Below are positions 1 to 64,000 of a stretch of DNA of 64,000 bases, in pieces; position 1 is the stretch's first letter; every line of letters starts with the position of its first letter. The DNA lies in the NCBI GenBank assembly GCA_002269645.1, contig NIVC01001936.1:156776-220775 (forward strand). The letters are read 5' to 3'. This DNA comes from Macrostomum lignano (lineage: Eukaryota). The position numbers and the translations under genes were made by a program. Under the pieces are notes generated by a model. That model had not been told where the DNA came from and searched no databases. It saw only the letters and a program-made list of their open reading frames with translations.

Positions 1-434
1 CGCCGTCTCCATTCTGCCCCACCCTCTCCCCTTTTTTGTGTATTATTTAAATGCTAGCCCTGAGCGGGCTGCGCTCCACGTTTGCTCTCTATTGGTGTCC
101 GCTTCGTTCTTACTGTTTTTGCGTTCATCGGCGTACCTCTGCCTTCGCGTGCCAATAACTGCTTCGGGCCAATAAACGCTTCGTGTTAACTCGATATATC
201 AAGAGGAGGTGAGCTCGAGCTTTCGTTCTTCTGGGTTGCCGCGTGGGGCCGGGATCTGCAGGGACCTGGGAACGGTGAACTCTCGCCGATCCCAGGGTGT
301 TCGGTCAGGCGAACTCTCGCCGAACCGAGCGAGACAGGGTAGGAATAGCCGGGGTGAGGGCTGGGACAGGGGTGTCTCAGGCGGGAGGGCCCGAACCTTG
401 ACCCGTCCAGCGGCCATTAGGCCGAGACACAACA
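1..434 (+). repeat. 5' LTR (partial, begins before the window)
   Basis: Near-identical to 7939-8400; ends ...GACACAACA immediately before the PBS; TATTTAAA near 43-50 and AATAAA at 171-176. Confidence 0.92.
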
Positions 435-436
435 AG

Positions 437-454
437 TGGTGCCGTGACCAGGAT
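437..454 (+). promoter_or_regulatory. Primer-binding site, tRNA-His type
   Basis: TGGTGCCGTGACCAGGAT starts 2 nt after the LTR end; it is complementary to the tRNA-His 3' end (..ATCCTGGTCACGGCACCA). Confidence 0.88.
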
Positions 455-558
455 CAGCGGTCCTCTCCCCTGCTGTCCTGCCGTGTGTTTAGGGTTGTGT
501 GTGTTGCCTAGTTTATTTGTGTGTTGTTTGCTTCGGTTGTCTCTGTGTTTTTGTAGCC

Positions 559-1539
559 ATGGCCAATTTAGACGATCTGATTGACGCCCTGACGGCGCGT
601 CTGCAAAACGAACTTAATGTGGCACAGCGGGTGCCGAGGCCAAATAAGTACGTGCCCACACAGGACTTTGCCCTTTGGATGCAACAATTCACAGGGTATT
701 GTGAGGCGGCTCATATTCTAGGGGATCAGCGCAAGCAGGCGCTGCTCAGTCTGCTTGACTTTAATACTGCTTTTAAGGCTGTTGCGAATCTTGAGTTGGC
801 CGATGATTTGCCGTATGATGAGTTTGTTGAGCAGCTAGAAGCTAGGTTTGATGAGAATAGGACTGCTCAAGATTACAAGACCGAGTTCCAGAGTAGGAAT
901 CAGAAAGATGGCGAGCCCATTGAAGAATATGCAGACGTGCTCAAGGAGCTTATGAGAAAATCGTACCCAATGCTGCCAGCGGCCCAGCGAGAAGAGTTGG
1001 TGAAAGACAGGTTTTTGAAGGGGATTCGGGTGCCAGCCCGGGTGCTGGAGAGCGTGCTGCTGCAAGCGCCAGAGACGCTCCAGGACGCTATTAGGCGGGT
1101 GCGTCAAGTGAGGGCATCGTTGGCTCTGATGGAGCCCGAGGGTAAGCGAGCTGTGCACATGGTGGGGGGTCAGGCCGCAGCGGCTGGCAACAGCCAGGAG
1201 TCCAGGGCAGCCGCCGAGATAGCAGCTCTGAAAGCGGAAGTGGCTCAGCTAAAAGCAAGTGCTGCAGCGCCCACTGCGCCGATGGCGACAGCAAGGTCTG
1301 AGCAGCCAAAAGTGAGCTTGCAGCATCGAGCCCCTGAGCAGAGTCAGCAGCAGAGGCAGTGTGGTCGGTGCCTGCAGACAGGGCATACTACGGCTCGGTG
1401 CCGTAATGCAGTGGTCTGCCGGGAGTGTGGCCAGTCAGGGCACATGCGCAACCGCTGCTATCGTCGGTGGGACCAGTCGGGTTCGGGAAACGGATTGGGG
1501 GCTCGGCCGGGGCACCCGTCCGGGCCCCAGCGTCAGTGA
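559..1539 (+). CDS. gag: Gag with two CCHC zinc knuckles (326 aa from ATG 559)
   Basis: Retrotransposon gag motif FQSRNQKDGEPIEEYADVL; knuckles CGRCLQTGHTTARC and CRECGQSGHMRNRC. Confidence 0.95.
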   Translation: MANLDDLIDALTARLQNELNVAQRVPRPNKYVPTQDFALWMQQFTGYCEAAHILGDQRKQALLSLLDFNTAFKAVANLELADDLPYDEFVEQLEARFDENRTAQDYKTEFQSRNQKDGEPIEEYADVLKELMRKSYPMLPAAQREELVKDRFLKGIRVPARVLESVLLQAPETLQDAIRRVRQVRASLALMEPEGKRAVHMVGGQAAAAGNSQESRAAAEIAALKAEVAQLKASAAAPTAPMATARSEQPKVSLQHRAPEQSQQQRQCGRCLQTGHTTARCRNAVVCRECGQSGHMRNRCYRRWDQSGSGNGLGARPGHPSGPQRQ

Positions 1540-1549
1540 ATCCGGGTGC
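1485..1549 (+). promoter_or_regulatory. -1 programmed ribosomal frameshift signal (slippery heptamer plus H-type pseudoknot)
   Basis: G GGA AAC at 1485-1491 in gag frame; stem 1 is 1498-1506/1520-1528; stem 2 is GCACCCG 1512-1518 with CGGGTGC 1543-1549; the -1 frame is open toward the protease. Confidence 0.8.
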
Positions 1550-4500
1550 ATCGGGGGCCGCGGCCTTGTCCCAGAGTGTGCTGAGTCGGCAGGGACTGGG
1601 CTATGTGGATGCACAGTTTAGGTTTGGGCCCCGATTGCATGTCTGCTTGACAGCGGGGCCACCGTGTCGTTGTTAAGCAACCGTTTCCTGAAGTCTAAAA
1701 AGCCGACATTGACTTATTGCCGAATTTGCCGAATTTTTCCGTTTTCGCTGCCAATGGGGAACCGATTGCTGTACATGGAATGGTGACGATGAAGTTTTCT
1801 GTTGGGGACACCGAGTTTTTGCACGAGTTCGCTGTGGTCGAGGAACTGGCTGTGGCATGTATTCTGGGCACTGACTTTTTCGTGAGACACGGGATGGCGA
1901 TTGACTTTGCTAGGAATTGCTTGCAGACTGCATCCTGTGTGTATCCGTTTCGCTTATCAGCAGATAAGCCGCGTCTTTGCCGTCTGGTGCTGAGTCAGCC
2001 TGAGCAGTTCAATGCAGGTCAAGAGAAGGTGGTGCACGTCAGGTTGCAGAGAAGGGTTCCCTCTGGGGTTCAGTTCCTAGGCATTGTGGAGTCTGAGAGG
2101 AGAGTGAGTAACGAGCAGATGGTGGCCAGATCGGTACAGATGCCTGACGGGGACGGTCGCTTGGCTGTCAGGGTGTTGAACACGTCAGGATGCAGTCTGT
2201 CATTAAGGAAGGGAAGCCGAATTGGTTGGTTCTCCCCAGTGGCGGCCCAGCAGCCAGCTGGGTGGCAGGTGAACTCGGTGGAGAGTGTCCGAGACGACTG
2301 GAACCCCCTCAGCGATGTCAAGGAGTGGGGAGGATGTGGCCTGACGGGCGATGAGAAGCACGAGTTTGAGCGCCTGATGGCTCGGAATCGTGATGTCTTT
2401 GCCAGGGATAGCTCGGAGTTGGGACAGTCACACTTGATGGCGCATGAGATTGACACCGGCAACGCCAAGCCAGTAAGTCAGCCCGCGCGTAGGATTCCAC
2501 CGCGCTGGAAGGAGGAAATTGATAAGCAGGTTGATGAGTTGTTGCAGCAGGATCGCATCTATCCCTGCTACTCTCCGTGGGCGAGCCCGATCGTGCCGGT
2601 TAAAAAGGCCGACGGTAGCTTGAGGTTGTGTCTAGACTATCGGCGCCTTAACGAGGTCACAGTGCCAGATCCTTACCCACCGCCGCGGATGGACGAGACG
2701 CTTGATGCGCTAGGAGGGAACTGTGTTTTCTCGACGATGGATCTGGCCTCCGGCTATCATCAGTGCCCGATTGAGCCGAAGGACCAGTTGAAAACGGCGT
2801 TCGTGGTACCCAACAGGGGTCAGTTCGCCTGGAAGTGCATGAGTTTTGGCTTGCGCAATGCTCCCGCTACGTTCGCCAGGCTAATGTCTATGGCCCTGTC
2901 TGAGGTTAACTGGAAGGAGTGCCTGGTGTACTTTGACGATATAGTCGTGTTCGCCAAGTCGGTGGGTCAGCATCTCGAGCGATTGAAGCATGTTTTCCAG
3001 TGCCTGAGGGATGCCAATGTCAAGCTGAAGCCCGCCAAGTGTGTGTTCCTCGCAGAGCGGGTGAAGTTTCTGGGCCACATCGTCTCTCAGGAGGGGATCG
3101 CAACGGATCCGAGCAAGTGCGAGGAGATCCAGAATTGGCCGAGGCCATGTAGCGCCAAGAAGGTGCAGGCATTCCTGGGTACGTGCGCCTACTATCAGTC
3201 ATTTATCCCGCAGTTTTCAGAGATTGCAGCGCCGCTGTATAGGTTAACCGCAGACGGAGTGAAGTTTGAGTGGGGTAGTGAAGAGGAGAGCTCGTTTTGC
3301 AGGCTGAAAGACGCTTTGTGTTCACCGAATGTGATGGCATTCCCGGATTTTTCGCCTGGTGCCGGGGAGTTCATCCTCGACACGGACGCCAGTTCGCGCG
3401 TCGGGCTGGGAGCCGTCCTGTCACAGCGTCAAGCAGATGGCCGTGAGAAGGTGATCGCTTACGGGTCTAGGATGATTCATGCGGCGGAGAAAAATTATTG
3501 CACCACCAGGTTAGAGTTGCTTGCCGTCGTGCACTTCGTCAAAAAGTATAGGTACTATTTGTTAGGTAGAAAGTTCACTGTTCGTTCAGACCACAAAGCT
3601 TTGCAGTGGCTAGCCAGTCTGAAGGACGTAGAGGGTCAGTGCGCAAGGTGGCTTGAGTCGCTCCAGAACTTCGACTTTGAGATCATTCACAGGCCAGGCA
3701 AGGAGCACGGCAACGCTGATTCGCTGTCTCGCAAGTACCGAAAACACGCTGGCCATGAGAGCTGCCCTAGCTGCCAGTTTAGCGAGAATGTGCCAGTAGT
3801 GAACGCGGTGTTTGGCAGTGGGCTGTCTTCGAAGGAAGTCCAGCAGGCGCAAGTGGCCGAGAAGAAGCTTGCAGCTGTCCGCTCCTATGCCCTGGACCCG
3901 GGTTCGAACCCCAGTGCGCCTAGAGTGATGTCGTGGGAGGAGCGTGTGCTGTGGGCACAACGGCAGCTGATAAGAGTAGAGTCTGATCTGTTGTATTTTC
4001 AGAGTCCCGGGAGTGGGTGCCAGAAAAAGATCTTGCTGCCGCCGGCTTTGCTGCCGAAAGTGCTCAGTGAGCTTCATGATGGGGTTGCAGGAGGGCACCT
4101 TGGGGTTAGGAAGACACAAGAGAAAGTGAAGGCGAGATACTGGTGGCCGGGGCTGAGTCGTTCCGTGGAAGAGTATTGCCGGAGCTGTGTCCACTGTGCG
4201 AAGGCGAAGCCTGGGCGCAGCAACCGGGCGCCTTTGCAGCCAATCTGCTCGGAAGGAGCTTTCCAGAGGATCATGAGTGACATTGTCGGGCCGTTGCCCA
4301 AGTCCAGAGGTGGCAATCGATTCGTGCTGACAATCCAGGATTCTTTTACTAAGTGGCCGGTGGCGGTGCCCTTGTCCAATCAGCGAGCCCCGACGGTGGC
4401 GCGAGCGATTTTTGATCACTGGATTGCGCACTTTGGTTGTCCTGAATTTCTAGTCACCGATAAGGGCACCAATTTTGAGTCGGCTTTGATGAAGCAGTTG

Positions 4501-5420
4501 TGTCGGTTGCTTGCCGTTAAGAAATGCAGAACGTCCTCCTATCACCCGATGGCTGATGGTCAGGCTGAGAGTTTCAATAAGACGTTGAAGTCAATGATCA
4601 AGTGCAGGATGAGTGAGTCGGTGGGCGAAGGAGACTGGGAGGATCTGATCCACCCGTCTCTCATGGCGTACCGTAGCAGCGTTCACAGAGGCACGGGGTA
4701 CACCCCGTACTACATGCTGTACGCCAGGGAGATGCGGCTTCCAGTGGACATCGGAACCTTGCCTGAGTCCATTCCTGCCAGTGCTCCGGCGTATGTTCAG
4801 TCATTAGGTAATAGTCTGGCTGAGGCTCATTCGCAGGTGCGGACCAACCTGCAGCAGTACCAGAGGAAACAGAAAGTGCTGTACGACTCAAGGGTGCGAG
4901 GCCCGGCCATAGAAGTGGGGATGCCGTCCTAGAATACTCGCCTGCGCTGCAGGCAGGGGAGGCAGCCAAGTTCCATTGCAATTGGAAGGGGCCGGCGAAG
5001 GTGTTAGAGAAGATATCCGATTTGAATTACCGGGTAAAGCACGCCAATAGGGGAAAGAGCAAAATAGTGCATTATAATAATTTGCGAAAAGTACCCGAGC
5101 GGCCTGAGCAGTTCAGGTTGATGAATAGGCATACGGCAGTGCAGCGCCGGTCGGCGCATCCGCCTGAGCCGGCAGGGTGCAGACAGGAGCCCGCGGGGCC
5201 GGCGACTAAAGAGCCGGAACTTGAGGAGGAGGAGGAGTTTTACTCGTATGTGGTGCCACCAGTTGCCGTTGGGCCTCGGCATGGGATAGTAGGGCCGGGA
5301 ACGCCAGTTGCGCCATGCGCACCGGTGGCTCCAGCGGCGCCAGCCGTGTCTCCGCGCAGACTGCGCGAGCGTCGGGGTGTGCCCCCAGCGTATTACGGGA
5401 ATCCGGTATTGTATCGTTAA
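1486..5420 (+). CDS. pol: Pol (PR-RT-RNaseH-IN), interrupted by three single-base deletions
   Basis: Protease LLDSGATVSLL (1643-1675, off-frame), RT LCLDYRRLN and YFDD, RNase H LDTDAS, integrase HHCC and DDE (SDIVG, TDKG, QAESFN), C-terminal WKGPAKV (GPY/F-like) off-frame after 4920. Confidence 0.95.
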
Positions 5421-5757
5421 TTCGCAGTGGGCTCACAAGGCGGTCGTCATAAATTGATTTTTAATATGCACTTGTATTAATGCCTCCACGCTGTTGTCTA
5501 TGGTAGAAAGCCTAAAATAACCTAAAATGAAAAAAATGATACAACCCCAAAGCACAAAAAAATCATAAAATGGAACGCATGGAAAGCACGTAAAAAACAT
5601 TAAATGTATTAAAATTACAAAGTATGCTAGGCAAGAAGCGTTCTCAATCGTATTGTAAAATAAACATGTCATAGGATGGGTCAGGTCAGGGTCACAGTTG
5701 CTAGTCCGCAAGGCATAGGTAGTGATTGGGTTTAAATGTCATCATTGCAGGAGGACC

Positions 5758-7434
5758 ATGTCGTCGCCAACGACACCGACTGATTTGTATGGCGTGTTAG
5801 GCGTGGGTCGGACTGCTAACTCTGCGGAGATTGAGGCAGCGTGTAGTCGTCTGTACTCAAAGCGGCCCCGCGTCTGTCCTGCCGAGGTAGAGTCTCCGGA
5901 GTCTCAGCGAGACGTGATGGCGATGTGCGTTTTATCTGACCCAGTGTTTCGGGAAGTATACGATCGGGTTGGGGAGGCAGCGTGTCAAGGGGTGTTAAAG
6001 TTCGCCTACTTTTTCAATCCTCCCCCTGACGTTGAGTTGCCCGAGCAGGTCAGGTTAGCTTTGGCTAGTCTTAAGGGAAGCGCCGCAGGGGAAGCTCCAG
6101 TTCACGCGGAGATCCCAGCCGAGTTATTGGCTCCGGCTGCGCTTGCTGAGTGTAGGCGGCTGAGGGGTGCGCTGCTGGCGCGGTTGAGGGCTGGGGATAG
6201 TGAAGGAGCTTGCCTGGTGGTTCAGGAGGTGGCGAGGTTTCTTGATGGGGCTGGTGTGAGTGTGCCTGAGCAGTTGTCTAGATTCTTAGCAGTGTCTGTG
6301 TCGTTTCTGTGCAATCAGTATGGGCGGAAGAGAGGTTCTGGTGGTGGCTCCGGGAGGTGTCGGAGGGTCCCGCCTTCGGTGCTGCAGGCGGCGTTTGAGT
6401 GCGTGTTGTTGGCTGTGCGGGGTTTTGAGCTGTGTGAGTTGGGGGGTCCCTTGTTGGGGAGGCTCCGGGGTCTGTCTCTCTTAGTGGATCCTGGCCTCGC
6501 GCGGCGCCCGGAGGAGGGGAGTGACGGGCCGCACCTTTCGCAGACTCCGCTGACGGCCCAGCGCGACTTGGCGACCGAAGAGTTAACGGGTGTCGACCCC
6601 GAGCAAGTACGACCGGCCGACACGGTCCAGGAGGTCTCCCCCCGTGACGACCCGAATCAGCGCAAGGTCAGCTCGGCTAAGCGTCTCGTCGATGCAAAGG
6701 CATACCTAACGAGGCTGGGCCGGTCGATTCAGCCCGAGGACCTTCGTGGCGTGCGTCGATGTCTAGCGGCTGTAAACTCGCCGTACTGCCTGCGTCTAGA
6801 ATGTCCCGTGGTCCGACCACTGCTGCAAGACCGACGGATCGTGTTCGCCCTGGGCCTGAAGGCCAGTGCTGCACCGTGGTGGCCATCGCTGCGAGACGAT
6901 GTACGACGATTTCTAGCGGGTAGCTGGCCGCGTGTCGTGGCGGTCGGCGAAGTCGAGCTCAATTGGGACGCTGAGAGGTCGCAGCGCCAGGACCAGTTAA
7001 CGGCGGCGATGGAGCAGTTCTTGCTTGCCAAGGAGTTCGGCCTGCCGGTTTTGTTCCGAGTTGAAGGCGGCGAACCTGCCTGGGCGGTCGCCCTAGGATT
7101 CCTCCGGCAGCCGGAGTTTCAAACGATGAGCGTCATGCTGGCCGAGGACCTGGACTTGCCGGAGGCCGTCGAGGCCGCGCTGGTGAGCAAGTGCCACGGG
7201 GTCTTCTTCGAGGTGTCCGCTCGGTGCCGAGGATCCCCGCGAGCGGTCCAACGGGCTAAGCGTCTCCCGCGGCAGCGCCTGCTAGTGACATCGGCCGCAC
7301 CGTTTGGTGGAGACCCCAAGGACCCGACAGCCATCAAGTTCGTGCCGGAAGCCCTAGCGGACAGTGAATGTGATCGCAGGTACTGGACTCGACTGTTTGC
7401 GACCAACTGTAGTAGATTTTTTGGCCGATTGTAG
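5758..7434 (+). CDS. ORF3: J-domain-like (no HPD) + linker + TatD-like TIM barrel (metal ligands lost), 558 aa
   Basis: N-terminal DLYGVLGVGRTANSAEIEAA...VLSDPVFREVYDRVGE (5782-5976) follows the DnaJ consensus. C-terminal LVDAKAYL, VVAVGEVELN, LAKEFGLPVLFR, LPRQRLLVTSAAP, NCSRFF (6682-7431) follows the TatD motif order. Confidence 0.8.
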   Translation: MSSPTTPTDLYGVLGVGRTANSAEIEAACSRLYSKRPRVCPAEVESPESQRDVMAMCVLSDPVFREVYDRVGEAACQGVLKFAYFFNPPPDVELPEQVRLALASLKGSAAGEAPVHAEIPAELLAPAALAECRRLRGALLARLRAGDSEGACLVVQEVARFLDGAGVSVPEQLSRFLAVSVSFLCNQYGRKRGSGGGSGRCRRVPPSVLQAAFECVLLAVRGFELCELGGPLLGRLRGLSLLVDPGLARRPEEGSDGPHLSQTPLTAQRDLATEELTGVDPEQVRPADTVQEVSPRDDPNQRKVSSAKRLVDAKAYLTRLGRSIQPEDLRGVRRCLAAVNSPYCLRLECPVVRPLLQDRRIVFALGLKASAAPWWPSLRDDVRRFLAGSWPRVVAVGEVELNWDAERSQRQDQLTAAMEQFLLAKEFGLPVLFRVEGGEPAWAVALGFLRQPEFQTMSVMLAEDLDLPEAVEAALVSKCHGVFFEVSARCRGSPRAVQRAKRLPRQRLLVTSAAPFGGDPKDPTAIKFVPEALADSECDRRYWTRLFATNCSRFFGRL

Positions 7435-7662
7435 AGTAGAATTGCGTTCTTAAGCCCGTTTTCAATTTTTGCGTACGCAATAGTTTGTGTCCCGTTTTCA
7501 TTTTTTCGTTTTTGTTTTTTGTAATGCCGGCGATATCCACGCGTCGCGTCAAAGTTTTTCTGTTATTTTTCGGCCGTCGTTTTTTGAATTAACTTTTTTT
7601 CAGACTTGCTTGTTCATGCGTTGCTTTTTGCTTGACATCCCCTTTCTCCTCTTCTTTTTCGT

Positions 7663-7674
7663 GGAGGGGGAGGA
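7663..7674 (+). promoter_or_regulatory. Polypurine tract
   Basis: GGAGGGGGAGGA directly abuts the TGTTG start of the 3' LTR at 7675. Confidence 0.88.
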
Positions 7675-8400
7675 TGTTGGGCTGCGCCCTTCCAGTGTGT
7701 ATGTACTCGTACTTTTGTTTTCAGTTTTCATGCCACCCCGCCCCGTCCCCCGTCTCGCGCCCGGGCCAGGGTTTGTGAGAGGCGTAAGTCTCAACCCTGG
7801 CCTAGCCCTTTGCACCCAGCCCCCGGCCCAATCTCTGTCCAATCTGGGTGCCCCCCCCTCCCTCGTTGCCCGCCTCACCCTGGGGCTGCTCGTATTGGCT
7901 GGCTGGCTGATAAGCCGGCTGGGCCCCAGGGTTTGGCTCGCCGTCTCCATTCTGCCCCACCCCTCCCCCTTTTTTGTGTATTATTTAAATGCTAGCCCTG
8001 AGCGGGCTGCGCTCCACGTGGCTCTCTATTGGTGTCCGCTTCGTTCTTACTGTTTTTGCGTTCATCGGCGTACCTCTGCTTCGTGCCAATAAACGCTTCG
8101 TTAGTAACTCGATATATCAAGGAGAGGTGAGCTCGAGCTTTCGTTCTTCTGGGTTGCCGCGTGGGGCCGGGATCTGCAGGGACCTGGGAACGGTGAACTC
8201 TCGCCGATCCCAGGGTGTTCGGTCAGGCGAACTCTCGCCGAACCGAGCGAGACAGGGTAGGAATAGCCGGGGTGAGGGCTGGGACAGGGGTGTCTCAGGC
8301 GGGGAGGGAATAGCCGGGGTGAGGGCTGGGACAGGGGTGTCTCAGGCGGGGAGGGCCCGAACCTTGACCCGTCCAGCGGCCATTAGGCCGAGACACAACA
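7675..8400 (+). repeat. 3' LTR (726 bp), also serving as 5' LTR of the second copy
   Basis: TGTTG...CAACA terminal inverted repeat; matches 1-434; AATAAA at 8088-8093; internal 47-bp tandem duplication at 8260-8353. Confidence 0.92.
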
Positions 8401-8447
8401 AGTCTCGGCCTGTTGTTTGCTTCGGTTGTCTCTGTGCTTTTGTAGCC

Positions 8448-9256
8448 ATGGCCAATTTAGACGATCTGATTGACGCCCTGACGGCGCGTCTGCAAAACGA
8501 ACTTAATGTGGCACAGCGGGTGCCGAGGCCAAATAAGTACGTGCCCACACAGGACTTTGCCCTTTGGATGCAACAATTCACAGGGTATTGTGAGGCGGCT
8601 CATATTCTAGGGGATCAGCGCAAGCAGGCGCTGCTCAGTCTGCTTGACTTTAATACTGCTTTTAAGGCTGTTGCGAATCTTGAGTTGGCCGATGATTTGC
8701 CGTATAATGAGTTTGTTGAGCAGCTAGAAGCTAGGTTTGATGAGAATAGGACTGCTCAAGATTACAAGACCGAGTTCCAGAGTAGGAATCAGAAAGATGG
8801 CGAGCCCATTGAAGAATATGCAGACGTGCTCAAGGAGCTTATGAGAAAATCGTACCCAATGCTGCCAGCGGCCCAGCGAGAAGAGTTGGTGAAAGACAGG
8901 TTTTTGAAGGGGATTCGGGTGCCAGCCCGGGTGCTGGAGAGCGTGCTGCTGCAAGCGCCAGAGACGCTCCAGGACGCTATTAGGCGGGTGCGTCAAGTGA
9001 GGGCATCGTTGGCTCTGATGGAGCCCGAGGGCAAGCGAGCTGTGCACATGGTGGGGGGTCAGGCCGCAGCGGCTGGCAACAGCCAGGAGTCCAGGGCAGC
9101 CGCCGAGATAGCAGCTCTGAAAGCGGAAGTGGCTCAGCTAAAAGCAAGTGCTGCAGCGCCCACTGCGCCGATGGCGACAGCAAGGTCTGAGCAGCCAAAA
9201 GTGAGCTTGCAGCATCGAGCCCCTGAGCAGAGTCAGCAGCAGAGGCAGTGTGGTCG
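8448..9256 (+). pseudogene. gag: Truncated gag of the second tandem copy
   Basis: Near-identical to 559-1367; breaks off at TGGTCG in the first zinc knuckle and is followed by AT-rich host DNA. Confidence 0.93.
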
Positions 9257-9489
9257 AAATGAATGAAAAAAAACTTATAATTTCTAAAAATTTTCATTCC
9301 AAGCTGTAGAAAAGTAGCATGCCTAAAAAATGATAATAAATTATTTTTAGCTGATTTTTTTGCTTCATGAAGGATGAAGGACTTCAAGGTTTTGGGGAAT
9401 TTTGGCCTTTAGGCTTCAGTTTTTTCAGGATTTTAAACATTGTTTTCTATTAGTCTTTTCCACAGCGCCGACACCCCGTGAAGGGAGGC

Positions 9490-9610
9490 ACTTGCAGAGC
9501 TGAAGGGAGGCAGTTGCAGAGCTGAAGAGAGACAGTTGCAGAGCTGAAGGGAGACAGGGAGGGTCGTAGACCGCCTCGATGCGCTCATTGCGGGGACACG
9601 GCTGAAGCGA
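9490..9610 (-). repeat. Short 22-bp minisatellite plus a remnant of an F-box/LRR last exon
   Basis: Units GCAGAGCTGAAGGGAGGCAGTT; 9558-9610 translates on minus to FSRVPRNERIEAVYD, homologous to FRRVPRDERIEAAFE. Confidence 0.7.
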
Positions 9611-9645
9611 AACAAGCAAATTTTTTTAGTTTTATAGCCAATCAG

Positions 9646-12584
9646 TCACTGTCCTTCAAGAGCTGTCGCCTCCGGCCTCCACAAGCGGCTGAGGTCCACC
9701 CTGTGCTCGAAGGCCGCCTCGATGCGCTCATCGCGGGGGACTCGCCTGAAGCCCTCCAGTTGGAGCTCAGTGAGCCACGGACAGCCGCTGGCGATGCTGG
9801 CGAGGGCGACGGCAGTCAGCTGGCTGCAGTCGGACAGGCTGAGCCGCCGCAGGCCCCTGGCGACCGGACTAGCGCACAGGTCGGCCACCGCCTCATCAGT
9901 GAGCACGGACTTCCTGCAGTAGATGGCCCAGAACTCGTACAGATCAGGCGTGGCAGCTTCGAAGCTCGGAAGGTTTCGCAGCTTCACCCAGGCCTGGCGG
10001 GTCAGGCAGCTGCAGTCATGGAAGCGGAGGCAGCGCAGGCGGGGCAGCCGGGAGAGCAGAGCCGCCAGCAGGTCGTCGGTGCCCGCCAGCAGCTCAACAT
10101 GGGCCAACGCTGCAGTTGAATGCAATTTATAGCAGCAGTCTGAGCATCTGGGAGAGCAGCAGTCTGAGCATCTGGGAGAGCAGCAGTCTGAGCATCTGGG
10201 AGAGCAGCAGTCTGAGCATCTGGGAGAGCAGTAGTCTGAGCATCTGGGAGAGCAGCAGTCTGAGCATCTGGGAGAGCAGCAGTCTGAGCATCAATCCGGG
10301 TATCTACCAAACGAGCGGCAGGGTGAGCGGGACTCACCTGGACAGCCACTCAGAGTGTCAGACAATTGTAAGCTCCATGGAACATAAAATAATGATCCCG
10401 TGAGCTGCAGCCGCTGAAGCCCTGGTGGCAGCGGACAGCCCAGCTCAGCTCCGAAAAAGCACTGATTTCCGTGAATCAGCACTCGAAGGTCCGCAAGGCC
10501 GGCAGGCAGGCAGCGGAGGATCTGGCGGAGTTGCTCATCTGAGTCACGGTAAATCCCTAAATCGAGGCTCTCAAGCGAGGGCAGGCTGGGCAGCAGCCAC
10601 AATACTACCTTCGTATTCCCGTTACGAAAGCTCAGGTGTCTCAGGCCGGGCACGGGCGCAGGGTGGCTATCGGGCCTGAGATCGAAGAATCCGTCCCAAT
10701 CAGTCACTCGCAGCTCCGTCAGGTTCGGCGCGATGCTCAGCACGCGGGGCAACTCTAGAGGGCGGCGAGTTCAGCGAGGGCATTTAACGAAGGACCGCCG
10801 GCAGTCAAGCAGAAGCAGTTCAATAATTCTAAGGAAATTTATTTAAACCCAACTGTTGCTTGAAAATGCATCAACGGGCTTCAACCGTTTCCAATTTATC
10901 AGCTCAAAACTTGATATTTTTTACCGCCTGAGCTTCCGAAGATGAAGTGAAGCCAGTGTGGCTCGGGTCCCCAATGGTTTCACAAGTCCATCGGCCTGGA
11001 TTCAGAATAAGCACTGATACAGAGGAGTGGCAAGCGCAAAGTCCTGCAATTGCCGTTCTTACAATCTTTTTAGTCGTCTTTAAAAGACATTTTTTGGACG
11101 AGTGACTCTAAAGGCGGGGGGCGGCCCGTGCTGTGAGATGGGGAATTGAGCAGCGCTGATGCATTCTAAGCAGCACCGGGGCTTCAAGCAGATTCCCATG
11201 CACGGGTGCCAGGTGAATATTTAAATAAGCCAAGTGAAAAAGGGGAAGGCACTGACGGTTGGCTGCCAACCGCACCGACAACACGGAGAGCCGGGGACAC
11301 TCTGACAGATCATCAAGGAGCTCAGAAGCATCGAGGTTCGGCAGGTACAGCGCCGAGAGGCGGCCGACGAGCTTAACGAACAGCTGGCGCACCTCACGAT
11401 CGCGCAGCCAGTGATGCAGGCCAATAACATCTGTAACGCAGTTAATTTCCAGCAGCGAGAGGCGCGGGCAGCCGTACAGCAGGCAGCTCAGCGAGGAGGC
11501 CGACAGCGCACTGCCGTAGCCGAGAAGGCGAAGCTCCTGCAGGTTGCGGCAGCAGCGGGAAGCCACGGTCACTGCAGTGTCTCCGTCAGTGTTCCGCAGG
11601 CTGAGGCAGGTGAGGCTGGCGGATGCAGCCAGAAGCAGTCGCAGCCGCAGAAGTGAGTCGGCTGTCGACCGCCGGCGCTTGGGAGTCAGATTTCCTGCCG
11701 AGATCTCCCGCACGCTGCCGCCCAGCCAGTCTCTGAGCCGCTCCATCAGCTCGGCATCTGCGGTGCGGCCGTCAATGCTAATTTTGCGCCACAGCCGCGG
11801 CTGCGTGGCGACCCGCCGCCAGCGCCTGCTCAGCTGAGCGCACCGGCCGAGGCTGGTCTGGTCCAGCTCGGACAGGATCTGCGTGAGCAGCTCCTCTGGC
11901 AGCTGCTCGATCAGACAGGGACTGCCAGGCTGCGGGAGTTTGGATTAGAAACAGAAGGGACAGCTCAGGATAATTCAGGACTGTCCCAGTCTCACCCACT
12001 GCCCCAGTCTCACACACTGCTCAGCCCAGATCCCACGTCAGGTCACAGCTCACACTCAGCCCAGATCCCACATCAGGTCACAGCTCACACTCAGCCCAGA
12101 TCCCACATCAGGTCACAGCTCACACTCAGCCCAGATCCCACATCAGGTCACAGCTCACACTCAGCCTAGATCCCACATCAGGTCACAGCTCACACTCAGC
12201 CCAGATCCCACATCAGGTCGCAGCTCACACTCAGCCCAGATCCCACATCAGGTCGCAGCTCACACTCAGCCCAGATCCCACATCAGGTCACAGCTCACAC
12301 TCAGCCTAGATCCCACATCAGTTCGCAGCTCACACTCAGCCCAGATCCCACATCAGGTCCCAGCTCACACTCAGCCCAGATCCCACATCAGGTCGCAGCT
12401 CACACTCAGCCCAGATCCCACATCAGGTCGCAGCTCACACTCAGCCTAGATCCCACATCAGGTCACAGCTCACACTCAGCGTGGACTCCGAGGTCCCCCG
12501 CTCGTCTTCACCGGCCGCCTCAGCCGCCTCCAGCCGCAGAGACTTCGGCGCCGGACCCTCTTGACTCGCGCAGGCCTCCGCCAT
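9646..12584 (-). CDS. F-box/LRR protein, paralog P1 (4 exons, about 554 aa)
   Basis: Exons 12584-12474, 11929-11257, 10754-10338, 10109-9646 with GT-AG sites in compatible phases; F-box EQLPEELLTQILSELDQTSLGRCAQLSRRWRR; LRRs such as LRRLSLSDCSQLT. Confidence 0.82.
10135..10290. repeat. 24-bp minisatellite in P1 intron 3
   Basis: Unit TCTGAGCATCTGGGAGAGCAGCAG, about 6 copies. Confidence 0.95.
12009..12480. repeat. About 37-bp minisatellite in P1 intron 1, containing the splice donor
   Basis: Unit approximately CACACTCAGCCCAGATCCCACATCAGGTCACAGCT, about 13 copies; the minus strand reads CTGAGT|GTGAGC. Confidence 0.93.
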
Positions 12585-12910
12585 GGTGCGGCTGCAATGA
12601 TGAAGCTGCTCTCCAGTCTCTGCGAGCTCAAAGCAGGAAATCAAAACAGTTCCGAGCTTTGCCTGCTCTGGGAATTAAAAATATGCAGAAACGCCAAGTC
12701 CGCGGGACCTTTGTTGCCTTCACAGGAGAATTCATTCAAGTTAGATTATTTTATTGATAAAAATTTAGCAAAATACTAGCAATCTTCGCCCCCCCCCCAT
12801 CGGGGGACATCTGAATAGAATCTCTGTTCTCTATAAGTAACAAAAAGACAGACAAATAAAGCCTTTACAAAGACAACAGAAAAACTGCTCAAATGTAGTG
12901 CAATGCAAGA

Positions 12911-13395
12911 ATTCATGAAGGCCTGAGTCTCCATGCCGTTCATCAGGCTCTCTATAATTCATCAAGGCCTGAGTCTCCATGCCGTTCATCAGGCTCTCTA
13001 TAATTCATCAAGGCCTGAGTCTCCATGCCGTTCATCAGGCTCTCTAAAGTTCATGAAGGCCTGAGTCTCCATGCCGTTCATCAGGCTCTCTATAATTCAT
13101 CAAGGCCTGAGTCTCCATGCCGTTCATCAGGCTCTCTATAATTCAAGAAGGCCTGAGTCTCCATGCCGTTCATCAGGCTCCCTATAATTCATCAAGGCCT
13201 GAGTCTCCATGCCGTTCATCAGGCTCTCTATAATTCATCAAGGCCTGAGTCTCCATGCCGTTCATCAGGCTCTCTATAATTCATCAAGGCCTGAGTCTCC
13301 ATGCCGTTCATCAGGCTCTCTATAATTCATCAAGGCCTGAGTCTCCATGCCGTTCATCAGGCTCTCTACAATTCATCAAAGCCTGAGTCTCCATG
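12911..13395. repeat. 46-bp minisatellite
   Basis: Unit GGCCTGAGTCTCCATGCCGTTCATCAGGCTCTCTATAATTCATCAA, about 10 copies. Confidence 0.95.
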
Positions 13396-13516
13396 CACTG
13401 CCTACAAAAACAGAAGCAGAAAGACGCAGCCACAAGAAGGCAGATTTGCCAGAAGCAGCAGTGCATTCAGTTCATCTCAGCCAACTTATAAAAATATGTA
13501 AATGGACACACAAAAG

Positions 13517-15571
13517 TCACCAGGGAAAATCGTCCTCAGACCAGCCACCGTTCAGCTCAACGCTCTGCTCGAAGGCAGCCCGAAGGTCTTCAGCTTCGTC
13601 AGCGCAGGAGCGCCACCGGAGGCTCAGGCGGGTCAGCAGCGGGCAGCCGCTGGCGATGCTGGCCAGCGAGGCGGCCGTCAGCTGACTGCTGAGCTCAGAC
13701 GACAAAAGCAGCCGCCGAAGTCGCCTGGCAACCGGACTGGCGCACAGGTCGGCCACCGCACCATCGGTGAGGCTGGAATAGGCGCACTGGTGAGCCTGGA
13801 GCTCGTGCAGGTCGGGTGAGGAGGCGGCGAGGCCCTGCAGGTCTCGGAGGTTCGCCCAGGCCTGGCGGGTCAGGCGGCTGCAGTCGAAGAAGCGAAGGCA
13901 GCGCAGGCGGGGCAGCCGGGAGAGCAGAGCCGGCAGCAGGTGGTCATCGCTGCACGCTTGGAGAGCGAGGTGGGTCATGCCTGCAGTGGGGAGTGAGGTG
14001 GGTCAGGCCTGCAGTGGGGAGTGAGGTGGGTCAGGCCTGCAGTGGGGAGTGAGGTGGGTCATGCCTGCAGTGGGGAGTGAGGTGGGTCAGGCCTGTAGAG
14101 GGGAGTGAGGTGGGTCAGGCCTGTAGAGGGGTGTTAGGTCGGTAACGCTAGCAGAGATGGGAATGTGAGCAATAAGAGCAACACCTGCAAAAAGAGTGAG
14201 CATCCTAATGACTCACCTGAGCAGCCTGACAGCGGATCTGTCTGCCGCAGGATCCAATCGGTGTCAAAGGCGGACCCGGTGAGCTGCAGACGCCGCAGGC
14301 TCAGAGGCAGCGGGCCGCTCAGCTCGGCCTCATCATCCGCTCCCAGCTGCTCCAGAAAGTGCAGCCGAAGGTCCGCCAGGTCGCCGGGCAGGCAGCGGAC
14401 GATGCGGCGGAAGTCCTCGCCGAGTATGCCGGACGAGACGGTGCTGAAGCTGCTGAGTGCCGGGAGGCTGGGCAGCAGCTCCAGCAACATCTCGGGGACT
14501 CGGACTCGACCGCCAGGCGGGCCGCCGCCGATGCTGAGCCGCCGCAGGCTGGGGAACGGCGGGAAGTTCAGCATGGCGGCTTCATCCTGGCTGCTGAGCG
14601 TCTCAACATGCAGGTCGGTCAGGTTCCGGGCGCTGCTGAACACCGTCTGCAGCTCTGGGTGCAGGTGGGCGGAGAGGTGCGGGGCTCGCGAGCTGAGACC
14701 CTCAGGATCGGCAGGCTGGGGACTCACCAGGAAGGCTGAGCTGGTAAACAGACAGGCTGAGCAGCAGAGGGCATTCAGGCAGCTCGCTGATGAGTTCCGC
14801 AGCTTCATCAAGAGAGATGCTGAGGCTGCTGAGGCGGCCAATAAGATCAAAGAGCAGCCAGCGAAAGTCTGGGTCCTGCCAGTCGCTGAGGACCCCCTTG
14901 TCGCTGAATTCCAGCAGCGAGAGGCGCGGGCAGCCGGACAGCAGGCTGCTCAGCGAGGCGGCCGACAGCGAATTCTGGCAGTCGGTGAGGCGCAGCTCCA
15001 GCAGGCCGAGGCAGCTGCGGCCCGCCTCCGTCACTGCAGCGTCGCCGCGCACCTCCCGCAGGCTGAGGCAGGTGAGGCTGGCGGATGCGGCCAACAGCAG
15101 TGGCAGCCGCTGCTCGGCTGTCAGCCCGCAGGCCGAGATCTCCCGCACGCTGCCGCCCAGCCAGTCTCTGAGCCGCTCCATCAGCTCGGCATCTGCGGTG
15201 CGGCCGTCAATGCGGATTTCGCGCCACAGCCGCGGCTGCGTGGCGAGCCGCCGCCAGCGCCTGCTCAGCTGAGCGCACCGGCCGAGGCTGGTCTGGTCCA
15301 GCTCGGACAGGATCTGCGTGAGCAGCTCCTCTGGCAGCTGCTCCAGCTGTAAGAAAGAAAACAGAATATTTGAAGAAACAGGCAGAAGCAACCGCCTCCT
15401 GTTTGCAAGAAGCAACAAAATTGAACAATGATGTAAAACTGCAGCAAAACTGCCCAGCATACGGTGCAGGCATCAACACTGGGTCATCGAGAAAATGCAT
15501 TTATTTTAACTTGACTGTTTGGTGGTTTTACAGGCTAACCACAACTGGCTTACAGGTAAACAGGATAACAT
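13517..15571 (-). CDS. F-box/LRR protein, paralog P2 (about 512 aa)
   Basis: Exons 15571-15554 (putative 18-nt first exon), 15346-14728, 14654-14217, 13980-13517; phases compatible; F-box plus LRRs. Confidence 0.8.
13980..14130. repeat. 28-bp minisatellite repeating the P2 last-exon splice acceptor
   Basis: Minus-strand unit GCCTGACCCACCTCACTCCCCACTGCAG, about 5 copies. Confidence 0.9.
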
Positions 15572-16104
15572 GTGACTTAAAGTAAGCATCAGATGTTAGG
15601 GAATGAGTCGGTAATACATATAGGAGTATTATAGGAGTACTATATGATAGGACATGAGAACTTTGAGCAGTTCTCATGTCCTATCATATAGGACATGAGA
15701 ACTGCTCAAAGGCGCAACAGCGCATTTTTGAGGAACTAGTCTCTCGACTAGGAATATAGTTAGCTTCTTTGGACAAACCCACTGAGTAGGGGGGCCGTAG
15801 CCCAGCGGTAGTGCAGCTGCTCTGGTGTGCCAGCGACCCAGGCTCGATTCCAAGTGCAGTAACTAACATTAATTTGGGACTGAATTGGAATCTCGGCTTG
15901 GCTCTGCTCGTGCAATTAACGGCCTTGAGAGCCAACCCCCCCCCAAGGCGCAGTGAAGTGTACATGCCTAACGATAATATAAAGTTAGGGCCGCTGTACA
16001 CTCCTGTGTGAGTGTGTGCCTGCGTACGTTTCCGCGCGCTTGTATGCCTGCTCAGGGGAGTCGGCGGAATGGGGAGTAATGCCTTTTGCCGGTTGTGTGC
16101 CTAA

Positions 16105-17990
16105 CTGTGGCGCACAATGAATTGAGACCACCAAGTAGAATTATTTTCTTTTTGGCATAGTGGTTGATAAACAAAATTTTTAAGTACTAAATTTGAAGTA
16201 AAACTTGTAAGAATATTACTTTATGTTCTTTGTATAGTATTTTGGTTCACTTTCCAGCAGTTCTTAGTTCATCAAAAAGCTCATATTTGAATGGGAAGTA
16301 CAGCTTTAGGTTTAACATTGAAATAAGACCATATACGAGCGTATAAATATTAGGGAAATTAGTAAGACAAATGCCACTGATATTAAACTAACTACTCTAA
16401 TACTTTGTGACATGTCCTTTGACCTAATCACAGAATTGCACCGCCTAGGCATGCTGTCCATCAGCTTCTGGCACACTTCTGCCGCGATGGCAGCCCACGA
16501 GTCCTCAATGATACGGTACAGCTGATCAAGGGAAGCTGGCTGCTGCCTCTGGATGTCCCGCTTGACCTAGTTCCACCAATTCTCAATCGGATTGAGGTCT
16601 GGTAACTGCGCTGGCCAGTCCATGGTGTGGATTTTGCTTTCAGCAAGTTATGCCTTCACGTCCTTGGAGGTGTGCTTTGGATAGTTGTCCTGCTGAAACT
16701 GCCAGCTGTTCACTGTACCCAGTGGCAGCACATCGACTGCCTCCGGTAGGTGGCTGCTGAGGATGTCACGGTACTTCGGACTGTTCATGATGCCCTCAAT
16801 GCGAGTTATTGACCTAGGTCCAGCTCTGGAGAGTGCAGCCCACACCATGTGACATTGCCACCATGGTACCAACGGTGCACCTGGGATCGAATTTCTCGCC
16901 GGCTCGGTGGCGCACATGCCGGCAGCCATCAGAACTAGTGCGGGAAAAATTGCTCTCGTCACTCTAGATGGTCTTGGCCCAGTCCTGGGGTGTCCAGCTT
17001 GCATGCTGCTTTGTCCAGTTCAAGCGCCGCTTCCGGTTTTTGTCGGAGATAAATGGCTTCTTCCTAGCGATGCGGCCATGCAGTCCGGCAGCTACCAGAC
17101 GGTGGCGGACAGTCATGGGTGCCAGTGGTGCAGCTGGACACCACTGGACACCTGAAGCTGACGGCTGATGTCCACAGCGGTGAGCCGAGGGTTGGACTCG
17201 GACATTCGCTCACTTCTTCGATCCACTCGGTGGTCAGTTTTCGGTGCCCCGCCAGGTCTTGGGGCACAGCTTGCGCTGCCAGTGCTGCTGAGGCGCTTGC
17301 TAGACACACGTTATCGACTTTCCCAGCTGCGTGGCTTTGGCACGTTGAGAAACCCTTGGTCGAACAGAGCCTTGATTTTCCTACACGACTCATGCGATAG
17401 AACTCCGCCTTCCCCATTCTATACAGGAGTTCAAGATCATTTTGTCCAAGGACTTCTAGACTAATAGGACGTAAAACTGAAAGATCGTGCAATTTTTGGA
17501 GGCCACGATTTCCTGGACAAAAATACTGCGAAGATAGGAAAAAATCAGTTTTTCGTCACAAAATCAGTGATTGTATTTGATCTGGGGCAGTGAAGACTAC
17601 CATTCTTTTGATTTAACATGCACAACATGTTATTCTATTATCTTTGAATTTTATGTCCTGTTAGTCTAGAAGTCCTTGACTTTGTCTTGGAGTAGCAGTG
17701 AATTAGATGTTTTGAACTTGCAGAATCAGCAGGGCCACTTTTATAGCACCCTTTAGCCCAATTATTTAAGTGGTCTTATTACTGTGTGACTTGCAATATT
17801 AGAAAGTGAGACAAGGGACTCCAAATAAGCACACTCAATCGCGATTAATGACTCAACACACACTGATCTTATTGATTAATACCGCGGTTATGTATAACTG
17901 ATTAGATTAAATGCTCTCGCAATCTGCGAAGGTTATGGAATTAAAAGTTCAAATTTGTGTTAAGTGGTCTTAATTCATTGTGCACCACTG
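16105..17990 (-). mobile_element. Degenerate Tc1-like DNA transposon
   Basis: About 28-bp TIRs (C[A/T]GTGG[T/C]GCACAATGAATT[A/G]AGACCAC), TA duplication; transposase pieces MVWAAL, FQQDNYPKHTS and frameshifted WPAQLPDLNPIENW. Confidence 0.9.
17447..17678. mobile_element. 232-bp MITE, probably hAT type, inside the Tc1 element
   Basis: About 38-bp imperfect TIRs CAAGGACTTCTAGACTAA...TTAGTCTAGAAGTCCTTG; 8-bp TSD ATTTTGTC/ACTTTGTC. Confidence 0.78.
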
Positions 17991-18099
17991 TATGTCGTTT
18001 TAAGTGCGCCAGGGTGCACACAACCCCCCTGCCTCTAATACTCGTAAAAAACCCCCCACTGAGTTGAACATTTTCCTTCTCTGAATGAGAGATGCAGAG

Positions 18100-18912
18100 A
18101 TGAAGGGAGGCAGTTGCAGAGCTGAAGGGAGGCAGTTGCAGAGCTGACGGGAGGCAGTTGCAGAGCTGAAGGGAGGCTGTTGCATAGCTGACGGGAGGCA
18201 GTTGCAGAGCTGACGGGAGGCAGTTGCAGAGCTGACGGGAGGCAGTTGCAGAGCTGAAGGGAGACAGTTGCATAGCTGAAAGTAGGCAGTTGCAGAGATG
18301 AAAGGAGACAGCTGCAGAGCTGAGGGGAGGGGAGGCAGTTGCAGAGCTTAAGGGAGAAAGTTGCAGAGCTGAAGGGAGTCAGTTGCAGAGCTGAAGGGAG
18401 ACAGTTGCATAGCTGACGGGAGGCAGTTGCAGAGCTGAAGGGAGACAGTTGCAGAGCTGAAGGGAGGCAGTTGCATAGCTGAAAGTAGGCAGTTGCAGAG
18501 ATGAAAGGAGACAGCTGCAGAGCTGAGGGGAGGGGAGGCAGTTGCAGAGCTTAAGGGAGAAAGTTGCAGAGCTGAAGGGAGGCAGTTGCAGAGCTGAAGG
18601 GAGACAGTTGCAGAGCTGAAGTGAGGCAGTTGCAGAGCTGACGGGAGGCAGTTGCAGAGCTGAAGGGAGACAGTTGCAGAGCTGAAGGGAGGCAGTTGCA
18701 TAGCTGAAAGTAGGCACTTGCAGAGATGAAAGGAGACAGCTGCAGAGCTGAGGGGAGGGGAGGCAGTTGCAGAGCTGAAGGGAGGCAGTTGCAGAGCTGA
18801 AGGGAGGCAGTTGCAGAGCTGAAGGGAGACAGTTGCAGAGCTGAAGGGAGGCAGTTGCAGAGATGAAGGGGAGACAGTTGCAGAGCTGAAGGGAGGCAGT
18901 TGCAGAGCTGGG
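18100..18912. repeat. 22-bp minisatellite, partly within the P3 reading frame
   Basis: Unit GCAGAGCTGAAGGGAGGCAGTT with variants. Confidence 0.95.
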
Positions 18913-21505
18913 AGTTGCTACGAAAGCAGTCAAGTCGATGCTCAGCTCGAAGGCCGTCTCGATGCGCTCATCGCGGGGGACTCGCCTGAAGCCCTTCAGC
19001 TCGAGCTCGGAGAGCCACGGACAGCCGCTGGCGATGTTGGCGAGGGCGACGGCAGTCAGCTGGCTGCAGTCGGACAGGTGGAGCCGCCGCAGGCCTCTGG
19101 CGACCGGACTGGCGCTTAGGTCGGCCACCGCCTCATCAGTGAGGCTGTAGCCAGTACAACCGAGGGCCCGCAACTCCATCAGATCGAGTGGCCAGACTGC
19201 GAGGCTTCGCAGATTCGCCCAGGCCTGGCGGGTCAGGATGCTGCAGTTGTTGATGCAGAGGCAGCGCAGGTGGGGCAGCCGGGAGAGCAGAGCCGGCAGC
19301 AGGTCGTCGGTGACCGCCTCCAGCTCAACATGGGTCAACTCTGCAGTTGAATGAAATTTATAGCAGCAGTCTGAGCATCTGGGAGAGCAGCCGTCTGAGC
19401 ATCTGGGAGAGCAGCAGTCTGAGCATCTGGGAGAGCAGCAGTCTGAGCATCTGGGAGAGCAGCAGTCTGAGCATCTGGGAGAGCAGTAGTCTGAGTATCT
19501 GGGAGAGCGGCAGTCTGAGCATCTGGGAGAGCAGCAGTGTGAGCATCTGGGAGAGCAGCAGTCTGAGCATCTGGGAGAGCAGCAGTCTGAGCATCTGGAA
19601 GAGCAGCAGTGCGAGCATCTGGGAGAGCAGCAGTCTGAGCATCTGGGAGAGCAGTCAGCAGTCTGAGAATCTGGGAGAGCAGCAGTCTGAGCATCTGGGA
19701 GAGCAGCAGTCTGAGCATCTGGGAGAGCAGCAGTGTGAGCATCTGGGAGAGCAGCAGTCTGAGCATCTGGGAGAGCAGCAGTCTGAGCATCTGGGAGAGC
19801 AGCAGTCTGAGTATCAATCCAGGTATCTAGCAAAGGAGCGGCAAGGTGAGCGGGACTCACCTGGACAGCCACTCAGAGTGTCAGACAACTGTAAGTCCCA
19901 TGGCGCATCAAAGAACGACCCCGTGAGCTGCAACCGCTGAAGCCCCGGTGGCAGCGGACCGCCCAGCTCAGCTCCGAAGGAGCACTGATTGTCGTGAATC
20001 TCCACTCGAAGGTCCGCAAGGCCGGCAGGCAGGCAGCGGAGGATCTGGCGGAGTTGCTCATCTGAGTCTCGGTAAATCCCTAAATCGAGGCTCTCAAGCG
20101 AGGGCAGGCTGGGCAGCAGCCACAATACTACCTTCGTATTCCCGTTACGAAAGCTCAGGTGTCTCAGGCCGGGCACGGGCGCAGGGTGGCTATCGGGCCT
20201 GAGATCGAAGAATCCGTCCCAATCAGTCACTCGCAGCTCCGTCAGGTTCGGCGCGATGCTCAGCACGCGGGGCAACTCTGGAAGGCGGCAAGTTCAGCGA
20301 GGGCATTCAACGAAGGACCGCCGGCAGTCAAGCAGAAGCAGTTCAATAATTCTAAGGAAATTTATTTAAACCCAACTGTTGCTTGAAAATGCATCAACGG
20401 GCTTCAACTGTTTCCAATTTATCAGCTCAAAACTTGATATTTTTTACCGCCTGAGCTTCCGAAGATGAAGTGAAGCCAGTGTGGCTCGGGTCCCCAATGG
20501 TTTCAGAAGTCCATCGGCCTGGATTCAGAATAAGCACTGATACAGAGGAGTGGCAGCGCAAAGTCCTGCAATTGCCGTTCTTACAATCTTTTTAGTTGTC
20601 TTAAAAACTGATTTTCCAGACGAGTGACTCTAAAGGCGGGGCGGCCCGTGCTGTGAGAATGGGAATTCATCAGCGCTAATGCAAATTTAAGCAGCACCGG
20701 GGCATCAAGCAGTTTCCCATGCACGGGTGCCAAGCGCACAATTAAATAAGCCAAGTGGAAGGGGAAGGCACTGACGGTTGGCTGACATCACCATCGACAA
20801 CACGGAGAGCCGGGGACACTCTGACAGATCAGCAAGGAGCTCCGAAGACTCGTATTCATCGATGAACGGCAGGTACAGCGTCGAGAGGCGGCCGACAAGC
20901 TCAGCGAACAGGCCGAGCATCTCACGATCTAACTGCAAGCTACACTCGTCAGAATTAAATATGTCAGGGCATTGAAATTCCAGCAGCGAGAGGCGCGGGC
21001 AGCCGGACAGTAGGCAGCTCAGCGAGGAGGCCGACAGCGCACTGCTGCAGCTGCAAAGGCGAAGCTCCTGCAGGTTGTGACAGAAGCAGGCAGCCACGGT
21101 CAAGGCAGCGTCTCCTTTAGCGTACCACAGGCTGAGGCAGGTGAGACTGGCGGATGCGGCCAGAAGCAGCGGCAGCCGAGGGAGGAAGGAGGCCGAGATC
21201 TCCTGCACGCTGTTGCCCAGCCAGTCTCTGAGCCGCTCCATCAGCTCAGCTTCGACGGCGTCTCCATCAATGCAGATTTTGCGCCACAGCCGCGGCTGCG
21301 TGGCGAGCCGCCGCCAGCGCCTGCTCAGCTGAGCGCACCGGCCGAGGCTGGTCTGGTCCAGCTCGGACAGAATCTGCATGAGCAGCTCTTCTGGCAGCTG
21401 CTCCAAGTGAAACGGAGAACTGCCGGGTTCGAATTTTCCAGCCGCCTCCATTCGCAGACGTTTCCGGACCGGAGCCTCCAGATCGAAGCTCACAGAATGA
21501 GTCAT
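18379..21505 (-). CDS. F-box/LRR protein, paralog P3 (about 702 aa, repeat-encoded C-terminal tail)
   Basis: Exons 21505-20776, 20277-19861, 19340-18379; F-box HLEQLPEELLMQILSELD; the last exon reads through the 22-bp array. Confidence 0.75.
19365..19812. repeat. 24-bp minisatellite in the last intron of P3
   Basis: Same unit as 10135-10290, about 18 copies. Confidence 0.95.
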
Positions 21506-21904
21506 CTGTAAAGCCGCAAAGTGCCAAAGGCAATCAGTCATTGAAGCATTTGTCTACAAAGTGCTCTGCATTTTAAAATGCAAAATTATCAATTCATTTG
21601 CAAGTGTAGGATCTGCTAGAATTATATCCACAGCGCACAGCGATATATTTAATATCTGCAAAAACTGCAATTTAGTGATTTCATTCAGAGCTCCGAAAAC
21701 TGGAGGCAAAGAGAGACAAAAGTCAAATGACTGAAAATAAAAACTATACTTTATATAACTGTTATTCTCCCCCCCCCCCTGGTGCTCGCTTCACTGCGCA
21801 TCAACATGCAAAACTCCTCGGCTTGCGGGCCTTCGTGGTGGAGACGACTGCTCTGACTACCTGCCGCCTGGTTGCTTTGGAGTCACGCAACGAAATTATT
21901 AGCC

Positions 21905-22113
21905 TGTAATCTGTATATTTATCTAGTGTCTGCCTGCCTGTCTCTCTGCCTGCCCGTCTGTCTGTCTGTCTCCCTGTCTGCCCGTCTGTCTGTCTGTCTG
22001 TCTGCCTCCCTGCCTGCCTGTCTGTCTGTCTATCTGTCTGTGTATCTGTCTGTGTGCCTGTCTGTCTGTCTGTGTGTCTGTCGTCTGTTTGTCTGTCTGT
22101 CTCTGTCTGTGTA

Positions 22114-22161
<48 letters not shown>

Positions 22162-22510
22162 CTGTCTGTCTGTCAGTCTGTCAGCATGTCTGTCTGCTAT
22201 CTACTGCATCTATCTAATGAAATTTACAGAGGCCACAGTCATGCTGTGTGACTTATTACTGTATATTTATCTAGTGTCTGCCTGCCTGCCCGTCTGTCTG
22301 TCTGTCTCCCTGCCTGCCCGTCTGTCTGTCTGTCTGCCTCCCTGCCTGCCCGTCTGTCTGTCTATCTGTCTGTGTATCTGTCTGTGTGCCTGTCTGTCTT
22401 TCTGTCTCTGTCTGTGTATCTGTCTGTTTGTCTGTCTGTCTGTCTGTTTGCTGTCTGTCTGTCTGTCAGTCTGTCAGCATGTCTGTCTGCTATCTACTGC
22501 ATCTATCTAA
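21905..22510. repeat. (TGTC)n-rich low-complexity region with an internal block duplication
   Basis: TGTC/TGCC repeats; the block CTGTATATTTATCTAGTGTCTGCC occurs near 21912 and 22260. Confidence 0.9.
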
Positions 22511-22567
22511 TGAAATTTACAGAGGCCACAGTCATGCTTGCTGGTCTACTTCGCTGCACACCGAAGT

Positions 22568-23675
22568 TCATTCAAAAGCGAGCAGCCAAGGCCGCAGCCA
22601 GCACGCGGACAAGTCGATGCTCCTCAGCTCGAAGGCCGCCTTGAAGTGGTGTAGCGTCAGTTCAGCAAACCGCAGGCAGCCGTCGGCGATGCTGGCCAGG
22701 AAGGCGGCGGTCAGCTGCCCGGCGTGGCCGCACTCGGCCGCCGCAGGCCCATAGCATAGCAACCGGACTGGCGCAGCTCCGAGACTCTGCAGGTCAGCTA
22801 GGGGAGCTCCGAGACTCTGCAGGCCAGCTAGGGGAGCTCCGAGACTCTGCAGGTCAGCTAGGGGAGCTCCGAGACTCTGCAGGCCAGCTAGGGGAGCTCC
22901 GAGACTCTGCAGGTCAGCTAGGGGAGCTCCGAGACTCTGCAGGCCAGCTAGGGGAGCTCCGAGACTCTGCAGGTCAGCTAGGGGAGCTCCGAGACTCTGC
23001 AGGTCAGCTAGGGGAGCTCCGAGACTCTGCAGGTCAGCTAGGGGAGCTCCGAGACTCTGCAGGTCAGCTAGGGGAGCTCCGAGACTGCAGGTCAGCTAGG
23101 GGAGCTCCGAGACTCTGCAGGTCAGCTAGGGGAGCTCCGAGACTCTGCAGGTCAGCTAGGGGAGCTCCGAGACTCTGCAGGTCAGCTAGGGGAGCTCCGA
23201 GACTCTGCAGGTCAGCTAGGGGAGCTCCGAGACTCTGCAGGTCAGCTAGGGGAGCTCCGAGACTGCAGGTCAGCTAGGGGAGCTCCGAGACTCTGCAGGT
23301 CAGCTAGGGGAGCTCCGAGACTGCAGGTCAGCTAGGGGAGCTCCGAGACTCTGCAGGTCAGCTAGGGGAGCTCCGAGACTCTGCAGGCCAGCTAGGGGAG
23401 CTCCGAGACTCTGCAGGTCAGCTAGGGGAGCTCCGAGACTCTGCAGGTCAGCTAGGGGAGCTCCGAGACTCTGCAGGTCAGCTAGGGGAGCTCCGAGACT
23501 CTGCAGGTCAGCTAGGGGAGCTCCGAGACTCTGCAGGTCAGCTAGGGGAGCTCCGAGACTCTGCAGGTCAGCTAGGGGTGCTCCGAGACTGCAGGTCAGC
23601 TAGGGGAGCTCCGAGACTCTGGAGATCAACAGGCAGCGCAGGTTTGGCAGCCGAGCGAACAGAGTCGGCAGCACT
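22568..23675 (-). pseudogene. F-box/LRR last-exon pseudogene P4 with an internal 30-bp array
   Basis: VLPTLFARLPNLRCL before the array and [15 protein letters not shown]...AAFEL after it; the frame is broken by 28-bp units. Confidence 0.75.
22775..23620. repeat. 30-bp minisatellite, about 28 copies
   Basis: Unit CTCCGAGACTCTGCAGGTCAGCTAGGGGAG, with occasional 28-bp variants. Confidence 0.96.
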
Positions 23676-23889
23676 CTGTGCTGTTGTTTAGACTATAGTG
23701 AAATTGGTCCATTGTGTGATAGTTGAGGAATTAGCAACTAAATTCAGCCATTCTATTAACACTGTCCACTTGATTGATCCTCTATAATAATCTTGGCCTG
23801 ATGGCCTGACTAAGCAGCAATGGTTTTTCATTGGGATAACGAGCCTATTTATTCAATAGGAAACATGAGGAGTTTTCTGAAGAGATATT

Positions 23890-24135
23890 TAATCCATGTA
23901 CTTTCTTATCTGCCATACTTGCCAGATCTGGCTTCTGCAGACTTCTGCCTCTCCTAAAGTAAAAAGAGCTATCAGGCACCTAGTCTAGCTTGCTAGAAAC
24001 TCAATAAAAAAATGAGTCACAATAGGTTATGAGAAGTCTCCCAGCAGAAGCCTTTGTCTTGGCTTTCAGAAAGTTGATAGATCCTTGCAAAAATTGCATC
24101 AAAATTGGAGGGGACTATGTTGAAAAAGTATAAAA
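23890..24135 (+). mobile_element. Mariner transposase C-terminal remnant
   Basis: Translates to PYLPDLASADFCL (cf. PYSPDLAPxDF) and AFRKLIDPCKNCIKIGGDYVEKV*. Confidence 0.62.
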
Positions 24136-26408
24136 ATAAATTGTGTACCTGCTTAGGGAGCTGAGATAGGTCACTAACATTTGTTTTTGAAAATATCTCA
24201 TAGCATTCAATCATTCTTAGAGATCTAATCAAGAAGAGCAAATGACTTTCACACTAACTTATTCATGGGATTTTTCTCTTTATTAGTTACATTATTGGCA
24301 ATTACCTAGCACTGTCTAGGCCTACTATAGGCAAATCTATATACTGCACTAGTTTTCTACATTAGCAAAAATCATTTTACCTGACTAGGCCTTAGCATTC
24401 TAAAACAATATAAATTTTGAACATTTAGTTAATAATGTAGTTATGGTATATATTGTTGCTAATGCTACCTTTTGGCTGTTGTTTCATATTTTTAGACCTA
24501 GCTATCTTTTAAAAAATTTTAAAAATTCTTTAGAAATCTTAAATCTAGAAAAAATAGAGTCATAGACATAGGCCTAGTTATATTGGCATCTAGGCTTATA
24601 AGATAGACTAGACCAAAACATAGTCTATAGTATAGATCAAGGCTACCATAGGATAGGCCAATCGATAGGCTTATCATTTGCTTTAGGTAAAAATTCTCAT
24701 AGGCCTAACTAAGATGAAAAATGTGAAATACATTAGGCCTATATTTATTATATATTAGGCCTAAAGTTTAAAATGTTAGGAACTTTTAGATTAGGGCCTA
24801 CTTTTAGTGTTATTAGTATCATAATGTACTGTACAATAACAATAATAATAAACATAGCTCCTAGCCTCCAAAATTATTCTTTGGCTTGGTCTATGCTTTA
24901 ATATTTAGGAAATCATTCTTATAAGTTATAGAATCAAAGACTCAAAGTCTGTTAAAATAAAGCAATAAACTTGTTGAGGTTTCCTCTGTTTTCTATAGTT
25001 GAGTTGCATAACTAAGTCATATACAGTCTAGATCATGATCATTTTGAAGTATGGGCCCAAGTGATTGATGCTTGAATTAAACTTATCCAAGTCAGGAAGA
25101 GCGAGTTCACTTTTTACAGCTTCAAGCATGGCATGGGCCGCCAGTCACTTCGATAAACTACTATAAATTTATTGAAGCAAAATGATGCGGTGATGTTAAA
25201 CAAAAGCCAAAAGGAAATCAATTATTACAGAGTTTTGAAGCAGAGTAAATATTATTATTTCGAACTTTCTAATTTCTTTATAAAAATTTATATTTTAAAA
25301 TTTACTTTACAATTTACTTCTTTTCTATTTTGTGATAACTGGTGAATTTGAAGTGACAAACTTGAACGAAATTATTAAATTGCCTATGTATAAACTATGA
25401 TTAAGCACCATGACCATCCTTGATCATTTATTGACCCATGGGATAATCTAAGCTAAGCTTGGTGTGTAGGGCATAGGTATAAAGGCCTATATGCAGCTTA
25501 AGGCATTACAGCAGGTAAAAGTAATGTAATATTTAAATTACAGAAATTGCGATAGGGAATTACGGCCCTTTACAAACCTAATGGAGCGATTTTGAGATTT
25601 TAAATCTGCACTCGTACAACTCCTATTTACCTATCGCCGGTCAGAGTATACTTTCTCTAATAGTCGCAGGTACATGATCGAATAAACACGATTTTTAATA
25701 GATTCGATTGAGTGTTACTCAGACTTGATAATACTGCTGCTGACAGTAGATTTCGACTTGAATGTACTTTGATTATATAATTACACCGGATTCAGATAAA
25801 TTGATTCTTAGTTAACGCTTAATAATGCGAAGCAAATTGGAGCAATTTCGAGCACTGCCCCGACAAATCCTATCGTTTAGCACACCTGCGAAATGGCATG
25901 CAGAGTCTCCAAAGAGAGCACGTACTGACTTGGACAACAGTCGCCTATCTACATGTACGATCGAGAGACCTGCACCCTTGACCAGCGGTGCACCTCAAGA
26001 CGCGGAACGCAGAAAGCTGCCAGCTAACTGGCAAGCCGAATAATGAGGTCGGGCTCACTCAGTTGGAGCAATGAGAGTATAGTAGTATAGGTGTCGGATT
26101 TCCATCCTCTAAATACATGTAGTTATTAGTTTATTGTCTATTCGACAGTAGGGCTGTGTCACACTGCAATTAACCTTTATTTTTAGCAGCCAGGCCTCAC
26201 TCCTAAGTTTTTCGCCTCGCAATCGTCTGGTCAGCAATCATCCAAGCCAACCCCTTAAGCCGGGTGGCTGGCCAGCAGTCGGGAATCCCGATTGCACTGG
26301 ACGCGTGGCGCTCTCTGCAGGCCCGGTAGATTTCGCCTTGCAAGCCTCGCCACGTGCCCGGGGTCCAGCCCGGTTCTGATTGGCCAGCCGCGTAAGCCGG
26401 GTGAACTA

Positions 26409-27400
26409 TTGGGCTGTTAGGAAAGTTCGTGTCCGTTTTGGGTAAAATAGGTTGGAGCAAGTTTTCATAGGAATGCAGCAGTGTTACTCAGTAAAATGAT
26501 TGCCATCACAATCGATTGCCCTCTGCCAACGAGAGGGCAGACTTTGGATGCCAGCTCTGAAAGAATCCTTGGGCTGTGATGCAAAAAAGTTAGCAATGCA
26601 GTCCTTGACCCCTTTGTCATCTTCAAACGTTTTTTCCTTCAGATGATGGTGCAGCACTCGAAACAGATGATAGTCTGTAGGAGCCAGATTGAAGCTGTAA
26701 GGTGGGTGGGGCAGCACTTCCCAGCCCAGATCCAGCAGCTTTTGCCAAATCAAATTGGCGGTGTGCGGCCGAGAATTGTCGTGAAGGAAGCGAACATGCT
26801 GACGCCCTGGAGGCTGTGTGCGGAGGCAGTCGGCCACATTCTGCAGCTGGTTACAGTAGAGCTCGGCGGTGATGCTGGTGTTGGGCGGCAGCAGCTTAAA
26901 GTACACAACTCCTTCACTGTCCCACCAACAGCAGAGCATCACCTTCTTAGGGTGCAGTGGGCCGGGCCTTTGGCTCTGGCTGTGGCGGCTTGCCGGCATC
27001 GACCCACTGGCGCTTGCGGTGTATATTAACGTACATCACCCACTTCTCATAGCCAGTGAGTATGGAGGCCAGCCAGTCTGTTGTTCTCTTGTAGGAGAGC
27101 AGTGAAGTGCAAATGTCTGCTCGGCTTTGACGGTCCCTGTCAGTCAGGTCATGGGGGGGGGGTCCACTGTCCGAGCTTGCTTTTCTTGCCCGTGGCAGCC
27201 AGGTGTTCAGCGACTTGCACATGGGAGCACCCAAGAGTGGCTGCCAGCTCTCGAGTAGTCTGTGTGGATTGGCCTCCACAAGTGTCCGCAGCAGCTCAGT
27301 ATCTATCTCAGATGGGCGTCCAGGGCGAGTTCATCATGCAGCAAGGCTGTATAGTCGCGAAACTTGAGAAAAAGAACCAAGAATAGAATAACAAATAGCA
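26409..27400 (-). mobile_element. Degenerate mariner element
   Basis: PHDLT, LTGYEKW (TGDEKW), KKVMLCCWWD, FLHDNSRPH, HPPYSFNLAPTDYHLF; frameshift near 26990; one TIR-like end TA|TTGGGCTGTTAGGAAAGTTCGTGTCCG. Confidence 0.88.
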
Positions 27401-27837
27401 AATAAAATAATTATGACAAAATACTGTTCGCGTAAGATGCTCACATCACAGTAGATATATTACTAGGCCCTATTTGTGTTTTTGTTTTTTTTTATTTTGC
27501 GAAAGTTTGCTGTGGGTGGTGAAGCATGTTTTGCCGCTCCAGCCTCCTGCCCGCTCAGCTCAGCATTTGCCAACATGCAGCACCACCAAGGCGGCATCTT
27601 GCTGAAAACCAGCTAACGGCAAGACAATTCAGTTCAAAGAGGGCTGTACAAGGCTTTTCTGCCCAGGCTTCAGCCAGGTCACCTGGTCACCTTCACCTCA
27701 GTAATCTGGGAGCTTCTGGGAACTCCGTTTTTGTGCTATAATGGCATCCTGACTCATCCGTATTCTTAGAATCTAAATGTTGGATGCGATAATTATAACC
27801 TAGAAACCCGGCCAATCTGGGAGGTTCAATTCGCGAG

Positions 27838-29175
27838 CCGGAGATGATTCTGTCAGCATCCGGATTCAACGGCGAGCCGGCGATGATTCTGTCAGCATCC
27901 GGATTCAACGGCGAGCCGGCGATGATTCTGTCAGCATCCGGATTCAACGGCGAGCCGGCGATGATTCTGTCAGCATCCGGATTCAACGGCGAGCCGGCGA
28001 TGATTCTGTCAGCATCCGGATTCAACGGCGAGCCGGCGATGATTCTGTCAGCATCCGGATTCAACGGCGAGCCGGCGATGATTCTGTCAGCATCCGGATT
28101 CAACGGCGAGTCGGAGATGATTCTGTCAGCATCCGGATTCAACGGCGAGCCGGCGATGATTCTGTCAGCATCCGGATTCAACGGCGAGTCGGAGATGATT
28201 CTGTCAGCATCCAGGATTCAACGGCAAGCTGGCGATGATTCTGTCAGCATCCGGATTCAACGGCAAGCTGGCGATGATTCTGTCAGCATCCAGGATTCAG
28301 ATGATTCTGTCAGCATCCAGGATTCAGATGATTCTGTCAGCATCCGGATTCAACGGCAAGCTGGCGATGATTCTGTCAGCATCCAGGATTCAGATGATTC
28401 TGTCAGCATCCGGATTCAACGGCGAGCCGGCGATGATTCTGTCAGCATCCAGGATTCAGATGATTCTGTCAGCATCCGGATTCAACGGCGAGCCGGCGAT
28501 GATTCTGTCAGCATCCAGGATTCAGATGATTCTGTCAGCATCCAGGATTCAGATGATTCTGTCAGCATCCGGATTCAACGGCGAGCCGGCGATGATTCTG
28601 TCAGCATCCAGGATTCAGATGATTCTGTCAGCATCCGGATTCAACGGCGAGCCGGCGATGATTCTGTCAGCATCCAGGATTCAGATGATTCTGTCAGCAT
28701 CCAGGATTCAGATGATTCTGTCAGCATCCGGATTCAACGGCGAGCCGGCGATGATTCTGTCAGCATCCAGGATTCAGATGATTCTGTCAGCATCCGGATT
28801 CAACGGCGAGCCGGCGATGATTCTGTCAGCATCCAGGATTCAGATGATTCTGTCAGCATCCAGGATTCAGATGATTCTGTCAGCATCCGGATTCAACGGC
28901 GAGCCGGCGATGATTCTGTCAGCATCCGGGATTCAGATGATTCTGTCAGCATCCAGGATTCAGATGATTCTGTCAGCATCCGGATTCAACGGCGAGCCGG
29001 CGATGATTCTGTCAGCATCCGGGATTCAACGGCGAGCCGGCGATGATTCTGTCAGCATCCAGGATTCAGATGATTCTGTCAGCATCCGGATTCAACGGCG
29101 AGCCGGCGATGATTCTGTCAGCATCCGGGATTCAACGGCGAGCCGGCGATGATTCTGTCAGCATCCGGGATTCAA
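27838..29175. repeat. Composite minisatellite of 39/40-bp and 27-bp units
   Basis: Shared core GATGATTCTGTCAGCATCC(A)GGATTCA with or without ACGGCGAGCCGGC. Confidence 0.95.
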
Positions 29176-29914
29176 CGTCTTCTTGAAGCGCTCTTGGCGG
29201 CGCCGGCAGGCTCCCGAACGGGTTCGCTGTCTGCCGATGGCTTACGCAGAGGACGTGGGCCCACCGATCAGGCCTGCCGTCGAGGAGATCCAGCGCATCG
29301 GCCATTGGAGGAGTGACGTAATCGGTGTATTTGCTTGCGTGCCCATTTAGGCTCTGACCTTGCGTCTCGAGCGGTTTTGAGCAATTTTGTCTTGTTTTTT
29401 TCACGTCTCTCTGTTCAACTGTGCATTTTTCACTCTTGCCTAAAAGATGCCCTTTCGCCCTGTCTGCATTTCTTTTCTTTGGCGTTTGGGGGAGTTCGTG
29501 CTTGCTTGCGCCCCAGCTGCTTCGTCAATTGTCTCGTGCTTTCGCCTTCATCACCTCATCAATTCCCTGTCCTAAGCGCTACAGAGAGCGAGATTATCCA
29601 TGTATCCCGAGAAGGGTCTGCGTCAGCGCTTAGTCTTGCTAAGTGGGTTTGAATAGCAACAACTTACAATTTGCTCATAGATTCAGCCTTACTTAAATCT
29701 GCTTCTGAAGTATCTTTCCTACATACTACTACATGTACATGTTCGTACCGCATAACAGGGGCATAGCCAGGAAGAGGAGATTGGCAAGTGGGCTCAAAAA
29801 CCTCTTTACTGCAGCTGTGGCGCCCCTTGGTGATAACGCCCTTGGTGATGGCGCCCTTGGTGATGGCGCCCCTGGGTGCTGGCGCCCTTGGTGATGGCGC
29901 CCCTTTGGTGCTAA

Positions 29915-30280
29915 AGCTTCTCCTTCAGTGACATTTGCTTTCCATTCAGTGACATTTGCTTTCCATTCAGTGACATTTGCTTTCCATTCAGTGACATTTG
30001 CTTTCCCTTCAGTGACATTTGCTTTCCCTTCAGTGACATTTGCTTCTCCATCAGTGACATTTGCTTCTCCTTCAGTGACATTTGCTTCTCCTTCAGTGAC
30101 ATTTGCTTCTCCTTCAGTGACATTTGCTTCTCCTTCAGTGACTTTTGCTTCTCTTTCAGTGACATTTGCTTCTGTTTCAGTGACATTTGCTTCTCCTTCA
30201 GTGACATTTGCTTCTCCTTCAGTGACATTTGCTTCTGTTTCAGTGACATTTGCTTCTCCTTCAGTGACATTTGCTTCTCA
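29915..30280. repeat. 21-bp minisatellite, about 17 copies (KEKQMSL heptad on minus)
   Basis: Unit CAGTGACATTTGCTTCTCCTT. Confidence 0.93.
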
Positions 30281-30469
30281 GTCAGCAGTGCTCCTTAGAA
30301 ATAAAAGTCAAGATGTCGCTAAATCAACCCAACGATTTGGTGCAGATAAAAAATTTCTAACGTGAAGAAATAAGTCAGTAAGGCACTGAGTATATTTAGT
30401 ATAAAGATTCTTCTACAAGCCAAGATTTTTTGTTTGATAGAGATTTCTGCGTATAGAAAATATTTTTGC

Positions 30470-30850
30470 ACAGCCAATCAGTCACTGTCACAGCCAATCA
30501 GTCACTGTCACAGCCAATCAGTCACTGTCACAGCCAATCAGTCACTGTCACAGCCAATCAGTCACTGTCACAGCCAATCAGTCACTGTCACAGCCAATCA
30601 GTCACTGTCACAGCCAATCAGTCACTGTCACAGCCAATCAGTCACTGTCAGCCAATCAGTCACTGTCACAGCCAATCAGTCACTGTCACAGCCAATCAGT
30701 CACTGTCACAGCCAATCAGTCACTGTCAGCCAATCAGTCACTGTCACAGCCAATCAGTCACTGTCACTGTCACAACCACTCAGTCACTGTCACAACCACT
30801 CAGTCACTGTCACAGCCAATCAGTCACTGTCACTGTCACTGTCACTGTCA
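30470..30850. repeat. 20-bp minisatellite at the 3' end of P5
   Basis: Unit CAGCCAATCAGTCACTGTCA. Confidence 0.95.
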
Positions 30851-31404
30851 CTGCCAGTTTCCACTTCACAGCCGTCCTCCGCCAGAGCTGCCGTCTCCGA
30901 CCTCCACAAGCCGCTGAGGTTCACCCGCTGCCCGAAGGCCGCCTCGAGGCGCTCGTCTCTGGCGATGCAGTCGAAGCCGCAGAGATCCAGGTTGAGCAGC
31001 CACGGGCAGCCTCTGGCGATGCTGGCGACAGAGGCGGCGGTCAGCCGGTCGCATTTTGACAGGCTGAGCCGCCGCAGGCCCCTGGCGACCGGACTGGCGC
31101 ACAGGTCGGCCACCGCCTCTCTCCGTGAGCACGGACTTCCTGCAGCAGATGGCCCAGAACTCGTGCGGGTCGGGCATGGCAGCTCCGAGGCTCCGAAGGT
31201 CTCGCAGGTTCGCCCAGGCCTGGCGGGTCAGGCGGCCGCAGTCGTAGAGCTGGAGGCGGCGAAGGCGGGGCAGCCGGGAGAGCAGAGCCGGCAGCAGCTC
31301 GTCGTTGCAGCCTCCGAAAGCCAGGACGGTCAGCTGGGCTGCGGGCGAGGGTTGCAAAATGGGCGGCTTCGACACACACACTGATAGTGCCTTGAAAGGA
31401 CCTA

Positions 31405-31745
31405 TTTGTCTCATCTCCCCAAGCTCTCCCATCTCTCCAACCTCTCATCTACCCCAACCTCTCATCTCCTCCAACCTCTCATTTCCCCAACTTCTCATCT
31501 TCCCAACTTCTCATCTCCCCAACCTCTCATCTTCCCAACCTCTCATCTCCCCAACCTCATCTTCCCAACCTCTTATCTCCCCAGCCTCTCTCATCTCCCC
31601 AACCTCATCTCCCCAACCTCTCATCTCCCCTACCTCTCATCTCCCCAACCTCTCTCATCTCCAAAACATCTCATCTCCCCAACCTCTCATCTCTCCAACA
31701 TCTCATCTCCCCTAGCTCTCATCTCCCCAAGCTCTCATCCCCAAT
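31405..31745. repeat. Degenerate ~16-bp pyrimidine-rich minisatellite in a P5 intron
   Basis: Unit approximately CTCTCATCTCCCCAAC. Confidence 0.88.
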
Positions 31746-32199
31746 CCCAATCGCCTCCCGAGCTCAGGCAGCTCACCCGAGCAGGCACTCAGGCCGGTCA
31801 GCAGCCCGGTAGTTTTGCTGCAGGGGTGGCCGGCCAGCTGCAGCAGGCGCAGACTCAGCGGCAGCGCTCTGTCCAGGCCGTCACACAGCGCATCCTTCAG
31901 CTCCAGCTCCTGGAGGCCCTGCGACAGGCGGGAGACAACCAGGCGGCAGCCCGCGGCGTCCAGCGCACTGCAGGAGGTCAGCCGTAGCCGCCAGAGCAGC
32001 GGGCTACGGTCGAGCAGGGCCGCTTAGCTTCATGCACCAGGAACCGGCACGGGAGTGGAGGCGGCCGCCGCAGCCGTCTGCCAGCACAGCGGCCAGGCTG
32101 TCCGAAAATTTCTGGTTCATCGTCAGCTCGGACAGGCGGGGCAGCCGACGCAGCAGCTCGCGCAGTTCTTGTGAATGAGGAGACCAACAGCTTCGGCTT

Positions 32200-33285
32200 C
32201 AGGATGGGACTGGAGCTTCAGGATGGGACTGGAGCTTCAGGATGGAACTGGAGCTTCAGGATGGGACTGGAATTTCAATATGGGTGCTGGAGCTTCAGGT
32301 TGGGATTGGAAGCTTCAAGATGGGACTGGAAGCTTCAGGTTGGGACTGGAAGCTTCAGGATGGGACTGGAAGCTTCAGGATACGACTGGAAGCTTCAGGA
32401 TGGGACTGGAAGCTTCAGGGTGGGCCTGGAAGCTTCAGGATGGGACTGGAGCTTCAGGATGGGACTGGAAGCTTCAGGATGGGACTGGAAGCTTCAGGAT
32501 GGGACTGGAGCTTCAGGATGGGACTGGAGCTTCAGGATACGACTGGAAGCTTCAGGATGGGACTGGAGCTTCAGGATGGGACTGGAAGCTTCAGGATGGG
32601 ACTGGAGCTTCAGGATGGGATTGGAAGCTTCAGGATACGACTGGAAGCTTCAGGATGGGACTGGAAGCTTCAGGATGGGACTGGAATTTCAATATGGGAC
32701 TGGAAGCTTCAGGATGGGACTGGAAGCTTCAGGATGGGACTGGAAGCTTCAGGATGGGACTGGAAGCTTCAGGATGGGACTGGAGCTTCAGGATACGACT
32801 GGAAGCTTCAGGATGGGACTGGAGCTTCAGGATGGGACTGGAAGCTTCAGGATGGGACTGGAGCTTCAGGATGGGACTGGAAGCTTCAGGATACGACTGG
32901 AAGCTTCAGGATGGGACTGGAAGCTTCAGGATGGGACTGGAATTTCAATATGGGACTGGAAGCTTCAGGATGGGACTGGAAGCTTCAGGATGGGACTGGA
33001 ATTTCAATATGGGTGCTGGAGCTTCAGGATAGGACTGGAAGCTTCAAGATGGGACTGGAGCTTCAGGATAGGACTGGAAGCTTCAGGATGGGACTGGAAG
33101 CTTCAGGTTGGGACTGGAAGCTTCAGGATGGGACTGGAGCTTCAGGATGGGACTGGAGCTTCAGGATAGGACTGGAAGCTTCAAGATGGGACTGGAAGCT
33201 TCAGGTTGGGACTGGAAGCTTCAGGATGGGACTGGAGCTTCAGGATGGGACTGGAAGCTTCAGGATGGGACTGGAAGCTTCACTC
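32200..33285. repeat. 19/20-bp minisatellite with variant units
   Basis: Unit GCTTCAGGATGGGACTGGA(A), with ATTTCAATATGG and GATACGAC variants. Confidence 0.95.
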
Positions 33286-33954
33286 AGCTCACACTCAGCC
33301 CAGGTCCCACATCAGGTCACAGCTCACACTCAGCGCGGACTCCTAGGTCTCCCGCTCGTCTTCACCGGCCGCCTCAGCCGCCTCCAGCCGCAGAGACTTC
33401 GGCGCCGGACGCTCTTGACTCGCGCAGGCCTCCGCCATGGTGCGGCTGCAATGATGAAGCTGCTCTCCAGTCTCTGCGAGCTCAAAGCAGGAAATCAAAC
33501 ACAATTTCGAGCTTCGCCTGCTCTGAGAATAAAAAAACATGCAGGATCTTTGTTGTTCTCATAGGACACTCTGAGCAAGTTTATTTTATTGATAAAAAGT
33601 TCAACAACAAAAAACAGAGACTTGAAAGGCAGTCCGCAATGACAGTTTACATAAAAAATGTGACGAATAATGAAATTTTGATTGCGAGTCACCCTCATGA
33701 GTCACCCACTACCCACCTCATCAGTTACCCACAGCCCACCTCATCAGTCACCCACTGCCCACCTCATGAGTCACCCACTGCCCACCTCATCAGTCACCCA
33801 CTGCTCACTGTCGCTACAAATTAAAAATCTGAGCTTTGCAGAGTAAAATGAGCAGCAAAGCCAGGAAGCGGCAGCTCAGTGCCAACAATAGAATCATAAA
33901 AAACAGCCATATTGGAGCCGGCAAGCTGGTGAAGAAGTTGCTAACAAAATGAGT

Positions 33955-36565
33955 TCACAGGGGCCCGTGATTCGTCACCGTCACGCAGTGCTCAAAAGAC
34001 AGCCGAAAAGCCTGCAGGTCGGCCTGCCCGAAGCCGCTCCCGGCCAGGACCAGGCGGGTCAGCAGCGGGCAGCCGCTGGCGATGCTGGCCAGCGAGGCGG
34101 CGGTCAGCTGGCTGCAGTCAAATGACAGGCTGAGGCGCCGCAGGCCCCTGGCAACCGGACTGGCGCACAGGTCGGCCAACGCCTCATCAGTGAGGCTGCG
34201 CCTGCTGCACCTGTGAGCACGCAGCTCGTGCAGGTCGGGAGTGGCAGCTCCGAGGCTCTGCAGTTCCCGCAGATTCGCCCAGGCCTGGTGGGTCAGGCGG
34301 CTGCAGTCGGTGAGGCGGAGGCAGTGCAGGCGGGGCAGCCGGGAGAGCAGAGCCGGCAGCAGGTCGTCGGTGCACAAGTCCAGGGTTAAAAAAGCCAGGC
34401 CTGCAGATATGAGCAGGTTATGACTAGTTCCTAACATGCATGGGCAGCCACCAGCCCACACCAGCAACAGACCCGCTCACCTGAGCAGCCACCAGCCCAT
34501 ACCAGCAACAGACCCGCTCACCTTAGCAGCCACCAGCCCACAGCAGTAACTCACCTGAGCAGCCACCAGCCCACACCAGCAACTCACCTGAGCAGCCACC
34601 AGCCCATACCAGCAACAGACCCGCTCACCTGAACAGCCACCAGCCCACAGCAGTAACTCACCTGAGCAGCCACCAGCCCACACCAGCAACAGACCCGCTC
34701 ACCTTAGCAGCCACCAGCCCACACCAGCAACTCACCTGAGCAGCCACCAGCCCATACCAGCAACAGACCCGCTCACCTGAACAGCCACCAGCCCACAGCA
34801 GTAACTCACCTGAGCAGCCACCAGCCCACACCAGCAACAGACCCGCTCACCTTAGCAGCCACCAGCCCACACCAGCAACAGACCCGCTCACCTTAGCAGC
34901 CACCAGCCCACACCAGCTGCAGACCCGCTCACCTGAGCAGCCACCAGCCCACACCAGCAACAGACCCGCTCACCTTAGCAGCCACCAGCCCACACCAGCA
35001 ACAGACCCGCTCACCTGCAGAGCAGCCACCAGCCCATATCAGCAACAGACCCGCTCATCTTAGCAGCCACCAGCCCACACCAGCAACAGACCCGCTCACC
35101 TTAGCAGCCACCAGCCCACACCAGCAACAGACCCGCTCACCTGAGCAGCCACCAGCCCACACCAGCTTCAGACCCGCTCACCTTAGCAGCCACCAGCCCA
35201 CACCAGCAACAGACCCGCTCACCTGGGCAGCTGGCCAGCAGCTCCATCAGGCGCAGCTGATCCGCACGTGGCGGGAGTCCCTCCAGCCGCAGCCGCCGCA
35301 GGTTCGGCGGCAGCACAGCAGGTGGGCCGACGCCGGCTCGGCAGCTCCAATCCGCGTGCTCAAAGCTCAGGCCCAGGTCTGTCAGACCCGCCGGCAGGGC
35401 TCGCAGGATGGCGCAGGCATGGCAGTCCAGCACGAAGACCCTGGCTGACGACTTCAGCCGGAAGCTTCGCAGCTGCGGCAGGCGGGCCAGCAGCGGAGGC
35501 ACCGAGGCGGCGTCCACAAAGCGGCTGTCGATGCGGAGGCAGCGAAGCCGGGCCGCGCCGCCTAGCAGCTGCAGGTCGGTTGCTGAGCGGCACCAGTTCC
35601 GGCACCGAAGCCGCAGGTCGGTCAGCTCCGGCATCCGGGACAGCGGAGTCAGCAAATCTTCAGGAGCGATGGAAGTTCAGGTAAAGTCCGTCAAACAGGT
35701 CTCAGAAACCCCTGAAAGACTCACTGGACAGCTCAGCGCCGCAGGTGGCGAAGCTGGTGAGCAGCGGACACTCGGGCAGGTCTCGGAGCATCGGAGCAGC
35801 GCTGCTCCAGCTTCTCACTGACAGGCTGGCGAGGCGGCAGACCTGCTCAGCCAACAGCTGCTGGCTGCAGCTCCACCCGACCGCATCGCAGGCGGCTGCT
35901 CGGCTGTCCATCTGCAGCAGCGACAGGCGCGGGCAGCCGGTCAGCAGGCATCTCAAAGACTCGTCAGACAGGCCGTTTCGACAATCAACGAGGCGCAGCT
36001 CCAGCAGGCCGGGGCAGCTGCGGCCCGCCTCCGTCACGGCCAGCTGGGCGGGTGGTTGATCCATGTCCCGCAGCCTGAGGCAGGTGAGGCTCGCGGATGC
36101 GGCCAGCAGCAGTGGCAGCCGGTGCTCGGCTGTCAGCCCGCAGGCCGAGATCTCCCGCACGCTGCCGCCCAGCCAGTCTCTGAGCCGCTCCATCAGCTCG
36201 GCATCTGCGGTGCGGCCGTCAATGCGGATTTTGCGCCACAGCCGCGGCTGCGTGGCGAGCCGCCGCCAGCGCCTGCTCAGCTGAGCGCACCGGCCGAGGC
36301 TGGTCTGGTCCAGCTCGGACAGGATCTGCGTGAGCAGCTCCTCTGGTAGCTGCTCCAGCTGTAAGAAAGAAAACAGAATATTTGAAGAAACAGGCAGAAG
36401 CAACCGCCTCCTGTTGTCAAGAAGCAACAAAATTTATCAAGAACTGCAATAACGCTGCGCACGCATCAAATACTGCCACATCGAGAAAGTGCATTGATTT
36501 CCTATCATTATTTCTAATTGGTGGTTGGCTCACCACAACAGGTTTACAAGTAAACAGGTTAACAT
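33955..36565 (-). CDS. F-box/LRR protein, paralog P6 (about 510 aa)
   Basis: Exons 36565-36548 (putative 18-nt first exon), 36358-35725, 35657-35223, 34400-33955; phases compatible. Confidence 0.8.
34440..35220. repeat. ~41-bp minisatellite (with shorter variants) repeating the P6 intron 3 donor
   Basis: Minus-strand units contain GCTGCT(C/A)AG|GTGAG, matching the real junction GCTGCCCAG|GTGAG at 35223. Confidence 0.92.
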
Positions 36566-36739
36566 GTTACTTGAAGTAAATATAAGATTAGGGGGTTGCG
36601 TCAGCAATACTATTTTGAAACTGCTCACTCTGCTCATGGGGCACAACAGTGCGCATTTTTGAAAAAAGTCCCTTATTGGGGAATGCAGTTTCTTTAGATA
36701 AAAAAACAAATTTACACATTTTGCTGCTCCAAATTGTGA

Positions 36740-36935
36740 AAAAGTTGCAGAGCTGAAGGGAGGCAGTTGCAGAGCTGAAGGGAGACAGTTGCAGAGCTGA
36801 AGGGAGGCAGTTGCAGAGCTGAAGGGAGGCAGTTGCAGAGCTGAAGGGAGTCAGTTGCAGAGCTGAAGGGAGGCAGTTGCAGAGCTGAAGGGAGGCAGTT
36901 GCAGAGGTGAAGGGAGACAGTTGCAGAGATGAAAG
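36740..36935. repeat. 22-bp minisatellite just downstream of the P7 stop
   Basis: Same unit as 18100-18912. Confidence 0.93.
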
Positions 36936-37399
36936 TTGCTACGATTGCAGCCAGCAAGTAGTCAAGTCGATGCTCAGCTCGAAGGCCGCCTCGATGCGCT
37001 CATCGCGGGGGACTCGCCTGAAGCCCTCCAGCTGGAGCTCAGTGAGCCACGGACAGCCGCTGGCGATGCTGGCGAGGGCGACGGCAGTCAGCTGGCTGCA
37101 GTCGGACAGGTGGAGCCGCCGCAGGCCTCTGGCGACCGGACTGGCGCTTAGGTCGGCCACCGCCTCATCAGTGAGGCTGTAGCCAGTACAACCGAGGGCC
37201 CGCAACTCCATCAGATCGAGTGGCCAGACTGCGAGGCTTCGCAGATTCGCCCAGGCCTGGCGGGTCAGGATGCTGCAGTTGTTGATGCAGAGGCAGCGCA
37301 GGCGCGGCAGCCGGGAGAGCAGAGCCGCCAGCAGGTCGTCGGTGCCCGCCTCCAGCTCAACATGGGTCAACGCTGCAGTTAAATGGAATTTATAGCAGC

Positions 37400-38035
37400 T
37401 GAGCAGTCTGAGCATCTGGGAGAGCAGCAGTCTGAGCATCTGGGAGAGCAGCAGTGTGAGCATCTGGGAGAGCAGCAGTCTGAGCATCTGGGAGAGCAGC
37501 AGTCTGAGCATCTGGGAGAGCAGCAGTCTGAGCATCTGGGAGAGCAGCAGTCTGAGCATCTGGGAGAGCAGTCAGCAGTCTGAGCATCTGGGAGAGCAGT
37601 CAGCAGTCTGAGCATCTGGGAGAGCAGCAGTCTGAGCATCTGGGAGAGCAGCAGTCTGAGCATCTGGGAGAGCAGCAGTCTGAGCATCTGGGAGAGCAGC
37701 AGTCTGAGCATCTGGGAGAGCAGCAGTCTGAGCATCTGGGAGAGCAGCAGTCTGAGCATCTGGGAGAGCAGCAGTCTGAGCATCTGGGAGAGCAGCAGTC
37801 TGAGCATCTGGGAGAGCAGCAGTCTGAGCATCTGGGAGAGCAGTCAGCAGTCTGAGCATCTGGGAGAGCAGTCAGCAGTCTGAGCATCTGGGAGAGCAGC
37901 AGTCTGAGCATCTGGTAGAGCAGTCAGCAGTCTGAGCATCTGGGAGAGCAGCAGTCTGAGCATATGGGGGAGCAGCAGTCTGAGCATCTGGGAGAGCAGC
38001 AGTGTGAGCATCTGGGAGAGCAGCAGTTTGAGCAT
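37400..38035. repeat. 24/28-bp minisatellite in the last intron of P7
   Basis: Same unit as the P1 and P3 arrays, about 26 copies. Confidence 0.95.
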
Positions 38036-38800
38036 CAATCCGAGTATCTAGCAAAGGAGCGGCAAGGTGAGCGGGACTCACCTGGACAGCCACTGAGAGC
38101 GCCAGATAACCGAAAGCTCCATGGCGCATCAAAGAACGACCCCGTGAGCTGCAGCCGCTGAAGCCCCGGCGGCAGCGGACCGCTTAGACGAGCTCCGAAT
38201 GTGCACCGAATTCCGTGAATCTCCACTCGAAGGTCCGCAAGGCCGGCAGGTAAGCAGCGGAGGATCTGACGGAAGTCCTTATCTGAGGCTTGGTAAGACA
38301 CCAAACGCAGACTCTCAAGTGAGGGCAGGCTGCGCAGCAGCCACAATGCTATCTCCGTATTCTCGTCACGTGACCCCTCGCAGTCAAGGCTCAGGTGCCT
38401 CAGGCCGGGCACGGGCGCAGGGTGCCGGTCGGGCTCGAGGTCGAAGGTGTTGCCGCAACTTGTCACTCGCAGCTCCGTCAGGTTCGGCGCGATGCTCAGC
38501 ACGCGGGGCAACTCTGGAGGGTGGCGAGTTCAGCGAGGGCATTCAATGAAGGACCACCGGCAGTCAAGCAATTCAATAATTCTATGGAAATTTGTTTAAA
38601 AGCCAGACTAAAAAAATTTTCAGCTAAAAAGTTTTCACCGTCTGAACTTAAAAAGATGATGTAAAGCCAGTATGGGTTGAGTCCCGGGCGGTTTCACAAG
38701 TCCATCGACTTGGATTTAGAGTAAGCACTTATATAGAAGAGTGGCAAGCGCAAAGAAGTCCAGAAAATATTCGTTCTTCTTATTTTTCAAGTTGTCCTTA

Positions 38801-39822
38801 CCGGTAGAACATCGTTTGAGGAAAGCCAGGAAAACGAAAGCAAAAACGAACAGTCGCATTTTTTCTTTAATAATTCGAAATTACAATTTTTGTACCCAAA
38901 CCCAACTCTTGGAAGGTCCGTTTGATTCGTGGTTTGCTGCACCGGGCTTACCGTGTGCTCGTGGCATAAAGAGCTGACTCAGATCAAACAGATCTTCAAA
39001 TCGAACAACTATCCCGACCAGCTGGTTGACGCTGAAATTAAGGAATTCTTGAACAAGAAAATGAACGAGAAAATGGACACCATAGAAAATGTTAATAACG
39101 ACAGAGATTCCCGTTCCAATATCATTCAAGTGCCATACATCGGGCTGCCTAGCCTTAGGTTTTGCCGTAAAATAACGGCCATCTGTCATACCCACCTGAA
39201 CATTTAAGGTTTTCCCTGTGTTCTATTCTACGAAGGTGTCGCAATACGTGCAAAGACTCAAGTGCAGTGTACCGAAAACCTTGTGTGCGGGAGTTATCTA
39301 CAAATTATCGTGCGTTGCTGAGCAACGCCGGTTTTACATTGGTAAAACTGAAAAGGCACCTACACACAAGGGTTAAGGAGCACTATACAAGAGCTAGCGC
39401 TGTGTACGACCACCTCCAGATGTGCAACCAATGCGCTAAAGTTAGACATGCTGAGAAATTTGAAATTATCGATCGTAACCGCCAGAGTATGAAGTTGTCT
39501 ACTCATGAGGCATTGTACATTAAACAGCTAAAGCTCACCATGAACATCCAACTTGGTGGTAGAGGGGTGAGTGTCCATCTAAGGGTGTTCTGACCCCATA
39601 CACTTGCCTCTTATTTAGGGCCATCTAACTCGGTTACCCATACTTACAATCTTTTTGGCCTACTAGACTTTTTAAAAATTTGTCATCTCTCTGCATCTAT
39701 ATTATTGCCTGAAGATGCCGATTGTTCGGCGAAACATGTCGCGCGAAGATTGATAAATTGTAATTTCGTATTATTAAAGAAAAATGCGAATGTTCGTTTT
39801 TGCTTTCGTTTTCTTGTCTTTA
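38801..39822 (+). mobile_element. 5'-truncated Penelope-like element (RT thumb + GIY-YIG) with inverted terminal segment
   Basis: ELTQIKQIFKSNNYPDQLVD, IQVPYIG, RHLHTRVKEH, HEALYIKQLKLTMN; about 68-bp inverted repeat at 38822-38889/39755-39822; absent from the homologous P1 and P3 introns. Confidence 0.88.
39705..39745 (+). ncRNA. Minimal type I hammerhead ribozyme-like motif
   Basis: CTGAAGA-T-GCCGA(TTGT)TCGGC-GAAAC-AT-GTC: core, stem II, palindromic ACATGT stem III, GUC site; stem I is only about 3 bp. Confidence 0.68.
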
Positions 39823-42800
39823 GAACAGATTTTTTCCAAACGAATGATTCTAAAGGCGGGGCGGCCCGTGCTGTGAGATGGGGAATTCAGCAGCTCTGAT
39901 GCATTTCCAAGCAGCACCGGGGCTTCAAGCAGATTCCCATGCACGGGGGTGCCAGGAGCGTGACTGTATTAGATTGGAACGGCGGTTCCTGCATACTAGC
40001 CCAGTGAAAAACTAGCGGCACTGACCGAAGCCGCGGCTGGCTGACAGCCCCACCGACAACACGGAGAGCCGGGGACACTCTGTCAGATCAGCAAGGAGCT
40101 CAGAAGCCTCGATGATCGGCAGGTGCAGCGCCGTGAGGCGGCCGATGAGCTCAACGAACAGCTGGCGCACCGAACGGTCCTGCCAGTCAGCAAACGCGTC
40201 AGTGACACTGCCGAGAATTTCCAACAGCGAGAGGCGCGGGCAGCCGGACGGCAGGCTGCTCAGCGAGGCGGCCGACAGCGACTTCTGGCAGTCGGTGATG
40301 CTCAGCTCCAGCAGGCCGGGGCACCTCCTCCGTCACCGCAGCGTCGCCATGCACCTCCCGCAGGCTGAGGCAGGTGAGGCTGGCGGATGCGGCCAACAAC
40401 AGTGCAGCAGCCGGTTCTCGGCTGTCAGCCCCCAGGCCGAGATCTCCCACACGCTGCCGCCCAGCCAGTCTCTGAGCCGCTCCATCAGCCCAGCATCCAC
40501 GGCGTCGCCATCAATGCGGATTTTGCGCCACAGCCGCGAGCCGCCACCAGCGCCTGCTCAGCTGAGCGCACCGGCCGAGGCTGGTCTGGTCCAGCTCGGA
40601 CAGGATCTGCGTGAGCAGCTCCTCTGGCAGCTGCTCCAAGTGAAAGGGAGAACTGCCGGGTTCGAATTCTCCAGCCGCCTCCATTCGCAGGCGTTTCCGG
40701 ACCGGAGCCTCCAGATCGAAGCTCACAGAATGAGTCATCTGTAAAGCCATAAAGTGGCAAAGGCAGCCAGTGGCTGCTGCAGCAATCAGTCAATGAAGCA
40801 TTTGTTTCTACAAAATACTCTGGATTGTAAAAGGCTAAGATGGAGTCTTCAAAGCAAATTAATTATCAATGTTGTTTAAAATGTAGGATATACTAGAATT
40901 ATACTCATAGCGCACAGCTGTATATTGAATTTTTAATATCTGCTTTTTGTACAACTACAATGCAGCAAGAAAGGAAAAGGCAAAACAAAACAAGAAGCAA
41001 AGAATGGGCCTAAAAACAAAGCAAGTTGAAAATGGAACAAACTAAAAAAGTGGAATTTTTTAATTTAAAAAATCTACATTTACCTAAATATCTTATCATG
41101 ACATGACATACATGTAGTCATAGGCATTAAATTTGCTATTTTACTTGAGGAGGGCTTAGCTATATTACATATAATTTTAAAATAGACATATTAGGTTAGT
41201 CTATTTTATAATTTTTAGACAACACTTAGACTTAGTTAAAGTCCAAACAAATTAGACCAGATCTTAGATCAATCTAGTGTATTTGTTATGTTATATTAAT
41301 ACTAGTGATGTAGTGTGCCTCGTTTTGTAATATAGAATGCCTTCCAGAATAGATATTAACTACGTTTGCGAAAAGTTCTTTTCGTTGAAAATACTGTATT
41401 TGAATTTACGCTAAAAAGAAATTAAGTTATACTTTTTGTTTAAATGTTGTAAAAGCAAATAACATTTTACGAAATAAAATTTTGTTTTAAATATATCGTT
41501 CAAGCAATATAAATTGAGGGCCAGTGAGGTGCCGAGAAGAGCAACTCGACCGGTCGTCCCGAGCAACTCGAGCAACTCGAGCTTAGCCGATTTTGTCTGT
41601 TGCCTCTTCCGCAAGCCTTGCGAGTACAATCAATTCAGTCTTATTATTAAATCGCTATTTGCAGAGTTTGAAAGACTTCCCGTTGAAAAATTATGGGAAC
41701 AATTTGTGGGAACATTTGGTAGCTTATGGCAATTTATGGCTAAATAGTGGTAAATTTTGGTAACTTGTGGTTACTTTTCAAGTTTAAGAGGTGGGCGCCA
41801 CCGTGGCGTGCGCTGATTGGCTATCTGTTTGGCAACTTTTAGGAACATTGAGCGCGGCGAATGGGAACTTTTGGTAACTTTTTGGAGAGGTAAAAAAATG
41901 GCAACATTTAGGAAACTTTTGGTAACTTTTAGCACTTTTTGGTGAGTTTTTGGGAATTTTCGGCAACTTATGGTAACTTATCAGTGGCCTCATGAGTGGC
42001 GGGCGCCCTGCATGACTCATTACGTACGGAAACTTTTGGGAACTTTTCTAATAAATTGGTAACATCTGGTAATTTTCATATGAGGTGTGCCTCGGAAAGA
42101 ACAAGTACAATGTTAATTTAATTATGAATGCAGTAGAAGTTCTCGAAAGCAACTTTAAAGGTCGGAACTATGTTTAATAAGTATCATGCCGATGATGGTA
42201 TTTGTTAAAGTTAAATTTATCTGCCCAATATATCGATCTATTTTAAATGACTGATGCGCCAGTCATGGCGTGCACCATCAGCGGCCATACTACTAGCTAT
42301 ATTCTGATATTGCGCTTATCATCAGACATCTTAGGCAACCTGGGAAGATAATTTACTTAATGTGTTACATTATGATGTTATCTTTGTGTAATATCTCCAG
42401 ACTCTCGTGACTCTCATAAATCCACATATACTAAATCGTTTTCTATAGATCATAATCGAATTTACAGATGGAACTTCCGTAGAGTTTGTATGCAGGTGTT
42501 AATTTTAGCTAGGCCTATATGAAATCTTACTTTTTATTAACGAACATCCAGGGTACATACAATGTATGTTAATACGTGATAGTGTTTAGATAGCATCACA
42601 TAGTCGTTTTTTATTTTAAAGAAATTAGCGTCTAGTTTTGCTTGTTTGCTAAGGTAAATTATGCAAAAGTAGGTTGATAATTGTAGGCATGAACTAGGAA
42701 CTAGACATAGTGGTAATATTTCTTATTTTTCAAGTACACAATTCCTGATCATAATGTCATATTAACCAGGTACGACAATCTATGTTTTCTATTACACACT

Positions 42801-44821
42801 CAGAAAAGATGTTTTGTAAAAATTTAAACTAAATTAGACTGATATGAATGAACTGCATGTATCAGTAGAAATAGCTAAGTAACTTTTTATTAAAAAATGT
42901 GCATTCATATGCCAATTTGCAATTTTGGAAATTAAGTATTAGAACTTAATGAGTAGGGGCCTAGGCCTATGAAAATATATTTCAACTGAGGTTATTTTAA
43001 TCAGTCAAAATTAAGCAGAAATTAAGCAGAAGCACTATATTAATGCATTAAATTTGTATCTTTTTGTTGCATTAACCAAAACAAGCTGAACCAAACAGGT
43101 TATAGGAATAAATACTAATTTTAACTTTAATTTTTTAATTTCGTATTTGCATGGCATTATATTCAAAAAATTATAACTACAATATTTTTGGCATTGCCAC
43201 TAAGTATGTCCTTTGTACTATATCACTATAGTAGTTAAATGCAATTTTTATGATACTTTCTAGTATATATGCATATATAATTTTAAGCTAGTTTGATCAG
43301 CCATTACTTGTTAGCCTGCTAAAACTATATAATACCTGGACAATTCCATGTGATGGTCAAATGTATATATGTGATTAAGATGGTCATGTGAGTATGAAGG
43401 TCATGAAACAAAGGTCTTTATCAATTAAAACTCTGATTTGAATTGGTAAAACCAGACTTATTAAAGCTCTAGATAGAAATATTATGAAAGAAGCTTTAGT
43501 TCTAGTAAAGCAAGAATTAGTATTTAATTGTATACAATAATTGTCTTCATGAAATATGATTTGCATTGTTATGAAATTTAAATATGTTTTAAAATGATCC
43601 TAGGATTCTTGAAGTACTGATATTTTATCCTATTTATTTTTATATTTATGCATAAAGACTTTTTACAATAATCTAGACTCATAATTCTAAGATTATATAC
43701 AGTTAATTTTGTATAAAATAATAGTAGTCTGCCTGTTGTAGCCTTTACATATAAAATTTGGTATTATTTTATGACTGGATTTAATTGTACAATGGTAAAG
43801 AATGATATTAGTCTATAGGTTACATTATGAAGTTGCTTCTGTACTTACACATTTTCAGTCTTAGATAATTTAATTTTACCTTGTTGGAGCAAATCCAAAA
43901 TTGGTCTACTTATTTATCTGAAAATCAGAATCACATTTTTGTATTAATACGCAAGAAATTATATGTATTGACTTTATATATTATATATATTGTCAAATAT
44001 ATGTCATAATATAACTAGACTCCACTGAAAATTTGAAGGTAAACCAAGAAAAGGTTTCTAAGATATTGAATATTTCAGATTTATCCCTAATTAGATAGAA
44101 GTTTACTCTGGTTATTAGGTTGCCAGCACATGCTCTACTGTACCAATATGGGAATAATAATCTGTGTAATCTGTGTGAATAATAATCTGTGTAGCCACTT
44201 TAAAAATAAATAAAGCGGCTACACAGACGCGCACACACACACACACACAGACGCGCACACACACACACACACAGACACATGGACAGAGTTTTGTGTTTTA
44301 TATATTTAGTTAAGAGAAGATAATAATTTTTCTTTAAAGTCAACACCATTTAACCAGTTATCCTGGGTTACTTTATGATGTTCTGGAGATGCACAAGTGA
44401 AAAGATGGATTTTATTAAATTAGTCTTTGTATGGCATCCATTATTTAGCATGCAAAATGTCCATTTCTCAGACCTCATCACTCCACACCGCCATAATAAT
44501 AAAGTATTAATTTTCAAATTCTGGCCCAGCTAATATCCCATTAAAAATGCATGGATTGTCTGCGTTAGTAATTCCTTTAGTTAAACTTCTGTGCAACTCA
44601 TGCACTCACTACAACATTTGCAGGATTACCTTATCAATGTTACTCGATTTTATATCAATGCTGCCACATCAATATTATTCATAATCTACCATTCCAGATT
44701 GCAGATTACCAAATTCGAGGGCCACATCGACCGACGACTACGCTCTACAGTTGTTAGAGCGCCAAGAGGCCGTTCTCCCTATGTCAACCGAGATTAACCA
44801 AGACCCACTAAAACACTAGTT

Positions 44822-46423
44822 ATGGCAAGCTTGTCTTACGAAAACCCACCATTCTGGGTAGTTCAAGGCACAGAAACTAACAATAGACAATGCTATGCAA
44901 TATCTGTAAGGAGAATTGTGAAACCGTCACCAGCGCCTACACAGCAATTCGCGAAAGTGTTGGTGAACTTATCGTCCCACAACACACGACACACAAAGCC
45001 TCAGCTGCTACAGGCGGAACTATTAAAGGGCCCGTTCGATAACAAGGAGGCTGCGTCTCGCGCTATGCAGTGTTGTCAATTGCCAGACGAAACTTATTGC
45101 ATCGACTTGGATTGCGATAGTTGCAGCGTGCTGCACCGAAAGATGGCCGTTGTCGAGGAGCAGATGGACAGGCTCAAAAACGAGCTTCAAAGCGCCAAAG
45201 CGGCAGCATCTGAAAGGCGCGACTTGCTACTGAAGGAGGTGGATGCGCACAAGTCGACGCAGAGGCGCTTGGAGGTGGCTAATGCTGAGATGGATGACCT
45301 GCGCCAAGAAATTGATCGTCTCAGAACGACTGGCGAATCATCCGAATTTCAATCCAACGTTATTCGGATTATGCAAGACTTTGCCGCTCAAAGCCTTGCA
45401 ACAAGCCAAACCCCAGCTTTGGTAGCTCCTGCTATTCACGCTTCCCCATCGATCGAGGTCATATCCGAGATTCTGGGAGAAGACCAACGAGTGCCGCTTC
45501 TGGCGTCCGCCCCGAACGTGACTATTACAAGAGAGCAGAAGGCAGCTATTGAGCATGCGGTTGCTGAACTCCGTCGCGAGCCGGGTGACAAGCAGTTGCG
45601 AAAGCTCACCAGACTCCTCATTCGTTCCCTTTTTTCGACCTCGGAATTGTGCGTGACTACCGTGTCTGGCATGGCCAAGAAGCAGCAAATTCGTATGCCA
45701 GCGAATTGTCATATTGTGAGGACAATTACTCAGTTCCTCACAGCTGCTTCTCCTAATCCTCTACCACACGGTCTTTTCCGCAATTCATTCAAATATTGCT
45801 CGTTGGATGCCCGCCGGAAAAAGAAAAGGATCGATTCTAGTGCGCTAAGAAGCGGCGGGACCGATCAGTCCTCCTCAACCGAGACGAGTGCGCTAAGAAG
45901 CGGCGGGACCGATCAGTCCTCCTCAACCGAGACGAGTGCGTTAAGAAGCGGCGGGACCGATCAGTCCTCCTCAACCGAGACGAGTGCGCTAAGAAGCGGC
46001 GGGACCGATCAGTCCTCCTCAACCAAGACGAGTGCGCTAAGTGGCGGCGGGACCGATCAGTCCTCCTCAACCGAGACGAGTGCGCTAAGTGGCGGCGGGA
46101 CCGATCAGTCCTCCTCAACCGAGACGAGTGCGCTAAGAAGCGGCGGGACCGATCAGTCCTCCTCAACCGAGACGAGTGCGTTAAGAAGCGGCGGGACCAA
46201 TCAGTCCTCCTCAACCGAGACGAGTGCGCTAAGAAGCGGCGGGACCGATCAGTCCTCCTCAACCGAGACGAGTGCGCTAAGAAGCGGCGGGACCGATCAG
46301 TCCTCCTCAACCAAGACGAGTGCGCTAAGTGGCGGCGGGACAATAAAAAAAGGGGAGAAGCGAACAAAGCAGCAACCTTCTCGGAGCTCAAAGAGATCAA
46401 AGAGAAATGTTCGCGAAACCTAG
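44822..46423 (+). CDS. Intronless coiled-coil + BEN-domain protein with 16-aa tandem repeats (533 aa)
   Basis: BEN-like LTRLLIRSLFSTSELCVTTVSG...IVRTITQFL...FKYCSLDARRKKK (about 45596-45830); coiled coil at about 45140-45370. Confidence 0.72.
   Translation: MASLSYENPPFWVVQGTETNNRQCYAISVRRIVKPSPAPTQQFAKVLVNLSSHNTRHTKPQLLQAELLKGPFDNKEAASRAMQCCQLPDETYCIDLDCDSCSVLHRKMAVVEEQMDRLKNELQSAKAAASERRDLLLKEVDAHKSTQRRLEVANAEMDDLRQEIDRLRTTGESSEFQSNVIRIMQDFAAQSLATSQTPALVAPAIHASPSIEVISEILGEDQRVPLLASAPNVTITREQKAAIEHAVAELRREPGDKQLRKLTRLLIRSLFSTSELCVTTVSGMAKKQQIRMPANCHIVRTITQFLTAASPNPLPHGLFRNSFKYCSLDARRKKKRIDSSALRSGGTDQSSSTETSALRSGGTDQSSSTETSALRSGGTDQSSSTETSALRSGGTDQSSSTKTSALSGGGTDQSSSTETSALSGGGTDQSSSTETSALRSGGTDQSSSTETSALRSGGTNQSSSTETSALRSGGTDQSSSTETSALRSGGTDQSSSTKTSALSGGGTIKKGEKRTKQQPSRSSKRSKRNVRET
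45837..46340 (+). repeat. 48-bp coding tandem repeat (SALRSGGTDQSSSTET, about 10.5 copies)
   Basis: Visible in both the DNA and the ORF translation. Confidence 0.95.
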
Positions 46424-47039
46424 ACAGTTTTTTGTAATATTCCCCAGTCCGTGTACTCGTATGCTGCTGCTAATAAGCTTTACGGCTATTCGTTTTCGAC
46501 TAATTGCAACTGCGTCAAACATGTGCCGGGATTAGTGTACGGGAATCAAAATATTTTTTTAATTGTTAAATGAATTGCTGTTCCATTGTTGAAACTGTTT
46601 AAATTCAACTAGATTACCTTTGCCTTACATTTTTTGCTCCACGTTAACTTTTGTTTGAATTTAATTTAACATTGTTGTTCTTTCTCTTCATCAATACTCA
46701 CACTGCATTTACTATGTATAGTGTGCTTTTGGTAATCTTTTTATGTTTTTCATTGTTACGTTAAGTCGTTATATTGCATTCTCATACTGCTGTTTCCTTC
46801 TTTTTTCACTGCTATAAACTACTAGCCAATCAGCATTTTTTGCATTTACAGTGTTATAAATACACACCTAACAAACTGTTTCTCCCATTTTGTTACCCAG
46901 ATCCACTACCAAACTCAAAACTCTTGAGAGAATTTTACCTTAACTTCTATTTGCTTTTAATCAGAAGTGAATAATTATTACAATCGGAAATTGTCAGCCT
47001 AAGCAATTTTCTTACAATAGGCAAATTAAACCATCAATT

Positions 47040-47345
47040 GTAACTTTTGGTAACTTTTGGGAGCTTCTCACCAGAAGCGAATGGAAACATCAATGGCAAC
47101 TTTTGGGAACTTATGGGAGCTTCTCAACAGAAACGAATGGAAACATCAATGGCAACTTTTGGTAACTTTTGGGAGCTTCTCACCAGAAGCGAATGGAAAC
47201 ATCAATGGCAACTTTTGGGAACTTATGGGAGCTTCTCAACAGAAACGAATGGAAACATCAATGGCAACTTTTGGTAACTTTTGGGAGCTTCTCACCAGAA
47301 GCGAATGGAAACATCAATGGCAACTTTTGGGAACTTTTGGGAACT
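47040..47345. repeat. Subterminal tandem repeat (alternating ~55-bp units)
   Basis: GGGAGCTTCTCA(C/A)CAGAA...GAATGGAAACATCAATGGCAACTTTTGG, about 5 units. Confidence 0.9.
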
Positions 47346-48129
47346 CCCTATCCCCGTACGTGTAAATTTGAAATGGTAACTTTTGGTAACTTTTCTGCCA
47401 AAAGTTACCATATTCCGGCCCTCTGATTGGCTATGTGTGTAAATGTTTCCTAACGCGTACGCCTTCCGATTGGCTGCGAGAATGGTAACTTTTTGGTAAC
47501 TTTCATAGGCAAAAGTTCCTGTAAATGTTTCCATAATTTTTCAACGGGTTAGCCATTTCCCTTAGAATATCAGAAGTCCGCTGGAAGCGAGAACCGAGGA
47601 AAGTCGCCTCAGGGCAGGAAGAAGCACAAAAAGGCTGTGACCCTCTGATCCCGGGAACGCCCAGGACTGAGAGAGAAAAACCTCTATAAGAGTGAATAAG
47701 TAAGAATAGAGTAGGTAGTGCCATTAGACCGCTTAGGCCAGAAGGTACGAGCTACTCGTACTCGTACATACAGGCGCTACCAGTAGAAATAAGTAAAAGT
47801 ACATGCAAAAGTACATATTAACTATGAATAGGAGAACATAGGTATCACCATAGCACAACTTGGTGGCAGCAAATAAGATTATCCCAGAGAAAAGGAAGAG
47901 AAAGCCCTGGGACAACTTTGGTGGCTAACCGGTGGGATAGTTCCAAGAAGACAGAACAGTTAAAATCTAGCCCTGTTACTAGACTTATATTGAATATTGT
48001 GGAAGGCTTTCCCTTTTTCAGATTATGGTATTAAAAAAGTAAACCTTTTTTCCAATTGAATCCGCGCGCTATTTATTTTACTACGATAAATAATTGGTTT
48101 TAATACGCAACATTTTAATTAATTTGTAT

Positions 48130-48900
48130 TTTTTTAATTTGAACCCATTTTTGGTTTGTTCAGTGAAATCAGATATTCAGACACTTTCGTGTTCAAGTTA
48201 GGCATTGCAGAGCGGGTCTGTAGTCGGTGATCGAGTGGAGCTGCAGGTGTTGCTGGTGTTGCTGGCCACCTGTTAAAATGGCGGGTGGTTTGCGACCTAG
48301 GCATATCAATGTACCTAGGTCGCTGTCTAACAGTGATAACAGTAGTTACCGTCTGGAGAGATAATCGCGGGCTTCGTTGCCCAGGATATTGTTTTGACTG
48401 GGGTGTCCAGATAATTCTAATCCTTTTAAGGACTGAGAGAGATTGCACACAGCCGCGGCATTGAGATACTAGCTAGCTGTTTCAGCGGAATTTTGGCCTG
48501 TTTAAGGCCTTGATAGCGGCTTGGCTATCAGTGTAAAAATGAATATTGAAAGTTCTGAAATTCACCTGCTGGAGCAGGTGCTGGACACACTGCTCAATGG
48601 CAAAAATTTAGGTTTGGAAAACCGAGATATTCTCACCAAGGTGTAGACTTTCCTGAAAGAGCTTCTTACCCTTGTGAAGATGACGATACCCGCTCCAGCG
48701 CGGCCGTTAAACAGCGAGCCGTCAGTGGAGCAGGGAAGCCCTGGCTGTCTGGAAACCCCTTCTGATGTTGACAGTGAGGAGGCGATCCTATCCCATCGCC
48801 TGGGTCGATGTGGATGTTGATATAAAGTCTCGGCGGGCGAAATCCATATGCGGGATTAGAGTCTTCATCGACATATAGCCAAAGTTGTGTTATTTATTGT
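48130..48900 (-). mobile_element. Degenerate 3' fragment of an RNase H-containing non-LTR retrotransposon
   Basis: [53 protein letters not shown]: the LINE RNase H motif series, with stops and frameshifts. Confidence 0.72.
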
Positions 48901-50599
48901 TTTATCTCCGACAAGTCGAGAGGCCTTCCGTCCTAATAAATAGGTGAAGCGGTGGTAAATGAAGGATAGTTGTTCAGCCTAGCTCGAATAGTAAAAACTC
49001 TACCCTCTATAACTTTATGTATTATATATAACTTTATGAAAGTACAACGATAATCAGACTGCTACAAAGAACTGCTGTACATCAGCAGTAGAAATTTATA
49101 CGAGACAGGGGAAGCCCCTATAGAACAACTTTGGTGACAGCGGTGGGATGAAAGAAAGATCTCCCCTGTGACAATACTGTTAAACATGTATTCGAACTAT
49201 GAAGCTTTACAATAAAGCTGACACGCTACTAAAGATGAATATTTGATCGATATGTATCAAATATGTCTAAATATATCACGATTTCTGTGACCGGCGAAAA
49301 TCTATGAAGCTCTTATCTCCACCAGTGTTGAACAAACCCAATCACTGAATCTCATACCTTATCTGAGTTATATCGTATTTTCTACATAAATATTTTCCAA
49401 GAAACAAACTTTCCCGTCCTTACATATGCCCCTCAGCATCAGAATATATTGAGTAGTTAGCCAGCTTAGCAGCTTAAAAAATCGCAGGTAGCATCTTAGA
49501 ATATTATTACAGGTTTGGGTCCAGGAAAGTATTATTGGCCTAGCCTAAGCGGTTTCTGTTGTTGGACAAAACAATGAGTTGAGGCCGTAAAGCCAGCCAG
49601 CATTCTATTCAAGCCGCCATATTGTGTGTCTCTCACAATTCTAACCGCTTTTCCAGCAGGAGCTGAAAAGATGAAGATGGCCTGGCTCCCTGCAGCATCT
49701 GGGTTTGAAATTTCCTGTTGTGTTGGAGATCCAACCCTGACGGAAGCTACAAATGCAAATTTTTTCTTCCCTTTATCCTGCCATTTTCCTGAAAAATTTT
49801 AGTCAAGGACGACTCGAGCAAGGAGTGCTGAGTTCCAAATTTGTCCTTGCATTCTTACAATAAAAAATCGATGACACGGTGCCCAAACCTGATGAATAAC
49901 CTGCAGCTGAACACGATTGCAAATTCCTAATGGATTGGTAATGCATTGACATTCTGCGGCCTAATCTAGCTATAGGCTAATTTTAGACACAATTTCGAAG
50001 TACGAGCTATCATGGATTTCACGGCAATACATAATGCAGTGTGTAATAAATTGAAGCTAAAGGCTGGTAGTGAATGCGTAGGAAAGTTAAACGTGGAGAG
50101 CCAGTACACACAACTGGGCTCTTATATGACTTGTTTATTCTTATTCATCACCCTAGGACTAAAGAGGGTGGTTGGCCTGACTGCCCAGACCCCACCATGC
50201 TAGCCACGCGTAAAACGCAAACAACCCGACGCAGTGCACATGCACTGAAACACACTAGCCAATCAGCGCGCACGCAATACTAACTAACTAAGAATGCACA
50301 AAGCATAATATTGCAATAATAAAAATACACTAGCATATCGCCACAATGTCACACAGTGGATACACGCCGGTTTTATCCAGAACTTAAACTGTTCGCTTTA
50401 TTTACGAGATAAGGAGATCACTTTGTCAAATGACTGAGCCGTTTTCTTCACCCACAAAAACAGCATAGAGGCGAGACTGAAAGTCCTGACAAAAACCGAT
50501 GCTTGCAGATACTGATTTTTCCCAACGGACAAGTAAAGTACATGTAAGAGGAGGCTAAACTTGCAAATCATGCTGGAGGCTTCTTTGGAGGCAGCAGTT

Positions 50600-51300
50600 T
50601 GCTACAAAATTCATTACGGAATTAGGAATCTTTCAATCGACATGCAGTCTGGACCACGGCTGCGATCGAAAGGGCGATGGGTGCACTGACGCTTTGGACG
50701 GATTCGTCTGGTTGAGCCTGGCCCTGACGGAGGTTTTGCATGACTTGACGGAGTTCTCCACGTCCTTGTACTTGCGACCACACGTACGTACTTGCAGCTG
50801 CACGAACGTGTGCATTCGGACGGAGTGCGGGCGGAACGACGATCCTGAATCCCCACAGCAAGCAGCCCTGTTCATTGAGAGCTTGTTTCTCTCGGTCATG
50901 TAGAGAAGCTTCGAGACTGTGCAATGACCTTGGCAGTCAGAGCCGAGCCGACCTCTTCGTCGATTATTAAAAAGTTCACGGCTGTCGGTCTGAACTCCAG
51001 TAAAGTAGCGAAGGCTTCTTCCGGCCAGCTGCACCCTTTTTGATGTAACCTGGACTGAGCCGCAATTTCGGAGGGAGTAGGGCATGGCGATCCTGCAAGA
51101 TTTTCTTGAGGTCGTCGTAAGACTTTCCAGCCACCTTTTCTGGCTGGCAAGTTTTGAAGTACTGTGTAGGCTTCTTCTCCTATGAGCATGGCGGTGCTGT
51201 GTGGCCATCTTAGCGGTGTCCTCTGTATTCTTAGCGTAGACTTCGAAGTCGGAGTCCTTGGACAGTTCCGGAACGCGCCTACAAGCTGAACTCTTCGCCG
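50600..51300 (-). pseudogene. Degenerate Gypsy gag remnant
   Basis: LIGEEAYTVLQNL gag motif; frameshifted Cys/His-rich knuckle region; degenerate PBS-like CGGCGAAGAG near 51291-51300. Confidence 0.6.
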
Positions 51301-52165
51301 TTATGATAACTCAAAACGAAGTCCGATGGTGAGTCTTTGCGAGCACTTTAACTGGGAAGTGGTCATCGAGTGGCAGACGGACAATGAGGCGTGACCATAA
51401 GTCGAGTGTCCAGTTTTACATTTGTGGGCTCCTGGGCCCCAACTTAGCCTTAGCTGTGGTACGAAAAGAAAAGCGTGGGCGGTGCATGCATAGCATGGGG
51501 GAGTTGTTTAGATTGGGTGAAGAGAAAAGTGAGGGGAACAAACAGGGTGCCGTAGTCAATGGGAGCAAGCAGACTCTTGGCCAAGGCTGCGGAGGGATCC
51601 ACAGCTCAGGCCATCACAATCTTTTCCCGGAATGTTACCAGAGACCAAAAAGCAAACAGTAGTAGAAAATCTGTTCTTCCTGTCTCCTTTGTGTATTTTT
51701 CTGATATGATTTTTCTTGATTTAATTTGCATTTGGAGAAACCCAATCTATCGCCACGCAAAATTGCAAATCTTTGAGAAATCCAGTTAAAAACCTACTGT
51801 GTATTGCGACTCTATAGCACTTTTTAATCCTTTCTCTCGACAAACTTTTGAAGCCACCTCAGACAAAAAACCGATTTGTTTGCATTTCGGACGAGCAGAG
51901 GGTGAGATGCTGTAAATTTAACTTTCCCATCACGCTAAAGCATTTTGCGGCAAAAAAACTGGATTTTAGTGTAGCTTTCTATACGAGCGTATTAAGATTT
52001 CCATGGCTCCATCAAAAACGCCAAGCAAGACTCGATATACCAAAGGAGTTGCAATTCACAGTTAAACAGAGGCATTCAAACCTTGCTTCAGTATCAGGTA
52101 ACCTCAATTCCAGATCGCTGTTAAACTGTTTTCAATATTGCCCTTCGCGTGCTTGTCCAGCTCGA

Positions 52166-53203
52166 TCAATCAAACGGCGACACGCACTCGCAGAGGGCGC
52201 CGTAGGCTCCCGAATCCGTGATGTCCACCAGCTTCGGCACTGTCGGGTACCGAGCCGTGGCCTTCTCCCCAAACGAATTGGGCTCGCCAGAGCCCCAGAG
52301 CGTATCGTCCACCGTGATGTTGCAGGCCGTCCAGAGCCAGCCGTCCGTCTGAGCGGCACCAGGAAACACGCGGTAGCCGCCCAGGTAGACAGCGACTCCC
52401 GGGCTGAGCGCGGTGTACATGGCTTCAACGTGGCTCATCTCAGACGAGTTAGTGACATCGGCCAGCATCGCCAGGCCAGAATCCGACTCGCACCTGTCAG
52501 TTCAGGCAGTTCAGGCCGTGAGACGTTTCTGCTACCATTTGACACATGGATACGGACACGGAAACACCCTCCGAGTCTAACTCTGCCCTGAGTTTCATCC
52601 TCCGGCAGTGTGCTCACTGTGCGTCTTGGGGTTGGCTCTTACTAATGAGTGGCAATTGCACATAATTCAGGCCAACATTCTACACGAGAACCCCGAACTG
52701 ATAAGGCCGCCATACCGCGGAATCGAACCGCGCACGGAAGCGGTGCCATTTCAGCCCAACCCATTCCAGCCACGCACCTGAGCTTCTGGGCTGACCAGGT
52801 GGCGGTGCTGTTGATCAGGCGGTACTTCACTCGCGCACAGCTCGTCTGCGTAGCCAGGCGGGCACAGCGCGCCCGGCTCGAGTCCCGGCTGCCGCTTCAC
52901 GAACAGGCGGCCTCTCCGGGAGCAGCCGCAGTCCCGCACCGACTTGCTGCACCTGTCAAACACGAACAGCTGGCACGGACCGTCGGCCATGGTGAAGGCC
53001 TGGCAGCTCGGCTCTCCGCCGCACTCGATGGAGCACCGCAGCTCCGATGCGATGCCGGGCAGCGTGCGGGTGAAGGCGCTGCGGATGCACAGGGAGCCGC
53101 TGCTGACCTCCCTGAAGGCTGTGTGGCACAGCTGCTGGCTGCTCTGGGCTTCTGCCAGAGAGACTGAGAAAGCCAAGATGAAGAGCGCAGCGATTGGATG
53201 CAT
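52166..53203 (-). CDS. Secreted PAN/apple + C-type lectin domain protein (2 exons, one frameshift near 52833)
   Basis: Signal peptide MHPIAALFILAFSVSLAEA; PAN-like CSIECGGEPSCQAF...CQL; intron 52777-52494; CTLD with VYLGG, GWLW, WGSGEPN, ALCE. Confidence 0.75.
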
Positions 53204-54819
53204 TCAGCTGCTTTGGACAACTCAGGGGTTAATTCTATGTTCGCGATTTGGCTGGTCCCGTCTTTTACATGTAGGTACGCGTCAGTTTTGTTTTAAACAG
53301 CTTTCCCGGCTTTTGATTTGCTGTGACGAGACGGGACCTGCATGCGAGTCTGCTGACTGCTGATTGGCCTGCAGCCGATACTGGAATTCGACTGGAGTTT
53401 CCATTCTGTTCGAGCTTAAGTGTGCGAGACAGACTATTTCGATAACCAATAATTGCGCTCGTAGAAATGTCAAATAATGAGAAAATTACGGAATAGTACA
53501 TGTACTTTGACTGCATTTATCCCAACTTGAGTCTATAAGAAAAGCAAGGATAATCTGCATCGCTCGACTGTCAGATAGCAATGCAAAGTGTGTGATGAAT
53601 CACGTCAACTCTGATAGTTAAGTTAGAATGTAACGAAATGCTTCAGCAACTGCTTTGTGAGTGCGCGCGTCTGTATAGATTAAATAAGCTCGCGATGAAC
53701 ATTAATAGTGCAGGTTGTGGCAGAAGTTGAGCTGCTGTCATTCGTCGAGCTTGGTTGCTTCTCATATTTCTTTTGTCGGGGCGATTGGGAGAGCGCGCCA
53801 TTTTCTCATGGGAGATCATGCTGGAAGAGTTTGGTTGCCAAGGGTCGGACGGTCCCCTCAGCTCTGCCTCCTCTCGTGATGCCCTCTAGTCAAGTAGTTA
53901 AGATGACAAACGTCCTTAAGACAGCTCGGACTACTTACCTGTAAGTGCTTTTTACATATTCTTGGATGCGATCCTTGAGAATAAAATTTTCTAAGCACCC
54001 TGCTGCAAAAACGATGCTTTTATGAGTAACACCTGCCTTGAATCTGGAGCCGAGATGCCTCATTTTAACCTTCGACAAAATCTACACGATTTTTAAGTGT
54101 TGCGTCTTTTACATCTGTGCTGTATTTGTAAATGAATCCAAGCTAGTGGAGGAGGCAATCTTCAGGTGCAAATTACAATAACCGGATCGATATTATGGCA
54201 TGCTCCTCCGAAGCAATGTATCCGCTTCAATTCCAGACAAATAACAAATAAAATGAAAACATAATTCTCACTACACTACTATGAGCAGAGATAATTCCTT
54301 GACCGCTATTTTAATAACAAAAAGGCCGATAAAACTGCAGCATATTGTGCGGCGCAGCACAGCTGAGCACTAAACTCAGCATGGCGTGACTGGGCTGCAC
54401 CGAACACAGGCCGGCCGCAATCCATTCCTTCCAGCCAGCTGTCTGAACTTGGCAGTTAAATAAAGTTAAATGTCAGAGCCGCCCAGCATAGCTGCTAAGT
54501 GCACCGGGGTAGCAAAAGTGCTCACTCACTCCGCACAGTATGGACTCGTGCACTCCAATGGCCTGGCAAACTGCCTGAGATGTCCGATATGGACTGTCTG
54601 AATCTCTTCTGGTGTCTCTTCCGGATTCTTTCAGTCTTGCTCCCACATCTACCATCTTTTTTCTTCCTGACTCCCAGGTTTCTGTTTATTACTCCCATAC
54701 ACTTTACAATGTGTACATGTATCTCTCTCTTCCTGATTCCCCTGGCTCTCTCCCTGACTCCCCTATTAATCTCCCTGATTCCCCCTCAATCTCCTTGGTT
54801 CTCCTCCAAATCTTTCCTG

Positions 54820-55080
54820 ATTTCCTTCTCAATCTCCATTATTCCCTTCTCAACTTCTGGATTCCCCTCTCAATCTCCATTATTCCCTTCTCAACTTCTT
54901 GATTCCCTCTCAATCTCCATTATTCCCTTCTCAACTTCTGGATTCCCCTCTCAATCTCCATTATTCCCTTCTCAACTTCTGGATTCCCCTCTCAATCTCC
55001 ATTATTCCCTTCTCAACTTCTGGATTCCCTCTCAATATCCATTATTCCCTTCTCAATTTTCTGATTTCCCTATCAATCTT
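54820..55080. repeat. ~41-bp pyrimidine-rich minisatellite
   Basis: Unit TTCCCCTCTCAATCTCCATTATTCCCTTCTCAACTTCTGGA. Confidence 0.9.
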
Positions 55081-56024
55081 CCTGATTCCCCTCTCAATCT
55101 CCCTGACCCCACACCTCGCCTCAAATGAACTCCAAGAAAGCCTACATGCAACATTAATTAAGTACACAATAAACTTTGCGCAAATTTCAAATTCAATGAT
55201 GTATGATGCAATAAAGCATATTAGATTTACTCAGACAGAATCTGAAACTGATTTAATTGTTACAGACGGCGGTAAAACATGGTGCACACGATAGGCAGGC
55301 GGAAGCCGATTTGTACAATGTACAATGCCACTTAACAGTATGGAATTTGTACAGAACAGTCTCCTTATCAGTGTCATGATGGCGAACAAGGCTAAACCCA
55401 AATTATAAGCGGATATACAATTAGCAGAGGCGAGCACAGTGAGTAGCGGGTCTGGCAGGTCCGAACAGCAATCAACGGAAGCGGGATCAGGATTAACTTA
55501 ATTAGGTCTATCTATAATTATAGGATGAAGCAGTCGGTGAAACTCTGGATGAGCGGCAGGCAGCGAGGCGGTCAGACTTGGCGGTTTAACCACGTCCGAG
55601 TAAGGCAGAGAAAAATATCGATAACTACTGTTAGTAATATTTGATTCTACTGCCGCAGTCGCACAGCATGCAATCAACAGTTCTCTGTCACTGACGATGT
55701 GTGCAGCAGCATTAAGCGAAAAATAAATGAAAACAGAAGACAGAAAGAAACGGACAGAAGCAGACATGCAGGTGGCTGGCTGGACCGGTGCTCCTACTGG
55801 TGAGGGTTAAAACTTTAAAACAGAAAAATAACAATTAAAACGTGAGGAGTCTCTAGGAGATGAAAGATGTGGAGACGCGATCGAAATGGGGGACAGGCAG
55901 GGGGGTCAGAGGAAGTGGCGAAGGCCGAATCATTCGAGTAGCTTTAAATACTGCCGATCTAGCAGCATTGGTGTGAACAGAATGACTGTCAGAGAGGCGC
56001 ATGATCTACCACCAGATCTTTATT

Positions 56025-57105
56025 GAATAGATTAGCAATCCATTCTATTCTGACTTACTGAATAGATTAGCAATCCATTCTATTCTGACTTACTGAATAG
56101 ATTAGCAATCCATTCTATTCTGACTTACTGAATAGATTAGCAATCCATTCTATCCTGACTTACTGAATAGATTAGCAATCCATTCTATTCTGACTTACTG
56201 AATAGATTAGCAATCCATTCTATCCTGACTTACTGAATAGATTAGCAATCCATTCTATTCTGACTTACTGAATAGATTAGCAATCCATTCTATCCTGACT
56301 TACTGAATAGATTAGCAATCCATTCTATTCTGACTTACTGAATAGATTAGCAATCCATTCTATTCTGACTTACTGAATAGATTAGCAATCCATTCTATTC
56401 TCTGGCTTATTGAATAGATTAGCAATCCATTCTATTCTGACTTACTGAATAGATTAGCAATCCATTCTATTCTCTGGCTTATTGAATAGATTAGCAATCC
56501 ATTCTATTCTGACTTACTGAATAGATTAGCAATCCATTCTATTCTGACTTACTGAATAGATTAGCAATCCATTCTATTCTCTGGCTTATTGAATAGATTA
56601 GCAATCCATTCTATTCTGACTTACTGAATAGATTAGCAATCCATTCTATTCTGACTTACTGAATAGATTAGCAATCCATTCTATTCTGACTTACTGAATA
56701 GATTAGCAATCCATTCTATTCTGACTTACTGAATAGATTAGCAATCCATTCTATTCTCTGGCTTATTGAATAGATTAGCAATCCATTCTATTCTGACTTA
56801 CTGAATAGATTAGCAATCCATTCTATTCTCTGGCTTATTGAATAGATTAGCAATCCATTCTATTCTGACTTACTGAATAGATTAGCAATCCATTCTATTC
56901 TGACTTACTGAATAGATTAGCAATCCATTCTATTCTGACTTACTGAATAGATTAGCAATCCATTCTATTTTCTGGCTTATTGAATAGATTAGCAATCCAT
57001 TCTATTCTGACTTACTGAATAGATTAGCAATCCATTCTATTCTGACTTACTGAATAGATTAGCCATCCATTCTATTCTCTGGCTTATTGAATAGATTAGC
57101 AATCC
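56025..57105. repeat. 35/37-bp minisatellite, about 30 copies
   Basis: Unit TGAATAGATTAGCAATCCATTCTATTCTGACTTAC, with a TCTGGCTTAT variant. Confidence 0.96.
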
Positions 57106-57232
57106 AATAATTATTATAACTATGGAGCAGACTACCAATACACCTCAGACGCGAAGCAGACTAGCAATCCATCAGTTCCCCATGCCCGATCCCGCAGCAG
57201 TAAAGCGCGGCGATCCGGCACCGCGCAGTCCT

Positions 57233-59459
57233 TCAGCCCGCATCCGCGGTAGCTGCGGTCGCCGCAGCCTCGTCGTGTTTATTCAGCGCCAGCGCCAAAT
57301 CTGACAAAAATCGGCGCACAGCCTGCGGCGAGCCGCGCGCTACGGCGGCCGCCAGACCGTCGGGCGTTAGCAGAGGCGCCAGCGCGGGCCACTGGCGGAA
57401 CAGCAGCGCCAGCAGCGCCAGCAGCAGCGCGGCAACGCAGACGATGACGAACGGCCGGCTGCGTAGGAAGCCCAGCAGCCACAGCAGCAGGTTGATGAGG
57501 CAAGAGGCTGCAACGAAGCCGTAGGACAGCAGCGCCACCAGCAGGTTCAGCATCCGAGTGCCGGTGGTGGCGGCCGAGTCCGGCCGGCCGTGCGGGCAGG
57601 CGCCGGGGCCTTGGAGGTCGCGGACAGCACGGCGATCTTGTTGTTGATGTCGTCAATCTGCTGGTCGACCAGCATCAGCTTGTTGAACTCCTTGGACAGG
57701 TTGGTGAGGAACACCTTCATCTTCTCCAGCTCCTTTTGGTTGTCGTCCAGGCTGGCCGACAGCTCCTGGATTGGGGGGGGGGGCGTGCATGCTTGGGCGC
57801 AACCTAGAGACTCACCCGGCCGTTTCTATTGGCACCACACACATGTAAGTCGCTATTGGCTGCGTCCAGGCTGCGTCCAATAGCGACTTACATGTGTGTG
57901 TTGCCAATAGAAACGGCCGAGTGATTCCCAAGGTTGCGCATGTATGGCGTGTGGGCAAGGGGTGCTTGCACTGCACTCACCGACTCCTTCAACACATTCA
58001 CTGACTAAGTCATCCTATTTTCTGACTCATTCATCTGATTCACTGACTCAGTCATTTCATTCACTGGCTGGGCCGACCAATTACCTGCTGGTCATATCTC
58101 AGCTTATGGATTTCCGAGTCCACCAGCTTGTGAATATCGCCAGCTTCATCCTGCAGTCGGTTGCGCACAACGTCCAGCTCCTCGGTGAGGGCCCGCCGCT
58201 GCTCCTGCAGCAGGTGCTCGAAGTGCTCGCGCAAGGACTCGGTTTGATCGCAGCTGACAGCCGGGGCAGCGGGAGACGTGGACGCGGCGGCAGCAGCAGC
58301 CGCAGCGGCCGCCTCGCTGGCCGACAAGAAGCGGGCGGACTCGCTGCTGACGGAGGACGAGGCGCGGCTCTTGGGCGGCCGGTAGGAGCGGCTGGTGGTG
58401 GACCGGGGACCGCCGCCGCCGGTGACGCCCAGGCCGAAGGTGACTGGCGGGCCGCTGCCGCCGGCCTTCTGCCCGAGCCGGCTGGCCTCTTCGTCAGACA
58501 GGCTGGTCTTCTTGCCAGTGTTCGGCACCTCCGACGAGGACACGGTGAGCACCGACTCCGCCCCCGACTGCTGCTGCTGCTGCTGCGAGAAAAGCGGCGG
58601 CGGCGGAGCGGCTCCGTGCTCCAGCGACTGAGACTTCTTCTGTGGGCTGCCGACGCTCGGCCGCTCGATGCCGACCCTGCTGACGCTGCCGGGCCCGCCG
58701 CTGCCGCCGCCTGCTGGAACGCTGGCCGCCGCCGCGCCGCCAACCAGCAGGTCGCCGGATGAGGCCGTCTTGGCCTTCAGCAGGTTGGGCATTTGCAGCA
58801 GGCGGTGCTTCTTGGCGTCTTTTTTCTTCAGCTGGCGCACGTAGTCGTCTGGCACCACCTGGCGGGTGCGGCGGAGGTGATGAGCTGAAAATCTTCAATT
58901 ACTCGAATCCCAGCCTTTCCTTAGCAACTCAAACTACTCGAATCCCAGCCTTTCCTTAGCAACTCAAACTACTCGAATCCCAGTCTTTCCCTAGCAACTC
59001 AAACTACTCGAATCCCAGCCTTTCCTTAGCTAGCAACTCAAACTACTCGAATCCCAACAGCTTAAACTACTCAAAACCCAACAACTCAAAGTACTTGACT
59101 CTCAGCCTGTCCCAAGCAACTAAATTTACTCAAACTGGCTACCTCAGCCAGGCCAGTAAATCACACACCTGCTTTGGAATTCCGTGAGCCTTCAGCTCGT
59201 TGAGCTTGAACTCGAGTTTCTGGATATTCTTCTGAATGTTCTGCGTCCTGGTGGTGAACTCGCCCTGCTCCCGCTGCAGCCGCCGCTTCGTCTGCTCCTG
59301 CTTGGTTGAGTCCTGGCCGAACTTATTCAACTCCTCAATGGCCTTGGAGGTCTGTGACTCCCTGTGCATCTGCTCATCCACCAGGTTGCGCCTGTACTCG
59401 CGAATCTTGTCCTCCAGGATCTTGATGTACTTTTGTGTGGCCTCCAGATTTACATTATC
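57233..59459 (-). CDS. TMCC: TMCC/TEX28/Dementin-family coiled-coil protein with two C-terminal TM helices (5' end not located)
   Basis: Exons about 59459-59169, 58858-58085, 57765-57233 (one-base slip near 57600); IQKLEFKLNELKAHGIPKQ resembles TMCC ...EVEQNGIPRQ; two hydrophobic segments ending LFRQW. Confidence 0.72.
57797..57939. repeat. 143-bp near-perfect palindrome in a TMCC intron
   Basis: About 63-bp arms around the 17-nt spacer CTGCGTCCAGGCTGCGT. Confidence 0.9.
58901..59070. repeat. 35-bp minisatellite in a TMCC intron
   Basis: Unit ACTCGAATCCCAGCCTTTCCTTAGCAACTCAAACT, about 4.5 copies. Confidence 0.9.
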
Positions 59460-59801
59460 CTGAGTCAGGTAGGCCGATGATGAGGCGCCCCTGGGACAGC
59501 TGCTGCTGGCTATTTGGCCCTGCAGCCGATCCAGACTCTGACAGCTTCATCGGGCCAAGGGTTTTCGACTTGCCCCGATCAACTGTATCCTTGCCATTCA
59601 TGACAGCAATGGTAGGGTCGCAGTGGGCAAAACCTATGATCTTTGTATAGTTCTGGTTACTGGGCAGGTGCTGATTTATTAAATCATATAATCTTGCCTT
59701 GAGAAATGCTATTGCAGTGGCTTAATTTATTAGAACTAAGTTTAAATTAACCTGCAAAATAAGGCATCAATAATTTTTTAAGTATCCTAGGCATATAAGC
59801 A

Positions 59802-60165
59802 GGGGGCTGTAGCCCAGCGGTAGCGCAGCTGCTCTGGTGTGCCAGCGACCCAGGCTCGGTTCCAAGTGCAGTCACATTAATTTGGGGCTGAATTGGAATC
59901 TCGGCTTGGCTCTGCTCGTGCAATTAACGGCCTTGAGAGCCAACCCCCCAAGGCGCAGTGAAGTGTACATGCCTAACAATAATATAAAGTTAGGGCCGCT
60001 GTACACTCCTGTGTGAGTGTGTGCCTGAGTATGTATCCACGCGCTTGTATGCCTGCTCAGGGGAGTCGGCGGAATGGGCAGTAATGCCTCTCACCGGTTG
60101 TGTGCCTATGTCGCTTAAAGTGCGCCAGGGTGCACACAACCCCCCCTGCCTCTAATAAAAAAAAA
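59802..60165 (+). mobile_element. Full-length tRNA-derived SINE with A-tail and 13-bp TSD
   Basis: A/B boxes; A-run 60157-60165; TSD TAGGCATATAAGC at 59788-59800 and 60166-60178. Confidence 0.9.
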
Positions 60166-63100
60166 TAGGCATATAAGCTTAAGTTGATAAACCCCTTATA
60201 TATATCACTAGTGTTACCCCTGTTATTATTAATACAATCCTTAAAATAGTCAAAAACTCTTCAAGTATATTATACAAACTGCAGTTAAAACATATAAGTT
60301 AAAATGTGTCATTTCTTTGCAATAGACATTTAAGACAACTCCAATGCTTACATTTACAATCTATATTTAACCATTATTTTCTGGCATAAAGGCCACCTTC
60401 TAGACTATGATTTATAACTATGGATTCTAATCCTACTTGGAATTAGACTAGATCAATTTGTTTTTAGGTAAGACATTTAAATCTTTAATAAAATAGGTAT
60501 TAGCATTAGCTAGGCAATTAAAGCTATACATAATGACCTTCTAACAAAAGTTTTTGGACAAATCAGTGATATACAACCTTCAAAATGCATCAAAATAATT
60601 ATTGGTCATATATTAGGCCAAGTATCATAAAAAATATTAGTACAAGTACTAATTTAATAATATTATTACTAATTAAATTTTAAATGAATACAAGGGGCTT
60701 CAACACAAGGGGCTTTAGCACAATGGGCTTTTGCACCAGAGGCTTTAGCACTAGGGGCTATTTTTTGGCTATGCAAGGGATAAATAATAAATTAATATTT
60801 TTCTAGTTGATATTTAACATGGTATCCTAGGCTAGGCAAATTATAGGCCTAGTCTATTTTCTATCTTAGGCTTTTCTAGTTCCACCAGTGAATGAGCCGA
60901 GCCCAGCGCCGCCAAAGACGCCGTCAAGCAAGAGCGAGAGAGCCTGAGATCCCACTAGGGGCCGAGGGCAAGTGAATAATTTCTACCCATGGCAGCCAAA
61001 GGCCAACATGGGCTAGAAAGTATTTACAAGTAAATAAGTTAGATTGCAATGCATTTTGAAATTTCACATTTTTTTCGCCAAAAAAGAGCTCTTGTTTTGC
61101 AACCTGCACTAAATTGAGTTAAGTGAGGTGTTGATTGATAGAAAACTTTTAAATCTATTGAATGAATATACTTTTAAGTGCAGAGATTTTTATTCTAAGC
61201 TGTAAATTAACTAAAAAGACAATTTTTTTCAAAAGTGCTTCTAGGGGATTTCAAAATTCTAGTACACTTTATAAGATACAGCTTTGACATCTACAGATCA
61301 AAGTTGTCGAACTAAATTTCCTACAAAATGGTATATGGCACTTTAATTTATTTTGGCATCTTTATGCAGTTTTGTTTTTTGTGTAAAAATGACCCTCATT
61401 TTATTATTTTGCAACTTTTTCCTAGAAAGCTTTTTGAGTTTGGGATTCAAATTAGTGCAGTTGGATATGCAATGCAAAAATCTACAAGTGTCTAAAGTTT
61501 TGTTTTCCTACGATTCTGCAGTGCTAAGAAAATCAACAAAAATTGCTTTTTAAAAAAATCACACAACTTTTGCATTATTGCTCATTATAATTTTGAAAAC
61601 ATGGTGTACATAAACAAATTTTGATTTTCTATAGCATAGTTGCTGTACTATATTGGTTTAAATTGCCACTGTCTAATTTTGTTGCTTTCAGGTTTAAAAA
61701 TTGATCAGAAATCAATAATTTATGATTTTTGGCTAATTAGATGCCCAAAAAATAGATGATTAAAACTTTAAAAGAATGCTAGATCAAAGGCGGATGCTGC
61801 AGCAAGTTGTACTAATGTCTGGCTAAAATTGACCAAGTTTTTGAGTGGCTGCACCAAATGCTCATGTGTCAAAAATGATTGGAAATTGATCAAAGTAGTG
61901 ACTTTTTAATATTTTGCTTGAAATCAGGCAAAAATGCAATAGGACAGTATTATTTTTATGACAGCTAATTTCCCACAAAACGAGGCATATTTGTGTGCAA
62001 TTTCTAGAGATTTGGTTCATTGGGTAAAACATTATCAATAAAAAAACTGAAAACTTGATTTTTTTACTCTTATGTTAGTTCTGGGGCTATTTAAACTGGA
62101 AATGTTAGGAATTTGCACTGAAACCAATGCACAGTGTTCCATATAGTTAATTTAACATATTTCTTGAGTTTCATCACCATTTAATGTTCTTTTCAGGTAA
62201 AAAATGACTTTTTAGCACCAAAATTCATCAGATTAATCTGCATACCACTTTGCATTTGCTTGCGGTTGCAATTGTGATTGCTTTGGCATTGGGCCTTGCT
62301 AATCAAACAATGTAAAAGAGGCCTATAAATCAATTTTATAATAAAATATTCAACTTTAAAAGTAAAATCAGCTTTCTTTATAACCTATATCACTTTTTAT
62401 ATTAGTTTTAACTGTGGGGTAGGGGATAGGAGTTGTTGGTTATATTTGGTCCAATCATTTAAAATTGTCATTTATAGCCTTAATTTGTTACATATTTTTA
62501 TTCTGGCCTGCCACTTTAGCCCAGTCTTCCAATTAAGCCTGTACTAAAAAAAGTTTGCTAATTCTTGCACCTTGCACTAAGACATATAGACATTGCAAAG
62601 AGTACAAAGAGTATATAGAGTATGTATATATTAATAATTTAATAGCCCTAACTGCTGCCTAGGCATTGGCAATTCACACAACCAAACTGGTCTATCCATA
62701 AGTAAGCAAAGGACCAAAGGCAAAAGCAAAATGAATAACCAGTTATCTAAATGCCATACTTAGAAACATGGCAACTGTGTCTATAATACAAAAACTTATA
62801 TATAGAAATGGTGGGCATATATTTAATAATGCTAATTAGTTCTAACATGGCTAGGCTGCCATGTCTAGGCCTATAATATTTAAGCTTATAGTCATGGGTC
62901 ACATGGTGGCTATGGATATAGGCCATACAATATTAAATGTGGCTCATGCTAGAGACAGCGGCTATTTCAATGAAGTCTGTGCAGTAGTGGAATGGGTGTT
63001 TGCGCCTTCCCGCTATGTCCCCCAAGACAGCCCTACAGAAGTCTATACAGAGCCAGTAGCTATGTCATCATTATTATTGTGCTTACATAACAAACGTGCC

Positions 63101-64000
63101 TATAAGGATTACAGTCATTTTGGTAACAATCAAAAGTCATTTTAGTATAGGCCTAACAAGAAAAAATAGAAAAAAATGAAATATATCTATCATAAAAGCA
63201 ATTTGTCACCAAAACAACTATTTGTCACTGAAACGTCTGTTACAAAAACGACTTGCAACCAAAATGTATAGTACCCGCCTATAAGCTAAGCTATAAGCAT
63301 AACATTATAGACTCACTAAGACACAGGCCACGGCTGTCGTTTCTCATAATTACTCAGTTATTTAAAACTTAAAAGCTTGGAAAGAATTATTTACAAGTTT
63401 TACTAATAAAAAATCTACCTATTTTCTTCTCTTATAGTCTGCAGGGTCGATTTTATTTTGATAAGGCCTAATATTTCTGCTGCTGATTGACTGGTTACTG
63501 GTCAGATCGTCATATTCCATTTTGTCATATCGGATAACGAAGTGACCAGAAGCAAAGTAGCTTGAAAAATAATATGACAAAGTTACCAAATATCTAGTTA
63601 TGCTAGATACTTCTTCATTAACCAATTAATCTATGTGAGATTTGAGTTAGTGTAGGGCCTAAACCACAATATTTTGTTTTTATTAACTATAAAGCTGCAG
63701 CAAGCAGAACCGATTGGCAATCGATTGACAGGTTTTATCAATCGAGATGACAAAATGACGGCAATGGCTAGAGTTCCAGCACCAGAACCCATTTTCTAGG
63801 CCCTAATGGCTACGGATCCGGCAGTGTCATTATAGGCCCCTAATATAGATGGAACATTATATTTTTCTTTCTACAGGTGGCTGATATTGAGATTTTGTTC
63901 TAGATTAAAATTTAAGACGATATGATAAGATTTGGGATGAGATGCTTCTAATAGGCCTATTCAGACTTCTTAAGATATGTTTTTAGCAGTCTTTATATGC

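What the first reader, a model, noticed from the sequence alone, without database searches (positions are those of the whole stretch)
5758..7434. Gypsy retrotransposon carries a J-domain/TatD-like fusion as its third ORF
Seen: a 558-codon stop-free ORF lies between the end of pol (5420) and the PPT/3' LTR (7663/7675), so it is inside the element. Its N-terminus follows the DnaJ J-domain consensus and its C-terminal ~250 aa follow the TatD motif order. Established: this slot usually holds env in Gypsy elements with a third ORF; J-domains recruit Hsp70; TatD proteins are metal-dependent exonucleases. Inference: this is a non-env accessory protein built from captured host domains. It might protect, bind or process element cDNA, counter host defence, or chaperone particle assembly. 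I know of no described Gypsy lineage with this cargo but could not search.
Basis: partly seen in the sequence, partly recalled or inferred. Interest (0 to 1): 0.92.

Follow-up and report, generated by a model that had tools for sequence, protein, structure and literature searches.

The report
Flatworm retrotransposons carry captured chaperone-recruiting gene
A group of jumping genes in a flatworm carries, where a viral coat gene would normally sit, an extra gene built around a captured module that calls in the cell's Hsp70 chaperone, and in this copy that module and an attached nuclease-like part have both lost their usual working residues yet are still being conserved.

Summary
The 558-codon ORF3 (5758-7434) lies between pol and the 3' LTR of a recently transposed Gypsy family (14 of 14 two-ended copies have 4-bp target duplications). 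It has three folded parts: a J-domain-like N-terminus, a novel five-helix domain (X) and a TatD-fold barrel (Z 23.4). In this family the J domain lacks HPD. The barrel keeps only one of eight canonical TatD active-site residues, so it is probably not a working nuclease. All parts are under purifying selection (dN/dS 0.06-0.46). J+X is the conserved core. It is ORF3 in eight further Gypsy families of this genome (integrase 46-68% identical), all with HPD. The TatD barrel is added in three related families and a chromodomain in another. Outside this genome I found only Macrostomum lignano gene models and one unnamed 51%-identical fragment. Ten literature searches showed no such cargo. Best reading: a soluble, probably spliced accessory adaptor that aims host Hsp70 at nuclear nucleoprotein targets, for counter-silencing or intasome remodelling. 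Function, expression and splicing are inferred, not shown.

The parts
1..434 (+). 5' LTR, 3' part; the LTR begins 260 bases before the window
   Evidence: contigs laid from four runs have loose ends at 434/435 and 7674/7675
209..214 (+). Candidate splice donor inside the 5' LTR (exon would end at 208)
   Evidence: consensus match; used by UniRef gene model P0008; no read joint seen; inferred
437..454 (+). Primer-binding site (tRNA-His-like; assignment recalled, not tested)
   Evidence: same motif in families B, C, E
559..1539 (+). gag (326 aa), CCHC knuckles
   Evidence: Retrotrans_gag E 7.8e-5, zf-CCHC weak
1699..5420 (+). pol (RT, RNase H, integrase, IN C-terminal domain), with a frame break near 4915-4930 in this copy
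5745..5750 (+). Candidate splice acceptor, 7 nt before the ORF3 ATG
   Evidence: three UniRef models enter ORF3 here; a similar pyrimidine-AG lies 0-16 nt before the first codon in A, B, C, D, E, G, H, I; not confirmed by reads
5758..7434 (+). ORF3, 558 aa, no transmembrane segment (highest 19-residue Kyte-Doolittle mean 1.49)
5782..5964 (+). J-domain-like region (aa 9-69), HPD absent in this family
6139..6495 (+). X domain (aa 128-246): five-helix bundle with a basic loop, shared by all J-ORF3 families tested, no named family or clear fold match
   Evidence: (pLDDT 88)
6682..7431 (+). TatD-fold TIM barrel (aa about 309-558) with 7 of 8 canonical active-site residues replaced; Glu398 kept
7663..7674 (+). 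Polypurine tract
7675..8400 (+). 3' LTR (TG...CA)
   Evidence: 95% to the 5' LTR over 655 nt, mostly indels
8411..9256 (+). Second, truncated copy of the leader and gag after the 3' LTR; this copy therefore has no matching target duplication
   Evidence: (99.6% over 846 nt)

Best explanation
ORF3 is a soluble accessory protein of a clade of Gypsy elements in this flatworm genome, probably made from a spliced subgenomic RNA like env. Its ancestral core is a class-B-like J domain, an acidic linker and the helical X domain. It most likely works as an adaptor. The X domain and whatever reader module is appended (a chromodomain in family I, a catalytically dead TatD barrel in families A, B, C) bind a nuclear nucleoprotein target. 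The HPD loop then makes host Hsp70 clamp onto that target and remodel or dismantle it. The likeliest targets are host silencing complexes on element chromatin or RNA, or the element's own integration complex. In the window's family A the HPD loop is lost, so this protein would bind without stimulating Hsp70, or hold its target through the X domain and the dead barrel. SHOWN: location, domain homologies, residue losses, distribution, purifying selection, recent transposition. INFERRED: splicing, protein expression, Hsp70 engagement, nuclear site of action, the target, and any benefit to transposition.
For: J+X occupies the ORF3 slot in nine families. HPD is present in B, C, D, E, F, G, H, I and absent only in A. 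Pfam DnaJ passes the cut-off in C, B, D, E, G, H, I (48-65 bits). X-domain homology passes leave-one-family-out tests in 7 of 7 groups (14.1-75.4 bits against shuffle maxima 4.2-11.2). The family-I ORF3 has a chromodomain (47.7 bits, cut-off 25.1) in 17 or more full-length stop-free copies, which points to chromatin. Purifying selection holds on every part: A subfamilies 0.28-0.33 over the whole ORF, B/C J 0.12, X 0.06-0.07, barrel 0.14. The integrase tree and the ORF3 tree both separate the TatD-bearing families from the rest (100/99 and 99/96). ORF3 diverges faster than pol (0.33 against 0.09 in A/A2), and it was lost in two close families, as expected of an accessory factor. Precedents read as passages: polyomavirus large T uses an HPD J domain to engage Hsc70 and needs it to act on pRB (PMC11720896); HSV ICP22 recruits Hsc70 without HPD (10.1101/671412); Arabidopsis J proteins partner methyl-DNA readers in gene activation and in silencing (PMC11694752).
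Against: No experiment or complex prediction links ORF3 to Hsp70 or to any target. The window's own protein lacks HPD. Only 1 of 9 families has a chromodomain; by recalled consensus its third aromatic cage position looks substituted, which I did not test. Families without ORF3 (L151, L152, L158) and copies missing most of it (L040-L042, L138) exist with near-identical LTRs (99.3-99.9% for L040-42 and L138), so ORF3 is not needed in cis. The X domain has no informative match (best Z 9.0, within the range the tool calls a common arrangement for helical bundles).
Confidence: 0.45

Rival explanations
1. ORF3 is a cytoplasmic co-chaperone that brings Hsp70 to Gag/Pol for particle assembly, maturation or uncoating. 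The add-on domains bind element RNA or cDNA inside particles.
For: This is the plainest use of an HPD J domain; HPD is conserved in 8 of 9 families. A dead nuclease fold could bind nucleic acid; catalytically inactive DEDD derivatives that keep RNA binding are noted in PMC5408684 (passage).
Against: It does not explain a chromodomain. A core assembly role fits poorly with complete loss in families close to A and D and with ORF3 diverging much faster than Gag and Pol.
Confidence: 0.22
2. The barrel is not dead but rewired. It keeps Glu398 and has gained element-specific conserved acidic and basic residues (Glu/Gln400, Glu463, Glu485, Arg/Gln434, Lys/Arg368) that form a new metal or nucleotide site, so in A, B, C it trims or protects cDNA or small RNAs.
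For: These positions are invariant or nearly so in the four element sequences (A, B, C, P0007) and differ from seven canonical TatD proteins. The barrel has dN/dS 0.14 (B/C) and 0.34-0.36 (A against B, C). In human TATDN1 only the Glu equivalent to 398 was needed for both activities; single changes at the other acids and two histidines were tolerated (PMC10085689, passages).
Against: Both HxH histidines (family A), the three other histidines and the E201 and D203 equivalents are replaced together. In E. coli TatD, E201A and D203A each abolished activity (PMC4176340, passages), and TATDN3 D218A cut it 30-fold. The new Arg/Glu pairs could simply brace an empty site. I could not inspect model coordinates.
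Confidence: 0.12
3. ORF3 is a decoy or dominant-negative inhibitor. It titrates a host J-protein/Hsp70 pathway (for example small-RNA loading) or a host TatD partner, and the HPD-less J plus dead TatD of family A is the end point of that path.
For: Both captured domains in family A have lost their working residues and are still conserved (J region dN/dS 0.13-0.36). Family A has a long ORF3 branch (1.84 against 0.13-0.27 for B and C).
Against: Eight families keep HPD, which argues for active stimulation there. No host target is identified, and the barrel profile scores the host's own TatD exons at 10 bits or less.
Confidence: 0.14
4. ORF3 is neutral captured cargo or an env replacement.
For: It sits in the env slot. 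Only 10 family-A copies have an unbroken frame. Most B and C copies are broken.
Against: dN/dS is below 1 in all 22 comparisons with an estimable dS and significantly so in all but one small one. No ORF3 among eight tested has a hydrophobic segment above 1.49. The domains are those of soluble intracellular proteins.
Confidence: 0.05

Closest known systems
Non-env ORF3s of bdelloid rotifer Juno/Vesta LTR retrotransposons (DEDDy exonuclease, GDSL esterase; PMC5408684, abstract, first part and passages read)
   Same: Captured cellular enzyme domains in the env slot of Gypsy-like elements; patchy gain and loss; two domains sometimes fused in one ORF3.
   Different: The rotifer ORFs keep their catalytic residues, and the paper reports no significant departure from neutrality within the genome. 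Here the core is a J domain plus a new helical domain, the enzyme fold has lost its ligands, and purifying selection is clear.
Polyomavirus large T antigen J domain (PMC11720896, passages)
   Same: N-terminal HPD J domain followed by a disordered linker and further domains in a parasite-encoded protein; a working analogy for aiming Hsc70 at host complexes.
   Different: No sequence relationship beyond the J domain, no helicase or origin-binding domain, DNA virus rather than retroelement. The function here is untested.
HSV-1 ICP22 J-like protein (10.1101/671412, passages)
   Same: Viral J-like domain without HPD that still recruits Hsc70; a model for family A.
   Different: Unrelated virus. Here the loss of HPD is recent and visible against eight sister families.
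TatD/YcfH/TATDN nucleases, HxH group II (PMC4176340, PMC10085689, passages)
   Same: TIM-barrel fold (Z 20.6-23.4 to eight TatD structures); the central glutamate; a remnant of the HxH motif in families B and C.
   Different: 7 of 8 active-site residues are replaced in family A and 6 of 8 in B and C; the barrel is fused to J and X; the donor is not identified.
Chromodomain-bearing Gypsy elements (chromoviruses; recalled, not tested)
   Same: A chromodomain carried by a Gypsy element.
   Different: In chromoviruses it ends the integrase. Here (family I only) it lies inside ORF3, between the J and X domains.
M. lignano Ty3/Mdg4 families of PMC12801592 (abstract, parts 1-2 of 6, keyword passages, Table S1 read; other supplements keyword-searched)
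   Same: Same species by the names; the paper lists Mag, CsRN1, Gmr1/Osvaldo and Mdg3/Micropia families, among which these elements probably fall.
   Different: The paper's main text has 0 occurrences of DnaJ, TatD, Hsp40 or ORF. Its heat-shock elements were not found in the LTR stretches I scanned. I could not place the elements in its clusters; Gmr1/Osvaldo is a guess from recalled primer-site usage.

Membership tests
Ty3/Gypsy LTR retrotransposon | LTR-PBS-gag-pol(RT-RH-IN order)-PPT-LTR with target-site duplication | tested here: met
   4-bp duplications in 14 of 14 family-A copies with both ends in the fetched stretch, 13 distinct sites. The window copy itself is rearranged at its 3' end.
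Named Gypsy clade (Gmr1/Osvaldo, Mag, CsRN1) | RT phylogeny with reference elements | not testable with these tools
   No reference element sequences were available from a tool.
env-bearing Gypsy elements | ORF3 with signal peptide, transmembrane anchor and fusion-protein homology | tested here: not met
   Highest Kyte-Doolittle 19-mer 0.55-1.49 in eight ORF3 sequences; Pfam and fold matches are to soluble domains. No dedicated signal-peptide predictor was run.
J-domain proteins (canonical JDP) | J-domain homology | tested here: met
   the window protein alone is below the Pfam cut-off
J-domain proteins (canonical JDP) | HPD motif | tested here: not met
   Absent in family A (20 of 20 in-frame copies). 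Present in B, C, D, E, F, G, H, I, so those qualify and the window protein is J-like.
J-domain proteins (canonical JDP) | Stimulates Hsp70 ATPase | not testable with these tools
   Needs biochemistry; no complex prediction was run.
TatD DNases | TatD TIM-barrel fold and sequence homology | tested here: met
   Z 23.4, rmsd 2.6, 229 aligned; Foldseek E 1e-6; profile E 3e-8 to YjjV
TatD DNases | Active-site set HxH (or GxN), H62, E91, H127, H152, E201, D203 (E. coli numbering from PMC4176340) | tested here: not met
   Window residues at these columns: K314, Y316, K368, E398, R434, A462, T511, A513; only E398 matches; all seven canonical TatDs aligned have the full set.
TatD DNases | Metal-dependent 3'-5' exonuclease or AP endonuclease activity | not testable with these tools
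   Needs an assay.
Host gene (domesticated or cellular DnaJ-TatD fusion) | Copy outside element context | tested here: inconclusive
   62 of 64 examined loci have pol/integrase remains upstream or an LTR downstream; L132 and L137 are fragments without identified element flanks. Many matches were not fetched.
Heat-shock-element LTR families of PMC12801592 | Canonical HSE in the LTR | tested here: not met
   0 exact or one-mismatch motifs in nine LTR stretches of families A-E; 0 exact in eight 4-kb stretches of G, H, I, K, M, whose LTRs may be incomplete.

The most novel reading that the evidence does not exclude
A whole Gypsy clade has evolved a modular, Hsp70-hijacking counter-defence protein, a retrotransposon counterpart of polyomavirus T antigen. 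A J domain powers host Hsp70 against silencing complexes, while interchangeable reader modules (chromodomain, dead TatD barrel) and a new helical domain aim it. The window's family shows the step at which it became a chaperone-independent decoy.
Probability: 0.3. Interest if true: 0.9.

Novelty: new variant of a known kind. Interest (0 to 1): 0.72.

Why it matters
Extra ORFs in LTR retrotransposons are known, but their functions in animals are mostly unknown. This one comes with a built-in, testable mechanism (HPD and Hsp70) and a natural comparison series in one tractable animal: J+X alone, plus chromodomain, plus dead TatD, HPD lost, and ORF3 lost. If it is a counter-silencing factor, it would be a rare element-encoded suppressor in an animal and would link proteostasis to transposon control in a species already shown to have heat-responsive LTR families. 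It also supplies a new helical domain and a conserved TatD pseudo-enzyme. For annotators, a large share of the lower-scoring DnaJ matches in this genome are transposon cargo.

Tried and rejected
Homologues elsewhere: the word search with the whole protein found none. phmmer over 1.84 billion representatives gave 14 hits: three M. lignano gene models, one 166-aa unnamed Logan protein at 51% identity that this genome does not encode, and generic DnaJ and TatD proteins. Profile searches with the N-terminal and barrel alignments returned only ordinary DnaJ and TatD proteins apart from that fragment, with only the top 8000 candidates scored. Metagenome and viral contig scans with the barrel alignment confirmed 0 of 598 and 0 of 83 pattern matches. 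ESM Atlas gave no usable hit for the whole protein and only weak, mixed HEAT-like hits for X at a recognition score below threshold. None of this proves absence from other animals.

Expression: no RNA holder is listed on record; 20 of 24 rows hold the stretch and their kind is guessed or unknown. Contigs of four runs cover the element evenly and show no LTR-to-ORF3 joint and no loose end at the acceptor; contigs drop rare forms, so this is not evidence either way.

X-domain fold: Foldseek had no match at E 0.001 or better; VIA best Z 9.0 to the CarH cap, not trusted. Pairwise BLASTP of the A and I X domains finds nothing; only the profile test links them.

Donor of the barrel: unresolved. Bacterial hits were selected by the same profile and the host exons are partial.

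The heat-shock-element link was rejected. My first target-duplication count (7 of 7) was biased by an LTR end taken one base too long and was redone. Earlier scan notes: three look-ups, nothing found. No complex prediction was run.

Literature: ten full-text searches. In the six aimed at this cargo or host (11, 34, 73, 74, 83, 99, plus 33 for the host) no listing described a J-domain or TatD ORF3; I saw most of these only as listings. Subscription journals and Repbase entries were not searchable. bioRxiv supplements were closed, and long spreadsheet cells of PMC12801592 are cut, so element annotations there could have been missed.

Full report
Observation. The window opens inside the 5' LTR of a Gypsy element: LTR to 434, primer-binding site at 437, gag 559-1539, pol 1699-5420 (RT, RNase H, integrase by Pfam; one frame break near 4915-4930), ORF3 5758-7434, purine tract 7663-7674 and 3' LTR 7675-8400. 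ORF3 is 558 stop-free codons. Alone it scores DnaJ at E 2.5e-3 and TatD at E 4.9e-5, both below Pfam's cut-offs. Proteins 97-100% identical to it are UniRef gene models labelled Macrostomum lignano, which is my only basis for naming the host.

A young, mobile family. The genome search gave 60 matches, ten of them full-length or nearly so with no stop. All 20 further family-A loci fetched (L049-L068) have pol directly upstream. Of those with both LTR ends in the stretch, 14 of 14 have a 4-bp target duplication at 13 different sites, and the LTR pairs are mostly over 99% identical. These are separate insertions, although copy counts may be inflated, because PMC12801592 (parts 1-2 read) calls the species' assembly redundant. 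Many frame breaks recur at the same places in different copies, and contigs from four runs differ from the window by single-base indels, so some breaks may be assembly errors. I did not resolve this.

Three folded parts. The AlphaFold model (7-row alignment, pLDDT 67) has a J-like N-terminus, a helical domain at 126-240, a disordered linker and a TIM barrel. The barrel matches TatD structures at Z 20.6-23.4, above other amidohydrolases at 15.4 or less (Foldseek agrees). The middle domain folded alone gives five helices at pLDDT 88 with no informative match. I call it X.

Both captured domains are degenerate here. No family-A copy has HPD (20 of 20 in frame, one shifted). At the eight TatD active-site columns, where seven canonical TatDs are invariant, the window has K, Y, K, E, R, A, T, A. 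Families B and C keep one more histidine. In E. coli TatD, E91, E201 and D203 are each essential (PMC4176340, passages). Against a firm 'dead' call, human TATDN1 tolerated single changes at all tested ligands except the E91 equivalent (PMC10085689, passages), which is the residue kept here, and the element sequences share new conserved acids at 400, 463 and 485.

The core is J plus X, across a clade. Divergent matches led to families B, C (J, X, barrel), D, E, F (J, X) and, from an integrase-guided sample, G, H, I. All eight have HPD in at least one copy. Family I adds a chromodomain (47.7 bits), in 17 or more full-length copies. Of 64 loci examined with ORF3 similarity (20, 18, 20, 5, and the window), 62 have pol or integrase remains upstream or an LTR downstream; L132 and L137 are fragments. 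The integrase sample was 10 of 40 stretches I had planned. Five carried J-ORF3, four did not (L151, L152, L158, L160), and one ended at its contig end. X homology holds in 7 of 7 leave-one-out tests, weakest for E and for A scored without A, B, C (14-15 bits against shuffle maxima of 9-11). The integrase tree (19 rows, midpoint root; L048 and L132 unreliable) separates A, K, B, C from the rest at 100/99 and puts ORF3-less K beside A and ORF3-less M beside D. The ORF3 tree groups A, B, C at 99/96. The simplest history, inferred and not root-tested, is one capture of J+X, one later gain of the barrel, one gain of the chromodomain, loss of HPD in A, and two losses of ORF3.

Selection. Nei-Gojobori counts: whole ORF3 among three A subfamilies 0.28-0.33 (p 3e-5 or lower); the HPD-less J region 0.13 (p 0.002) and 0.36 (p 0.14); B against C, J 0.12, X 0.06-0.07, barrel 0.14; H pair 0.28; D against F 0.35; E pair 0.23. 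Pol in A/A2 is 0.09. ORF3 is therefore maintained as protein, including its degenerate parts, but evolves faster than pol.

Expression. A pyrimidine-AG lies 0-16 bases before the first codon in all eight families where I looked, directly before ATG in G, H and I. The family-A LTR has a consensus donor at 209, and three UniRef models enter ORF3 at this acceptor, one from that donor. These are predictions. The read evidence is inconclusive and is given under Tried and rejected. No ORF3 has a transmembrane-like segment, so it is not env.

Mechanism. From established J-protein biology and the passages read (PMC11720896, 10.1101/671412, PMC11694752), the most economical model is an adaptor: HPD engages host Hsp70, while X and an exchangeable reader module choose the target. 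The chromodomain, the basic loop in X, the acidic linkers, the fast divergence and the dispensability point to a nuclear, host-facing role (0.45) over particle assembly (0.22), a decoy (0.14), a rewired nuclease (0.12) or neutral/env cargo (0.05). For the window's own protein the decoy or Hsp70-independent version is relatively more likely than for its sisters. None of the functional steps was shown.

Comparison and novelty. It is a Gypsy element by every structural test. ORF3 has the TatD fold but fails the active-site test, and it is J-like but fails the HPD test; its sister families pass that test. The closest described system is the rotifer non-env ORF3s (PMC5408684; abstract, first part, passages). 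I found no description of J-domain or TatD cargo in the searches listed under Tried and rejected, which cannot cover subscription journals or Repbase. Outside this genome there is one unnamed 51%-identical barrel fragment, so the known range is narrow. Verdict: a new variant of a known kind, with a surprising and directly testable cargo; interest 0.72.

Noticed in passing
window 8411-9256: A second, 99.6% identical copy of the leader and gag follows the 3' LTR and breaks off in the zinc-knuckle region; a rearranged tandem or an assembly artefact.
   Followed up: partly
L157 (G000:C330), ORF3 residues 150-200: A chromodomain inside ORF3 of family I, between J and X, in 17 or more copies; unusual placement compared with integrase-terminal chromodomains (recalled).
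   Followed up: partly
L040-L042, L138, L139, L039, L043, L044: Derivatives of families B and C that lack the J and X parts but keep the last 180-220 codons of the barrel; some have 99%+ identical LTRs, so deleted forms still moved.
   Followed up: partly
L151:1630-2900 region (G000:C23), family K: The closest sister of family A has about 1.2 kb of unrelated sequence between pol and the purine tract, with a 247-codon frame without Pfam match and a 150-codon antisense frame; no similarity to the J-ORF3 elements.
   Followed up: partly
L122, L126, L153, L156, L158 (3' untranslated regions): GC-rich short tandem repeats of variable copy number between ORF3 (or pol) and the purine tract in families D, G and M.
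   Followed up: no
L033/L034 and L031, start of ORF3: Family B has no in-frame ATG before the J domain; in B and C the acceptor-like AG is followed by TG, so the start codon may be split by the intron or be GTG.
   Followed up: no
genome-wide: A large share of the lower-scoring of the 150 listed DnaJ-family matches coincide with element ORF3 loci, which will inflate DnaJ gene counts.
   Followed up: partly
window 9600-11950 (minus strand) and repeats near 15000-21400 and 30900-37300: An F-box/leucine-rich-repeat gene (F-box-like E 7.9e-16) that recurs several times in the window among many minisatellites.
   Followed up: partly
window 38822-39821 and 16104-17991: Inverted-repeat pairs about 1.0 and 1.9 kb apart, possibly DNA transposon ends.
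   Followed up: no
L033:8168-9427 and L059:7559-8395: A different, A-rich integrase frame next to two of the Gypsy copies, only 23-26% identical to this pol; possibly another class of element.
   Followed up: no
L046:2030-3097: A 355-codon frame ending in a P-loop motif, beside a non-LTR-like element; not identified.
   Followed up: no
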